Assembly: GCA_030390025.1 (NCBI GenBank)
Contig: CM059437.1
Span: 54,498,001-54,562,000 of the forward strand
DNA length: 64,000 nt
Source: Squalus acanthias
Lineage: Eukaryota
Reading direction: 5' to 3'
Shown here: in pieces, positions 1 through 64,000 of the stretch
Layout: the number at the start of each line of letters is the position of its first letter
Position numbering within the stretch: position 1 is the stretch's first letter
The notes under the pieces: generated by a model
What the model saw: the letters and a program-made list of their open reading frames with translations, nothing else
The model's database searches: none
What the model was told of the DNA's origin: nothing
Program-made: the position numbers and the translations under genes

Positions 1-536
1 AAATGCCTTTAAGGGGAAGCTCGATAAGTACATGAGGGAAAAAGGGATCGAAGGATATGCAGACAGTGTTAGATGAAGTAGGGTGGGAGGAGACTCGTGT
101 GGAGCATGAACACCGGCACAGACCAGTTGGGCCGAATGGCCTGTTTCAATGCTGGATATTCTATGTAATTTCATGTAATAATCCAATAAAGATTGGCGCC
201 GTTGAGCGTTATTATTCTTCCATCGTAATATTCTTAATATGTTTGGACTACAGTTTAAAAAAAGAAAAACTATGACCTGCAGGTTTAATCCAAATAAGAG
301 TTTTCAGTTTTAATTTTTTTCTCGATGCACGGAGCTCTCGCTTTTTCTTCAAATCGTTATATAGTTTTCTCGATCAACGGACCCGATGTGATTAGTTAAA
401 GAACATTATTAATCTCCCTTAAGCTTGTAATGTGGTACCAAATTAAAAACGTTGAAAAAAGTAAAACTCTGAATTTCGACTTTTTACATCCAATTCAGAG
501 TGGATCTTCACAGGTTGTTTCTTCTTTTCTTTGTAG

Positions 537-859
537 ATCCGCGGGCTCCGTCAGTGACCGTCCTTCCGCCTTCATCGGATCAAATCGCAGCAAAGACCAC
601 GGCGACCCTGGTGTGTTTGGTGAACGGCTTTAACCCGGGCGCTGTGGAGATTGAGTGGACTGTCGATGGCAGTGTCAGAGCAAATGGTGTTGAGACCAGT
701 CGGGTCCAGCAGCAGACGGACAACACGTTCAGTGTGAGCAGTTATCTGACTCTGCCAGCCTCAGTGTGGAACTCACACGAGCTTTACTCCTGCGTGGTTA
801 AACACGAGACTCAGGCAAACCCGCTTCAAACAAGTATCGCGAGATCCAGCTGTATCTGA
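537..859 (+). CDS. Ig light-chain constant exon, cluster 1 (lambda-like/type II); V-J lies upstream of the window
   Basis: Acceptor ttctttgtag|ATCCGCGG; C1-set Ig motifs PSVTVLPPS, ATLVCLV, IEWTVDG, YLTL, LYSCVVKHE and terminal SSCI; 323-nt exon, same length as the other two C exons; AATAAA at 1070-1075. Confidence 0.95.
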
Positions 860-1676
860 TTCAAGAATCTTATGTATTCGTCTAATATACCATCAGTAAA
901 CGTTCTTTGAACAAAGTTCGAAATTAAAGGTTATTTTTTTTAGTTTAATTGCTGTATTTGAAGTTATAACAATGAATATGCAGTTAGTTTGTTTGCTTGA
1001 TTCCAATGGGTGAACCCAAGAGTGTGCTGAGTCTACAGTCATCACACCTTTACTGTCTCATTGCAGTGAAATAAAATTATTGTTCCACTGTCTCAGATGA
1101 TGTTATTCTTTTCTTGCTTTAATTCTCTCCGAATTTATGACCATTTTTAAAACGTTCAAATCTCGAGGTTTCACTCTTTGTGAACTTTTTCAAATTTACA
1201 TAAAGCCGCCAAACTCTCGATCGAAATAACGATTTTACAGAATGGATGGGTGTCGGGTTCGAAAAATAACAAGGTATAAAATGTTAAATTCGGTTTGTAT
1301 ATTGATTGAAATACATTGCGTCTGTGATTGCGTTTAAGGTTCTCCTTTTTTCTGTATGACCTCGGTGAGAAACTACATAAATACCAAATAACATTGTATC
1401 ATACCCGTTGGAAAAGATAAATCTTAATCAGCGTTGAAGTGGAACGAGAATAGAACCTGAATTGAAAAGAGAACGCATAGAATCATAGAATGATGCCGCA
1501 CACAAGGAGGCCATTCGGTCCATCGAGCTTGTACCGGCTCTTTAAAAGAGCTTGTCCAATCGTACCACTCCACTGCTCTTTCCCCATAGCCCTGCAATTT
1601 TCTCCTCTTCAAGTATTTCAGCACCATCTCTGAATTCATGCTACAAGTAGGTAAAGTATGATCAGAAACATCCACA

Positions 1677-3760
1677 TGTTAGAGTTTATTTTGAATCCAT
1701 TTTAATTGCATTGACCAGACACATAAGAACATGAACAGTACAAATGCCCCTTTTTGTGCAAAATGCTTCGTGAACCAAAGGTATCGCTGTGGAGTGTTAG
1801 AATGTGTACATAGAAAACGGCTAAATTAGGATAACTTGACATGATCAGAATGCATTATGGCTGAACGCCTTGAGAATTAGTAATGTTACGATAGGACAAA
1901 CTCGATTAGGGATAATGGAAAAATACATGACTGAACTCATCATAGCCATGTAAGAAAAGAACCATAAGAGATTTTGAGATAAAAAGAACTGGAACAAGGG
2001 ATACAAAGACAGCAGCTGAGATGGAGTTCCAAGGGCAGAACTTTTACAACTCAGTTCAGATATGCCTGTTTGCTAACCTGTATAAATATGAATGATCAGC
2101 AACAATGTTCAGTCTTAGCGCTGCAAACTGCCATGAACAGTATCGTCTGTATGTCCCACATAGACATTCTACTTCTGAGTTTATAAACGTATATTACTTA
2201 CTTGTAGTCTTAGTACGTTCTCAAATATCAATAAACATCAGTCAATGTATCACTTACTCATGCGTCTTAGAATCTGTTCATTACTTTTTATGGAACATGT
2301 TTGGCAACTTGCAGCAAGACTCTAAGCATTGGTTATTTGACCAGCGATCCGGGACTGATCAACCCGGAGCCAACCCCAACGTGCATTAGAGGGAATTCAG
2401 GAATAGCAATTGAATTTGGCGTTAATAATAAAATGTAGAAGTAATGGAGAATTTCGGAAAATATGTACACAAATAAAGCGGCAGCCGCGCTGGTGGCCCA
2501 CTGACATTAGCGGACTTGATGGCACGACCGCTGAGCTAGTTGGATCAGGTGCTAGAGATATAGCTCTTTAGTGCCCGATAGAATTATAAAAATAACACCA
2601 AAGCAGCGGTGGTGCAAGTTTTGATTGCCGTAACTAAGGCAAATGAAGTTTAGAATAAGAAACTAGGAACTAGATTAAAAGAATAAAGGGTGAGCAGCAA
2701 GGATTGCGTGCAACCTGTCAAGAACTCATAACACAACTAGAATAATGCTCAAAACATTGTAATAAATTAAAAGACATTGTGCAGGAGGAGGATAAGGAGT
2801 ACCAGGGGTTAAAGTGGGCCATTAAACATTAGACCTAGGCTGTGATGCAGTTTGGTAAAGATACCTCAGCTATTCACATCGAGTGTAACAAAAGTATTGG
2901 GAGACAAGAGAAATAAATTAAAAGCCCACAAGGTTGTTACCCAGATCTCCACCGTGCCAGGCTTGGTTGAAGTCTCTGACCAATGGGCGGTTATATTGGT
3001 AACATTGTGGGGGTACATGAACCACGTCCCCTGAGCGAGTAAACAAGGTGACACAACAGGAGCACCAATGCAAGCCTGAGAACAAGCATCTCTTACACCT
3101 AAATGAGGATTTAAATCATTGGAAAACTGGGGTCAGCAGTCAATATAAGAGATTGACAGTTGAGGTGAGAGTACAAGGATAAATAAAGCAGAAGAGGATA
3201 TCACTTTTCTACCGGTGACACGGGCTACATCAGGAGCTTTTCTGTTTCAGTGTACAGTTTCCTTTAAATTTCACTGTGAAACTGCAGTCTGTAGAACCAT
3301 GCCCGTGGTGGCTCCGTCCACTTTTCACAGTCGCTCTCTAAAGTGTTAAACCTTTGTAGACCTTACCTTAGTTAACATTAAGATTGGTACAAATATTTAA
3401 ATCCTGCAAGAGCTATTTTTTTCTCATTTTTTACATTGAATGGATAGGCAACGAAACAATCCACTTGGGATGAAGATAAACTATATTTTAAAACCGAGGT
3501 CATAACTACTGCTACCTGTAAGAGTAGTTATAGTGAGTAGAATAGCCAGCATCATATTAATTAGGTCACAGCAGTTTTAGAAGGGGTTAATGGAATTAAG
3601 TTAGTCTCCGAGCACAAAGGGACACAGAGATTAGCACCAACGTTTGGGAAGATGCACTGTCTGGAATTAGGTTGGGAGTTTGAAAGAATACTAGTCTTTC
3701 TCTGCAATAAATATCTATAAGAGTTAAGGAAATGAAGGCCATGAGTGAAGACTGTCGTTG
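1677..3760 (+). mobile_element. Possible highly degenerate LTR-element remnant (also present in the duplicate)
   Basis: Starts TGTTAG, TATAAATA near 2081, AATAAA near 2230, then a purine-rich decayed coding-like tract; no recognisable protein motif. Confidence 0.3.
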
Positions 3761-3899
3761 AGCAAAAAGCAGACAGCGATACGAGTATGCATGCGAACAT
3801 GTGAAGTGGAAATTACACTGCATATTGCAATGATGTATCAACAGAATGTAACAGGAACGGGCTAACATACAACATTATGCATAAACCACGTAGTTAGTC

Positions 3900-4085
3900 C
3901 TATAACCCTCCTATTTCTTATCTGCATGCTGCCCCTCCTCGACATCAGCAGAAGACACAGCATCAGGTTCCAAATGTATGCTGACGATACCCAGCTGCAG
4001 CTCACCACCACCTCTTTCAATCCCTCCACTGCCTCTGTGCTGTCAGACATCCATTCTTGGCTGAGCAGAAATATCCTCCAATTAA
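3900..4085 (+). mobile_element. L2-type LINE RT fragment
   Basis: atgtatgctgacgatacccagctg encodes MYADDTQL. Confidence 0.65.
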
Positions 4086-4089
4086 CAAG

Positions 4090-4515
4090 CGAAGTCTATT
4101 AAACCTGTCCTCATAATTTAACTCTTTTAGCCCAAGTATCATCCTGGTGTATCTTCGCTGCACCCCCTGCAAGGCCAATATATCCTTCCTGAGGAGCAGG
4201 TCTCAGAACTGAATACAGAAACTACAACTTGGGTCTAACCAGTGCTCAGTACAGCTGTAACATAACTTCTACCCATTTCTATTCCAGCCCACTTGAAATA
4301 AAGACCAAATTTCCATTAGCCATTTAAATTATCTTTTGTAGCTTTAAGTGATTTCTATACTTGGACCCCTAAATCTCTCTGCTCATCCACAGTTCCTAGC
4401 TTCTTGCCATTTAGAAAATACACTTTCTTGGTTCCAAAGTGGATCACCTCATATTTTCCTGCATTGAACTCCACCTGCCACCGTTTTGCCCACTCACTTA
4501 ATCTATCAATATCCC
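4090..4515 (-). mobile_element. CR1 LINE RT fragment
   Basis: ORF 4355-4570 DIDRLSEWAKRWQVEFN...VIHFG...QRDLGV resembles the intact CR1 at 19884-21983. Confidence 0.8.
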
Positions 4516-5734
4516 CCGCAGAGTACGCCATGATACGCCTTTGAAACTGACTACATTTTCTGGATTTCATGCGCTAAATCCCGAACTTGCGATCTGTCAA
4601 GTTCCGACTCCGCATCAGCTTCGCTGCACGTTTCATCCACCCGTAGAAATCAACGTGCTGGCGAAAAGTTGGGTTAATTGCCCAGCTACTGCGCATTCAT
4701 TACGGTGGGTTTTTTTTTACGGCTGGTGCAAATATGCGCGTGAGCCTGTTTGCAGCGTGTAAGGGGCTGGGCGCTGAGAAATTATTAGGTATTAATTATC
4801 TTGCTATTAAATTAACAATGCCTTCTCAGTTTACCTCGCCTCTTTTGTCAGAACCCACTAGAATAAGCATTATGCTGCAATGCTGATTCTGAATGACCTT
4901 ACCCTCGGCAAGTTCGCTTATCATTCCTTTCGTCTTTTATCGATTTTTTTAAATGGACACGTTTTCCATTATAGTAATGCTGCACGTTATTTGAAATATT
5001 CATCGGGATATAAAATTATGAATTCAACATGGTATAAATCTGTCGCTGTTCACAGAGCTTTATTTTAATAATCCTTTCATAGTTTCCAGTTTTGTTTCGC
5101 TTTTGTAATTAAATATTTAAATACCAATAACATGCTCTTTATACTAGGTCTTTACAAGTGAATGCTACACAGAAAACTGGAAACATCTAGAACCACAAAC
5201 AACAGCAATCTCCTCTGTTTCCTGATTGGGTAAGAGTCTGGAAGTGAAAGGAGCACCGCCCCACGTGATCCCAGGTATGCTTACCCACAACAGTGCGCTC
5301 CTGGGACCAGTGGGCCACTGAGCTGCACACAACTCCGCAGCGAAACAATGCAAGTTCGCGAAGGTGGGGTTCGCACCAGGTAAATGCAGATTTCCTACAG
5401 ATGTCAGTGGCGTAATCCTTAGCTACGATGCCGACTGCAAATTCAGGGCCATTATTTGATGTGCCACCTAGCTGAGATTCGTCAGCAAACTTACATATAC
5501 AGCTCTCTATTCCTTCATCCAAGTCGTTTATCCATATAATGAAAAGCTGCGGCCCCATTACAGATACCTGGCAGACAACACTCGGCTCATTCGGCCTATT
5601 TAAGTACATACCATTTATTCCTACTCTCTGTCTCTTACCTCATAACCAATTCCATGTCAAAGCCAATAGTTTGCTCCCAATTCCATTCGCTCTCATTTTT
5701 CTCAACAGTCTCTTAAATGACATTGTCAAATCAC

Positions 5735-6192
5735 GCCTGTACTCACCGACCAATTTGGCTGCTGGTCCACCAATGCCTGGATATTAAAAATCTCATCCTC
5801 ATGTTCAGATCCCTCTGTGATCTCGCTCGTCCCTGTCTCTGTAACATCCTCAAGCCATACAACCGTCTGCTAATGCTGCACTCCGCCAACTCTGGACTCT
5901 TGTGCATGTTCCACTTCCTTCACCCCACCATTGGAGGCCGTGACTTCAGACGCCTCGGCCCTAAGCTCTGAGTTACCTCCCCAAAGGTCTTTGCGACTCC
6001 ACCTCTCTCTCCTCCTTTAACACGCTGCTTACAAACTACCTCCTTGACTAAGTATTTGGCTATTTGGCCTAATGTCTCCTTCTTTGGCTCGGTGTCAATT
6101 GTTGTCTGTTTACGCTCCTGTAAAGCTCATTGGGTCCTTTTCCTACATTAAAGGTGCTACATAAATGTAAGTTCTTGTTGTTGTTGATGTTA
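5735..6192 (+). mobile_element. L2-type LINE 3' fragment
   Basis: Same 3' sequence as 6925-7400, 29130-29575 and 41350-41703; ends in a (ttg)n tail. Confidence 0.7.
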
Positions 6193-6924
6193 TTCAAAGA
6201 TACTGAGAACAAAAATAAAAGTTGCAGTGACCCCCTGAGGAACAATCACTCGCAAACTGTCTCCATTTGAAGCAAGATGCACTTACCCTCACTCTTTTTT
6301 TTCTGTCCTCAAATAACTTTCTATCCACGCTGCTACATTTCCTCTTATACCATACGCCTAAATTTTCTAACACCCCTTCTGGAAATCCATGCACACTACA
6401 ACCACTGAATTCTCTTTCTCTCTATAATTAATTCAATGGATCCATATTTTGTATGTGGGAATATTGCATTGCAAGCCTGTGACATGCCCATTATTTATTT
6501 CAAAAGAGCAGTCAAGTAGGTTTTAGTACCACAAGTGAGTCCTGGAGTCGATTTGTGGGGACAACTTGACAGTGACGTACCCAAAGCTTCTTGAAAGAGG
6601 GAGAACCAGTCTGATGAATTCCATCCTATTGCCAATGTATAGAGATAAATAGAGGAAGAATAAATCTTCTGTCTAAAAAAGTATACATAATTCATAATGT
6701 ACCGTATACATTTAGAGCTGGATCTGGGCCCACCGGGGCAAAACTAAATGCTACACGTTTCTTGCATGTTAAGCTTCCATGAAGTGGTATTTATATTAGT
6801 CTATCACACAATGTTAACATGTTAATTATGCCATGAAGGCACAGTCTGGAGGTGTGAACAATATTGCACCATGTATCATTCAAGTTGGCGATCAAAGCAA
6901 ACATTAAACCATTAATATGCATTT

Positions 6925-7400
6925 CTCGTGCCCGTATCCTAACTCGCATAATTCCCGTTCACCCATCACCACGGTGCTCGCTGACATACATTGGCTATTC
7001 ATCCAGCAATGCCTCAGTGTTAAAATTCTCACCTTTGTTTTTAAATTCCTCCATGGCCTCACCCCTCCATATCTCTCTAAACTCCTTCAGCACTACAACC
7101 GCCTCAGAACTGTGCACACCTCCAAATCTGGCCACTTGAGCAACATCGATTTTAATCGCTCCACCATTGGCTGCGTGCCTTCAGCTGCCCAGGCCCACAG
7201 GTCTGAATTTGCCTCCCTGAAACTCTCCGCCTCTCTACCTCTCTCCTTCTTTAACATTCTCCTTAAAACCTATCTCTTTGACAACGTTTTTGGCCACCTG
7301 TCGTAATATCTCCTTATGTGGCTTGGTGTCAAATTTTGCTTGATAACGCTCCTGTGAAGCACCTTGGGAAGTTATGCTACCTTAAAGGCACGATATAAAT
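6925..7400 (+). mobile_element. L2-type LINE 3' fragment
   Basis: ORF 6917-7306 SPITTVLADIHWL...KILTFVFKFLHGLTPPYLSKLL, typical of an L2 ORF2 C-terminus. Confidence 0.75.
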
Positions 7401-7404
7401 AAAA

Positions 7405-8258
7405 TTTGGGGGTTTAGCGCTGGCTGTTAAGGCAATTTTGAAAGAAAAATGCGTCAGCCGCCATTTTGGGCAGGTCGGTAACGCTGCCGATACATGCGCT
7501 CGCTGCAGATATTTAGATTTATCTGATCGTGACGTCAGTGTGTGCACATCGCTCACTTCTCTGCCGGTTTGCAGTTTTCACCTTCGGAGCGCCACTTACT
7601 GGTCGATGCAAATCACAACCAGATGACCCAGCGTTCAGCAGCAGGAAGGAGGCTCCAGCAGCGCTACTTAAAGGGATCATCATCACCAACATGCAGCTGA
7701 CATGGTTTTTCAGTTTGACTGACCCTGTGTAACTTTCTGCAACTGGTGTAGCTTTCTCAACTTGGTTCAAGTTCCTGAGGTGACAGGGAGTGTTGGTACA
7801 AGTGGAGAACGCCTTCACTCTCATTTACAGGCTTCTGCTCACACCACGTACTCACCGTCATGGGGCTCTACTTGCAGTCCCGTTCGTGCTCGAGTATCTT
7901 CAGGAGGGAGCGGAGGCAGCAACGAAGAGGGGAAGATGCACGCAGAGGGTATAGAAGAAGGGCCAGGAGGGCTCTCAACAGGAGGCCTTACCCACCCAGG
8001 GTCTTCCGAGAGCACTTATCTTATCTCAACTTAAGCGAGGAGCAGTGTAGTAGGAGGTTCAGCTTCACCAAGGAGGTGGTCACACAACTGTGCCACCTCC
8101 TGCAACCTGACCTGCAACCTTAGCACACGGCAAACACGGCTCTCCCAATGGCTCTCAAGGTCACCGTGTCCCTCAATCTTTTCGCCAGCAGATCCTTCCA
8201 GTCTGCAGCAGGAGACATAGCTAACATCTCCCATTTCAACGTACATCACTGCATCCGG
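7405..8258 (+). mobile_element. Truncated PIF/Harbinger transposon (5' part)
   Basis: RRPYPPRVFREHLSYLNLSEEQCSRRFSFTKEVVTQLCHLLQPDLQP; paralogous to 42915-43570, which continues into the catalytic core. Confidence 0.75.
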
Positions 8259-8261
8259 ATG

Positions 8262-8562
8262 CAGTTAGAGATGTGAAAGGTTTTAAGCAAGTACAGAGGC
8301 AGGGAAAGAGGGAGGGGAGGAAAGAACAAAAAGGATGGTCTGGGTAGAAGACAGAAGTAATAAAATGAAAAAGGGATGATGGTGCAAGGCAAAAGGGGAT
8401 GGTTATGGGACAATAAAAGAAACAAAAGATGGGTCTAGAGGAGTAGAAAATAACAAAAGCAAAATCATTAGCAGCAATTGCTGTCCGACTAAATGAGATC
8501 TGAAATAGTTAAATTCATTGTTGAGTACGGAAGGCTGTAAAGTGCCTAATCAGAAGATGAGG
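8262..8562 (-). mobile_element. Penelope-like element 3' fragment
   Basis: Reverse complement resembles the GIY-YIG end and 3' UTR at 47885-48240. Confidence 0.65.
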
Positions 8563-10294
8563 TCTAACCAAGGTTCGATGCAAGTTTAACAAAATTTCTC
8601 GGCTTTTCAATTCTATCCCTCTAGAATTGAAATCCAGTGCTTGATTTGCATTTTATGGCCTTATTAACCAGCATCATGACTTTGAGTGATTTGTGTATCT
8701 GTACCCCTAGATCCCTTTGCGCCTCTACCCCATTCAGATGCTTATTATCCAAGCATTATGTGGCCTCCTTATTCTTCCAACCAAAGTACACCACTGTTGA
8801 GATTAACTTATCTCTGGTCTTTCAAATAATCAGGATCGAGTGCAAACCAATATGGTGGTTATATTGAGTTTAATCGGAGTTTAGGATGGAAAATAACACA
8901 CTAGTTATGCAGCAAAAAGGTACGATCATGACAAATAGCTGGTACCGGACCCGATCGGACAGTCAGCTGGCACACACGAACAACTCGTCTTATTCGTTCT
9001 CCTTCTTGTCTCACGTGTCTCTCTCTCTCTCTTTCAGAACTACCCAGGAGTGTTAGACTAGGGTCAGCATGGGTACACTCTCAGAAGAGTGTCAGAACAC
9101 CAATTTCACACTTGGGAGCCCTTCGCTCCACGGTCTGCGCTAAGGGTTCTTTAGGTCTACCTTGTATTTTATTTTTAGGGCTGTGCCTGAGGTAGAATAT
9201 GGACAGGACAATTTAACCTTATAGAGGGTCCCCTTAAAACAAGGTGCCCAATGGCATGTCGGGTTCTTTGTCTAAACTTACAGATGAAGACCCTCCCTCA
9301 AGGTGGTTGGCGGGGTGGGGGGGGGGGGTCTTCATAACAATTACACATGTTTTCTTGTTTATACAGCTTTGAAGGGAAATCCTTCTGGATCCCACTTATC
9401 TCGTCCGGCCCTGTCCTCCAATGGTTTAGTCCCTTATCTCATCCTGTCTTGTCCTCCCTGGTCTGGAGCCAGTAGCCCAGACACACCAAGCTTTGCCTTT
9501 AAACTCCTTCAGTCAGAGACCCCATTGTTGGAACTGCTTGTTATCAATTATTTATGTTCATGCTGCTGGCCGTGCAAACTAACTATTTCATTTCATGATC
9601 AGTTTATTGTACCATGAAATGAAACATTAAATTCCCATAGATATCCTCTATTCTATGCCCTTATACTAATTAACATTTAAATATCTCCGTAAGCAGTTCT
9701 GTTAAACGAACTCCAATTCCTATCTTAGCGTTATAATATGGTTATTAGTAATAATGGAAGAAACGTAGGTTGGATCTTCATTGGCCAAATTAAAGACACA
9801 TTAAACAAAGTCAAAATCCTAACTTACAAACAACAGACAGCTAGCCTGGCAGGGAAGGTCATGCTGTGGGCCCCGATGTGGGATGTTATGCATCAACTAA
9901 TCTAACTAACTAAAAACACTTTGTCTCGATTCTAATACAAGTTTTCCAAGAAACGAAACTTACACAGTTCCAGTAAGACACAACTTATACATTAACCCGT
10001 TATTTGTCTCGAGCAGAAACATACAACCATTTAAACACAGTATGATTCATGTCACAGTTACATTCGCATAACCATATATGTTTTTAGGCACCCCTAATTT
10101 CTAACAGTCCCCCCCTCCCACCCATCCCCCTCCCCCGCACTTGAGAGGGAGAAAACTCTATTTCGACCTCTCATTTTCGAACTTTACCAACTCTAGATTA
10201 TTGGATCAACCCCTCACTCAAATTCAATTCACTGATCTGGTGTTCCAATTCTGCCCTGCCTGGGGTATTCTGTATTTCCTCTATCTTTCCTGAT

Positions 10295-11155
10295 CAGTAC
10301 CATTCATAACTCCTCAGATAATGAAGCAGTCCATGCCCGTATGCAACAAGACTTGGATGACGTTCAGGCTTGGGCTGATAAGTGGCAGGTACCATCGCAC
10401 CACAAAAGTGCCAGGCAATGACTATCTCCAACAAGCGAGAGTCTAACCACTGCCCCTTGACATTCAACAGCATTAACATCGCCGAATTCCCCCCATCAAC
10501 ATCCTGGGGGTCACCATTGACCAGAAACTTAACTGGACCAGCCACATAAATACTGTAGCAACAAGAGCAGGTCAGCGGCTAGGTATTCTGAGACGAGTGT
10601 CTCACCTCCTGATTTTCCACCATCTACAAGTAAGAAGTAATATGGAATACTCTCCACTTGCCTGGATGAGTGGAGCTCCAATAACACTCAAGAAGCTCGA
10701 CACCATCCAGGACAAAGCAGCAAACTTGATTGCACCCCATCCACCACCTTAAACATTCACTCCCTCCACCACCGGCGCACCATGGCTGCAGTGTATACCA
10801 TTTACACGATGCACTGCAGCAACTCGCCAAGGCTTCCTCAGCAGCACATCCCAAACCCGGGACCTCTAACACCTAGAAGGACAAGGGCAGCAGGCGCATG
10901 GGAACACCATCACCTCAAGTTCCCCTTCAAGTCACACACCATTCTTAATTAGAAGTTTATCGCTGATCCTTCATCATCGCTGGGTCAAAATCCTGGAACT
11001 CCCTACCTAACAGCACTGTGGGAGTACCTTCACCACACGGAATGCACGGTTCAAGAAGGCGGCTCACCATCACCTTCTCAAGGGCAATTAGGGATTAGCG
11101 ATACATACTGGCCTTGCCAGCGATACCCGCATCCCATGAATGAATAAAAAAAATC
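10295..11155 (+). mobile_element. 3' fragment of a CR1/L2-clade LINE (same family as 47388-51455)
   Basis: Matches the reverse complement of that LINE's 3' part (48390-49070 and 47390-47590); ends gaatgaataaaaaaaa. Confidence 0.8.
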
Positions 11156-11338
11156 TTACGCAGCCTGGGGTCTCCTTTACTTCATTTCGGATTTCCGTCC
11201 GTCATTAATTCGTTAGTACAGTTAGTCATGATTATAGATACACATTTGGCTTATTCATCAAAGTCTTACTACACGGGTTATTTATATCAAATACAGTATA
11301 ATTACAAGTTGGTGAACTACCAGAGCGTGTGAAATAAT

Positions 11339-12101
11339 GGCCCGAAAATTAGACCTAATACGGGAGATTACGCACTGTGTACTCTCGCGTATTAGGTCTC
11401 GAAGTGCCGGTTTCCTGCATGCACTGCGCATGCGCGGGAAACCGGCACTTTGGGTATTGCGAAGGGGGCGGTTCCTAAGTGAACAGCGTGCGCACTACAG
11501 GTTGCGCGCACGCAGCACACTAAGTTTTTTTTTCAGGTTTGAACGCGCAGGTAAGTGTTGAAGATCTTACACATGAAGAAAGCAGGCGTAAGACCCCCTT
11601 TTAACAAGGTAAGTAGTTAATTAAGTATTATTTTAAAAATTTTTCAACAGGTTTATCTTTTTTAGAGACTTTAAAGAAAGGTAAGTTTATTTTTATAACT
11701 TTTAAAAAGAATTTAAATTTTTTCAAAAATTTAAATTTGTTTAAAGTGGTTAATTTATTTAACTATAGTTATTTTATTAATGTGATGGCTTTTCTTTAAA
11801 TTTAATTGAGGTTTAGCTGTTCTTTTGGGGGCTTGTTGTATTCATAGTTTTGACAGCTCTTCCTGTCAAAACTATGAATGAAAGATGGTGTGCTGCCATT
11901 GGCTCTAACTGGCCCACGTGATCCCAGAGGTCGCATCGCACTAACTGCGCCTCTGGGACACGCACACACTGCGCGCCGGCACCAGGGAGAGGCCCAGGAA
12001 CTGAAGTTCGTGTGGGCCAAAACCATAAAGGCAGGCGCGGAGTGTGATATCGCGGGGGATCCTTACCCCCGCGGCAACCATCGAAGTCCAATTTCTGGGC
12101 C
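11339..12101. mobile_element. Non-autonomous PIF/Harbinger-type MITE
   Basis: TIRs GGCCCGAAAATT / AATTTCTGGGCC; 3-bp TSD AAT on both sides; closely similar to 17152-17896. Confidence 0.85.
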
Positions 12102-12554
12102 AATATGTAACAAGCGTGTGCTGATATAATAAGCCCAATATCCCACCAGAGTGAATCGTCCCGATGTTGTCAATTTCAATATCTATTCCCGAATTGTCTT
12201 GCTCCAAAACATAAAAATGCTTTCGCGGGGAGTTCAGTCGCATCACAAGCTCACTGAAGTCCTCAGTCAACAGGGGAATGTCATACCCAAATGTGCCACG
12301 TAACTGTGCAGCTCGTACTTAAGTGTCTCATATACTGTCAGTTTCACTTGAGCATAAATTTTGATTTTGAGTAAAACGTGTTGGTTGATAGTTGTGGGTA
12401 GATGTGGTGTGAAGCAGGAACTGGGGCTATTAAAGTGACAGGTCCCGGTAGACCTGTAAAGCATGGTAGTTACATTAGTAACACAGTAGACACCACCAAA
12501 ACCACCTCATACTGGATTCATGCTGGTTTTTCCCATGCTCTGTTACCTACAAAA

Positions 12555-14970
12555 CACAATTATTACAATAAAGGCCGACATTCCATTTGTCTTCCTAATT
12601 ACTTGCTGCACCTGCATGTTAACTTTTTGTGTTTCATGTGCAAGGACACCCAAATCCCTCTGTACCGCCGCATTCTGCAGTCTTTCTCCAATTAAATAAT
12701 AGTGTTCTTTTCTATTCTTCCTACCAAAGTGCATAATTTCAAATTTTCCCACATCATCCTCCATCTGCCAAATTCTTGCCCACTCACTTAACCTATCTAT
12801 ATCCCTTTGCAGACTCTTTATGTCCTCCTCACAACTTGCTTTCCCACCTATCTTTGTATCATCGGCAAATTTGGCTAAAATACACTTGCTTCTTTCATCC
12901 AAGTCATTAATATAGATTGTTAATAGTTGAGGCCCCAGCACTGATCCCTGTGGCACCCCATTAGTTACAGATTGCCATCCCGAAAATGACCCATTTATCC
13001 CGAGTCTCTGTTTTCTGTCAGTTAGCCAATCCTCTATCCAATCTAATATATTACCCCCAACACCATGAGCTCTTATCTTATGCAGTGACCCTTTATGTGG
13101 CACCTTGTCGAATGCCTTTTGGAAATTCAAATACACTACATCTACTGGTTCCCATTTATCCACCTGGCTCGTTACATTCTCAAAGAACTCTAATAGATTT
13201 GTCAAACACCATTTCCCTTTCATAAAACCATGTTGACTCTGTTTGATTGTATTATGATTTTCTAAATGCCCTGCTACTACTTCCTTAATAATGGATTCGA
13301 GCTGTTTTGCCAATGACAGATGTTAGGCTAACTGGCCTGTAGTTTCCTGCTTTCTGTCTACCTCCTTTTTTGAATAAGGCCATTACATTTGCGGTTTTCC
13401 AATCCGCAGGGACTTTTCCAGAGTCAAGGGAATTTTGGAAGATTACAACCAATGCATCCACTATCTCTGTAGCCACTACTTTTATGACCCTAGGTTGCAG
13501 GCCATCTGGTCCAGGGGACTTGTCAGCCTTTAGACCCATAAGTTTGCCTATCACTTTTTCTCTAGTGATAGCGATTGTTTTAAGTTCCTCCCTCCCTTTT
13601 GCCCCTTGATTGTCTACTATTACTGGGATGTTTTTAATGTCCTCTACTTTGAAGACAGGTGCAAAATATTTGTTCAATGCCTCCGCCATTTCCGTGTTTC
13701 CCATTATTAATACCCCAGTCTTGTCCTCTGAGTGACCAACATTTACTTTAGCTACTCTCTTCCTTTTTATATACTTGTGGAAGCTCTTACTGTCAGTTTT
13801 TTCTTTCTTGCTGGTTTACTCTCATAAGCTATTTTCTCCCTCTTTATTTTTTTAGTCATCCTTTGCTGGTTTCTAAAATTTTCACAATTTTCTGGCCTAC
13901 CACTAATCTTTGCAACATTGTATGCTCTTTCTTTCAATTTGATACTGTCCTTAACTTCCTTGGTTAGCCATGGTTGGTTCGTCCTTCTATTCAAGTCTTT
14001 CTTTCTCACTGAAATATATCTTTGTTGAGAGTCATGAAATATCTCTTTAAATGTCTGCCACTGCTTTTCTACTGTCTTATCTTCTAATCTATTTTCCCAG
14101 TCCACTTTAGCCAACTCTCTCCTCATACCTTTGTAATTCCCTTTATTTAAGTTTAATACTCTCGTTTCAGACCCAAGTTTCTCACCTTCAAACTGAATGT
14201 GGAATTCTGTCATTTTATGATCACTCTTCCCTAGAGGATCCTTTAGTCTGAGATAATTAATTAATCCTGTTTCATTTCACATTACCAGATCTAAAATAGC
14301 CTATTCCCTGGTCGGTTCCACAACGTATTGTTACAAGAAACTGCCCCGAATACACTCTAAGAACTCGTCCTCAAGGCTGCTTTTGCCAACTTGATTTGTC
14401 CAATCTATATGAAGATTAAAATCGCCCACAATTATTGCAGTACCTTTCTTACAAGCCCCCATTATTTCTTGATTTATACTCTGTCCTATCGTGTACCTAC
14501 TGTTAGGGGGCCGATAGACTGCTCCCACCAGTGCCTTCTTTCCCTTACTATTTCTTATCTCCACCCAAATTGATTCTACATCTGGAACTTCTGAGCCAAG
14601 ATCATTTTTCACTATTGTACTGATCTCATCCTCTACTAACAGAGCTACCCCACCTCCTTTCCCTTTCTGTCTATCAAATACCCCTGAATATTCAGTTCCC
14701 AGCCTTGGTCACTTTGCAACCACGTCTGTGTGATGGCTATTAGATCATACACATTTACTTCTATTTGTGCCGTCAATTCATCTATCTTGTTACGAATGCT
14801 GCGTGCATTCAGATAAAGAGCCTTTAATTTTGTCTTTTTATCATTTTTCCCTACTCTGACCTTATTTGCTGGTGCACTCTTATGTTTCTACGCTCTGTCC
14901 CTTCCGGTCGCACTCTGGTTTTCATTGCCCATATCGCTACCCTGCACTATTGCCCTGTCCTTTCTCTTTA
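12555..14970 (-). mobile_element. Degenerate CR1 LINE ORF2 (endonuclease plus RT), 3'-truncated
   Basis: ORFs 14331-14612 (VESIWVEIRN, VYRPP, GDFN), 13767-14213, 13285-13704 and 12543-13313 ([16 protein letters not shown]). Confidence 0.92.
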
Positions 14971-15584
14971 ACTGTTGGCGATAACTTATTTCTGGTCTTT
15001 CGAATAATCAGGATCGCATGCAAACCAATGTGGTGGGTATATTGTGTTTAATCGGAGTTTAGGATGGAATCTAACACACTAGTTATACAGCAAAACATAT
15101 GACTGTCACAATTAGCAGGTACCGGACCCGATCGGACAGACGGCTGGTGTGTGTGAACAAGTCTTCTTATTCATTTCCCTTCTTGTCTCACGTGTCCCTC
15201 TCTCTCTTTCTGAACTACCCAAGAGTTTTAGACTAGGGTCAGCATGGGTCCACTCTCGGAAGAGTGTTAGATCACCGATTTTACTCTTGGGAGCCCTTCG
15301 CTCCTTGGCTGAGCTAAGAGTTCTTTAGGTCTTCCTCTTATTTTATTTTTAGGGGTGGGCCTGAGGTAGAATATGGAAAGGACCATTTAACCTATAGAGG
15401 TTCCCCTTCAAACAAGGTGCCCAATGGCAAGTCGAGTTCTTTTTCTAAACGTACAGATGAAGAACCTCCCTCAGGGTGGTGGGTGGGGGGGCGGGTCTTC
15501 ACAACCATTATACATGCTTTCCTGTTTATACAAAAGTGAGAAGTCGCACAACACCAGGTTATAGTCCAATAGTTTTATTTGAAA

Positions 15585-15622
15585 TCACAAGCTTTCGGAG
15601 CTGCTGCTCCTTCGTCAGGTGA
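15585..15622 (-). ncRNA. Minimal type I hammerhead ribozyme motif (mirror arm)
   Basis: Minus strand tcac-CTGACGA-A-GGAGC(agca)GCTCC-GAAA-GC-TT-gtga. Confidence 0.78.
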
Positions 15623-15708
15623 AGTGAAGAAATACAAATCGTCACAGCATATATAGACAGAGAACATTGTTCTCTGTCTATATATGCTGTGCCGATTTGT
15701 ATTTCTTC

Positions 15709-15752
15709 AATTCACCTGACGAAGGAGCAGCAGCTCCGAAAGCTAGTGAATT
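15709..15752 (+). ncRNA. Minimal type I hammerhead ribozyme motif
   Basis: aattcac-CTGACGA-A-GGAGC(agca)GCTCC-GAAA-GC-TA-gtgaatt; 7-bp stem I, 5-bp stem II, palindromic AGCT stem III. Confidence 0.8.
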
Positions 15753-16203
15753 CAAATAAAACTGTTGAACTATAACCTTGTGTTGTGCGACTTCTCACTT
15801 TTGTCCACCCCAGTCCAACATCGGCATCTCCGCATAATTCCTGTTTATGCAGTTTTGAAGGCCAATCTATCTGGATGCCGCTTATCTCGTCTGACCCTGT
15901 ATCTCATCCTGTCTTGTCCTCCCTGGTCTGGAGTCAGTATCCCAGACACACCAAGCTTGGCCTTCAGACTCCTTCAGTCAGAGAACCCATTGTTGGAACT
16001 GCTTGCTATCAATTATTTATGTTCATGCAGCTGGCCATGCAAACTAACTATTTCATTTCATTAGTCAGACTATTGTATCATGAAATGAACCATAAATTCC
16101 CATAAATATCCTCTATTCTATGCCCTAAATACTAATTAACTTTTACATAACTTCACAAGCCGGTCTGTTAAGTGAACTCTAATTCCTACCTTAGCACTTT
16201 AAT

Positions 16204-16963
16204 GGGCCAGAAATTCGTGTCTCCACGGGTGAGTATGCGCTGGGTACTCACCCGTAGACCCAATGAAAGTGCCGGCTTCGCGCATGCACTGCGCATGCGC
16301 TGGAAACCGGAACTTCTGTTCCCCTGAAGGAAGGGGTTCAGAGGTCGAACACGTGCGCTGGAGAGGCAGTGCGCATGCAGTGAACGTCCTTTTGTTTTCA
16401 GGTTTCTCCATGAGGGTAAGTACGGAGAAGCTGCGCGGGAAAAAAGGAGGTGCAAGGCCTGCTTTTAACAAGGTAAGTGGTGAATTATGTACAATTTAAA
16501 AAATTTTGCAAAAGATTTATCTTTTTTACATAGTTTAAAGAAAGGTAAGTTTATTTTTAGCACCGTTAAAAAGTGTAATTAATTTTTTCAAAAATTTAAA
16601 TTTTTGTTTAAAGTAGTTAATTTATGTAATTTGTAGTTATTTGAAAAATGTGATTTTTTTTTTATTATTTGAAGTTTTAGTGAGGTTTTGTGGCCGATCT
16701 CTATTCATAGATTTTGCAGGTCTTCCTGTCAAAATCTATGAATGAAGATTCCCTGCTCCGATTGACTCTCCATGGCCCACGTGATCCCAGGGGACGCTTC
16801 AAACTAACTTCGCCCCTGGGATACGCAAGCACTGTGCACCGGCAGCTGCAGCAACCCCAGGAGCCGAATTCACGTGGGCCTGAAGCAGAACAGCAGGTGC
16901 GGTATGTAAGTACGCGCGCGATTCTTGCACCCGCAGGAAGCCAGATAGCCGAATTTCTGGCCC
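16204..16963. mobile_element. Non-autonomous PIF/Harbinger-type MITE
   Basis: Perfect 14-bp TIR GGGCCAGAAATTCG; flanks AAT/AAA; absent from the sister LTR near 9735. Confidence 0.88.
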
Positions 16964-17151
16964 AAAATGGTTATTAGTAATAATGGAAGAAACATGGGTT
17001 GGACCATCATTGACCAAATTATAGACACATTAAAAAAAGTCAAAATTCTAACTTACGAACAACAGACAGCTAGCCTGGCAAGCAAGGTCATGCTGTTGGT
17101 TCCTATGTGGGATGTTAAGCATCATCTAATTAAACGAACTAAAAACACTTT

Positions 17152-17896
17152 GGTCCGAAAATTAGACCTAATACGCGAGAGTACGCACTGTGTACTCTCG
17201 CATTTTAGGTCTCCAATTGCCGGTTTACAGCATGCACTGCGCATGCGCGGGAAACCAGCACTTCGTGAATTCAAAAGGGGGCGGTTCCTAGGTGAACCGC
17301 GTGCGCGCTACAGGCTGCGCGCACGCAGTGCACTTCGTGCTTTGAACGCGCAGGTAAGCATGGAAGATTTTACACATAAAGAAAGGAGGCGTAAGACCCT
17401 CTTTTAACAAGGTAAGTAGTTAATTAAGTATTATTTTAAATTTTTTTCAACAGGTTTATCTTTTTTAGAGACTTTAAAGAAAGGTAAGTTTATTTTTATA
17501 ACTTTTAAAATGATTTTAAATTTTTTCAAAAATTAAATTTTTTATTTAAAGTGGTTAATTTATTTAACTATACTGATTTTATTAATGTGATGGCTTTTTA
17601 AAAAAATTTAATTGAGGTTTAGCTGTTCTTTTGGAGGGCTATATTATTCATAGCTTTGACAGGACTTCCTGTCAAAACTATGAATGAAACATGGTGTGCT
17701 GCCATTGGCTCTAACTGAATCACGTGATCCCAGAGCTCGCACGAACTAATTGCGTCTCTGGGTCACGCAAGCACTGCACAGCTGCAGCCTTGAAACTAAA
17801 GTTCGTGTGGGCCCGGAGGAAAAAGGTAGGCGTGGAGTGAGATATCGCGGGGAAGCCTTACCCCCGCGTCAACACTCATTCTTTAATTTCCGGGCC
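17152..17896. mobile_element. Non-autonomous PIF/Harbinger-type MITE
   Basis: TIRs GGTCCGAAAATTA / TAATTTCCGGGCC; TSD TTT; empty site (cactttgtctcg) near 9920 in the sister LTR. Confidence 0.88.
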
Positions 17897-18087
17897 TTTG
17901 TCTCGATTCTAATACAAGTATTCCAGGAAACAAAACTTACGCAGTTCCAGTAAGACACCACATATACATTAACCCCTTACTTGTCTCGAGCAGAAACATA
18001 CAATCATTTAAACACTGTACTATTCACATCACAGTTTCATTCACATAACCATCTACGTTTTAAGGTACCCCTAATTTCTAACACCAC

Positions 18088-18545
18088 CTCACACTTATCT
18101 GTATTAAAATTAATTTGTCAATGACAGGCCTTTTCTGCAAATTTATTAATGTCTTCCTTCATTTTGTTGCATTCTTCCTTTGTATTAATTACATCTCCCA
18201 ATTTGATGTCATTCAGAAATTTTGAAATGGTACTTCTGATTCCCGAGTCTAAATCATTAATGTAAATTGTGAGCAATAATGATCCCAGCACCGATCCCTG
18301 TGGAATGCCACTTTCCACCTTTTGCCAGACTGAGCAGCAACACTTAACCCTCACTCTCTGTTTTCTGTTTTGTAGCGAGCCTGCTATCCGTTCTGCTAAA
18401 TGTCCCCTGACTCCGCATGCTCTGACCTTAGTTATAAGTTTATTATGCAGTACCTTATCAAAGGCCTTTTGAAAATCCAAATATGTTACATCTACTGAAT
18501 TCCCCTTGTCTACTATTACTGGTACTTCTTCAACGAATTCAATAA
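18088..18545 (-). mobile_element. Old CR1 fragment hosting the LTR element and the young CR1 (other pieces at 8563-8794 and 22093-22350)
   Basis: ORF 18118-18588 [20 protein letters not shown]; sequence continues across both insertions. Confidence 0.8.
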
Positions 18546-18547
18546 GG

Positions 18548-21500
18548 CAAACGAGACTCCAGGATGGTGTGTTGCCTCCCTGGTGCAAGGGTCAAGGACG
18601 TCTCAGAGCGGCTACAGAACATTCTGGAGGGGGAGGGCGAACAGCCAGTTGTCGTGGTGCACATAGGCATCAACGATATAGGTAAAAAAACGGGATGAGG
18701 TCCTAAAAGCAGAATATAGGGAGTTAGGAGGTAAATTAAAAAATAGGACCTCAAAGGTAGTAATCTCAGGATTGCTACCAGTGCCACGTGCTAGTCAGAG
18801 TAGAAATAGGAGGATATTTCAAATGAATACGTGGCTAGAGGAATGGTGCAAGGGGGAGGGATTCAAATTGCTTGGACATTGGAACCGGTTCTGGGGGAGG
18901 TGGGACCAGTACAAACGGGACGGTCTGCACCTGGGCAGGGCCGGGACCGATGTCCTAGGGGGAGTGTTTGCTAGTGCTGTTGGGGAGGGTTTAAACTAAA
19001 GTGGCAGGGGGTTGGGAACCTGAGCAGGGAGACAGAGGAAAGGGAAACAAGGATAAAAGCAAAAGACAGGAAGGAGAAAAACAAAAGTAGAAGGCAAAGA
19101 ACTCAACGGTTTAAATCAAACATGGTCACAGTAAATAATAATTCATATAGGTCTGAGAGCGTTAAAAAAACAAGCCTGAAGGCTTTGTGTCTTAATGCAA
19201 AGAGCATTCGGAACAAGGTGGATGAATTAGCTGCGCAAATAGAGGTAAATGAATACGATTTGATTGGGATTACAGAAACATGGCTCCAGGGTGGCCAAGG
19301 CTGGGAGCTCAACATCCAGGGGTATTCAATATTTAGGAAAGATAGACAAAAAAGAAAGGGAGGTGGGGTAGCATTGCTGGTTAAAGAGGGGATTAACACA
19401 ATTGAAAGGAAGGATATTAGCTCTGATGATGCGGAATCTGTATGGGTAGAACTGAGAAATAACAAGGGGCAGAAAACGTTAGTGGGAGTGGTATATAGAC
19501 CTCCAAACAGTAATACGAAGGTTGGGGATGGCATTAAAAGGGAAATTAGAGAAGCAAACAGTAAGGGCACAGCAGTCATCATGGGTGACATTAATTTACA
19601 TATAAATTGGGCTAACCAAATTAGCAAAACTACTGTGGAGGAGGAATTCCTAGAATGTTTACGGGATGGGTCTCTGGAACAAAATGTCGAGGAACCAACC
19701 AGAGATCAGGCCATCTTAGACTAGGTATTATGTAACGAGAAAGGATTAATTAGCAATCTTGTTGTACGAGGCCCCTTGGGTCAGAGTGATCATAATATGA
19801 TAGAATTCTTCATTAGGATGGAGAGTGAAGTAGTTGAATCAAAGACTAGGGTCCTGAATTAAAATAAAGGAAACTACGATGGTATGAGGCGCAAATTGGG
19901 TAGGATTGATTGGGGAATGTCACTCAAAGGGTTGACGGTGGATAGGCAATGGCAAACATTCAAAGACTGCATGGATGAACTACAGAATATGTTCATCCCA
20001 GTGTGGCATAAGAATAAAACAAAAAGGGTGACTCAACCGTGGCTAACAAGGGAAATTAGGGATAGCATAAGATCCAAGGAGAGGGCATATAAATTGACCA
20101 GAAAAAGCGGTAACCCTGAGGATTGGGAGCAGTTTAGGATTCAACAAAGGAGGACAAAGGGATTAATTAAGAAGGGGAAAATAGAATATGAAAGTAAGCT
20201 TGCAGGGAACATAAAAACTGACTGTAAGAGTTTTTATAGATATGTGAAGAGAAAAAGATTAGTGAAATCAAGTGTAGGTCCCTTGCAGTCAGGAGCGGGG
20301 CAAGTTATAATGGGGAACAAAGAAATGGCAGACCAATTAAATGCATATTTTGGTTCTGTCTTCACAAAGGAGGACACAAATAACCTCCCAGAGATGTTGG
20401 AGAACATAGGGTCTGATGAAAGGGATGAACTGAAAGAAATCTGTATTTGCATGAAAATGGTGTTAGGGAAATTGACGGAATTGAAGGCCGATAAATCCCC
20501 AGGGCCTGATAATCTACATCCTAGGGTACTTAAGGAAGTGGCCCCAGAAATAGTAGATGCATTGCTGATCATCTTCCAACATTCGATGGAATCTGGAACT
20601 GTACCCATGGATTGGAGGGTAGCTAATGTAACCCCACTATTCAAAAAGGGTGGTAGAGAGAAAGTGGGGAATTACAGACCGGTTAGCCTGACATCGGTAG
20701 TGGGGAAAATGCTAGAGTCCATTATAAAGGATGTAATAGCTGAGCACTTGAAAAACAGTGCCAGGATCGGACAAAGTCAACATGGATTTACAAAAGGTAA
20801 ATCGTGCTTGACTAATCTATTGGAATTATTTGAGGATGTAACTGGGAAAATAGATAAGGGAGAACCAGTAGATGTGGTGTATTTGGACTTTCAAAAGGCT
20901 TTCGATAAGGTTCCGCATAAGAGATTAGCGTGTAAAGTTAAGGCACATGGGATTGGGGGCAAGGTATTGACTTGGATAGAGAACTGGTTGGCGGGCAGAA
21001 AGCAAAGAGTAGTAATTAATGGGTCTTTTTCCGAGTGGCAAGCAGTGACTAGTGGGGTACCGCAGGGATCGGTCCTTGGACCCCAGCTATTCACAATATA
21101 CATTAATGATCTAGATAAAGGAACTAAATGTAATATCTCCAAGTTTGCAGATGACACAAAGCTGGGTGGGCGTGTGTGCTGCGAGGAGGATACCGAGAAA
21201 CTCCAGGATGATTTGGACAGGTTGGGTGAGTGGGCAGAAGCGTGGCAGATGCAATATAACGTGGATAAATGCGAGGTTATCCACTTTGGTGTCAAAAACA
21301 GAAAGGCAGACTATTATCTGAATGGCAATAGATTGGGAGAAGGGGAAGTGCAACGAGACCTTGGTGTCCTTGTGCACCAGTCGCTGAAGGTAAGCATGCA
21401 GGTGCAGCAGGCAGTGAAGAAGGCAAATGGTATGTTGGCCTTCATAGCGAAAGGGTTTGAGTATAGGAACAGGGATGTCCTGCTGCAGTTGTACAGGGCC

Positions 21501-22090
21501 TTGGTGAGACCACACCTTGAGTATTGTGTGCAGTTTTGGTCGCCTTATCTGAGGAAGGATGTTCTTGCCATGGAGGGAGTTCAGCGAAGATTCACAAGGC
21601 TGATACCTGGGATGGCAGGAATGACATATGAGGAGAGATTGGGTCGATTGGGCTTATACTCGCTGGAGTATAGAAGAATGAGAGGGGATCTCATCGAAAC
21701 ATATAAAATTCTGACAGGTCTGGACAAACTAGATGCAGGAAGAATGTTCCCGATGGTCGGAGAGTCCAGAACCAGGGGTCATAATCTAAGGATAAAGGGT
21801 AAGCCATTTAGGACAGAAATGAGGAAGAATTTCTTCACCCAGAGAGTGGTGAACCTGTGGAATTCTCTACCACAGAAAGTAGCTGAGGCCAAGTCATTAA
21901 ATATATTCAAGAATGAGTTAGATATATTTCTTAAAGCTAAAGGTATCAAGGGATATGGGGAGAAAGCAGGTACAGGGTACTGAGTTTGGATGATCAGCCA
22001 TGATCTCATCGAATGGCGGAGCAGGCTGGAGAGGTCGAATGGCCTACTCCTGCTCCGATCTTCAATGTTTCTATGTTTCTCTGTTTCTAT
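18548..22090 (+). mobile_element. Near full-length CR1 LINE: ORF1 esterase C-terminus, ORF2 endonuclease-RT with two in-frame stops
   Basis: ORF1 DGLHL esterase-like motif (18772-18999); endonuclease 19122-19724 and RT 19884-21983 in the same frame (FADDTK); 3' (ttctatgt)n tail. Confidence 0.95.
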
Positions 22091-23268
22091 GAAACATGAC
22101 CTTTACTTTTGAAATCTGTGCTGACTACTCTTTATTATGGTTTCGGTTTCCAGATGCTTTGCTATTACATCTTTGAGTAAAGATCCCATTATCTTTCCTG
22201 ACACTGACATTAAGCTATACGGACTTGTCCTGTCTCCCTTTTTAAATATAGGAATGAAATTAGTTGTCCGCCTGTCCTCTGGCACTATTCCCTTCTCTAA
22301 TGAATTGTTATATATATGTAATAGTGCCTCTGCTTTCTCTTCCCTAACCTCTTTTCGTGATGTATAGAGTAATAGAATCATACAGCACAGAATGGAGGCG
22401 ATTCGGCCCATCATGCCTGTGACAGCTCTTTCAAAGAGCTATCCAATTAATCCCTCTCCCTTGTTCTTTCCCCACAGCCCTGCAATGTTTTTCCTTTTCA
22501 AGAATATACAAATTCGCTTTGGAAAGTTTTTATTAAATCAGCTTCCACCGCACTTGCAGGCAATGCCTTCCAGACCACGACAAATAGCAGTGTAAAAAAA
22601 CTCTCCTCATCTCCCCTGGATTGTTTGCCAATTATCTTAAATCTGTGACATTCTGGTTACCGAGCCTCTTGCCAGTGGAAACAGTTTCTCCCTATCTAGT
22701 CTAGCAAAACCCATTCATAATTTTGAACACCTCTATTGAATCTTCCCTCAACCTTCTTTGATCTAACGAGAAAAATCCCAGCTTCCCTAGTCTCTCCGCA
22801 TAGCTGAATTCTCCCATCCCTGATAGCATTCTGGTAAATCTGCTTTGCAGTCTCTCCAAGGCCTTGATATTCTTTCCAATGTGTGGTGCCTAGAATTGGA
22901 GACAATAATTTAGCTGAGGCCTAACCAGTGTTTTACCATCATTTCCTAGCTTTTGTATTCTATGCCTCTATTTATATGCTTTTTTAACAGCTTTAGCAAC
23001 TTGTCCTGTCACCTTCAAAGATTTGTGTATGTAAACCACCAGGTGTCATTGATCCTGCACCCCCTTTACAATTGTACCATTTAGGTTATACTGTCCCTCC
23101 TTATATTATTTCCAAAATGCATCACTTCACACTTCTCTGCATTAAATTTCATCTTTCATGCGTCTGCCCATTTCACCAGTCAGTCTATTCCCTCGTGACG
23201 TCTGCTACTATCCTCCACATTGTTTATTACATTTCCACGCATTGTGTACTTCCATAAATATAAGCATT

Positions 23269-26200
23269 GGGCCAAAAATTGCAGTCAACGGCATACCTCC
23301 GGAGGTACGCCCCCGACCGACGAAAAGAATATGCACCTACCAAGAAATAATGGAGGCTTGTAAGAAACGTACTGCAATAATCATGGGCGATTTTAATCAT
23401 CATATAGATTGGACAAATCAAATTGGCAAGGGTAGCCTTGAGGACGATTTCATAGAGTGTATTCGGGATGGTTCCTTAGAGCAATACGTTGAGGAACCAA
23501 CCAGGGAGCAGGCTATTTTAGATCTGGTAATGTGTAATGAGACAGGATTAATTAATGATCTCATAGTAAAGGATCCCCGAGGAAAGAGTGATCATAGCAT
23601 GGTAGAAATTCAAATTCAGTTTGAGGGAGAGAAACTTGGGTATGAAACTAGTGTCCCAAACTTAAATAAAGGCAATTACAAGGGTATGAGGACAGAGTTG
23701 ACTAAAATGGACTGGGAAAATAGATTAAACAGTAAGACGGTCGATCAGCAGTGGCAGACATTTAAGGAGATATTTCATAAATCTCAGCAAAGGTATATTC
23801 CAGTGAGAAAGAAGGGCTCTACGAGTAGGATGCACCATCCACGGCTAACTGAGGAAGTTAAGGATGGTATCAAATTGAAAGAAAAGGCATGCAATGTTGC
23901 GAAGATTAGTGGTAGGCCAGAGGATTGGGAAATCTTTAGAAACCAGCAAAGGATGACTAAAAAAATTATAATGAGGGAGAAGATAGAGTATGAGAGTAAA
24001 CTAGCAAATAATATAAAAACAGACAGTAACAGCTTCTACAGGTATATAAAAAGGAAGAGAGTTGCTAAAGTAAACGTTGGTCCCGTAGAGGATGAGACTG
24101 GGGAATTAATAATGGGAAATAGAGAAATGGCAGAGACTGTAATCGGTCTTCATGGTAGAAGTCACTAAAAACATCCCAATAATAATAGATAATCAAGGGG
24201 CTATAGGGAGGGAGGAACTTCAAACAATCTCTATCACTAGAGAAGAAGTACTAGGCAAACTAATGGGGCTAAAGGCTGACACGTCCCCTGGACCTGGTGG
24301 CCTGCATCCTAGGGTCTTAAAAGAAGCGGCTGCAGTGATAATGGATGCGTTGGTTGTAATCTACCAAAATTCCCTGGATTCTGGAGAGTACCCAGCGGAT
24401 TGAAAAACCGCAAATGTAACGCCACTATTCAAGAAAGGAGGGAGACAGAAAGTAGGAAACAATAGGTCAGTTACCCTAACATCTGTCATTGGGAAAATGC
24501 TGGAATCCATTATTAAGGAGGTAATAGCAGGACATTTAGAAAATCATAAGACAATCAAGCAGAGTCAACATGGTTTAATGAAAGGGAAATCATGTTTGAC
24601 AAATTTGCTAGAGGTCTTTGAGGATGTAACAAACAGGGTGGATAAAGGGGAACCAGTAGATGTAGTGTATTTGGATTTCCAGAAGGCATTCGATAAGGTG
24701 CTACATAAAAGGTTACTGCACAAGATAAGAGCGGGTTCGGGTAATATATTAGCATGGATAGGGGATTGGCTAACTAAAAGAAAACAGAGAGTCGGGATAA
24801 ATGGGTCATTTTCCGGTTGGCAATCAGTAACTAGTGGGATGCCACAGGGATCAGTGCTGGGGCCTTACCTATTTACAATCTATATTAATGACTTGGATGA
24901 AGGGACCGATGTACAGTAGCCAAATTTGCTGATGATACAAAGATAGGTGGGTTAGCAAGTTGTGAGCAGGACACAGGGAGTCTGCAAAGGGATATAGATA
25001 GGTTAAGTGAGTGGGCAAAAATTTGGCAGATGGAATATAATGTGGGAAAATGTGAGGTTATCCACTTTGGAAGGAAGATTGAAAAGGCAAATTATTATTT
25101 AAATGGAGTGAGACTACAAAATGCTGCGGTACAAAGGGATCTGGGGTCCTAGTACATGAAACACAAAAATTTAGCATGCAGGTACAGCAAGTAATTAGGA
25201 ATGCTAATGGAATGTTGGCCTTTATTGCAAGGGGTATGAAGTATAAAAGTAGGGAAGTTTTGATGCAACTTTACAGGGCGCTGGTGAGACCGCACCTGGA
25301 GTACTGTGTACAGATTTGGTCTCCATATTTAAGGGAGGATATAATTGCATTGGAGGCAGTTCAGAGAAGGTTCACTAGGTTGATTCCTGGGATGGAAGGG
25401 TTGTCGTATGAGGAAAGGTTGAGCAGGTTCGGCCTATACTCATTGGAGTTTAGAAGAATGAGAGGTGATCTTATTGAAACCTATAAGATTCTGAGGGGGA
25501 TTGACAGGGTGGATGCTGAGAGGAAGTTTCCCCTGGTTGGAGTATCTAGAATTCGGGGGCATAGTTTCAGAATAAGGGGTCACCCATTTAAGACGGAGAT
25601 GAGGAGGAATTTCTTCTCTCAGAGGGTCGTGAATCTTTGGAATTCTCTACCCCAGAGAGCTGTGAAAGCTGAGTCATTGAATGTATTCAAGGCGGAGATT
25701 GACAGATATTTGAACTACAAGGGAGTCAAGGGGTATGGGGAGAGAGCGGGAAAGTGGTGTTGAGGCCAAGATTGGATCAACCATGATCTTATTGAATGGC
25801 GGAGCAGGCTCGAGGGGCCGATTGGTCTACTCCTGCTCCTGTTTCTTATGTTCTTATGTTCTACCTGATGGCGGCCCTCCTGCGTAAACTTGCGCTCTGA
25901 AGCTATGAGTAGGAGGGCAGCGTAATGGCCCACGGATCCATGGGGCATGAGAACATAAGAAATAGGAGCGGGAGCAGGCCATTCGGCCCCTCGAGCCTGC
26001 CCCGCCATTTAATGAGATCATGGCTGATCCGATTTTGGCCTCAAATCCACTTTCCTGCCCGCTCCCCATTACCCTTGATTCCCCTGTTGCTCAAAAATCT
26101 CTCGATCTCAGCCTTGAATATATTCAATGACTCAGCTTCCACAGCTCTCTGGGGTAAAGAATTCCAAAGATTCACGACCCTCTGAGAGAAGAAATTCAGC

Positions 26201-26781
26201 CTGTGGAAAGCAGCCTGTGCGGAAGTGCACCTGGGATCATGTGGGCTTGGTCCTCCAATCAGAAAACAGATTGTCTTTCATTCATTTAAATTACTACATT
26301 ACTTCATTAATACAGCCTTTAAAATACCTACAGATTTAGCTTCTTATTGTGGGCATCCAATTCATTACTCAGAATTCCCACTCCTAAACAATCACTGTGC
26401 ACGGTGCAGGAAGTTATGAAATGTAAACGTTATTTTTTAAAAGAAACCTGCAGCTTTAACATACACTAGGATTGTTTCGCATTGTTGTTGGATGTCATTT
26501 AATTTTTAAAAATATTTTTTTTATTTCGGGCATCCATTTACGCTGTGCAAACAGGCCCTGCCCCTGTTTCCACCAACCGTAAAATTTCCGTAAGTAATTG
26601 CTGGGCAGTTGGTGGGCAAATAGCCAACTCTGCACCAGCAATTACGTTTTCGGTGACGGAGAGGATGGCCCCTCAAAGCACGCAAGATCATGTGGAAATC
26701 CCGAATTTGCGGTGGATTTCAAAGGCAGTATGAAGGTTTACCCAGACAGTACGCCGTCCTACCCATCGCAAAATCCGGGCC
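23269..26781. mobile_element. Probable Harbinger-type MITE split by two CR1 insertions
   Basis: Ends GGGCCAAAAATTGC and GCAAAATCCGGGCC (imperfect TIR) with ATT on both flanks; internal similarity to 5180-5450. Confidence 0.55.
23342..25860 (+). mobile_element. 5'-truncated CR1 LINE, disrupted ORF2
   Basis: ORFs between 23158 and 25763 with endonuclease and RT motifs; (ttcttatg)n tail; candidate TSD CTACC at 23337-23341 and 25861-25865. Confidence 0.92.
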
Positions 26782-26901
26782 ATTACACATCAATCTACAA
26801 AGCCTAAATCGTCATGGAGGATAGCATCTAGCCTACTGTTTTGTATTACAATACATCAGCCTCTCGTTAGTTAAATAGAATATCGATACAACAGAACAAC
26901 G

Positions 26902-28126
26902 TGTAGGGGGTGGAAATGGGTCAGCCTTCACCTCTGACTCAGTGAGCGGTTCGAATCGCTCCCACGCCCCTGGTTCCCAGACTTTGGACTTATTTAGGGG
27001 TTGTGAACAAAGATGAAAGAATGCTGACTTTATTAAAACAAAAAGGTAACAAACTTAAAACACACTTAATACTTAAACAGAGGTTGGGGAACACACGGTA
27101 CAGACGAGGGAGAATAACAATATACCAAACAAAAAACCTTATCCCTCCCAAAAATCCCACTATCTAGCTAGGTTTTGGTTTCAGGAGATCAGGGATAATG
27201 CTCACCAAACAAATCCTTGACAGGGTTTAGAGTCTTTTGAGTAAAAGGTTTCGTAAGGCCCTTGTTGCCGCGAGGTGTCCGATGGTCACTGAGGCAGTCG
27301 CTCTGGTTTCTTCTTGTGTGTTGGTCTGTTTGTGAAGTTGTTGGCCTTCTTTCCTCCTCCTCCTCATGGCTTGTGGTGTCTTTGCTGGAGCAGAGCTGAG
27401 AGAGAGAGAGAGCTGTGCGAGCGTTGTCGGCGAGTCCAGAGAGAGCGAGTCCTGGGACATTAGGCCCCAATTATACTGTCCTTTTCGCGCCCAAAACCCC
27501 TTATTAAAACGGTTTCCTTTAGATTTCAAATGAGCCCTGCTAATTCCATTGTCTTAGTTTTGGCGGGCTTGTCAGTTTCGATGGCTTTAACTTGGTGTTA
27601 AACATGTCCTGATAGCTTCCGATTTAGGATAGGCCTTTCTCTACGTGCCAAATCTTATCCCTATTGTCCTAGGTTTTTAGGCGGGCTTTAGATCTGTCCT
27701 GTGGATACCTGGTTGATTGGTTTTTGATGAAGTAAATCGGGTTACTAAATGTTTTATTGATTTCAGGCTTCTGGTATCCTGTGTGGGCCTGGGAATTTCA
27801 AAAGAGGTCTTGGATTATTCATATTTCGATGTGTGTGTGAGGCTTTTGGGTTTGTCTCTTCCTCCTTGGTAGGAAGGCATTGTAAACACATTCCCAGACA
27901 GCTTAATTGGGCCCCAATACCCAAAGCTATCCACTGCCTGGCCACGCCCCTCCGCAGCCTGTCGGTGTCTGTGAAAGGTGTCTTTCCCAACAGTAAGATT
28001 CAAAAAGTCATTTTCCTCAGGGTTTTCTTCCCTGATCTTTAAAAATGTCCAAAACTGAGGGTTTTACCTCAAATCACTTCACTTAGGGTTCTGTTCGAGT
28101 TTCTGGGGGATTTTGCGAAGCCTACA
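26902..28126 (-). mobile_element. Solo LTR, 1225 bp
   Basis: Termini TGTAGG...CCTACA; 5-bp TSD CAACG at 26897-26901 and 28127-28131; strand inferred from minus-strand AATAAA near 27030. Confidence 0.85.
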
Positions 28127-29129
28127 CAACGTCAAACATTACAGGTTACACACTTGCGTGTGAATGGAATCGATGAGCGAAGGGAGGTTCTTAGAGTGTA
28201 TTCTGAAACGTACAACCGGTGCAATTGCGCGCAATACCAGGATGGAATTTAATAACTGCCTTCTTAGTATAATAATGTAAAACTACATCTGCCCTAAACA
28301 GACTGAGATCTCAAAATGCCGAAAGTAATAACATGGAATAACGTTATTAACACTCTAGCACATAATAAACTGCTAATACATAATGACAGCGTCCTTCATT
28401 TTAATATCCAGAAATTGGCAATTGCTATGAGGCCCAGCAATATATCTGTTGAGAAATTACACAGAATATACAGCACAGAAACAGGCCATTCGGCCCAAAC
28501 AGTCCATGCCGGCGTTTCTGCTCCCCTCGAACCAGCTCCTATCCTTCCTCGTCTACCTTTATCAGCATAACCCTAGTCCCGCATATGCTTATCTAGCTTC
28601 CCCTTAAAAGCGTCTATACTATTCGTGGGTCCTCAGCTATGAAAAATAGTGGGGATTGCGGTTTCGACAAGGGTATTGGGCGTGGACGTGCTAGATTCTG
28701 TACCTATGTCCACCACTTCCTTTTGTGAAGATGTTGGTACTAGGATTAGGGGCCTGAATAACCATATGCTTGACATCAATGATGTTCTGCACACTGCAGA
28801 ATCCAGACAGTGAGGAAGAGTTCACGACTTTTTTCATACAGCTGCCTAGTTTCCATGCGGGGATTGATAAATGAATTGTGCCAGACAACCAAGTGGTTTG
28901 ACTCTTGCATGTTCTGAGCTGCAAGTTGGGCGATTTTTCATATATCTCTTGTTGCTGCTTGAAAGGACCCAGGAGTATAATTACGTACGGCAGAGGACAC
29001 CTTTGATTTAAACGTCACTATCCTGGATCAGTTTCTACATTTGGCTTCAGGGTGTTGCAAAGTTCCCTTGTGGCCTTTTTAGGGAATAATAAACTTCACT
29101 TGCAACATTATTGCAACATAATCAGCAAT

Positions 29130-29575
29130 GACCTGTGCTCGCTGATCTACATTGGCTCCCGGTTAAGCAACGCCTCGATTTCAAAATTCGCTTTCAAATT
29201 ATGGCCTTGCCGCTCCCTATCTCTGTAATTTCCTTCAGCCCCACAACCCCCCTAGATATATGTGCTCCACTAATTCTGCCCTCTTGAGCATCCCTGATTA
29301 TAATCGCTCAACCTTTGGTGGCCGTGCCTTCTGTTGCCTAGGCCCTAAGCTCTGGAATTCCCTGCCTAAACCTCTCCGCCTCGCTACCTCTCTTTCCTCC
29401 TTTAAGACGCTCCTTAAAACCTACCTCTGTGACCAAGCTTTTTGTCCCCTGCCCTAATTTCTCCTTTTGTGGTCGGTGTCAAAAAATGTTGTCTTTTAAT
29501 ACCCCTGTGAAGCGCCTTGGGATGTTTTAGTACGTTAAAGGCGCTATATCAATACAAGTTGTTGTTGTTGTTGAT
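29130..29575 (+). mobile_element. L2-type LINE 3' fragment
   Basis: GGRAFCCLGPKLWNSLP...SFKTLLKTYL; (gtt)n tail. Confidence 0.8.
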
Positions 29576-29819
29576 TGTCTCTGCCTCTATACTGGACTAG
29601 GTCCTGTTAGATGGCCGCAGGTGCCAGTGCACTGTATGTCATGGCTCATTAGAGGATGGAAGTTATCATAATTACACTATATAACATGACAGCTCCACGG
29701 CTCTATCAATATTTCAGAGTATCTACACGTTCGGGCTACTGTTAAAATGTATTCGTAGGTAAAATATTTTAACGAGTAGTACTAGAAAAAATAATAATAT
29801 ATGGGCAAGACACTGAATA

Positions 29820-30015
29820 TGTGTGCAAAACTGTGTTGGTGGGGGTGGGGTGGGGCTGTGTGTGAGGTGGGGTGCCTGTGCTGGGGCGGGGTATGAGTGT
29901 GGGAGTGTGTGCGGGAGAGTGAGTATGTGGGGTGGAGTGTGTGGGTGTGTGTGTGGGGGTGGGGGGCTGTGTAGGGGCTGGTTGTCTGGGTGGCTTGGGC
30001 ATGTCAGTGTGTGGA
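29820..30015. repeat. GT/G-rich low-complexity tract
   Basis: Runs of gtgtg and ggggt; source of the spurious His/Pro/Thr-rich ORFs. Confidence 0.8.
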
Positions 30016-31117
30016 TGACGGGATGTCCATTCAACCCAGCTGTCCTGGGTATCGAACAGCGAAAGGGTGAGGAAATAAAATATTCAACAGTTGCAACATG
30101 ATTAAGAAATGTTATCGTGAACGGTTGTGGAGTTCACTGATGAAATAATTTAATGTTTGGATAATGAAAGAGTCGCTTCCATTTGAATCTGTTTCCCTCA
30201 TCACAGAAAGAGCAGCAGCGTAAACGGCGCAATTAAATGCCCATCTCTGGTTAAGTGCTCTAAATAGCAACGACTGACTTCGATATCATTCTTTGTGCCC
30301 AATGTAAACGAAACCTGTTGGCTCACATAGTTCACGCTATTCTGCCCAATGAAGCAAGTTAATCCTCAATGCTCCTCTACAGTATGTACCAGTTCGCGCT
30401 CCCAGACCATCGCCTGCCGTAGCGCGGGTAGTACAATCTACCCTCTGGGCGATTCCAAGGTCTCTATAATGAACGATTGTATTGATGCCATTCTCTCTCT
30501 AAAAAAAACACTCCCTTTTAAAACGTGGAATTAAAAGCTGCAGTTTTTAAAGTTATTTGGGGGAGAATTCGTTTGCAGAACATTATCATCAAGTATTGTT
30601 TATTGACTTGCTGGATTTAAAAATGAGTTCTTCGAGGCGATGAATGTTAAAAATGGAATCGAAATCACTGAGGCTTGTGTTCATAGAAGAATAAGGAGAT
30701 ATGCGATATGCCGCATTCTCTGCTCGCAGCCTTCAGTTGTCTTATTGCAATGGTTGAATCACTGTAGTTTGATATGTCTTTCGATTGAACAATAATCAAT
30801 TCTTCAAAGACGCATTGGGTCAAATTGCACTGTGTAGTTTTGCAATGTCTACCTTTCAGGTTTGCATGAAATTCAATTGGTCATCATTTTAACAGATTTT
30901 TAATAGTGTAATGTCTCTGTTAAATAGCAGCCAATGGAATTTCATGTGAACTCATTCAGCGTCCCCATGCTAAGAGAGACAACGTGATTTCACCTCAACT
31001 GTTCCTGCATGTCGTGACCGAGTCGAGTATTTAAAAATTATTGGCTAAATTTCACATTATGCCAACGTCAATCAGATCAATTCCAAAGATCCAATGAACG
31101 GCCGCGACGTGACAGAA

Positions 31118-31182
31118 ATTTGCATAAATATTAAATGCGACGCGATAGCCCCCTGTGTAAATGCTTTTAAGGAGAGGTTTAG
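31118..31182 (+). promoter_or_regulatory. IgL promoter, cluster 2: octamer plus conserved TTAAGGAGAGGTTTAG box
   Basis: ATTTGCAT at 31118-31125; 16-mer at 31167-31182; ATG at 31253. Confidence 0.85.
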
Positions 31183-31252
31183 AAGGTGCCGGATCATTAG
31201 GTTCTTGCAGAGAAACATTTTTTTCTGACATTGATTTAAAAAAATCTGCAAA

Positions 31253-31301
31253 ATGAGTGAGTGGCTTCGTGTTCTCGCCGCCCTGATGTTCTGTTTGCAA
31301 T
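31253..31301 (+). CDS. IgL leader exon, cluster 2
   Basis: MSEWLRVLAALMFCLQ + T|GTAAGT, phase-1 donor. Confidence 0.9.
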
Positions 31302-31451
31302 GTAAGTAGAGGGCTGTAAAAGTCTTCAATATTCCTGCTCTTTTTATTACGCTGATCGGGTGCTGTACTTGAGCTTCACCGGTCTGAATTGCAATTATTT
31401 TCCACGATTTTACTGAAGGTCACTTTGTCAATAACTTTTTTATTTCTCCAG

Positions 31452-31801
31452 GTACCAACGCGGGTATTGTGCTGACTCAACCACCGTCCATCTCAACTTC
31501 ACTGGGAAAAACCGTCAAAATCACTTGCACCCTGTCCGGAGGCAGCATGGGCAGCTACTACACGAGCTGGTACTGGCAGAAACCCGGCAGTGCCCCTGCC
31601 TTTGTTTGGAGGACTATGATTCGAGCAGAGGTTCGGGGATTCCTGATCGATTCACTGGATCCAGGGACACGTCGAGCAACGTCATGCATTTAACCATCAG
31701 CAATTTACAATCCGGGGATGCCGCCGAATATTACTGTGGTGCCAGGGATAGCAGTGCTGTTGTATTCACTTTCGGGAAAGGAACTGAACTGAATCTGGGC
31801 A
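31452..31801 (+). pseudogene. Germline-joined VJ exon, cluster 2, frameshifted at about 31610
   Basis: ccag|GT ACC AAC GCG; [10 protein letters not shown]...ITCTLSGG...[14 protein letters not shown], then in another frame [17 protein letters not shown]...EYYCGARDSSAVVFTFGKGTELNLG, A|GTAAGT; 350 nt, so out of frame; no RSS between V and J. Confidence 0.9.
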
Positions 31802-33959
31802 GTAAGTAAATTTCTCGCTGTGTACGTCGGGGATTCTTAAAGTGTGAGTTTTCAATTGTTGGTTTAATCCGATTGTAGTGAAAATGCTTTCGAACATACA
31901 TTTATAATTCTCCGTTTCCCTCTTGGTGTTTAGAGGGAGATGTGCTTCTGTTATGTTTGTTAAATGCTCATGAAACTGTCGCACAGCAATTGCAATGTTA
32001 TGGATGAAGTTCCAAATAATTATTTTTAAGTAGGTGGAATTCAGCCTGCACCAGTGTAATTATAATTTATTGGTGATTTGAAACATATTCGTAAAGTATT
32101 GGTCAATCTGCATGATACGGCATTAAAACATATCTGGATACTTTTGACTGCCATACATTGTCCTCGCGCTGTGCTTCATGACTCGCGTAGAGCTAAAAAA
32201 AAAATATAACGTGAAATATTTTATAATTCCCCGACACGGTGCCATTAAAGATTCCCAATCAGAGATTGGGAGCGTGTGTCATTTCCATGCGATACTTTCA
32301 GTATTGTATTTCATGTTAGTCATAATTTCACTAGTAAGAAACAGATAATTATAAATCATAGTGATTGGGTTAGAAATTTTAATATAAGTTACAGATATTA
32401 AGAAGTTGATGTTCTTTTTTGAAGACAGGGATATTGAGGTTATCAGAGATAAAATGTGATTAGAAGTTTGTTGCCTTTGGAAAGACATTATGATTGGAGA
32501 CGGTCATATGCTGTCTTGTATAGTTCTTAGTTTTTAAGGGAACTGGGTAATATTGACTGAAGAGAGATTAGCTTAATTAGGTCAAATGATGCGTCCTAGA
32601 TAACTATGATCTCCTGGAGCTTGCTTGATCCCCTTCAAGAGTTTCAGAGAAATTTCCCAGAGCATTCACGGAATTGGCCACATGTTTTTCGCTGTTTTGG
32701 CTCCCCAGAAGATGATAGTACGGGAGGTTGCATGAGTGGATATCCTCAGCAACCTAGGGTCTGAAACTCCTTTCCCATCTTTCTATTCGTATGTTTGATC
32801 CCGCGCAGATATTATAATCACTGACAGACTGATTACCTTCGAATCCGATTAATTTTGTATGAATAGAACCGCGGGATCAGCATTTGAATTTTTATTTAAT
32901 TCTGTCAGTAAAAAATTATATACCTACAGGTACTCCGAAAGACTCAAACGGCATTTTTATTGGGATATTTAGCTACAGGCTGTAGAAAAGGCGCTGCGTT
33001 GTATTATAAATTGTTCCATTCAACTTACATCTGATGCAAGTTAAATTTCAAAAGCAATTTTAACAGAGTAGGAGATTACACTTTCAAACTATTTACACGT
33101 CTGGCGGTTGGTCTGTCTCCGTTGGTAACTTTCTCACGTCTGGATCAGAACGTTTTAGATTTAAGCCCCTTTTCCAGGCGTGACATCGGAACACTAGGGA
33201 GCCCCTTGCGCATGTTCCGCCATTCCATTGGATCATGGCTGATATGTACCTCAACTCCATCTATCTGCCTTTGCTCCCTATCCCTTGATAACCTTAGCCT
33301 ACAAGAATTTATCGATCTCAGTCCTGAAGATCTAATTTCACCCAATAGCCTCCACCTTTTTGGGGCAGGGAGTTTCAGATTTCCACCACCCTTTGTGTGA
33401 AAGAGTGCTTCCTGGTTTCACTCCTTAATGCCCTAGCTCTAATTTTAAGTCCTTGGCTTTTTGTTCTGGATTCCCCCACCAGAGGAAATGGAGATATGGA
33501 GGGAGTGCGTCATTGAAGGAAATGCCTTCTTTTGGATAACGCCATAAAGAGGAGTTCCACATTCCTGTTCAAGGGTTCGTTCACGATCCCGTTGCATTAT
33601 TCGAGGAACAGCAGAAAATCACTGCCCATACCCCCACCCCCGCCTCAATCATTGCCTTAAAAGAAATGGATTTCTGGCTTCTTGCTTTGATTAAGTTTAC
33701 CGTCACTGCGCTTCAGAGTAATATAAGTGAAAACTGATGTGGTGCTATATAATGCTACTCGTTATTCTTTTTATATTAACATAAACAAGTAGAAGCAGCT
33801 GAGCTTCCTGCAGCAGATGTTTCCTCGTCTGACGAGGCAGCTAAAAGCCGAAATACTGGGTAGCGATTACATCAAACAGCGTCTCAAGCGTGACTCTGCC
33901 AGGTGCAATTGTAGCCCCAGCATTCAAATTATAACCGTCTGAAAAGACTGAACAGACTG

Positions 33960-34370
33960 GGGCCCTGAATCATTGAACATGCTGGGCGGTGACTTAATAG
34001 AGATCTTTAAATTTATGAAAGGTTTTGATAGTGGAGACGTAGAAAACACGTTTCCACTTGAGGGGTAGACCAAAACCGGGGGTCATCAATATTAGATTGT
34101 CACTAATAAATCCAAAAAGAATCCAGGAGAAACTTATTTGCCAGAGAGTGGTTAGAATGTGGAACTTGCTACCACATGGAGCAGTTGAGGCGAAATGCTG
34201 AAATGCCTTTAAGGGGAAGCTCGATAAGTACATGAGGGAAAAAGGGATCGAAGGATATGCAGACAGTGTTAGATGAAGTAGGGTGGGGGGAGGCTCGTGT
34301 GGAGCATGAACACCGGCACAGACCAGTTGGGCCGAATGGCCTGTTTCTATGCTGGATATTCTATGTCATT
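33960..34370 (+). mobile_element. CR1 3' fragment in the J-C intron
   Basis: Resembles the CR1 ORF2 C-terminus and 3' UTR; its paralogue ends at 1-170. Confidence 0.7.
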
Positions 34371-34755
34371 TCATGTAATAATCCAAGAAAGGTTGGCGCC
34401 GTTGATCGTTATTAAACTTGCATCGTAATATTCTTAATAAATTTGGACTACAGTTTAAGGAAAGGAAAACTATGATCTTCAGGTTTAATCCAAAAAAGAA
34501 TGAATATTCTTTCTGTTTCATGTTCTTTCTCGATGCACGGAGCTCCCAGTTTTTCTTCAATTCGTTATATAGTTTTCTCGATCAACGGACCCTATGTGAT
34601 TAGTTCAAGAACATTATTAATCTCCCATTGTAATATTCTTAAACTTGTAAAGTGGTACCAAATTCAAAACGTTGAAAAAGTAAAACGTTGAATTTCGACT
34701 TTTTACATCCAATTCAGAGTGGATCTTCACAGCTTGTTTCTACTTTTCTTTGTAG

Positions 34756-35078
34756 ATCCGCGGGCTCCGTCGGTGACCGTCCTTCCGCCTTCATCGGATC
34801 AAATCGCAGCAAAGACCACGGCGACCCTGGTGTGTTTGGTGAACGGTTTTAAACCGGGCGCTGTGGAGATTGAGTGGACTGTAGATGGCAGTGTCAGAGG
34901 GAATGGTGTTGAGACCAGTCGGATCCAGCAGCAGACGGACAACACGTTCAGTGTGAGCAGTTATCTGACTCTGCCAGCCTCAGAGTGGAACTCACACGAG
35001 CTTTACACCTGTGTGGTTAAACACGAGACTCAGGCAAACCCGCTTCAAACAAGTATCGCCAGATCGAGTTGTATCTGA
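34756..35078 (+). CDS. IgL constant exon, cluster 2
   Basis: ttgtag|ATCCGCGG; open 323-nt exon ending SSCI-TGA; AATAAA at 35191-35196 and 35290-35295. Confidence 0.95.
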
Positions 35079-36480
35079 TTCAAGAATATTATGTATTCGT
35101 CTAATATACCATCAGTAAACGTTCTTTGAACAAAGTTCGAAATTAAAGTTTAATTTTTTTTAGTTTAATTGCTGTATTTCAAGTTATAACAATAAATATA
35201 CAGTAAGTTTGTTTGTTTGATTCCACTAGGTGCACCCAAGTGTGTGCTGACTCTGCAGTTATCACACCTTTACTGTCTCATTGCAGTGTAATAAAATTAT
35301 TGTTCCACTGTCTCAGATGATGTTATTCTTTTCTTGCTTTAGTTATCTCCAAATTAATGACCATTTTTAAAACGTTCAAATCTTGAGCTTCCACTCTTGG
35401 TAAACTTTTTCAAATTTACTTTAAGCCGCCAAACTCTCGATCGAAATAACGATTTTACAGAACGGATGGGTGACGGGGTCGAAATATAACAACCTATAAA
35501 ATGCCAAATTCGATTTGTATGTTGATTGAACTACACTGCTTCTGTGATTGCGTTTAAGATTCTCCCTTTTTCTGAATGACCACTGTGAGAAACTACATAA
35601 ATACCAAATAACGTTGTAACATACCCCTTAGAAATGATAAATCTTAATCAGAGTGCCAGTAGAATGAGAATAGAACCTGAATTGAAAAGAGAACGCATAG
35701 AATCATAGAATTCTGCCGCACGGAAGGAGGCCATTCGGCCCATCGGGCATGTGCCGGCTCTTTGAAAGAGCTTGTCCAATAGTCCCACTCCACTGCTCTT
35801 TCCCCATAGCCCTGCAATTTTCTTCTCTTCAAGTATTTCAGCGCCATCTCTGAATTCATGCTACAAGTAGGTAAAGCATGATCAGAAACATCCACATGTT
35901 AGAATTCATTTTGAATCCATTTTAATTGCATTGACCAGACGCAAAAGAACAGGAACAGTACAAATACCCCTTTTTGTGCAAAATGCTTAGTGAACCAAAG
36001 GTATCGCTGTGGAGTGTTAGAAGGTGTACATAGTTAACGGCTAAATTAGGATAACTTCACATGGTCAGAATGCATTATGGCTGAATGCCTTGAGAATCAG
36101 TAATGTTACTATAGAACAAACTAGATTAAGGATAATGGAAAAATACATGACTGAGCTCATCATAGCCATGTAAGAAAACAGGCGTAAGAGATCTTGAGCT
36201 AAAAAGAACTGGAACAAGGGATACAAAGACAGCAGCTGAGATGGAGTTCCAAGGGCAGAACTATTACAACTCAGTTCAGAGATGCCTGTTTGCTAACCTG
36301 TATAAATATCAATGATCAGCAATAATGCTCAGTCTTAGCGCTGCAAACTGCCATGAACAGTATCGTCTGTATGTCCCAAATAGACATTATACTTCTGAGT
36401 TAATAGACGTATATTACTTACTTGCAGTCTTAGTACGTTCTCAAATATCAATAAACAGCAGTCAATGTATCAACTTACGC

Positions 36481-37630
36481 AATAACAACAGAAAACGCTG
36501 GAAAAACTCAGCAGGCCAGGCAGCATCCGTGGAGAGAGAAAGAGAGTTAACGTTTCAGGTCGATGACCTTTCATCAGAACTGGGAAGAGCCGGAAATCAA
36601 ATAGATTTAAGGCCAGGGTAAAGACTCCCACAGCTACCTGGACTACACTTCCTCCCACCCCGCCTCCTGTAAGGACTCTATTCCATTCTCCCAGTTTCTC
36701 CGTCTCCGCCGCATCTGCTCTGATGATGCCACCTTCCATACCAGTGCTTCAGACATGTCTTCCTTTTTCCTCAACCGAGGATTCCCCTCTACCGTGGTCG
36801 ACACGGCCCTCGACCGTGTCCGTTCTATCTCCCGCACATCTGCCCTCACTCCTGCCCCTCCCTCCCGGAACCACGATAGGGTTCCCCTTGTCCTCACCTT
36901 TCACCCCACCAGCCTCCACATTCAACGGATCATCCTCCGCCATTTCCGCCACATCCAGCGTGATCCCACCACCAAACACATCTTCCCCTCACCTCCCCTT
37001 TCAGCATTCCGTAGGGACCGCTCCCTCCGCGACACCCTAGTCCACTCCTCTACCACCCCCAGCACCCCTTCCCCTTCGCCCGGCACCTTCCCGTGCACGC
37101 GCAGGAGATGCAACACATGCCCTTATACCTCCCCTCTTCCCACTGTCCAGGGCCCCAAACACCCCTTCCAGGTGAAACAGCGATTTACTTGTACTTCCTG
37201 CAATTTAGTATACTGTATTCGCTGCTCACGATGTGGACTCCTCTACATTGGGGAGACCAAACGCAGATTGGGTGACCGCTTTGCGGAACACCTCCGTTCA
37301 GTCCGTAAGGGGGACCCCGAGCTCCCGGTGGCCTGTCACTTTAATTCACCGCTTCACTCCCACTCTGACCTCACCGTCCTCGGCCTATTACACTGTTCCA
37401 CGGAAGCTCAGCGTAAGCTCGAGGAACAGCACCTCATCTTTCGTTTAGGCACGCTACAGCCCTCTGGACTCAATATCGAGTTCAACAATTTTAGATCATA
37501 ACCTCAGCTCCAATCACATTTATATTTTATTTTATCCACCCTTTTATTTGTCCCCCCCCACCTTTTTTTTCCTCCTTGAAGCTGGCAGTTGTCCTTCATT
37601 CTGCCAGTGGATTTCACACTTCATTCAGCC
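36481..37630 (+). mobile_element. Penelope-like retroelement: inverted pLTR piece, then RT C-terminus and GIY-YIG endonuclease
   Basis: ORF 36755-37501 with CTRRRCNTC linker and NLVYCIRCSRCGLLYIGETKRRLGDRFAEH; absent from the paralogous site near 2255. Confidence 0.93.
36545..36581 (-). ncRNA. Minimal type I hammerhead ribozyme of the Penelope pLTR
   Basis: Minus strand agtt-CTGATGA-A-AGGTC(atc)GACCT-GAAA-CG-TT-aact; palindromic ACGT stem III. Confidence 0.8.
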
Positions 37631-39096
37631 TTATGCGTCTTAGAATCTGTTAATTACTTTTTATACAACAGTTTTGGCAACTTGTAGCAAGACCCTAAGC
37701 ATTGGTTATTTGACCAGCGATCCGGGACTGATCAACCCTTAGCCAACTCCAACGTGTATTAGAGGGAATTCAGGAATAGCAATTGAATTTGGCGTTAACA
37801 ATAAAATGTAGAAGTAATGGAGAATTTCGGAAAATATGTACACAAATAAAGCGGCAGCCGCGCTGGTGGCCCACTGACACTAGCGGACTTGATGGAGAAC
37901 ACCGACCCCTGAGCGAGCTGCTTCAGGTGCTAGAGAATTAGCTCTTTAGAATTATAAAAATAACACCAAAGCAGCGGTGGTGCAAGTTTTCATTGCCGTT
38001 ACTAAGGCAGTTGAAATTTAGAGTAAGAAACTAAGAACTAGTTAAAAAAAAAGGGTGAGCAGCAAGGACTGCGTGTAACCTGTCAAGAATTAATAACACA
38101 ACCAGAATAATGCTCAAAATATTGTAATAAATTAAAAGACATTGTGCAGGAGGAGGATAAGGAGTACCAGGGGTTAAAGTGAGCCATTCAACATTAGACC
38201 TAGGCTGTGATGCAGTTAGGTAAAGATACCTCGGCTATTCACATCGAGTGTAACAAAACAATTGGGAGACAGGAGAAATAAATTAAAAGCCCACAAGGCT
38301 ATTACCCAGACCTCCACCGTGGCAGGCTTGGTTGAAGTCTCTGGCCAATTGGCGATTATATTGATAACATTGTGGGGGAACATGAACCACGTCCCCTGAG
38401 CGAGTAAACAAGGTGACACAACAGGAGCACCAATGCGAGCCTGAGGAGAAGCATCTCTTACACCTAAATGAGGATTTAAATCATTAGAAAACTGGGATAA
38501 GTAGTCAGTATAAGAGATTGAAAGTTGATGTGAGAGAACAAGGGTAAATAAAGGATGTGACACGGGCCACATCAGTAGCTTTTCTTGTTTCAGTGTAGTT
38601 ATCTTTTAAATTTCTCTGTGAAACTGCAGTCTGTAGAATTGTGCCCGGGGTGGCTCCATCCACTTTTCTCAGTCGCTCTCTAAAGTGTTAACCCTCTGTA
38701 GACCTTACCTTAGTTACCATTAAGATTGGTACAAATATTTAAATCCTGCAAGAGCTATTTTTTCTCAATTGATACATTGAATGGATAGGCAACGATACAA
38801 TCCACTTGGGATGAACATAAACTATATTTTAAAACAGAGGCCATAACTACTGCTACCTGTAAGAGTAGTTAAAGTGAGTAGAATAGCCAGCATCATATTA
38901 AGTTAGGTCACAGCAGTTTTAGAAGGGGTTAATGGAATTAAATTAGTCTCTGATAACAAAGGGACACAGAGATTAGCACCAAAGTGTGGGAAGAAGCACT
39001 GTCTGGAATGAGGTTGGGAGTATGAAAGAATAATAGTCTTTCTCTGTAATAAATATCTGTAAGAGATAAGGAACTGAAGGCAATGAGTGAAGAATG

Positions 39097-40655
39097 TAGC
39101 ATGCTGCGGGAGGGAGTTGAGGACACTCGCGTGGAAGACATAGTCTCGGTTGAGGAGATCTTCGAAGTGCTCCTTCCAGCGGGCACTGACTGCCTCTCTG
39201 TCCTTGATGAGTACCTCTCCGTTCTTGGCCTGCAGTGGGGTAGGACCTTGGGTACTTGGGCCATAGGTGGTCTTGACTGCGCTAAATAATCCATGCACGT
39301 CGTGGTTGTCGGCTAGCTTCTGGATCTCCTGCGCTTTCTCCACCCACCATCTTTTCTTTAGGTCGCGAGTTTTTTGTTGGACCTCGGCCTTCAGGCATCT
39401 GTAGAGCTGCTTTCTTGCTTTCGAGTTGTGTTGCTGTTTCCAGATCAGGAATGCCTTGCGCTTGTGGCTTATTAGCTCCTGGATCTCCTGGTCATTCTCG
39501 TCAAACCAGTCTTGGTGTTTCCTGGTCGAGTGACCGAGCATCTCTTCACAGGTGCTGATTATGGAGGCCTTGAGTGCAGACCAGGTGCTGTGGGCACTCT
39601 GTGTCTCTGAATCACTGGGAGTCGTCAGGTTGGTTGTGAGGCGCAGGCTGAATAGGGCTTTCTTACAAAGGTCTTTGAGTGCTCCGGCGTTAATTTTCCT
39701 GCGGCATTGTTTCTGTTGTTTCTTTGGGGCTACATTGATGGAGATGACAGAGGCGGTGGTCTGTCCAGCAGTCTTCAGCTCCTGTCATGGCGTGGGTGAT
39801 GCGGACGTCCTTGCGGTCCCTCGCTCGGACGATGATGTAGTCCAGCAGATGCCAGTGCTTGGAACGAGGGTGTTGCCATGAAGCCGTGTACCTGTCTCTC
39901 TGATGGAACAAAGTGTTGGTTATGACAAGGCCATGTTCTAAGCATTTCGTCAGGAGAAGGGTACCATTGGAGTTGACTTTCCCTACCCACTTTCTGCCGA
40001 TCACACTTCCCCAGAGGACTATGTCCTTTCCAACTCCGGTGTTAAAGTCGCCAAGGAGGATCAGCTTGTCGCCCATTGGGACTCAGGACAGGGATTGTTC
40101 GAGGCTGGAGTAGAATTCCTCTTTTGTCTCATCTGTGGCTTCCAGTGTTGGGGTGTACGCACTGAAGACCGTAGCGCACTGGCTCCAGGCTAGGGTGAGC
40201 CGAAGAGTCATGAGGCGTTCGTTTATTCTGCAAGGGGAGTCTCTGAGATGCCCATATAGCTCATTTTTATGGCGAAGCCTACCCCATGGAGGCGGCTTTC
40301 TTCTTCAGGTTTGCCTTTCCAGAAGAAGGGGTAAGCACCGCCTTTCTCCTTGAGCTGGTCTTCCCCTGCCCGCGGATCTCGCTTAGGGCGGCGATGTCTA
40401 TGTTGAAACATCTGAGCTTCTGGGCAACGATAGCAGTACGGCGCTGTTGGGGTTGTCCATGAGGGTCCTGACGTTCCAGGTCCCGATCTTCATTTTTTAA
40501 AGGGTGGAAGATGCCTGTGCGTGAATTCCTTTATCGTGGGGTGGCCGTTGCACAGCAGCTACCACATGGGCTTGGCAGAGCAAGGTCTTGGTCCAATGGC
40601 AAGGGGATCCAAGATGTTTGGAGACCAGGCTCTGCTACATCAGCCTAGCACACAC
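39097..40655 (-). mobile_element. RTE-clade LINE, 5' part (endonuclease and linker), degenerate
   Basis: LILLGDFN, ITNTLF, WQHPRSKHWHLLDYIIVR, TDHRL, HQDWFDENDQEIQ; absent from the paralogous copy. Confidence 0.88.
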
Positions 40656-40809
40656 ACACAAACATACTCCTACTGTCCTCCTCCCTCCTTCCCGCAGGTC
40701 CTCTCTGCCTGGGTTTCATAGGATGCAGTGTGATCCTCCCGACCTCGCTGTTGGCCCATGCTGCACCTTCCCTGGGCCCAAACCACGCTGCTGGTCTACA
40801 TTTTGCCAC

Positions 40810-41220
40810 TCCTGGTCCTCGACCTCGCGGCTGGGCTCGTCCTCGCTCCTGGGCCCCGCCGTCGCCCTGGGGTCTCGTCCTCGCTCCTGGGTCCCGACCT
40901 TGCTCCTGGGCTTCGTCCTCGCTCCTGGGTCCCGTCCTCGCTCCTGGGTCACGACCTCACTGCACCTCCCGTACCTGCTCCTGGGCCTCGGCCTCGCTCC
41001 TGGGCCTCGAACTTGCTCCTGGGCCTCGTCCTCGCTTCTGGGCCTCGATCTTGCTCCTGGGCCTCGACCTTGCTCCTGGGCCTCGTCCTCGCTCCTGGGG
41101 CTCGTCCTCGCTCCTAGTCCTCGACCTCGCTCCTGGGCCTCGTCCTAGCTCCTGGGCCTCGTCCTCGTTCCTGGGTCCCGGCCTCGCTGCTTCTCCCGTC
41201 CCTGCTTCTGGGCCTCGACC
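40810..41220. repeat. GC-rich minisatellite, 19-bp unit CTCGCTCCTGGGCCTCGTC, about 20 imperfect copies
   Basis: Direct reading of tandem units; produces repetitive ORFs in several frames. Confidence 0.9.
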
Positions 41221-42914
41221 ACCGCAGCTGCAGTGTAGAATCGATGCTAAAGTGAAATATCATAATTAAGTTAGACTCTTTTAATGCCAGGATATTAAAA
41301 ACCTCATCCTTATGTTTAAATGCCTCTGTCGTCTCGTTCTTCCCTAACGCTGTAACCTCCTCAAGCCATACAACCCTCTGATAATGCTGCACTCCTCCAA
41401 CTCTGGACTCTTGTGCATGTCCCACTTCCTTCACCCCACCATTAGAGGCCGTGCCTTCAGATGCCTAGGCCGTAAGCTCTGAATTACCTCCGCAAACGAC
41501 TTTGCGACTTCACCTCTCTCTCCTCCTTTATCACGCTGCTTACAAACTACCTCCTTGACTAAGTGTTTGGCTATTTGTCCTAATGTCTCCTTCTTTTGTT
41601 TGGTGTCAATTGTTGTCTGTTTACGCTCCTGCGAAGCTCATTGGGTCGTTTTCCTACATTAAAGTTGCTACATAAATGTAAGTTCTTGTTGTTGTTGATG
41701 TTATTCTATAGATCCTGAGAACAAAAATAAAAGTAGCAGTGACCCCCTGAGTGACAATCACTCCCAACCTGTCTCCATTCGAAGCAACATGCACGTACCC
41801 TCACTCTTTGTTTCCTGCCCTCAAATAACTTTCTATCCATGCTGCTACATTTCCTATTATACCATATGCCTAAATTTACTAACACGCCTTCTGGGAATCC
41901 ATGCACACTACATCCACTGAATTCTCTTTCTCTCTATAATCAATTCAATGGATCCATTGTAAGTGGGAATATTGCATTGCAAGCCTGTGACATGCCCATT
42001 ATTTATTTCAAAAGAGCAGTCAAGTATAATACAGATAGGTTTTAGTACCACAAGTGAGTCCTGGAGTCGATTTGTGGGGACAACTTGACAGTGACGTACC
42101 CAAAGCTTCTTGAAGGAGGGAGAACCAATGTGATGAATTCCTTCCTATTGCCATGGTATAGAGTTAAATAGAGGAAGAATAAACCTTCTGTCTAAAAAAG
42201 TATAAATAATTCATGATGTACCATCTACATTTAGAGCTGGGTCTGGGCCCACTGGGGCAAAACTAAATGCTACCCGGTTCTTGCATGTTAGGCTTCCATA
42301 AAGTGGTATTTGTATTAGACTATCACACAATGTTAATATGTTAATTATGCCATGAAGGCACAGTCTGGGAGGTGTGAACAATATTGCACCATGTATCATT
42401 CAAATTTGCGATCAGAGCAAACATTAAACCATTTATATGCATTTCTCGTGCCCGTATCCTAACTCGCATAATTCCCGTTCCCCCATCACCACTGTGCTCG
42501 CTGACCTACATTGGCTATTCGTCCTCGATTTAAAATTCTCACCCTTGTTTTCAAACTCCTCCATGGCCTCAACCCTCCATATCTCTCTAACCTCCTCCAG
42601 CACTACAACCGCCTGAGATCACTGCACTTCAAATCTGGCCACTTGAGCTACCCCGATTTTAATCGCTCCACCTTTGGCTGCGTGCCTTCAGCTGCCCAGG
42701 CCCACAGCTCTGGATTTGCCTCCCTGAAACTCTCCGCCTCTCTACCACTCTCCTTCTTGAAGATTCTACTTAAAACCTGTCTCTTTGACCAAGTTTTTGG
42801 TCACCTGTCGTAATATCTCCTTACGTGGCTTGGTGTCAAATTTTGCTTGATAACGCTCCTGTGAAGCACCTTGGGACGTTATGCAACGTTAAAGGCACGA
42901 TAGAAATGAAATCC

Positions 42915-45130
42915 GAGGGTTTAGTGCTGGCCGTTAAGGCTATTTTGGGCAGGTCGGCACCGCTGCCGATACCTGCGCATGCTGCAGATATTTAGGTTAG
43001 GCTGATCGTGATGTCAGTGAGTGTGCAACGCTCACTTGATGCCCGATCTGCCGTTTTCATCATCCCCGCTCCACTTACTGGTCTGTGTAAATCACAACCA
43101 GCTGGCCCAGCGTTCAGCAGCAGGAAGGAGGCTCCAGCAACGTCATTTAAAGGCTTCTGCTCACACCACTTGCTCACAATCATGGAGGCTCTACTTTTAA
43201 TCCCCCTCGTGCTCGAGTATCTTCAGGAGGGAGTGGTGGCAGCGAAGAATAGGGGATGATGCGCACAGAGGGAGGAAGAGGGGGGCCAGGAGGGCTCTCA
43301 ACAGGAGGCTTTACCCACCTAGGGTCTTCCGAGAGCACTTACCTTATCTCCACTTAAACAAGGAGCAGTGTAGTAGGAGGTTCAGCTTCACCAAGGAAGT
43401 GGTCACAGAACTCTGCCACCTCCTGCAACCAGACCTTCAACCTTAGCACACGGCGAACACGGCTTTCCCAATGGCTCTCAAGGTCACAGTGGCCCTTAAT
43501 TTTTTCGCCAGCAGATCCGTCCAGTCTGCAGCAGGAGACATAGCTAACATACGTACATCACTGAATCCGGGAGGTCACAGGGGCTCTCTACACCAGCAGA
43601 AGGGATTATGTTGTTTTCTCTCTGAATAAAGAGAAGCAGGAGGAGCGGGCATGTGGCTTTGCCCATATAGTGGGCTTCCCCATGGTGCAGGCCACCATCG
43701 ACTGCACCAACGTGGATTTATGGGTACCGCATAACAATCCTGAGATGTTCCATAACCGCAAAGGCTACCACTCCCTTAATGTGCAATTGTTGTGTGACCA
43801 TGCCCAGAGCATCATGATGGTGAATACACACTATCCCGGAAGCAGTCATGATGTCTTCATCCTGAGCCAGTCCAGTGTGCCAGCAATCTTTCATCCATCA
43901 CGTAAAACCTTAGGCTGGTGATAGGGGCTACCCGTTCTGCCACCGGCTGATGATTCCCCTCTGCAACCCCACCTCTCCTGCCCAGGACTCATATAATGAC
44001 AGCCATGCTGCCACCAGGAACATTATAGAGCAGACCATCGGGGTGCTCAAGCAATGGTTCCACTCCCTTGGCCGCTCTGGAGGAGCCCTCCAGTACTCTC
44101 TGGAGCAGGTATCCCATTTCGTGGTGGTCTGCTGCATGCGTCACAACATGACCATCATGAGGGTGCAATCCGTGCCACCAGGGATTGCAGGACCACCTCA
44201 GGATGAGGAGGAGGAAGAGGAAGAGGAGGACGATGATAAAGAGGATGAGGAGGAATGGAGGAGGCAAGCAGCAGATCCTCGTTGCAGACGGGCTGTCCGT
44301 GAAGGCCTCATCAGAGTCTGATTCCAGTGAATGAAACCCCAGATCACCCTTGCTCACCACATCCCCATCATACCATCCCTCTGTCATGGAGCATCACAGT
44401 GTCCTCCTGGGCACAAATGCTCAAATGAGAGCCATCAACAAAACAAATATTCCAAACAAAACTAATAAATTTATCACAATCCAATCAACATTACAATATG
44501 AACTAATCACCCTGTCGTTCATGTGCTTTTTCCTACTCTATTGCTCCTACTACAGAATGGCTGGTGGAAGGCTGCTGACTCTCAGTGGGGGAGACTGCAA
44601 ATGGCCTTGCCGTCCGACCTCGATCAGCTGTGGGCCAAGAAGGCCCGGTTGTAGACTGCACCATCTCGGCCTCGGCATCAGCAGCAGCAGTCCAGGCTGG
44701 CTAGTTTACGGCTGTGGCAGGGGCAATGGCGGAGTGGCAGTGGTGGGAGTAGGAATGCTTTCATCCTGAGAGAGGACAGGAGGTTCTTGCTCCACAGACC
44801 CACTGCCACGCCCCCTGGGTGGCGCTTCAGCATTCCTATCAAGCTGTTGGAGGACAGATTGCTGGACTGCTGCGACACTCTGCAAGCCCCTCTCGACACT
44901 CGTAAACCCAGCGGAGATGACAGCAGGCTGAGCTTGCGTGACAGCAGGCTGAGCTTGCATGGCAGCAAGCTGTGCCTGCAGGAGAGCAGTCCGTGCTTGC
45001 ACTGCAACACTGAGATGTTGGGTCACTTCCGCCTGCGCTGCAATGAAAGCTGCGACATAGCCTTTCACATGCAGCATCCTGGCTGGGTCGGCAAGGTCTC
45101 TCCTGGAGTTGTCCATCATTTCCATCCTGC
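42915..45130 (+). mobile_element. Degenerate PIF/Harbinger DNA transposon (transposase on +, convergent second ORF remnant on -)
   Basis: GFPMVQATIDCT, NRKGYHSLNVQLLCD, YPGSSHD, YNDSHAATRNIIEQTIGVLKQWF, acidic tail; convergent ORF 44706-45125. Confidence 0.88.
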
Positions 45131-47385
45131 AAAGGAGGCCATTCGGTCCATCTTGTCCGTGCCGGCGGACAAAGAGCTATCCAGCCTAATCCCACTTTCG
45201 AGCACTTGGTCCGTATCCTTGTAGGTTACGGCACTTCAAGTGCACATCCAAGGACTTTTTAAATGTGATGAGGGTTTCTGCCTCTACCACCCTTTCAGGC
45301 AGTGAGTTCCAGACCCCCACCACCCTCTGGGTGAAAACATATCTCCTCAAATCCCCTCTAAACCTCCTACCAATTACTTTAAATCTATGCCCCCTGGTTA
45401 TCGACCCCTCTGCTAGGGGAAATAGTTCCTTCCTATCCACTCTATCTGGGACACTCATAATTTTATACACCTCAATTAGGTCTCCCTTCAGCCTCCTCTG
45501 TTCCAAAGAATATTCCACAACCCAGGCAGAATCCTCGTAAATCTCCTCTGCACCCTTTCTAGTGCAATCACATCCGTCCTGTAATGTGGTGACCAGAACT
45601 GCACGCAGTATTTTAGCTGTGGCCTAACTAGTGTTTTATACAATTCAAGCATAACCTCCCTGCTCTTAATTTCTATGCCTCGGCTAATGAAGGCAAGTTT
45701 TTTTAATTCGTTTATGGGATGTGGGCGTCGCTGGCAAGGCCAGCATTTATTGCCCATCTCTAATTGCCCTTGAGAAGGTGGTGGTGAGCCGCTTTCTTGA
45801 ACCGCTACAGTCGTGTGGTGAAGGTACTCCCACAGTGCTGTTAGGTAGGGAGTTCCAGGATTTTGACCCAGCGACAATGAAGGATCGGCGATATACTTGT
45901 AAGTCAGGATGGTGTGTGACTTGGAGGGGAACTTGGAGGTGGTGGTGTTCCCATGCATCTGCTGCCCTTGTCCTTCTAGGTGTTATCTACCTGTCCTGCT
46001 ACCTTCAGGGATCTGTGGACATGCACTCCAAGATCTCTCTGATCCTCTGCAATTCTCAGTGTCCTACCATTTATTGTGTATTCCCTTGCCTTGTTAGCCC
46101 TCCCCAATTGCATTACCTCACACTTCTCCGGATTGAATTCCATTTGCCACTGTTCTGCCCACCTGACCACTCCATTGATATCTTCCTGCAGTCTACAGCT
46201 TTCTTCTTCATTATCAACCATACGGACAATTTTTGTATCATCTGCAAACTTCTTAATCATACTTCCTACATCCAAGTGCAAATCATTGATATATACCACA
46301 AAAAGCAAAGGGCCCAGTACTGAACCCTGCGGAACTCCACTGGAAGCAGCCTTCCAGTCACAAAAACACCCGTAACCATTACCCTTTGTTTCCTGCCTCT
46401 GAGCCAATTTCAGATCCAACTTGCCACTTTGCCTTTGATCCCATGGGCTTTTACTTTCGTGACAAGTCTGCCATGCGGGACCTTATTAAAAGCCTTGCTA
46501 AAATCTATATAGACTACATCAAATACACTACCCTCATCGACCCTCCATGTTACCTCCTCAAAAAATTCACTCAAGTTAGTCAGACACGACCTTCCCTTAA
46601 CAAATCCATGCTGACTGTTCCTGATTAATCTGTGTCTTTCTAAATGAAGATTTATCCTGTCCCTCAGAATTTTTTCCAATAATTTTCCCACCACCGAGGT
46701 TAGGCTGAATGGCCTGTAATTACTTGGTCTATCACTTTCTCCCTTTTTAAACAATGGTGCCATATTAGCAGTCCTCCAGTCCTCTGACACCACACGTGTA
46801 GCCAGGGAGCATTGGAACATTATGGTCAGAGCCTCTGCTATTTCTTCCCTTACTCCTCTTAACAGTCTGGGATACATTTCATCTGGGCCTCTGGATTTAT
46901 CCACTTTCAAAGATGCTAAACCCCTTAATACTTCCTCTTTCACTATGTTTATTTCATCTAATATTTCACACTCCTCCTCCCTGATTTCAATTTCTGCATC
47001 GTCCCTCTCCTTTGTGAAAACAGACACAAAGTGTTCATTAAGAACCATAGCCATGTCTTCCGCTTCCACACACAGGTTACCTTTATGGTCCCTAATAAGC
47101 CCTACTCTTACTTTAGCTATCCTCTTGCTCTTAATGTATTTATAAAATATCTTTGGGTTTTCCTTGATTTTACTTGCCAATATTTTTATGCCCTCTCTTT
47201 GCTTTCTTAATTTTCTTTTTAATTTCACCCTTGCACTTTCTATATGCCTCTAGGTTTTCTGCAGTATTGCGCCCTCAGTATCTGTCATAAGCTTCAATTT
47301 TTTTCTTTAACCTTCCCTCTATGCCCCTTGACATCCAGGGAACTCTCGATTTGTTAGTCCCTCCCTTTTTCTTTAAGGAAACATA
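45131..47385 (-). mobile_element. CR1 LINE (degenerate), interrupted at 45697-45980 by another LINE's 3' end
   Basis: ORFs 46410-47228, 45976-46419 (FADDTK) and 45186-45518. Confidence 0.9.
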
Positions 47386-47387
47386 CA

Positions 47388-50300
47388 TTTTTTTATTCGT
47401 TTATGGGATGTGGGCGTCGCTGGCAAGTCCAACATTTATTGCCCATCCCTAATTGCCCTTGAGAAGGTGGTGGTGATCGCCTACTTGAACCGCTGCAGTC
47501 CGTGTGGTCAAGTTACTCCCACAGTGCTGTTAGGTAGGGAATTCCAGGATTTTGACCCAGCGACGATGAAGGATCGGCGATACACTTCCAAGTCCCCAAG
47601 TCCAGGGCCCCAAATACTCCTTCCAGGTGAAACAGCGATTTACTTGTACTTCTTGCAATTAAGTATACTGTATTCATTGCTCACCATGCGGTCTCCTGTA
47701 AAATGGGGAGACCAAATGCAGATTGGGTGACTGCTTTGCGGAACACCTCCATTCAGTCCGTAAGGGTGACCCCGAGCTTCCGGTCGCCTGTCACTTTAAT
47801 TTTCTGCTCCACTCCCACTCTGACCTCTCCGTCCTCGGCCTCTTACACTGTTCCAATGAAGCTCAATGTAAGCTCGAGGAACAGCACCTCATCTTTCGAT
47901 TAGGCACTTTACAGCCTTCTGGACTCAACATCGAGTTCAACAATTTCAGACCATAACCTCTGCCCCGATGTCTATTTTCATTGTATTTATTTTTCTCGCT
48001 CTCACATGGCAGCTGTCGATCATTCTGCCATTGCCATTTACATTTCATCTAGAGTCACCTTTTGTTTCTTAACTTGTCCCATTACCATCTCCTTTTGCCT
48101 TGCACCATCATCCCTTGTGTCTCTTAATCTCACTTACCTTCCACCCTATTACAGACCTTCCCTTTTGTTCTTTCCTCCCCTCCCCCCTTTCCCTGCCCCT
48201 ACACTTGCTTAAAAACTTGTTCCATCTCCAACTTTTTCCCGTTCTGACGAAGGGACATCGACCTGAAATGTTAACTCTGTTTCTCTCTGCACAGATGCTG
48301 CCTAACCTGCTGAGTATTGCCCACATTTTTTCCTTATATTTCAGATTTCCAGCACCCGCATTATTTTGCTTTTGTACTTCCAAGTCAGGATGGTGTGTGA
48401 CTTGGAGGGGAACTTAGAGGTGGTGGTGTTCCCATGCGTCTGCTGCCCTTGTCCTTCTAGATTGTAGAGGTTGTGGGTTTGGGAGGTGCTGCCGAAGAAG
48501 CTTTGGCGAGTTGCTGCAATGCATCTTGTAGATGGTACACACTGCAGCCATGGTACGCCGGTGGTGGAGGAAGTGAATGTTTAAGGTGGTGGATGGGGTG
48601 CCAATCAAGTGGGCTGCTCTGTCCTGGATAGTGTCAAGCTTCTTGAGTGTTGTTGGAGCTGCACTCATCCAGGCAACTGGAGAATACTCCATCACACTCC
48701 TGACTTGTGCCTTGTAGATGGTGGAAAGGCTTTGGGGAGTCAGGAGGTAAGACACTCGCAGCTGAATTCCCAGCCTCTGACCCGCTCTTGTTGACACAGT
48801 ATTTATGTGGCCATAGTATTTAAGTGGCTGGTCCAGTTAAGTTTCTGGTCAATCGTAACCCCCAGAATGTTGATGGTGGGGGATTCGGCAATGGTAATGC
48901 CGTTGAATGTCAAGGGGCGGTGGTTAGACTCTCGCTTTTTGGAGATAGTCATTGCCTGGTACTTGCGTGGCGCGAATGTTACTTGCCACTTATCAGCCCA
49001 AGCTTGAATGCCATCCAGGTATTGCTGCATGTGGGCCTGGGCTGCTTCATTATCTGAGGAGTTGGGAATGGAACTGAACACTGTGCAATCATCAGCGAAC
49101 ATCAACACTTATGACCTTATGATGGAGGGAAGATCATTGATGAAGCAGCTGTAGTTGGCTGGGCCGAAGACACTGCCCTGAGGAACTCCTGCATCGATGT
49201 CCTGGGGAAGAGATGATCAACCGCCAACAACCACAACCATCTTCCTTTGTGCTAGGTATAACTCCAGCCAGTGGAGAGTTTTCCCCCTGATTCCCATTGG
49301 CTTCAATTTTACTAGGGCTCCTTGATGCCACACTCGGTCAAATGCTGCCTTAATGTCAAGGGCAGTCACTCTCACCTCACCTCTGGAATTCATCTCATGT
49401 CCATGATTGGACCAAGGCTGTAATGAGGACTGGAGCCGAGTGGCCCTGGCGGAACCCAAACTGAGCATCAGTGAGTAGGTTATTGGTGAGTAAGTGCCGC
49501 TTGATATTACTGTTGATGACACCTTCCATCACTTTGCTGATGATTGAGAGTAGACTGATGTGGCGGTAAATGGCCGGATTGGATTTGTCCTGTTTTTTGT
49601 AGACAGGACATACCTGGGTAGTTTTCCACATTGTCGGGTGGATGCCAGTGTTGCAGCTGTACTGGAACTGTTTGGCTCGAGGTGCGGCTAGTTCTGGAGC
49701 ACAAGTCTTCAGCACGACGGCCGGGATGTTGTAAGGGCCCATAGCCTTTGCTGTATCCAGTGCGCTCGGCCCATCAATTGGCAGAAGACTGGCTTCTGTG
49801 ATGGTGGGGCCCTCAGGAGATGGCTGAGTTGGATCATCCACTCGGTATTTCTGGTTGAAGATGGTTGCAAGTGCTTCAGTCTTGTATTTTGCACTCGCGT
49901 GCTCTGCTCCACCATCATTGAGGATGGGGATATTCATGGAGCCTCCTCCTCCCGTTAGTTTTCTTCAACTGTCCACCACCATTCACGAGTGGATGTGGCA
50001 GGACTGCAGAGCTTTGATCTGATCCGTTGGTTGTGGGATCGCTTAGCTCTGTCTATAGCATGCTGTTTCCGGTGTTTAGCATGCATGTAGTCCTGTGTTG
50101 TAGCTTCCCCAGGTTGGCACCTCATTTTCAGGTACGCCTGGTGCTGCTACTGGCCTGCTCTTCTGCACTCCACATTGAACCAGAGTTGGTCCTCTGGCTT
50201 GATGGCAATGGTAGTGTGAGCGAAGTGCCTGGCCATGAGATTACAGATTGTGGTGGAATACAATTCTGCTGCTGCTGATGGCCCACAGCGCCTCATGGAT

Positions 50301-51455
50301 GCCCAGCTGCTAGATCTGTTGTGAATCTATCCCATTTAACACGGTGGTAGTGCCACACAACATGATGGAGGGTGTTCTCAGTGTGAAGACGGGCCTGCGT
50401 CTCCACAAGGATTGTGCGGTGGTCACTGCTACCAATGCGGTCATGGACATCTGCGACTGGTAGATTGGTGAGGACGAGGTAAAGTAGGCTTTTCCCTTGT
50501 GTTGGTTCTCTCACCACCTGCCACAGGCCCAGTCTGGCAGCTATAACCTTCAGGATTCAGCCAGCTCGGTCAGTAGTGGTGCTACCGAGCCACTCTTGGT
50601 GATGGGCATTGAAGTCCCCCAACCAGAGTACATTCTGTGCCCTTGTTACCCGCAGTGCTTATTCCAAGTGGTGTTCATCATGGAGGAGTACTGATTCATC
50701 AACTGAGGGATGGTGGTAGGTTGTAATCAGTAGAAGGTTTCCTTGCCTATGCTTGACCTGAAGCCATGCGAATTCATGGGGTCCGGAGTCAATGTTGAGG
50801 ACTCCCAGTGCCACTCCCTCCCGACTCTAACCATTGTGCCGCCATCTCTGGTGGGACTGCCCTGCCACTGGGATAGGACATTACCAGGGATGGTGATGGA
50901 GGATTCTGGGACATCGGCTGAAAGGTATGATTCTGTGAGTATGACTAAGTCAAGCTGTTGCTTGACTAGTCTGCGGAACAGCTCTCCCACTTTTGGCACA
51001 AGTCCCCAGATGTTAATGCGGAGGACTTTGCAGGGCGACTGGGCTCAGTGTGCCGTTGCCTTGTCTGAAGCTAGTCCCGGGGCCGGTGCCGAGGTCGATG
51101 CCTGGTGGTCCGTCCGGTTTTATTCGTATTAATGCTTTTCGCAGTGGTTTAGTACAACTGAGTGGCTAGCTAGGCCATTTCAGAGGGCAGTTAAGAGTCA
51201 ACCACATTGCTGTGGGTCTGGAGTCACATATAGGCCTGACCCAGTCAGGATGGCAGGCTTCCTTCCCTAAAGGACATTCGTGAAGCGAATGGGTTCTTAA
51301 GACAATCCGGTAGTTTCATGGTCACCATTACTGACACTAGCTTTTTATTCCAGATTTATTTAACTAACTGATTTAAAGTTCCGCAACTTGCACCTCTGGA
51401 TCATTACTCCAGGCCTCCTGATTACTAGTCCAGTAACATAACCACTATGCTACCG
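47388..51455 (-). mobile_element. Long CR1/L2-clade LINE (endonuclease plus RT, degenerate) with a tRNA-like 5' head
   Basis: LDLVILTESYL, IGSSDH, ALDIKAAFDRVWH, MFADDC; 3' A-tail near 47390; A-box TAGCATAGTGG at 51442-51452 (-). Confidence 0.85.
47595..48375 (+). mobile_element. Penelope-like element 3' part nested in a LINE
   Basis: GIY-YIG C-terminus (ORF 47723-47956); 11-bp TSD ACTTCCAAGTC at 47584-47594 and 48376-48386; decayed hammerhead at 48241-48275. Confidence 0.9.
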
Positions 51456-52605
51456 TACCACAATAAAATATCATACATAGAATCACATAGAATCTGTGGC
51501 ACAGAAACACGCCATTCAGCCCAACAGGTCTATGCCGTCTTCGCACTCCATACGAGCGTTCTCCCACTCCAATTACCTCTTCCCACCCCGCCTCCATATC
51601 TCCCTTTCGCCTTCTTCCTCATGTATGCAACAAGCCTCCCATTAAATGTGTCAGTGCTATCTGATTCAACCACTCCATGTGGAAGCGAATTCCACATTCT
51701 CACTACTGTCTGTGTAAAGAAATAGAAACATAGCAACATGAGTATGTCATTCAGCCGCTCCAGCCTGTTCCAGTATTCAACTAGATCAAAGGTGATCTGT
51801 TCCTCAACTCCATTTACCCGCCTCCGTTCCATATCCCTTGATATCCTTACCTAACAATAATTTATCGATCTCAGTCTTGAAAGTTTCAATTGACCCAGAA
51901 TCCACAGCCTTTTGGGGAAGTGAGTTCCATATTCCCAATCCTCTTTGTGTGAAAAAGGTGGTTCCTACTTTATTCCTAAGGTTCGGTGCACAATAGTCCA
52001 CATGGGGTCTGCACAAGGCTTTGGATAACTGAAACATTACCTCCTCACTTTTGAATTTTAATCCCCTTCGGAAAAGGTCAACATTCCATTAGTGTTTTGA
52101 TTATTTTTGTACCTTTGCATTAACTTTTAATGAATTGTGCACATGGACACACCTAAATCGCTTTGCTCCTCCACACCTGCTAGTGTCTCAGCAGTAAGAA
52201 AATATTCTGACTTGTCTTTCTCAGATCCAAAGTAGATGCCCTAACTCTTCCCGACATTGAGGTCCATCTGTCATAGTTTTGTCAATTCACTTGACCTATC
52301 TATGTAACTTCCTTCTCCCCGCCACAAAACTTACTGTGCCTCATAGCTTAGCCTTATCTGCAAACTTGGATAAAGAAGTTTATATTGCTACGTGCAAGTC
52401 ATTAATTTACAAGATGAAAAGCTAAGCCCCCATTACAAATCCCAGGGAAACGCCATTTGCCACATCCATCAATCAGAGAACAATCTCTTTAACCATACTC
52501 TCTGTCTCCTACCTCACAAATAATTGCCAAACCATATCTCCAAATAAATTATATTAATGAGCACAGTATTCCAAGTGTGGTCAAACCTAGTCTCGATATA
52601 AATTT

Positions 52606-53120
52606 CGCCTGTCACTTTAATTCTCCGCTCCACTCCCACTCTGACCTCTCCGTCCTCGGCCTCTTACACTGTTCCAAAGAAGCTCAACGTAAGCTCGAGG
52701 AACAGCACCTCATCTTTCGATTAGGCACTTTACAGCCTTCTGGACTCAACATCAAGTTCAACAATTTGAGACCATAACCTCTGCCCTATTTTTTCACATG
52801 GCAGCTGTTGATGCTTCTGCCATTCCCATTTACAACTCTTCTAGGCTCATCTTTTATTTATTTACATTTCCCATTACCATCTCCTTTTGCCTGGAACCAT
52901 CATCCCGTTTGTTTATAATCTCTCCTGCTTTCATCCTATCACAGACCACCCCTTTTGTTCTTTCCTCCCCTCCCCCTTTCATTGCACTTGCTTCAAATTT
53001 GTTACATCTCTAATTTTTTCCAGTTCTGACGAAAGTTCATCGACCTGAAACTTTAACTCTGTATCTCTCTCCACAGATGTTGCCTGAGCTGCTGAGTATT
53101 TCCAACATTTTCTGTTTTTA
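52606..53120 (+). mobile_element. Penelope-like element 3' fragment
   Basis: ACHFNSPLHSHSDLSVLGL...GLNIKFNN; decayed hammerhead at 53022-53058. Confidence 0.88.
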
Positions 53121-54101
53121 TTTTATTATTAGAAATTTAACATTACCTTTCTACTTTTCTATTCTATTCTTCTACAAATGATACCTAGTACTGTGTACGC
53201 AGTCATTATGATCTTAACTACTTGTGTTGTTACTCTAAGCGATTTATGTATCTGTATCCCCAAATCAGTCTGAACAAAGAAGACTGTGCACTAAATGGAT
53301 ACCGAGTTTGTGACCAGTGTGAAGGAGATTGTAAAAAAAAAACGACTGTTATCTGGGCTAGTTTCTGTCAAAGACATCGGTGAATCTGTAGTTATGACGG
53401 GTTGAGCTGCTAATAGTACCTGCTTCAATATAACGATTATTGACCAATGATTAAAGGAATCGGATCGTTTGGGAAACAATCATGCAATGCTGGAAACTGT
53501 ACCGCGGTATTCAAAAGTTAGGCGGTCACAGAGTTGCCCCTGAATTTGTGAAACCAGATGATTTAGATGAACTTATTTGGAATTGTTCTCAGATTCACAC
53601 GGACACGTGGTTCAGCTCCTTCCCCACACGGACAAAATTCAGACAGGAACATTTTAAAAATGTTTTGTAAGATTTCTTTCACGAGATGTCAAATTATGGT
53701 CACTCGTCGTGCCTGTAATTTCATTATTCCAACTGATATCACTGACTCGATATACGATGAACAGAATGCCTCAAAGCATAAAACCTCACCATTTACGCAA
53801 ATTTAGAAAATTTCTATGAATTGGCGCAGATATATCGGACAGAAAGGAATAACAGCACCTGAGATAATAGAAGAGTAATTTGATTACACTGCCGCATTTA
53901 TAAGGTTACACGGAAGCTTTGATCAGTTCAGGGTGAACACACGTTAAGATACAGCCAGCGGGTTCCAGCGGACAAACTCTGCATCTGTTGTTGTGACTGG
54001 AAATGGATCACTTAAAATCAAACCTGTAATGTCCGAATACGGGATTTATTTGAAAGAAACTTTACTAATGACATAACAAATCGATACATAAGATTCTTGA
54101 A

Positions 54102-54424
54102 TCAGATACAGCTGGATCTGGTGATGCTTGTTTGAAGCGGGTTTGCCTGAGTCTCGTGTTTAACCACACAGGAGTAAAGCTCGTGTGAGTTCCACTCTGA
54201 GGCTGGCAGAGTCAGATAACTGCTCACACTGAACGTGTTGTCCGTCTCCTGCTGGACCCGACTGGTCTCAACACCATTCCCTCTGACACTGCCATCGACA
54301 GTCCACTCAATCTCCACAGCGCCCGGGTTAAAGCCGTTCACCAAACACACCAGGGTCGCCGTGTTCTTTGCTGCGATTTGATCCGATGAAGGCGGAAGGA
54401 CAGACACCGAGGGGCCCCGCGGAC
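54102..54424 (-). CDS. IgL constant exon, cluster 3
   Basis: tttttcag|GTCCGCGG; PRGPSVSVLPPS...SSCI-TGA; 323 nt; minus-strand AATAAA at 54045-54050. Confidence 0.95.
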
Positions 54425-55404
54425 CTGAAAAATAAAAACAAGTGCAAGAAGATCCATTATTGATTGACATTAAAAGTCTGAATCAATGTGTTACTTTCTT
54501 CAATTATTTTAAAATTCGGCGTCACTTTACAAAAGTATGAGGAATTTAACACAACGGAACCTCAGTAATGTCAATTCCATAATGACAGAGGCCCGCAGTT
54601 CTGGAAATTATATAATCTGAGAATAGTTTCATATTTTAGGTACATGGAAAGGAACTGATAAAAATTATTTTAAGGAAATACAATCCAAGCTAATTGAATA
54701 TAACCCTCAAAGACATCATATTTGTTTCAATTTTCTGCCATTTCCTTTCCTCATTGAAGTTTAGCACATCATTAGGAATATTTCCACATTTGTGGAAAAA
54801 ATGCGTGTCAGAAAAATAAAATATAAAAATAAAACTGGGACACAAAATTACTTTGAAAGGTACTGATCGGACTCAACCTGTCACAGACATTGTTTCGCAG
54901 TAGTTGCGGAATTAAAGTGAAAGTAGAAAGCAAAAGAACCGTATTTGGGGTAAGTAATCCTAACATTGCTGACTTCAAAGATACAGTAATATTTAGATCC
55001 AAACGTTCGATTCTAATCAATTTACTGCTAATCTCGGTTCTTTGCTTCTGTCTCCAGTTTTGCACTAATATTGACGGAAGTGGTAAACACTATATTGGAC
55101 TAATATTTGGGCTTCTGGACAATCACTGCCATAAGATCTACTAGGCTGCTCATTTCTACAAAGTTGCGGCCCTTGTCAGATGATGACTATATTGTGTAAA
55201 CCTTCAAAAGACTGTCCCAATAATTCCATCACACTCGATATATGCTGTTTGGAGACAGATCCCGGGTCAGAGTTTCACAAAATATACCTTTTCATTAAAG
55301 GCACACAGTTTCCAGCAAATAACCACTGTTATTGTAGACAACGATATCAGTATTATATAATAACATCCCAACAATAACCTCAATATGAAAGAAATAATGT
55401 CAAA

Positions 55405-55615
55405 AATGTCCTGGCAATATTTATCCATCATCCAACCTCACTAAAACAGATTGTCCCGCCATCATCGCATTTCTATTTGTGGGAGCTTGCTGTGCGCAGA
55501 CTGGCTGCAGTTTTTCCTACATTACAGCAGTGACTACACTTCAAAGGTACTTCTTTGGCTGTAAAGCGGGGTGGGACACCACGAGGTCGTGACAGGTGCT
55601 ATATCAATGCAAGTT
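55405..55615 (+). mobile_element. Deu-type SINE 3' fragment
   Basis: Similar to 59390-59595. Confidence 0.65.
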
Positions 55616-57692
55616 CTCCTTTCTTTTCTTAATAAAAATAGAAAATTGCCCTGACAATGAAAAATAACCCAGAGTAAGAATGTTGAAGCCAGTCTGTCAC
55701 AATCTTCTGTCTCTTTAAATGGCAGTTCGCACCGAACATGTGTTACAAGCATCAGCTGCCAATGACAACCTTTCGGTAAAATGGTTTAATTAATGAAAAT
55801 CACCGAAGAAAAGGATGGAAATATTGTTCAATCATAGAATTAGATGTCAGAGGCGCTACCGCTACAAATGGTTAAGATATTGAGGTGCCGTGTCTGCTAC
55901 AGCGGCGCGTCTCACCAATACCAGGTTTGCCCGGGTCGGTTTAACAATCTATTGCCATTCTGAGACGTTCGCCCTGGAGCCTACAACTTCGCCTTGCTTT
56001 CTTTACGCTTCAATATGGAGGCTGAAAATGCGACTCTCCCTGACAAGAGCCATCAACCCCTATTATCACAGTTGGTATAATCGCCCTGCAACACCCGGAG
56101 TATCGCCGCATTTTCTGGTACTGAAATGTCTGGAGTCGGGTGAAATTATTGAGCAGGTTTTACTGTCAGATCAGATTGTTATCTAACCACCAAGCGTTTG
56201 ACAGTGAATTCTTTTAACACTGGTTTGGAATGTAGATTTCCAGATATAAAATCTTAATGGAACAATTTATAATGTAATGGAAGATCTTTGCTGTTTTTAT
56301 CTCATGTTCGCCCACTGCACGCTGATGTAATAACCAAGGTAAAATTGCGATAGAGTATTCGCATTTTCTGCAATATTACTACTCTCGCTGACACGAATCA
56401 CAGAACCAGCAGCAAAGCGCAATGGAGTGAGTACAAAGACATGTACAAAAATCTGAAAACGTATTCCGCGAATTTCACAATAAATTGATCGGCGAGGAAG
56501 GTAGTGTGCCCGTGAAAATTAAACATCCTGCGAATCATTGATGATTACTGCATGTAGAAAATAGATCACTGTTAATGATTATTAATACCTGAACTGAACG
56601 CAACAGTTTGATTGCTATAGTTATCGGGAATTAATGTGAAATGTAAGACTGAGAATTTTGTACTGAACGGGATTCTCTTGGAGACGAGTGTGAGAGATTT
56701 ACAGCAAGTAGCCACACTATCCTCCTGCAGTCTTAGTCCGAGTATGGTTACTAAATCGCAAAAGTGCTTTCATGTGAATTAAAACTGTATTTGTTGAAAC
56801 TTTTGAATTTTTGTTTTTATAATTTTACCAACAATTCATTCCAGCAGGGTTGTAGTGACCGGGTGTAATCCAGTCTGAAAGACTATGCTGGTCTCATATC
56901 ATCATAGAATTGTCCAGCTCAGAAGGAGGTCGATCACGCCCGCCCCAGCTCTTTGAAAAAGCATTCCACTTTGTCCATTTCCCAGACATTTTTTGTCCTT
57001 CATCAAATGTTTATCTGCTTCCCTTTAAACACTACCATGGATTCTGCTCGCTCCACTCTTAAAGTTAGGAAACTACACGTTTTCACAATCCCTTGGATAA
57101 ATAAAATATCCTGACCTCTCCCTTCGTCCTTCTAGCGATGATGTTAAATTGATGTCCTCTGGTTACCGAGGGACCGATCAGTGAAAATAGATTTATTTTC
57201 ATTTGCTGGAATAAAATGGCTCAGAATTCTGAACACATCCAGCAGATCACATCGTAAGCTTCTGGTGAATAGAGCTTCTCGCGTCTCCTCTCAGAACTAA
57301 AACCTCGCAGTAGTTAATATCTTAATAAATTGCTCCTGTACCCTCTCCAAGTCTTTGACACCCTTCCTAAAGTCGGGTGCCCTTTCTGCCTGGCTATCTC
57401 TTGAATATCAGTGGATGCTGATTCACAAGCTCTGTATAAATAATCTTAAATTATACTAAATAATCTACCAAGAAAATGATTTTAAGGGATTGTTTCGTCC
57501 GCAATGTTGCAAATGTTAGGGGACACTTTGATGAGCGCTTTAGAATCCAAATTTAAAAAGTGACTGTTGCAATCGCCATAAGAGAATCCGGCACGGATAT
57601 TTCTGTTCCAGGGAACAACGACCAAAAAAAACAAAAATCGAAAACTACTAGTTGACAAATCCCAAGTTGCAAACTATGAATAATTTACTTAC

Positions 57693-58034
57693 TGCTCAGA
57701 TTCAGCTTGGTTCCTCTCCCGAAAGTTAATCTATCACCGCTCCACACAGCACAGTAATAATCGGCGGCGTCCTCGGACAGCACGTTGGTGATGGTTAAAT
57801 GCATCTTGTTACTCGATGAGTCCACAGACCCTGTAAATCGATCTGGAATTCCCGAACCTCTGGTGGAGCCCTCATACCAAACAAACACAGGGGCACTGCC
57901 GGGTTTCTGCCAGTACCAGCTCGTGTACCAGCTACCAATGTTACCTCCGGACAGGGTACAGGTGATCGTAACGGTTCTCCCCGGTGTGCTTGAGATGGAC
58001 GCGGGCTGAGTCAGGACAGGATCGGCGTTTGTAC
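57693..58034 (-). CDS. Germline-joined, in-frame VJ exon, cluster 3
   Basis: caacag|GT ACA AAC GCC; DPVLTQPASIS...[47 protein letters not shown]...DYYCAVWSGDRLTFGRGTKLNLS, A|GTAAGT; 342 nt, open; no RSS. Confidence 0.95.
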
Positions 58035-58169
58035 CTGTTGAATAACAAATAATTGATCAGTCGCACTCTGTGAAATTCTGAATAATCAGATCCGTTCAAC
58101 ACAACCACAACGAAACAAATCAGGGCAATGTAAAAAGCAGTGATATTAATGCTTAAGTCCTGCACTTAC

Positions 58170-58218
58170 TGTGGAGAAAGAGCACCAGTGCGGCGACAAA
58201 CCGAACCCATTCAGTCAT
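58170..58218 (-). CDS. IgL leader exon, cluster 3
   Basis: MTEWVRFVAALVLFLH + A|GTAAGT; homologous to the cluster 2 leader. Confidence 0.92.
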
Positions 58219-58284
58219 AGTTAAGGTTTTGGTGACGGTAGGAAGCATCATGTTTTCTGACACGAATTTTGTTCTGGGCTCTTA

Positions 58285-58349
58285 CTAAACCTCTCCTTAA
58301 GAAGTTTCAAACGTCGCAACGTCACTGAGTATTAATTATTCATGCAAAT
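58285..58349 (-). promoter_or_regulatory. IgL promoter, cluster 3: octamer plus conserved TTAAGGAGAGGTTTAG box
   Basis: ATTTGCAT (-) at 58342-58349; 16-mer at 58285-58300; CACGTG E-box just upstream of the octamer. Confidence 0.85.
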
Positions 58350-58609
58350 CTCCGTCCACGTGACTTCAGCCTACTGCATCGTCGGTCCTGTGCTGACTGA
58401 CATTTGCACAAACCCGGCCATTTGAAAATAATGAGAAATAAAGTGTCAAAGCCATAGAATAGAACTCGATAATGATAGAATACATCAAGCTAAAGGTGCG
58501 GTAAACGACCAGGATCGATTAGGTTACTGTAGGCTTGGGTTTTGGAAGCCTGAAAATTGTAATAGAGTGGAAAGACTGAGGGTGGTAAGGGCTTCAATAA
58601 CTCAACCAA

Positions 58610-58637
58610 ATAGATAGATAGATAGATAGATAGATAG
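58610..58637. repeat. (ATAG)7 microsatellite
   Basis: Direct reading. Confidence 0.9.
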
Positions 58638-59167
58638 TAAAGGGAGTTACGCACTGTGAGAAAAACATGGAAGAATTAAGGGAGATTTTTGAAAGGATTT
58701 TTATTAAAGGATCTGAGAGATCTATTTGAGCTCACATGAGAAAGTGAGGTTCAGAATGTTGATGTATAGAAGGAGTAAGGGTGAATGAATCAAATGGAAC
58801 AGTTGTTTGTTTAGTCTTCTGATAGATACACAACATTGCTTTGTGCTGCCGGGTGTGTGATGTCATTGTATGAACCTTAGTACGAAATTCCAGAGCTTCC
58901 TATTTTAATGGGACAGTTAATCATTTAAAAATAGCAATCCAAAATATATTTCTTACAAATACATTAAATGTCTTTACCTAATATTTCACAGCAGATTTCA
59001 CTAGAGACTTGAGCACAAAAATCTAGGCTGACACTTCAGTGCTGTACTGAGGGAGTGCTGCACTGTCGGAGGTGTGGTCTTTTAGATGAGACGTTAAACC
59101 GAGCCTCATCTGCCCTCTCATGTGGACGTAAAAGATCCCCTGGCACTATTTCGAGTTTTATTTGAAA

Positions 59168-59209
59168 TCACAAGCTTTCGGAGCTATCGATCGCCCCTTC
59201 CTCAGGTGA
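59168..59209 (-). ncRNA. Minimal type I hammerhead ribozyme motif (mirror arm)
   Basis: Exact reverse complement of 59221-59262. Confidence 0.78.
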
Positions 59210-59220
59210 ATTAGTGTACT

Positions 59221-59262
59221 TCACCTGAGGAAGGGGCGATCGATAGCTCCGAAAGCTTGTGA
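59221..59262 (+). ncRNA. Minimal type I hammerhead ribozyme motif
   Basis: tcac-CTGAGGA-A-GGGGC(gatcgata)GCTCC-GAAA-GC-TT-gtga. Confidence 0.78.
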
Positions 59263-60629
59263 TTTCAAATAAAACTGTTGGACTATAACCTGGTGTTGTG
59301 CGACCTCTCAATTTTGTCCACCCCAGTCCAACACCGGCATCTCCGCATCATGACCACTATTTCGAAGAGCAGGGGAGTTATCCCCGGTGTCCTGGTGGAT
59401 ATTTATCTCCCAATCAACATCACAAAAACAGATTATCTTGTCACTATAATATTGCTGTTTGTGGCAGCTTGCTGTGCGCAAATTGGTTGCCGCGTTTTCT
59501 ACAATACAACAGTGACTACACTTCAAAAGTACTTCATTGGCTGTAAAGCGCTTTAGGACGTCCTGAGGTCGTGAAAGGCGCTATATAAATGCATTTTTTG
59601 AAGCATTGAATCAAGTAACTTTTTCATTGTCGAGTTGAAGGGCGCAGAAGACAGCAAGATGTAAAGATTTAATCATCGCAATGGGAGAGCACTGACGGTG
59701 ACGAGTTCAGATAACGTCTCATAAGTATACGTCTGCTGCTCTTTCTATACATAGGCCTAAATCATCCCGTTTTTCGGCTATTCTGTACACGCACCACTGA
59801 AGAGGAGGGAATCATCGAAATTTCACAAGACAATTGACAATAATTTATGACAAAAATCGATAAAACTACTCTAGCAAATAGTTTTCTACTTTTCCTGTTT
59901 TAAGCACACTTTTTAGTGTGAAATGTCTTGGCGATGAGTTAATCCCTGCTCTGCAATTGAAAAACATTGGCCCCGCTGGTGATCGGGAGAGTGTAGGATG
60001 GTGTATAATATAGGCTAACAGATTAGTATGTTAATGGCTTTTATGCAATAGTTAGCATAGAGAGCTACAGAAAAGGAGGAAATGTAGAAACCGCAGGGTT
60101 ACATTGGTGTAATTCGGCAGAAGGTTTAGAATATCCGTCGTGAAATTATGAAAAATACTTCAGAAGTCAGTACTAATATCTGTCTGTTATAAATGTATTC
60201 TGCGAGATGGAGCCTAATACATGGTTCAGATTAGTTTGTTAGGATTCTTTAGGCTAAGCTAATCAGCCGAAGGTGTCAGTTAGAGGCAATTGCGGAAGCA
60301 TCAAAGTGTTTATGTAACGAATTATAGCTAGTTTCAAGACAAGTTGCCTTGTTTAAGTTGTTATTATTCTGGTAACCTTTATAACCGCAAAATTGATTTT
60401 TCAGTACTGATTAGAAATGTATTTCACAGTCCAGTGAGTATGAAGCATATGTGGTGCAACATTGTCACCTACTGGCGTACTAGCATATGGCACACACGAA
60501 TCAAATAACAGTAGATTTGAATTAATGGCACAGGCCACCTGTTATACGCTTCGCTTGATATTCAGTTCTTTGAAGGCAGTGGAACTGAATATCATGGCAC
60601 ATTATGATTTTGAATTCAGTTAATTAAAA

Positions 60630-61590
60630 ATAACTGGAATAAAAAGCTAGTGTCAGTAATGGTGACCATGAAACTACTGGATTGTCATAAATACTCAACT
60701 GATTCACTTACGTCCTTTAGGGAAGGAAATCTGACGTCCTTACCCGGTCTGGCCTATATGTGACTCCAGACCAACAGCAACGTGGTTGACTATTTATTGC
60801 CCTCTAAAATGGCCTAGCAAGCCACTCAGTTGCATCAAACTGCTAAAAAAAAAGAGTATAATAGCAAAACTAGATGGAACACCCAGCATGGACCTAGGCA
60901 TCGGATTCGGACACGACAAAGGCACACCCAGCCCAGTCGATTCTGCAAAGTCCTCCTCACTAACATCCGAGGATTTGTGCCAAAATTGGGAGAGCTGCCC
61001 CACAGACCAGTCAAGCAACAGCCTGGCATAGTCATACTCACAAAATCATAACTTTCAGCCAACGTCCCAGTCTCCTCCATCACCATCGATAGGACAGACC
61101 CAACAGAGGTGGCGGCACAGTGGTATACAGTCGGGAGTGTGTGGCCCTGGGAGCCCTCAACATTGACTCCGGACTCCATGAAGTCTCATGGCATCAGGTC
61201 AAACATGGGCAAGGAAACCTCCTGCTGATTCTCACCTACCACCCTCCCTCAGCTGATGAATCAGTTCTCCTCCATGCTGAGCACCTCCTAAACCCCCGAC
61301 CTCTACCAGCTAGGCAGACACGGGCATCAGGCGCATGGGAACATCATCACCTGCAAGTTCCCATTCAAGTTACACATCATCCTGACTTGGAAATATATCG
61401 CCGTTCCTTCACCATCGCTGTGTCAAAATCCTGGAACTCTCTCCCTAACAGCACTGTGGGGGTAACTTCACCACATGGACTGCAGCGGTTCAAGAAGGGG
61501 GTCACCACCACTGTCTCAATGGCAATTAGGGATGTGCAATAAATGTTGGATTTGCCAGCGACGCCCACATCCCGTGAATGAATAAATGTA
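60630..61590 (+). mobile_element. Internally deleted copy of the 47388-51455 LINE family
   Basis: 5' UTR and endonuclease start (to about 61283) joined directly to the 3' terminal part. Confidence 0.75.
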
Positions 61591-62619
61591 GAAAACGACA
61601 TCTATTGCAATTATTACTTGCAGCTGGTGCAATCGTATAGTTACTGTGGAGACCATGGCTTAATGACTAGTGGAATTATAGCACGGTAGTGGTTTCCGTT
61701 GAGTTTGGAGACAGTGGAAGAGAACTTTGCACAACGCTCACTCAAGCTCACTCCGAGAATACCTAACGAATGTAACATTTCTTTCAAGGGAATTAGAAGC
61801 GGTTTCACATCAAGCTGATCGCTTCATGTTGTTATCCTCTTATGAACAATTCACGACAGCGGGACTATAGGTCTTTCTGTAAACCAAAGTGAAAAACCTG
61901 CGTGATATTCATAGAATGAAAAGCTGTCAGAATTGTACAGTCCATGAGGCCAATGAGCCCATCGCACCTAATCCGACTCTCTGAAAGCGCTTAGTTCATT
62001 CCCCGTAACGTTGTTTTTCATTCTCATTTTTCGTAAATATTTATCAATTTCTCTTTTAAAAACACTTACGGACTCAGCTAGCGCCGCTGTTCCCGGTAAG
62101 GCATTCGATGTGCTACAACAATCCCCAGTACCCGCGCACCAGCAAAGAGAAAACCGGGCGAAGTTACTGCTTCTGATCGTCATTCTCCGCTGGAAGTACC
62201 CGTGAGCGGATCGACCGTGAGAATAAGATCACATTCGGCTTTGACTTCCCTTCACAACGGTGGGGAAGCCCGTTTGGTCTCAGGAAGGAATCCTGACCAC
62301 TGTGACACGGTACAGAAAAGAGTCTGCATGTCCATTGGAGCAGAGGGTGTTGGAAAAAAAAGATGGGGAAATGAAAATAATGAACAGCTGGCCGCAAGAA
62401 AATACCGAGCAGCAGTGGTGAAGCAAAACGGAACAAAAACCGGAGAATGAAAAATTGACAAGTATGAAATGGAAAGACAACTTTAGAAAATATGCGTTCA
62501 CAAGTCCAGGCTGGAAGGAAGCAAACCCTTTCCAATGAATAGATAAATGTATTGTTACCTGTTAATTACCTTAACACAGACACATTAAGAAACTAGTCAT
62601 GAGCACAAGTGAGCCTCCT

Positions 62620-63000
62620 TAAGAACATAAGAACATAAAAAATAGGAGCAGGAGGAGACCATACGGCCCTTCGAGCCTGCTCCGCCATTCAATAAGATCA
62701 TGGCTGATCATCGACCTCAACTCCACTTTCCCGCCCGGTCTCCATATCCCTTGATTCTCCTAGAGTCCAAAAATCTTTCAATCTCAGCCTTGAATATACT
62801 CTAAGACTTAGCATTCACAGACTTCTGGAGCAGAGAATTCCAAAGATTCACAAACCTCTGAGTGAAGAAATTTCTCCTCATCTCAGTCTTAAGTGGCCTA
62901 CCCCTTATCCTGAGACTATACCCCCTAGTTCTAGACACTCCAACCAGTGGAAACAACCTCTCAGCATCTACCCTGTCAATCCCCCTCAGAATCTTGTATT
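62620..63000 (-). mobile_element. CR1 3' fragment
   Basis: (taagaaca)n tail and reverse-complement CR1 3' end; similar fragments at 25948-26195 and 63560-64000. Confidence 0.8.
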
Positions 63001-64000
63001 AACTCAAGGTTCAACTAGACTGCAAGTTTGAAACTGCTGAGAGAAAGACCGATCAAGGGTAGCCAAGACCATTGGCTTAGAGGAGTGACTCATTCAAATT
63101 ATGTTCGGAAAGTTTGTACTGGGGGATCACATTGCAATATTTCATTCATTTTTCTGCAACTACCACAAAGCAGTCGCCTTGTTGATAACTAAATTCAAAA
63201 TTTGTAATGGTACGTAAACTACAGTGACTCACGAGGGTAGGAATTCCTCTGGTCGCTGTGTAATGCGATATCCTAAATGTTTGTGAAGAGTTCCTAGCAT
63301 TTGCCAGGTGAAATTATAACGGAGTGATTATTTGCACCAACATTTTTGAGGTCTTCTGCGCATGTGCGCTGTTGACTGAGGCCGCGCACGAGCCTCCTCC
63401 AACTCCAATTACATCTTTCCCCCATGTCCATCTATTTCCTTCCCCCTCCCATATGCAACAAGCCTCCGCCTAAACATGTCAATGCTCTCTGCTTCATCCA
63501 CTCCACGTGGCAATGAATGCTACATTCTCACCACTCTCTGTGTAAAGAAAATTCTCCTAATAGGAACACAGGAACGGAAGTATGTCATTCTGCCTCTTCT
63601 ACCTGTGCTGCCATTCAATGAGATCATGGCTGATCTGTACCTCAACTCCTTTTACCCGCCTTTCTACCATACTGTTTGATACCCTTACCTCACAAAAATC
63701 TATCGATCTTAGTCTTGAACATTTCAATTGACCCAGCATCCACAGCCTTTTGGTGGAACGAGTTTGAGACTTCTACTACACTTTTTGTGAAAAAATGTGT
63801 CCTGGTTTGAATGTTTTATGGCCTAGCTCTAATTCTAAGATTATGCCCTCTTGCTCTGGATTCCCCCAAGAGAGGAAATAGTTTATCTGTGCCTACCATA
63901 TCAAAACCCTTAATCATTTCCAATGCCTCGATTGGATCACCCCTGAACCTTCTAAATTCAAGAGATTAGAAGCATAATTTAACCCTTTTGGACCAGGTGT

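Follow-up and report, generated by a model that had tools for sequence, protein, structure and literature searches.

A palindrome of 275 bases with a hammerhead ribozyme motif on each strand lies inside an old long terminal repeat (LTR). The locus raises the question of whether such a structure is copied whole as a family of its own or is the by-product of one insertion that was laid down back-to-back. We addressed this question in the window, the whole 64,000-nucleotide stretch of DNA analysed here, and in public contigs that carry related sequence.

A palindrome inserted within one LTR of an old element

The palindrome consists of two gap-free inverted-repeat arms of 137 bp that meet at a single unpaired T (15667). 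Its predicted RNA fold has an energy of -224 kcal/mol (z = -34), a value equalled by none of 100 shuffles. The arms differ at seven paired positions (15555/15779, 15566/15768, 15570/15764, 15584/15750, 15589/15745, 15624/15710 and 15642/15692); five of these differences are transversions, two of which lengthen helix I of the right-arm hammerhead. On the right side only, the repeat is extended by 33 bp that have no partner in the left arm, and this tail comprises 31 bases common to the family followed by two others. No reading frame across the palindrome stays open for more than about 50 codons. The whole structure is enclosed by a 14-bp target duplication that has one mismatch and is 71% A+T. 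The last three bases of its left copy are also the first three bases of the left arm, a microhomology, and the DNA added by the insertion is accordingly 15533-15837. The features of the insertion and its host are as follows.

15530 to 15666, minus strand: inverted arm, a 5'-truncated copy of the element end piece, without the tail
15668 to 15804, plus strand: direct arm, a 5'-truncated copy of the element end piece (pLTR-like)
15805 to 15837, plus strand: one-sided tail of 33 bp, from family comparison
15519 to 15532, no strand: left target-site duplication, 14 bp
15838 to 15851, no strand: right target-site duplication, from sequence comparison
9352 to 9365, no strand: empty site in the sister LTR (8795-10106), from sequence comparison
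14973 to 18083, minus strand: host LTR, about 1.3 kb plus the palindrome and two other insertions of about 750 bp

The two host repeats have TGTT...AACA ends and are flanked on their outer sides by an identical 4-bp sequence; on the minus strand, a purine tract lies next to 10106. The shared ends and flanking bases, together with this tract, indicate that the repeats are the LTR pair of a single old element. Target duplications of 4 bp are typical of Gypsy elements. The repeats are 83-85% alike around the insertion site, and the sister repeat carries the target sequence only once. The scanned frames between the two LTRs had no integrase or gag matches. The two other insertions in the right LTR are internally inverted and related to 11338-12101. 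An earlier, sequence-only reading of this DNA had described 137-bp arms around one central base with seven mismatches and no indels, a 14-bp target duplication with one mismatch, a sister LTR in which the site is empty, and a lack of coding capacity; our alignments and frame analysis agreed with this description, and the identity of the LTR pair holds.

Minimal hammerhead motifs on both strands

Each arm contains CUGACGA, a 5-bp helix II and GAAA, and the two motifs lie on opposite strands, as the sequence-only reading had proposed.

15582 to 15625, minus strand: minimal type I hammerhead motif of the left arm; descriptor match, cleavage predicted
15709 to 15752, plus strand: minimal type I hammerhead motif of the right arm; descriptor and weak Rfam match, cleavage predicted

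In the right arm, helix I pairs 15709-15715 with 15746-15752 (7 bp, plus strand), the core CUGACGA (15716-15722) is followed by an extra A at 15723, helix II opens with a G-C pair, and the triplet CUA places the predicted cut after 15745. The left-arm motif has a helix I of only 4 bp and the triplet CUU, with a predicted cut after 15589. The minimal hammerheads (min-HHR) of Penelope-like elements (PLEs) are described as having an extra base after position 9, G10.1-C11.1 and a palindromic helix III (Cervera and De la Pena 2014, PMC4209133). The motifs here carry CUGANGA, the extra base, a G10.1-C11.1 helix II, GAAA, a palindromic helix III, UH and a closing helix I. A palindromic stem III and a closing stem I had both been claimed: a 4-nt palindrome and helix I are indeed present, but stem III amounts to a lone A-U pair within that palindrome and the left helix I to its 4 bp.

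We composed a strict hammerhead descriptor after the motif had been seen. It matched five sites in the window (two in the palindrome, two in a second copy of its family and one in another family), such that all four arms of the two family copies passed, and it matched nothing in 100 simulated windows with similar dinucleotide composition. An Rfam scan of the window returned nothing at gathering score. In the covariance search of the right arm alone, Hammerhead_1 (RF00163) was the top match but at 16.5 bits (E = 0.085) fell below its gathering cut-off of 34 bits. The whole palindrome matched only microRNA-hairpin and other non-ribozyme models, all below cut-off; a microRNA identity was rejected, as these sub-threshold scores reflect hairpin shape only. 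Among the matches listed from public contigs, position 7 of the family's hammerhead varied (C, G or U) and position 17 was U, A or C, with no G. As a speculative side observation, a 68-nt intron could be drawn at 15746-15813: its GT would sit where the hammerhead is predicted to cut, and its AG (15812-15813) would close a pyrimidine tract.

A second copy and an abundant family

The window holds one further copy of the family.

59144 to 59365, plus strand: second family copy, with an 11-bp duplication (59144-59154 / 59355-59365)

In this copy the inverted arm (59154-59210) spans 57 bp and is perfect; a spacer of 9 nt separates it from a tailed direct arm that starts at 59220. Each strand has a hammerhead motif, and the enclosing duplication is 64% A+T. 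The centre of the copy corresponds to 15711, compared with 15667 in the palindrome, and its inverted arm ends about 41 nt short of the end of the palindrome's left arm. The family's 3' end runs into an ATG here (59349-59351). A frame with a reverse transcriptase or GIY-YIG match was found beside neither copy among the 60 of 68 window frames scanned; of the eight outside the domain scan, three are antisense to a LINE frame and five lie in a tandem repeat.

We then aligned public contigs of four runs to 15330-16050 at 85% likeness. Two runs (X3 and X5) are DNA from organism A, one (X12) is from organism A and RNA by guess only, and one (X6) is from organism B. Summed contig depth, which is a sign of abundance and not a copy number, was about 10^6 over the family core in X3 and X5 and 10^5-10^6 in X12 and X6, and 10^1-10^2 over the nearest flanks. 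The matches listed here are subsets: 15 of the 89 rows for junctions, 12 of the 72 for spacers and 24 of the 582 for loose ends. Among them, loose ends with mixed flanks occurred before 15527-15534 in 48 (X3), 35 (X5) and 5 (X6) contigs, and behind 15835 in 116, 97, 21 and 24 contigs across the four runs. Position 15530 is a recurrent family end, and since the ends at 15527-15534 mirror 15800-15807, the family has two preferred ends, which in element coordinates are separated by about 31 nt. Twelve X3 contigs run beyond 15666 with other letters, which indicates that the centre at 15667 is a cut within a longer element.

The pairs of left break and right start speak to how often a given centre recurs. 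All 20 distinct pairs among the matches listed differ from one another and from the palindrome; contig junctions identical to the reference were never listed, so that sharing of the centre at 15667 lies outside this count. Contig pieces with 31 letters on both sides of the centre or of either junction were absent from the list; such gaps carry no weight as evidence, and short-word assembly collapses palindromes. The nearest bridging piece (X3, 15401-15554, depth 13.7) has 25 letters on the arm side. Exact-pattern scans for the family in metagenome contigs, viral contigs and prokaryote genomes gave no copy, as expected for an animal repeat, and searches of the literature on shark Penelope elements, hammerheads and palindromes (mainly open papers, with Repbase outside this scope) did not turn it up.

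Fold-back centres cluster beside promoter-like motifs

Of the 20 junction pairs among the matches listed, six are near-symmetric at 15709-15717, and the centre of the second copy (59211-59219) falls at the same edge. The junction that joins 15624 to 15712 reached a depth of 3273 in X3 (5 contigs), 51 in X5 and 64 in X6. The spacers at this edge comprise none, 1, 2 or 9 letters among the matches listed. Self-pairing of the cDNA through its helix I or II was considered as a source of the asymmetric junctions and rejected, as it did not fit the listed coordinates. The edge coincides with promoter-like motifs in both arms.

15649 to 15655, minus strand: TATA-like box of the left arm; consensus match, with an initiator-like A 30 nt downstream, at 15625
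15679 to 15685, plus strand: TATA-like box of the right arm; consensus match, with an initiator-like A 30 nt downstream, at 15709

Hammerhead helix I opens with this initiator-like A (at 15709, and on the minus strand at 15625). Of the 64 TATA-like sites that the window contains, seven are paired with an initiator in this way, among them the palindrome's own two, so the match is weak when taken alone. Contig depth fell about 6- to 9-fold from bin 15605-15629 to bin 15630-15654 in all four runs. This drop fits a model in which most copies start at the initiator-like site, although subfamilies that differ upstream could also explain it. We infer that most fold-backs form once reverse transcription reaches the 5' end of the RNA; the palindrome, which reaches 41 nt further up than the start-site cluster, would then stem from a longer template. 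Rotifer PLEs have TATA and initiator motifs in the pLTR and palindromes at inverted junctions (PMC3846280), and a Drosophila element has an internal promoter described as TATA-less (PMC2377424), which indicates that a TATA box is not general among PLEs.

Origin of the palindrome

These findings make it very probable that one insertion event gave rise to the palindrome. The inserted DNA would be the hammerhead-bearing end of a highly abundant family, most likely Penelope-like; it was probably laid down back-to-back in one round of reverse transcription and is likely a dead end. The layout has several features known from PLEs. In both window copies an inverted 5'-truncated copy lies beside a direct copy and the target duplication varies in length (14 and 11 bp) at A+T-rich sites, and the palindrome has a one-sided tail of 33 bp with two preferred 3' ends in the family. 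PLE insertions are reported to combine, often, an inverted 5'-truncated copy with a one-sided tail of 30-40 bp (PMC8557442, PMC8969392), and rotifer PLEs an inverted pLTR, a 31-bp tail, duplications of 8-10 bp and palindromes at the inverted junction (PMC3846280). Counted against a PLE origin, neither family copy has a reverse transcriptase or GIY-YIG frame beside it among the 60 scanned frames, and the window's one GIY-YIG-like frame is part of a second hammerhead family, for which blastn against the palindrome's family gave no match. Counted against a dead end, the abundant junction from 15624 to 15712 would also be expected from a propagating palindrome.

The sequence-only reading had offered two accounts. 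The varied centres and arm lengths, together with the PLE-type anatomy, support its dead-end inverted Penelope (snap-back) insertion. By contrast, its non-autonomous family of twin hammerheads found no support at the centre 15667, from which the second copy and the listed junctions differ in position as well as in arm length. It had also named a unique centre in every copy as the mark of dead-end insertions; the second copy and the listed junctions come near to this, but one junction at a different centre is abundant.

In the proposed mechanism, the element's endonuclease would cut an A+T-rich site in the older LTR with a 14-nt stagger, and reverse transcription would start from the RNA's tail end and proceed to 15668. 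The new strand would then fold back with one extra base and be copied outward to the tail-less end, and the outward copy would join the other end of the target through the 3-base match. The seven arm differences would arise after insertion. The PLE enzyme is reported to cut and extend both strands and to prefer A+T-rich DNA, and tail length to equal the distance between two reverse-transcription starts (PMC11167929). We lean slightly towards the fold-back step over priming from both nicks, with each cDNA halting at the same template end. Fold-back is favoured by the exact symmetry and by the arbitrary arm end of the second copy, and a second priming event by the fact that the left arm stops at the recurrent end 15530. 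The transversions and the lengthening of the right helix I sit oddly with plain decay, and two templates are possible. The route to inverted PLE copies is itself described as unresolved (PMC8557442, PMC3846280), and the fold-back step is unsettled in print because Arkhipova 2013 argues that self-priming would require an antisense template (PMC3846280).

A palindromic non-autonomous subfamily that is copied whole and passes on its twin hammerheads would account for the junction from 15624 to 15712, whose depth in X3 far exceeds that of the others and which is present in three of the four runs, and for the near-symmetric pairs at 15709-15717 (6 of 20 among the matches listed), where the second copy is also centred. 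Its centre would more plausibly lie there than at 15667, beyond which X3 contigs show the family to extend. However, the differing spacers at that edge (none, 1, 2 and 9 letters) are as expected from repeated new formation; inverted hammerheads would not release unit-length RNA, unlike the tandem ones of retrozymes as described in bioRxiv 10.64898/2026.07.22.740005; and whole copying would need a predicted 137-bp duplex as template. We regard this explanation as quite unlikely. It is less likely still, by a clear step, that a lone direct copy was inserted and only afterwards gained its inverted arm as DNA, through template switching during replication or through repair. Mirror symmetry and the 3-base microhomology at the left junction are compatible with any fold-back process, but both arms lie within one target duplication with no flank gained or lost, the left arm stops at a recurrent family end, and the second copy repeats this layout within a duplication of its own. 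A MITE-like fold-back DNA transposon or a hairpin RNA gene would explain the long inverted repeat and the microRNA-precursor models that score on the palindrome; here the model matches lie far below cut-offs and reflect hairpin shape, the repeat is not terminal on the right, where the 33-bp tail follows, and neither the duplications (14 and 11 bp) nor the arms are constant in length. This explanation is largely refuted and the least probable of those considered.

What twin hammerheads could do

The single-insertion reading carries with it, at the same high probability, the view that the twin hammerheads are a by-product of fold-back. RNA from either strand contains one sense hammerhead and one antisense copy, and a single sense hammerhead per RNA allows no pairing in cis and no excision of a unit-length RNA. 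In the predicted read-through RNA of either strand, the hammerhead core is unpaired with a probability of <=0.001, in line with the earlier proposal that such a transcript masks its own ribozyme. The same proposal suggested that the transcript might feed siRNA or ADAR pathways. RNAs from the two predicted start sites would have helix II folded with probabilities of 0.999 and 0.92, and in the modelled folds the start-site RNAs of the two arms might, in principle, pair in trans. For min-HHR, monomers are reported not to cleave and dimers to cleave at a low level (PMC4209133). We think it unlikely that start-site fold-back palindromes are active units, either as a fixed-centre subfamily that retrotransposes whole or through a two-way promoter that yields trans-cleaving dimer RNAs; the latter branch is limited to copies that keep both TATA-initiator pairs, as the palindrome does.

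Relation to known elements

An inverted-copy layout with opposite-strand hammerheads is already in print. Minimal hammerheads on opposite strands, about 100-700 bp apart, have been on record since 2014 (PMC4209133), with such pairs noted in Schistosoma. The min-HHR of that report resemble those of the palindrome in core boxes, the extra base 9/10.1, G10.1-C11.1, the palindromic 15.2-16.2 and a short helix I, but helix II has 5 bp in the palindrome and 7-8 bp in the Schistosoma motifs. The accessible text of PMC4209133 does not name cartilaginous fish among the hosts.

Pen2a_Av and its relatives from Adineta vaga, which are endonuclease-containing PLEs (PMC3846280; general scheme in PMC8557442), are close in layout: like the palindrome they have head-to-head inverted and direct copies, a one-sided tail of 31-33 bp, a variable duplication, a junction palindrome and an end piece with TATA-like and initiator-like motifs. 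Unlike Pen2a_Av, the palindrome lacks both a reading frame and a second pLTR in tandem, and its arms halt at the same base. The palindrome's family is likened to PLEs by its end-piece anatomy. PAc (Poseidon, Anolis carolinensis; Frangieh et al. 2024, PMC11167929) shares two preferred 3' ends that define the tail, an A+T-rich target and a hammerhead upstream of the tail. The PAc frame begins at helix II, whereas the palindrome has no open frame through the hammerhead. The PAc hammerhead cleaves only with protein, and insertion in vitro is reported not to require the hammerhead (PMC11167929). Non-LTR retrozymes are likewise short and non-coding, with a type I hammerhead, and are thought to derive from PLE end pieces, but they are tandem direct repeats with two hammerheads per RNA and require two tandem motifs (bioRxiv 10.64898/2026.07.22.740005); both window insertions of the present family are inverted.

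The palindrome alone, as an ordinary PLE fold-back, carries little weight. The family offers more: its many short, target-duplicated fold-backs have centres, spacers and arm ends that can be counted and that bear on self-priming versus double priming, and the clustering of centres at the predicted start site is the part worth a genome-wide count. A palindromic subfamily that propagates whole would, if true, be a new form of non-autonomous retroelement.

A second hammerhead family and other features of the window

In the second hammerhead family, represented at 36481-37629, a GIY-YIG-like frame (36611-37498) adjoins an inverted end piece and scored 21.8 bits, just under the cut-off of 22.6. The family's hammerhead motif lies at 36577 on the minus strand, within the inverted end piece, and its position beside such a frame supports the presence of hammerhead-bearing PLEs in this genome. 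Related pieces lie at 47600-48341, 52605-53123 and 8263-8563, with worn motifs at 48244 and 53026. Window bases 1-8200 recur at about 34200-43500, and the duplicated segment near 2257-2260 is without the second-family insertion.

Immunoglobulin C1-set and V-set exons occur in repeated clusters (473-856, 34692-35075, 54105-54482, 31435-31806 and 57688-58056). One of these V exons (57688-58056) is of the germline-joined type, with a J motif already in place, which we take to be a mark of a light-chain cluster of cartilaginous fish. A PDB search with one constant-domain exon pointed to no species-specific chain. The window also contains LINE-type frames, two adjacent frames with DDE_Tnp_4 (Harbinger-type) matches at 43565-44318, and a tandem array with a 19-bp period at 40833-41239.

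Follow-up and report, generated by a model that had tools for sequence, protein, structure and literature searches.

The window, by which we mean the whole 64,000-nucleotide stretch of Squalus acanthias DNA that was analysed, contains immunoglobulin light-chain V-J and C frames amid many LINE fragments. The light-chain clusters, in which V and J share a single frame, lie in both orientations (31435-31809 on the plus strand, 57685-58056 on the minus strand), with C frames at 473, 34692 and 54102 and an octamer upstream of each V. A clustered layout of this kind would point to a cartilaginous fish. About 0.8 kb from the octamer at 58342, which precedes the V-J frame on the minus strand (57685-58056), a palindromic insertion interrupts a SINE copy, the position that an earlier note on this DNA had given for it. 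The SINE, which we take to be SacSINE1/Deu, has a second copy in the window at 55407-55611. No paralogous empty site was found within the window, where similarity to the other V region ends at 58218. Elsewhere, at 25607-26197, LINE 3' ends that are presumably CR1-like form a tail-to-tail inverted pair with diverged arms of about 215 nt.

A palindromic insertion in a SINE copy

The insertion, referred to here as the 59.2-kb copy, and a sister insertion at 15.5 kb are made up as follows (TSD, target site duplication).

59003..59593, plus strand: host SINE with a T-rich 3' end; very high depth in all four public runs compared, loose ends at 59003 and 59590-93
59144..59154, plus strand: left copy of the 11-bp TSD (SINE sequence), from repeat comparison and empty SINE joints in contigs
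59155..59210, minus strand: inverted arm, a 5'-truncated element end with a minimal hammerhead on the minus strand (core start 59205); its outer end lies opposite 59275
59211..59219, no strand: spacer of 9 nt, likely junction filler
59220..59275, plus strand: direct arm, reverse complement of the inverted arm
59221..59262, plus strand: minimal type I hammerhead, parsed against the consensus in the supplement of PMC4209133, as far as that supplement was available
59276..59333, plus strand: 3' stem-loop of the family, 9-bp stem (59276-84/59325-33) and 40-nt loop; with a mismatch in the 15.5-kb copy
59318..59354, plus strand: corresponds to the one-sided tail (34 nt) in the 15.5-kb copy and is 3 nt longer
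59355..59365, plus strand: right copy of the 11-bp TSD, from repeat comparison
15530..15838, no strand: the sister insertion, a member of the family's short-loop subfamily, with arms 15530-15666 and 15668-15804

Over 56 bp the inverted arm (59155-59210) is the exact reverse complement of the direct arm (59220-59275) across the 9-nt spacer (59211-59219), and the pairing comes to 57 bp if the last base of the TSD (59154) and 59276 are counted. When the element was shuffled with its dinucleotides preserved, the longest arm was 11 bp or less in 100 of 100 shuffles. The TSD (59144-59154, repeated at 59355-59365) has no other copy in the window on either strand. Public contigs were compared at 85% identity for four of 24 runs, two of them from one organism (organism A, runs X1 and X5) and two from other organisms, and in all four SINE contigs join 59154 to 59364-59367; the SINE thus normally carries the 11-bp site once, and the duplication is a true one. 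The exact arms, the shuffles and the empty SINE site bear out the earlier description of a 200-bp insert with 56-bp perfect arms, a 9-nt loop and an 11-bp TSD. One contig of X5 joins 59352 to 59052, that is, the end of the family tail to another position of the SINE, and represents another insertion into a SINE copy.

None of the contigs listed spans the exact junction of the 59.2-kb insertion, as would be expected of an assembly artefact. The clean TSD of the SINE site and the non-palindromic spacer speak against this, as do the older sister copy with its seven arm mismatches and related junctions in contigs of two studies, and we regard the probability of an artefact as next to negligible.

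The mirror symmetry covers 59155-59275 only, leaving 79 nt at the right end without a partner. Derivation of the unit from a MITE or DNA transposon was rejected, there being no terminal inverted repeats at both unit ends. Within the 79-nt tail, 59276-59284 and 59325-59333 form an exact 9-bp stem; stems of at least 9 bp were reached in 10 of 1000 shuffles of the tail. The further inverted pair that had been noticed in the tail is therefore real, and it is a feature of the family, found in both window copies. The short arm of the 59.2-kb copy ends exactly at the foot of this stem (59275/59276).

The hammerhead motif and its folding

The hammerhead assignment is a manual parse against a published consensus, that of the minimal hammerhead ribozymes (min-HHRs) of metazoan Penelope-like elements (PLEs). 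In the direct arm, stem I is formed by 59221-24 and 59259-62 and the core by 59225-31, followed by a bulged A (59232), stem II (59233-37 and 59246-50) with an 8-nt loop, GAAA (59251-54) and a palindromic 4-nt stem III (59254-57), with a predicted cut after 59258. Each arm of the 59.2-kb copy fits the min-HHR consensus in its CUGANGA core, unpaired base, G-C-closed stem II, GAAA, palindromic stem III, UH and stem I, and the parse holds in all four family arms in the window, one of the 15.5-kb arms having a different cut triplet. Rfam returned four matches over the window at E≤1, none of them to a hammerhead; its matches to miRNA families at 15.5 kb and 25.8 kb merely reflect long hairpins. The core pattern itself has eight matches in the window, including 23849 and 33829, the last of which does not parse into stems. 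Across the two subfamilies, represented by few copies, stem variation amounts to a single change on one side of stem II (A-U to G-U), and in a second hammerhead family in the window the stems differ yet still pair.

Folded as a monomer, the direct arm does no better than shuffled sequence (z 0.39 and -0.20), as expected for a min-HHR; in the portion of PMC4209133 available, cleavage by these ribozymes is described as weak and as occurring only in dimers. The two hammerheads lie head to head on opposite strands with one motif per strand, and it is here that the term 'twin hammerhead', used in the earlier note, fails: an RNA reading through in either direction carries a single sense motif behind its own exact antisense, and in plus-strand transcripts starting at 59155 or at 59190 stems I and II are predicted to pair with a probability of 0.0. 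Only with a start inside the spacer does predicted pairing on the plus strand rise to about 0.9 for stem II and 0.4-0.5 for stem I. As each transcript would contain one sense motif and its antisense, the palindrome is predicted to be unable to supply a dimer partner and to silence its own ribozyme. The folding models likewise predict that the 59.2-kb copy is a dead end, its read-through RNA forming a 56-bp hairpin that hides the single ribozyme.

As DNA, the palindrome has a predicted hairpin energy of -70.6 kcal/mol, and palindromic copies of this kind could extrude cruciforms; if transcribed, they would yield dsRNA hairpins of at least 56 bp. The loop II hexamer at 59239-59244 is self-complementary, as is its mirror in the left arm, and in a predicted two-copy fold the loops pair and stem II is swapped between molecules. 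On this model the hexamer could add a contact to the dimer, or it could be a matter of chance.

Sister copy, subfamily and other centres

The sister insertion at 15.5 kb has arms of 137 nt with seven mismatches, a 1-nt spacer and a 34-nt tail, within a TSD of 11 bp counting one shared base and of 10 bp without it. The earlier note had given the two copies the same 3' terminus and different centres. Their 3' parts are indeed 88.6% alike over 132 nt, with long ends 18-21 nt beyond the 3' stem-loop in both, and the centres do differ, the 9-nt spacer of the 59.2-kb copy lying at the foot of stem I and the 1-nt spacer of the 15.5-kb copy 43 nt further upstream. The ends of the inverted arms, however, are unlike: the arm stops about 42-44 nt earlier in the 59.2-kb copy, leaving an unpaired 3' part of 79 nt as against 34 nt, and in the 15.5-kb copy the short end lies within the loop that the family's 3' stem encloses (at the equivalent of 59317). 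Judged from the two sequences, the 59.2-kb copy is the 15.5-kb design, shorter at its centre and left end. The core variant and the 8-nt loop II, reported as common to both arms and absent from the 15.5-kb arms, were confirmed.

The public contigs place this loop variant in context. All contig figures are those of the contigs listed and so are minima, about 55% of run X5 was read and only centres within the compared stretch are visible. Unique flanks have depths of about 14 (X1), about 13 (X5) and about 60 and 20-30 (the other-organism runs); the 3' part of the element reaches 1-5.5 million in the organism A runs, contig depth not being copy number. At arm position 59187 the depth is 823,207 in X1 and 647,082 in X5 among the contigs listed. 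The 8-nt loop II is the usual form in organism A, a loop 4 nt shorter accounting for 33,564 of 823,207 (X1) and 59,818 of 647,082 (X5), and in the two other-organism runs the long-loop arm has a depth of 0 at 59187 though the flanks are covered, contigs showing presence and not absence. Among the contigs listed, the loop variant thus appears to mark a young subfamily of organism A.

This affects what can be drawn from the identity of the arms. The earlier note had taken the shared variants to mean that both arms were copied from one template. A single insertion event is upheld by the one TSD round the unit and by the other centres in the contigs, but the shared variants are no proof, because the 8-nt loop is common in the subfamily, so that any two young copies would share it and one template is not proven. 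By the same token two independent copies from so young and abundant a subfamily could be identical, and PLEs tend to insert beside earlier copies (PMC6765202), so the palindrome might have arisen after insertion, by a second copy landing in the first or by a template switch in replication or repair that mirrored an arm. This we consider highly improbable, since a single TSD surrounds the whole unit with no inner TSD, and both family copies in the window (2/2) have the palindromic form.

At the centre of the palindrome the depth falls sharply: in X1 it is 3,496 at 59211 and 4,671 at 59216, compared with 823,207 at 59187. A centre depth of about 0.4% of the arm depth means that the spacer is not the common upstream sequence of the family and that centres here are a small minority; the spacer is likely junction filler. 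Other centres are also seen. One has a spacer 5 nt shorter and forms a perfect palindrome (depth 1,579 in X1, 169 in X5), another has a spacer 3 nt shorter (205 in X1, 58 in X5), and a third lies inside loop II, joining 59184 to 59246 in all four runs and three organisms (depths 144, 321, 65 and 21), with short sides of 21-24 nt. A centre in loop II leaves no intact core, and it identifies stem II as a point of fold-back or annealing. In the organism A runs palindromic junctions recur at several- to about 100-fold the unique-flank depth, to which fold-back chimeras of library preparation could add. Together with the 59.2-kb and 15.5-kb copies, the three seen in contigs make at least five different centres, and these other centres favour fresh formation of the palindrome at each insertion.

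The alternative is that the palindrome is a non-autonomous mini-element, transcribed and inserted anew in its entirety. The perfect-centre junction, at a depth of 1,579 against a flank of 14 in X1, could represent about 100 loci, and PLE ends can be mobilised in trans according to the part of PMC3846280 available. In X5, however, of which about 55% was read, the same junction reaches only 169 against a flank of 13, and a family spread in this way is hard to square with five or more centres or with a centre depth of about 0.4% of that of the arms (3,496/823,207). The RNA of the unit is, moreover, predicted to be a 56-bp hairpin without a free ribozyme, and retrozymes are head-to-tail and not head-to-head tandems in the available text of bioRxiv 10.64898/2026.07.22.740005. 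Whole-unit replication is in our view improbable.

Element identity, formation and known systems

In the PLE insertions described so far, an inverted and 5'-truncated copy as a rule occupies the 5' end, the tail is one-sided and 30-40 nt long, and the TSD measures 8-10 bp (PMC3846280, PMC8557442 and PMC8969392, in the portions available), and pairs of min-HHRs on opposite strands 100-700 bp apart are already on record in the accessible part of PMC4209133. The 59.2-kb copy shares with PLEs a min-HHR in a terminal repeat, an inverted 5'-truncated copy adjoining the 5' end and a short TSD. The 15.5-kb sister copy matches the described pattern exactly. As to the optional tail of 30-40 nt, the one-sided stretch measures 34 nt in the sister copy and 79 nt in the 59.2-kb copy. 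The latter asymmetry exceeds the PLE range, and at 11 bp the TSD is longer by one base than the 8-10 bp given for PLE insertions in the passages available; both count against PLE identity. Membership in the PLEs rests on anatomy because the searches described below tied no RT/GIY-YIG ORF to the 59.2-kb family. On balance, we put at about 0.85 the probability that the 200-bp unit is a heavily 5'-truncated PLE insertion, the hammerhead-bearing end of which was copied once in each direction between 11-bp TSDs. The earlier suggestion of a very abundant class of mini-elements is right as to the abundance of the family, but a new class is not supported, the anatomy being that already known from PLE insertions.

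A 30-codon open frame (59263-59352) is closed by an ATG at the right end of the element (59350-59354), where, as in related shark repeats, the PLE ORF may start, although protein searches did not confirm this. As an ORF leader this frame found one match among 1.84 billion proteins. The match, P0001, was rejected, being a 4,818-aa repeat protein in which 15 weak stretches are summed, without RT or GIY-YIG domain; in a protein search with a 41-codon version neither of two candidates was upheld. Pattern scans for the 3' part of the family in public collections gave no hits in viral contigs, metagenome contigs (two scans) or prokaryote genomes, all four scans being empty. Three 17-nt motifs had no match in literature text, the available part of the supplement of Craig et al. 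(PMC8557442) gave only chance matches of 8-9 nt, and no report of the shark family or of stump-only palindromes was found in the open-licence literature (Repbase and Dfam lying outside the search).

The second hammerhead family in the window appears to show a link between hammerhead and coding sequence. Its inverted hammerhead at 36577 (minus strand) lies directly 5' of a truncated 296-codon ORF (36611-37501) whose GIY-YIG match is weak, its E of 2.3e-4 and 21.8 bits falling below the Pfam cut-off of 22.6 bits; the frame belongs to this family and not to the 59.2-kb family. Within 36490-37501 the inverted hammerhead end thus precedes a PLE-like ORF that lacks its 5' part, and the CX4CX2C linker of this ORF is Neptune-like as such linkers are described in the available part of PMC8557442. 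The core search of the window found no direct hammerhead after the 36.6-kb ORF, and none of nine candidate stretches in viral contigs was confirmed as a relative of that ORF. At 48236-48370 a lone hammerhead end of the second family continues beyond the part that resembles the 36.5-kb inverted end, and it may carry the tail of that family.

How, then, might the two arms have been made? In the case of PAc, a PLE of the anole, both target strands are cut and extended with uncleaved RNA as the main substrate, and the tail is bounded by two start sites of reverse transcription, of which one lies in an AC-rich stem-loop (PMC11167929, in the part available). For the 59.2-kb copy we envisage that a PLE enzyme would have made a staggered 11-bp cut in the SINE and that both cut strands would have served as primers on uncleaved element RNA close to its 3' stem-loop, with synthesis beginning at the tail end (59354) on one side and at the stem foot (59275) on the other. 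Each cDNA would then have ended at the hammerhead's 5' edge, the two being joined through 9 nt of filler. If the element is a PLE, we give such two-sided priming even odds.

A start site on RNA would explain the stop at the stem foot, but a DNA-templated fold-back that stalled there would explain it equally well. A single PLE cDNA might have used its own 3' end as primer and itself as template until the 9-bp hairpin halted the copying, and then been joined to the left target end. A polymerase on single-stranded cDNA could stall precisely where the short arm ends (59275/59276), centres are found at natural micro-palindromes (the loop II joint of 59184 to 59246), and self-priming has been proposed for PLE inverted junctions, in an antisense-template form (PMC3846280, in the portion available). 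On the other hand, the canonical short end is a start site of reverse transcription on RNA in vitro (PMC11167929, same part), and a spacer unlike the common upstream sequence of the family suits end joining. Fold-back is the main rival to two-sided priming; we hold it to be rather less likely than not once PLE origin is granted, and slightly less likely still taken as a whole.

A bolder reading is that a young, lineage-restricted subfamily has turned into a non-autonomous mini-element ending at the 5' hammerhead edge, with some copies propagated as palindromes of fixed form, the hexamer gained in loop II as a second dimer contact and the stem foot as a third, undescribed start or stall site that reveals how PLE inverted copies are built. 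We think this combination rather improbable. The class and the insertion pattern have already been described, and the points that still hold interest are the asymmetry of 79 nt and the loop II hexamer. Taken alone, the 59.2-kb insert is a further dead example of a known insertion pattern, with value as data: whether inverted copies in PLEs originate by two-sided priming or by self-priming is a question for which a genome rich in young, stump-sized copies allows arm ends and centres to be counted.

Among known systems, the non-LTR retrozymes (bioRxiv 10.64898/2026.07.22.740005, in the text available) are likewise short, non-coding, PLE-derived and furnished with a type I hammerhead. Identity with them was rejected: same-strand tandems are required in the same text, and the 59.2-kb unit is a single head-to-head inverted pair. 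In PAc, a Poseidon-type PLE of Anolis carolinensis (PMC11167929, in the portion available), a hammerhead is likewise followed by a stem-loop, the loop of which holds the short end, with the tail ending beyond. The PAc structure, counted by eye from a figure in that portion, has a stem of about 7 bp and a loop of 37 nt as against 9 bp and 40 nt here, and the two are likened by layout and not by sequence. The short end of the 59.2-kb copy lies at the stem foot, in contrast to its position in the loop in the PAc figure, and whereas the ORF of PAc starts inside the hammerhead by the same source, frames through the motif are closed in the 59.2-kb copy.

The min-HHRs of metazoan PLEs resemble the motif described here in the core, the bulged base before stem II, G10.1-C11.1 and the 4-bp stem I, as well as in the palindromic stem III, the U-rich 5' and AU-rich 3' flanks and the pairs on opposite strands (PMC4209133, in the parts available). 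The alignment in those parts contains no shark example; loop II of the 59.2-kb copy has its self-complementary hexamer, and cleavage is here a prediction. The closest parallel in the shape of the insertion is provided by the complex insertions of EN+ PLEs, with an inverted pLTR and a one-sided tail (PMC3846280 and PMC8557442, as far as available). Compared with these, the 59.2-kb copy is without any ORF remnant, and has an asymmetry of 79 and not 30-40 nt and a TSD of 11 and not 8-10 bp; common to both are the head-to-head 5'-truncated copy, the extension at one end, the short TSD and the palindromic junction.
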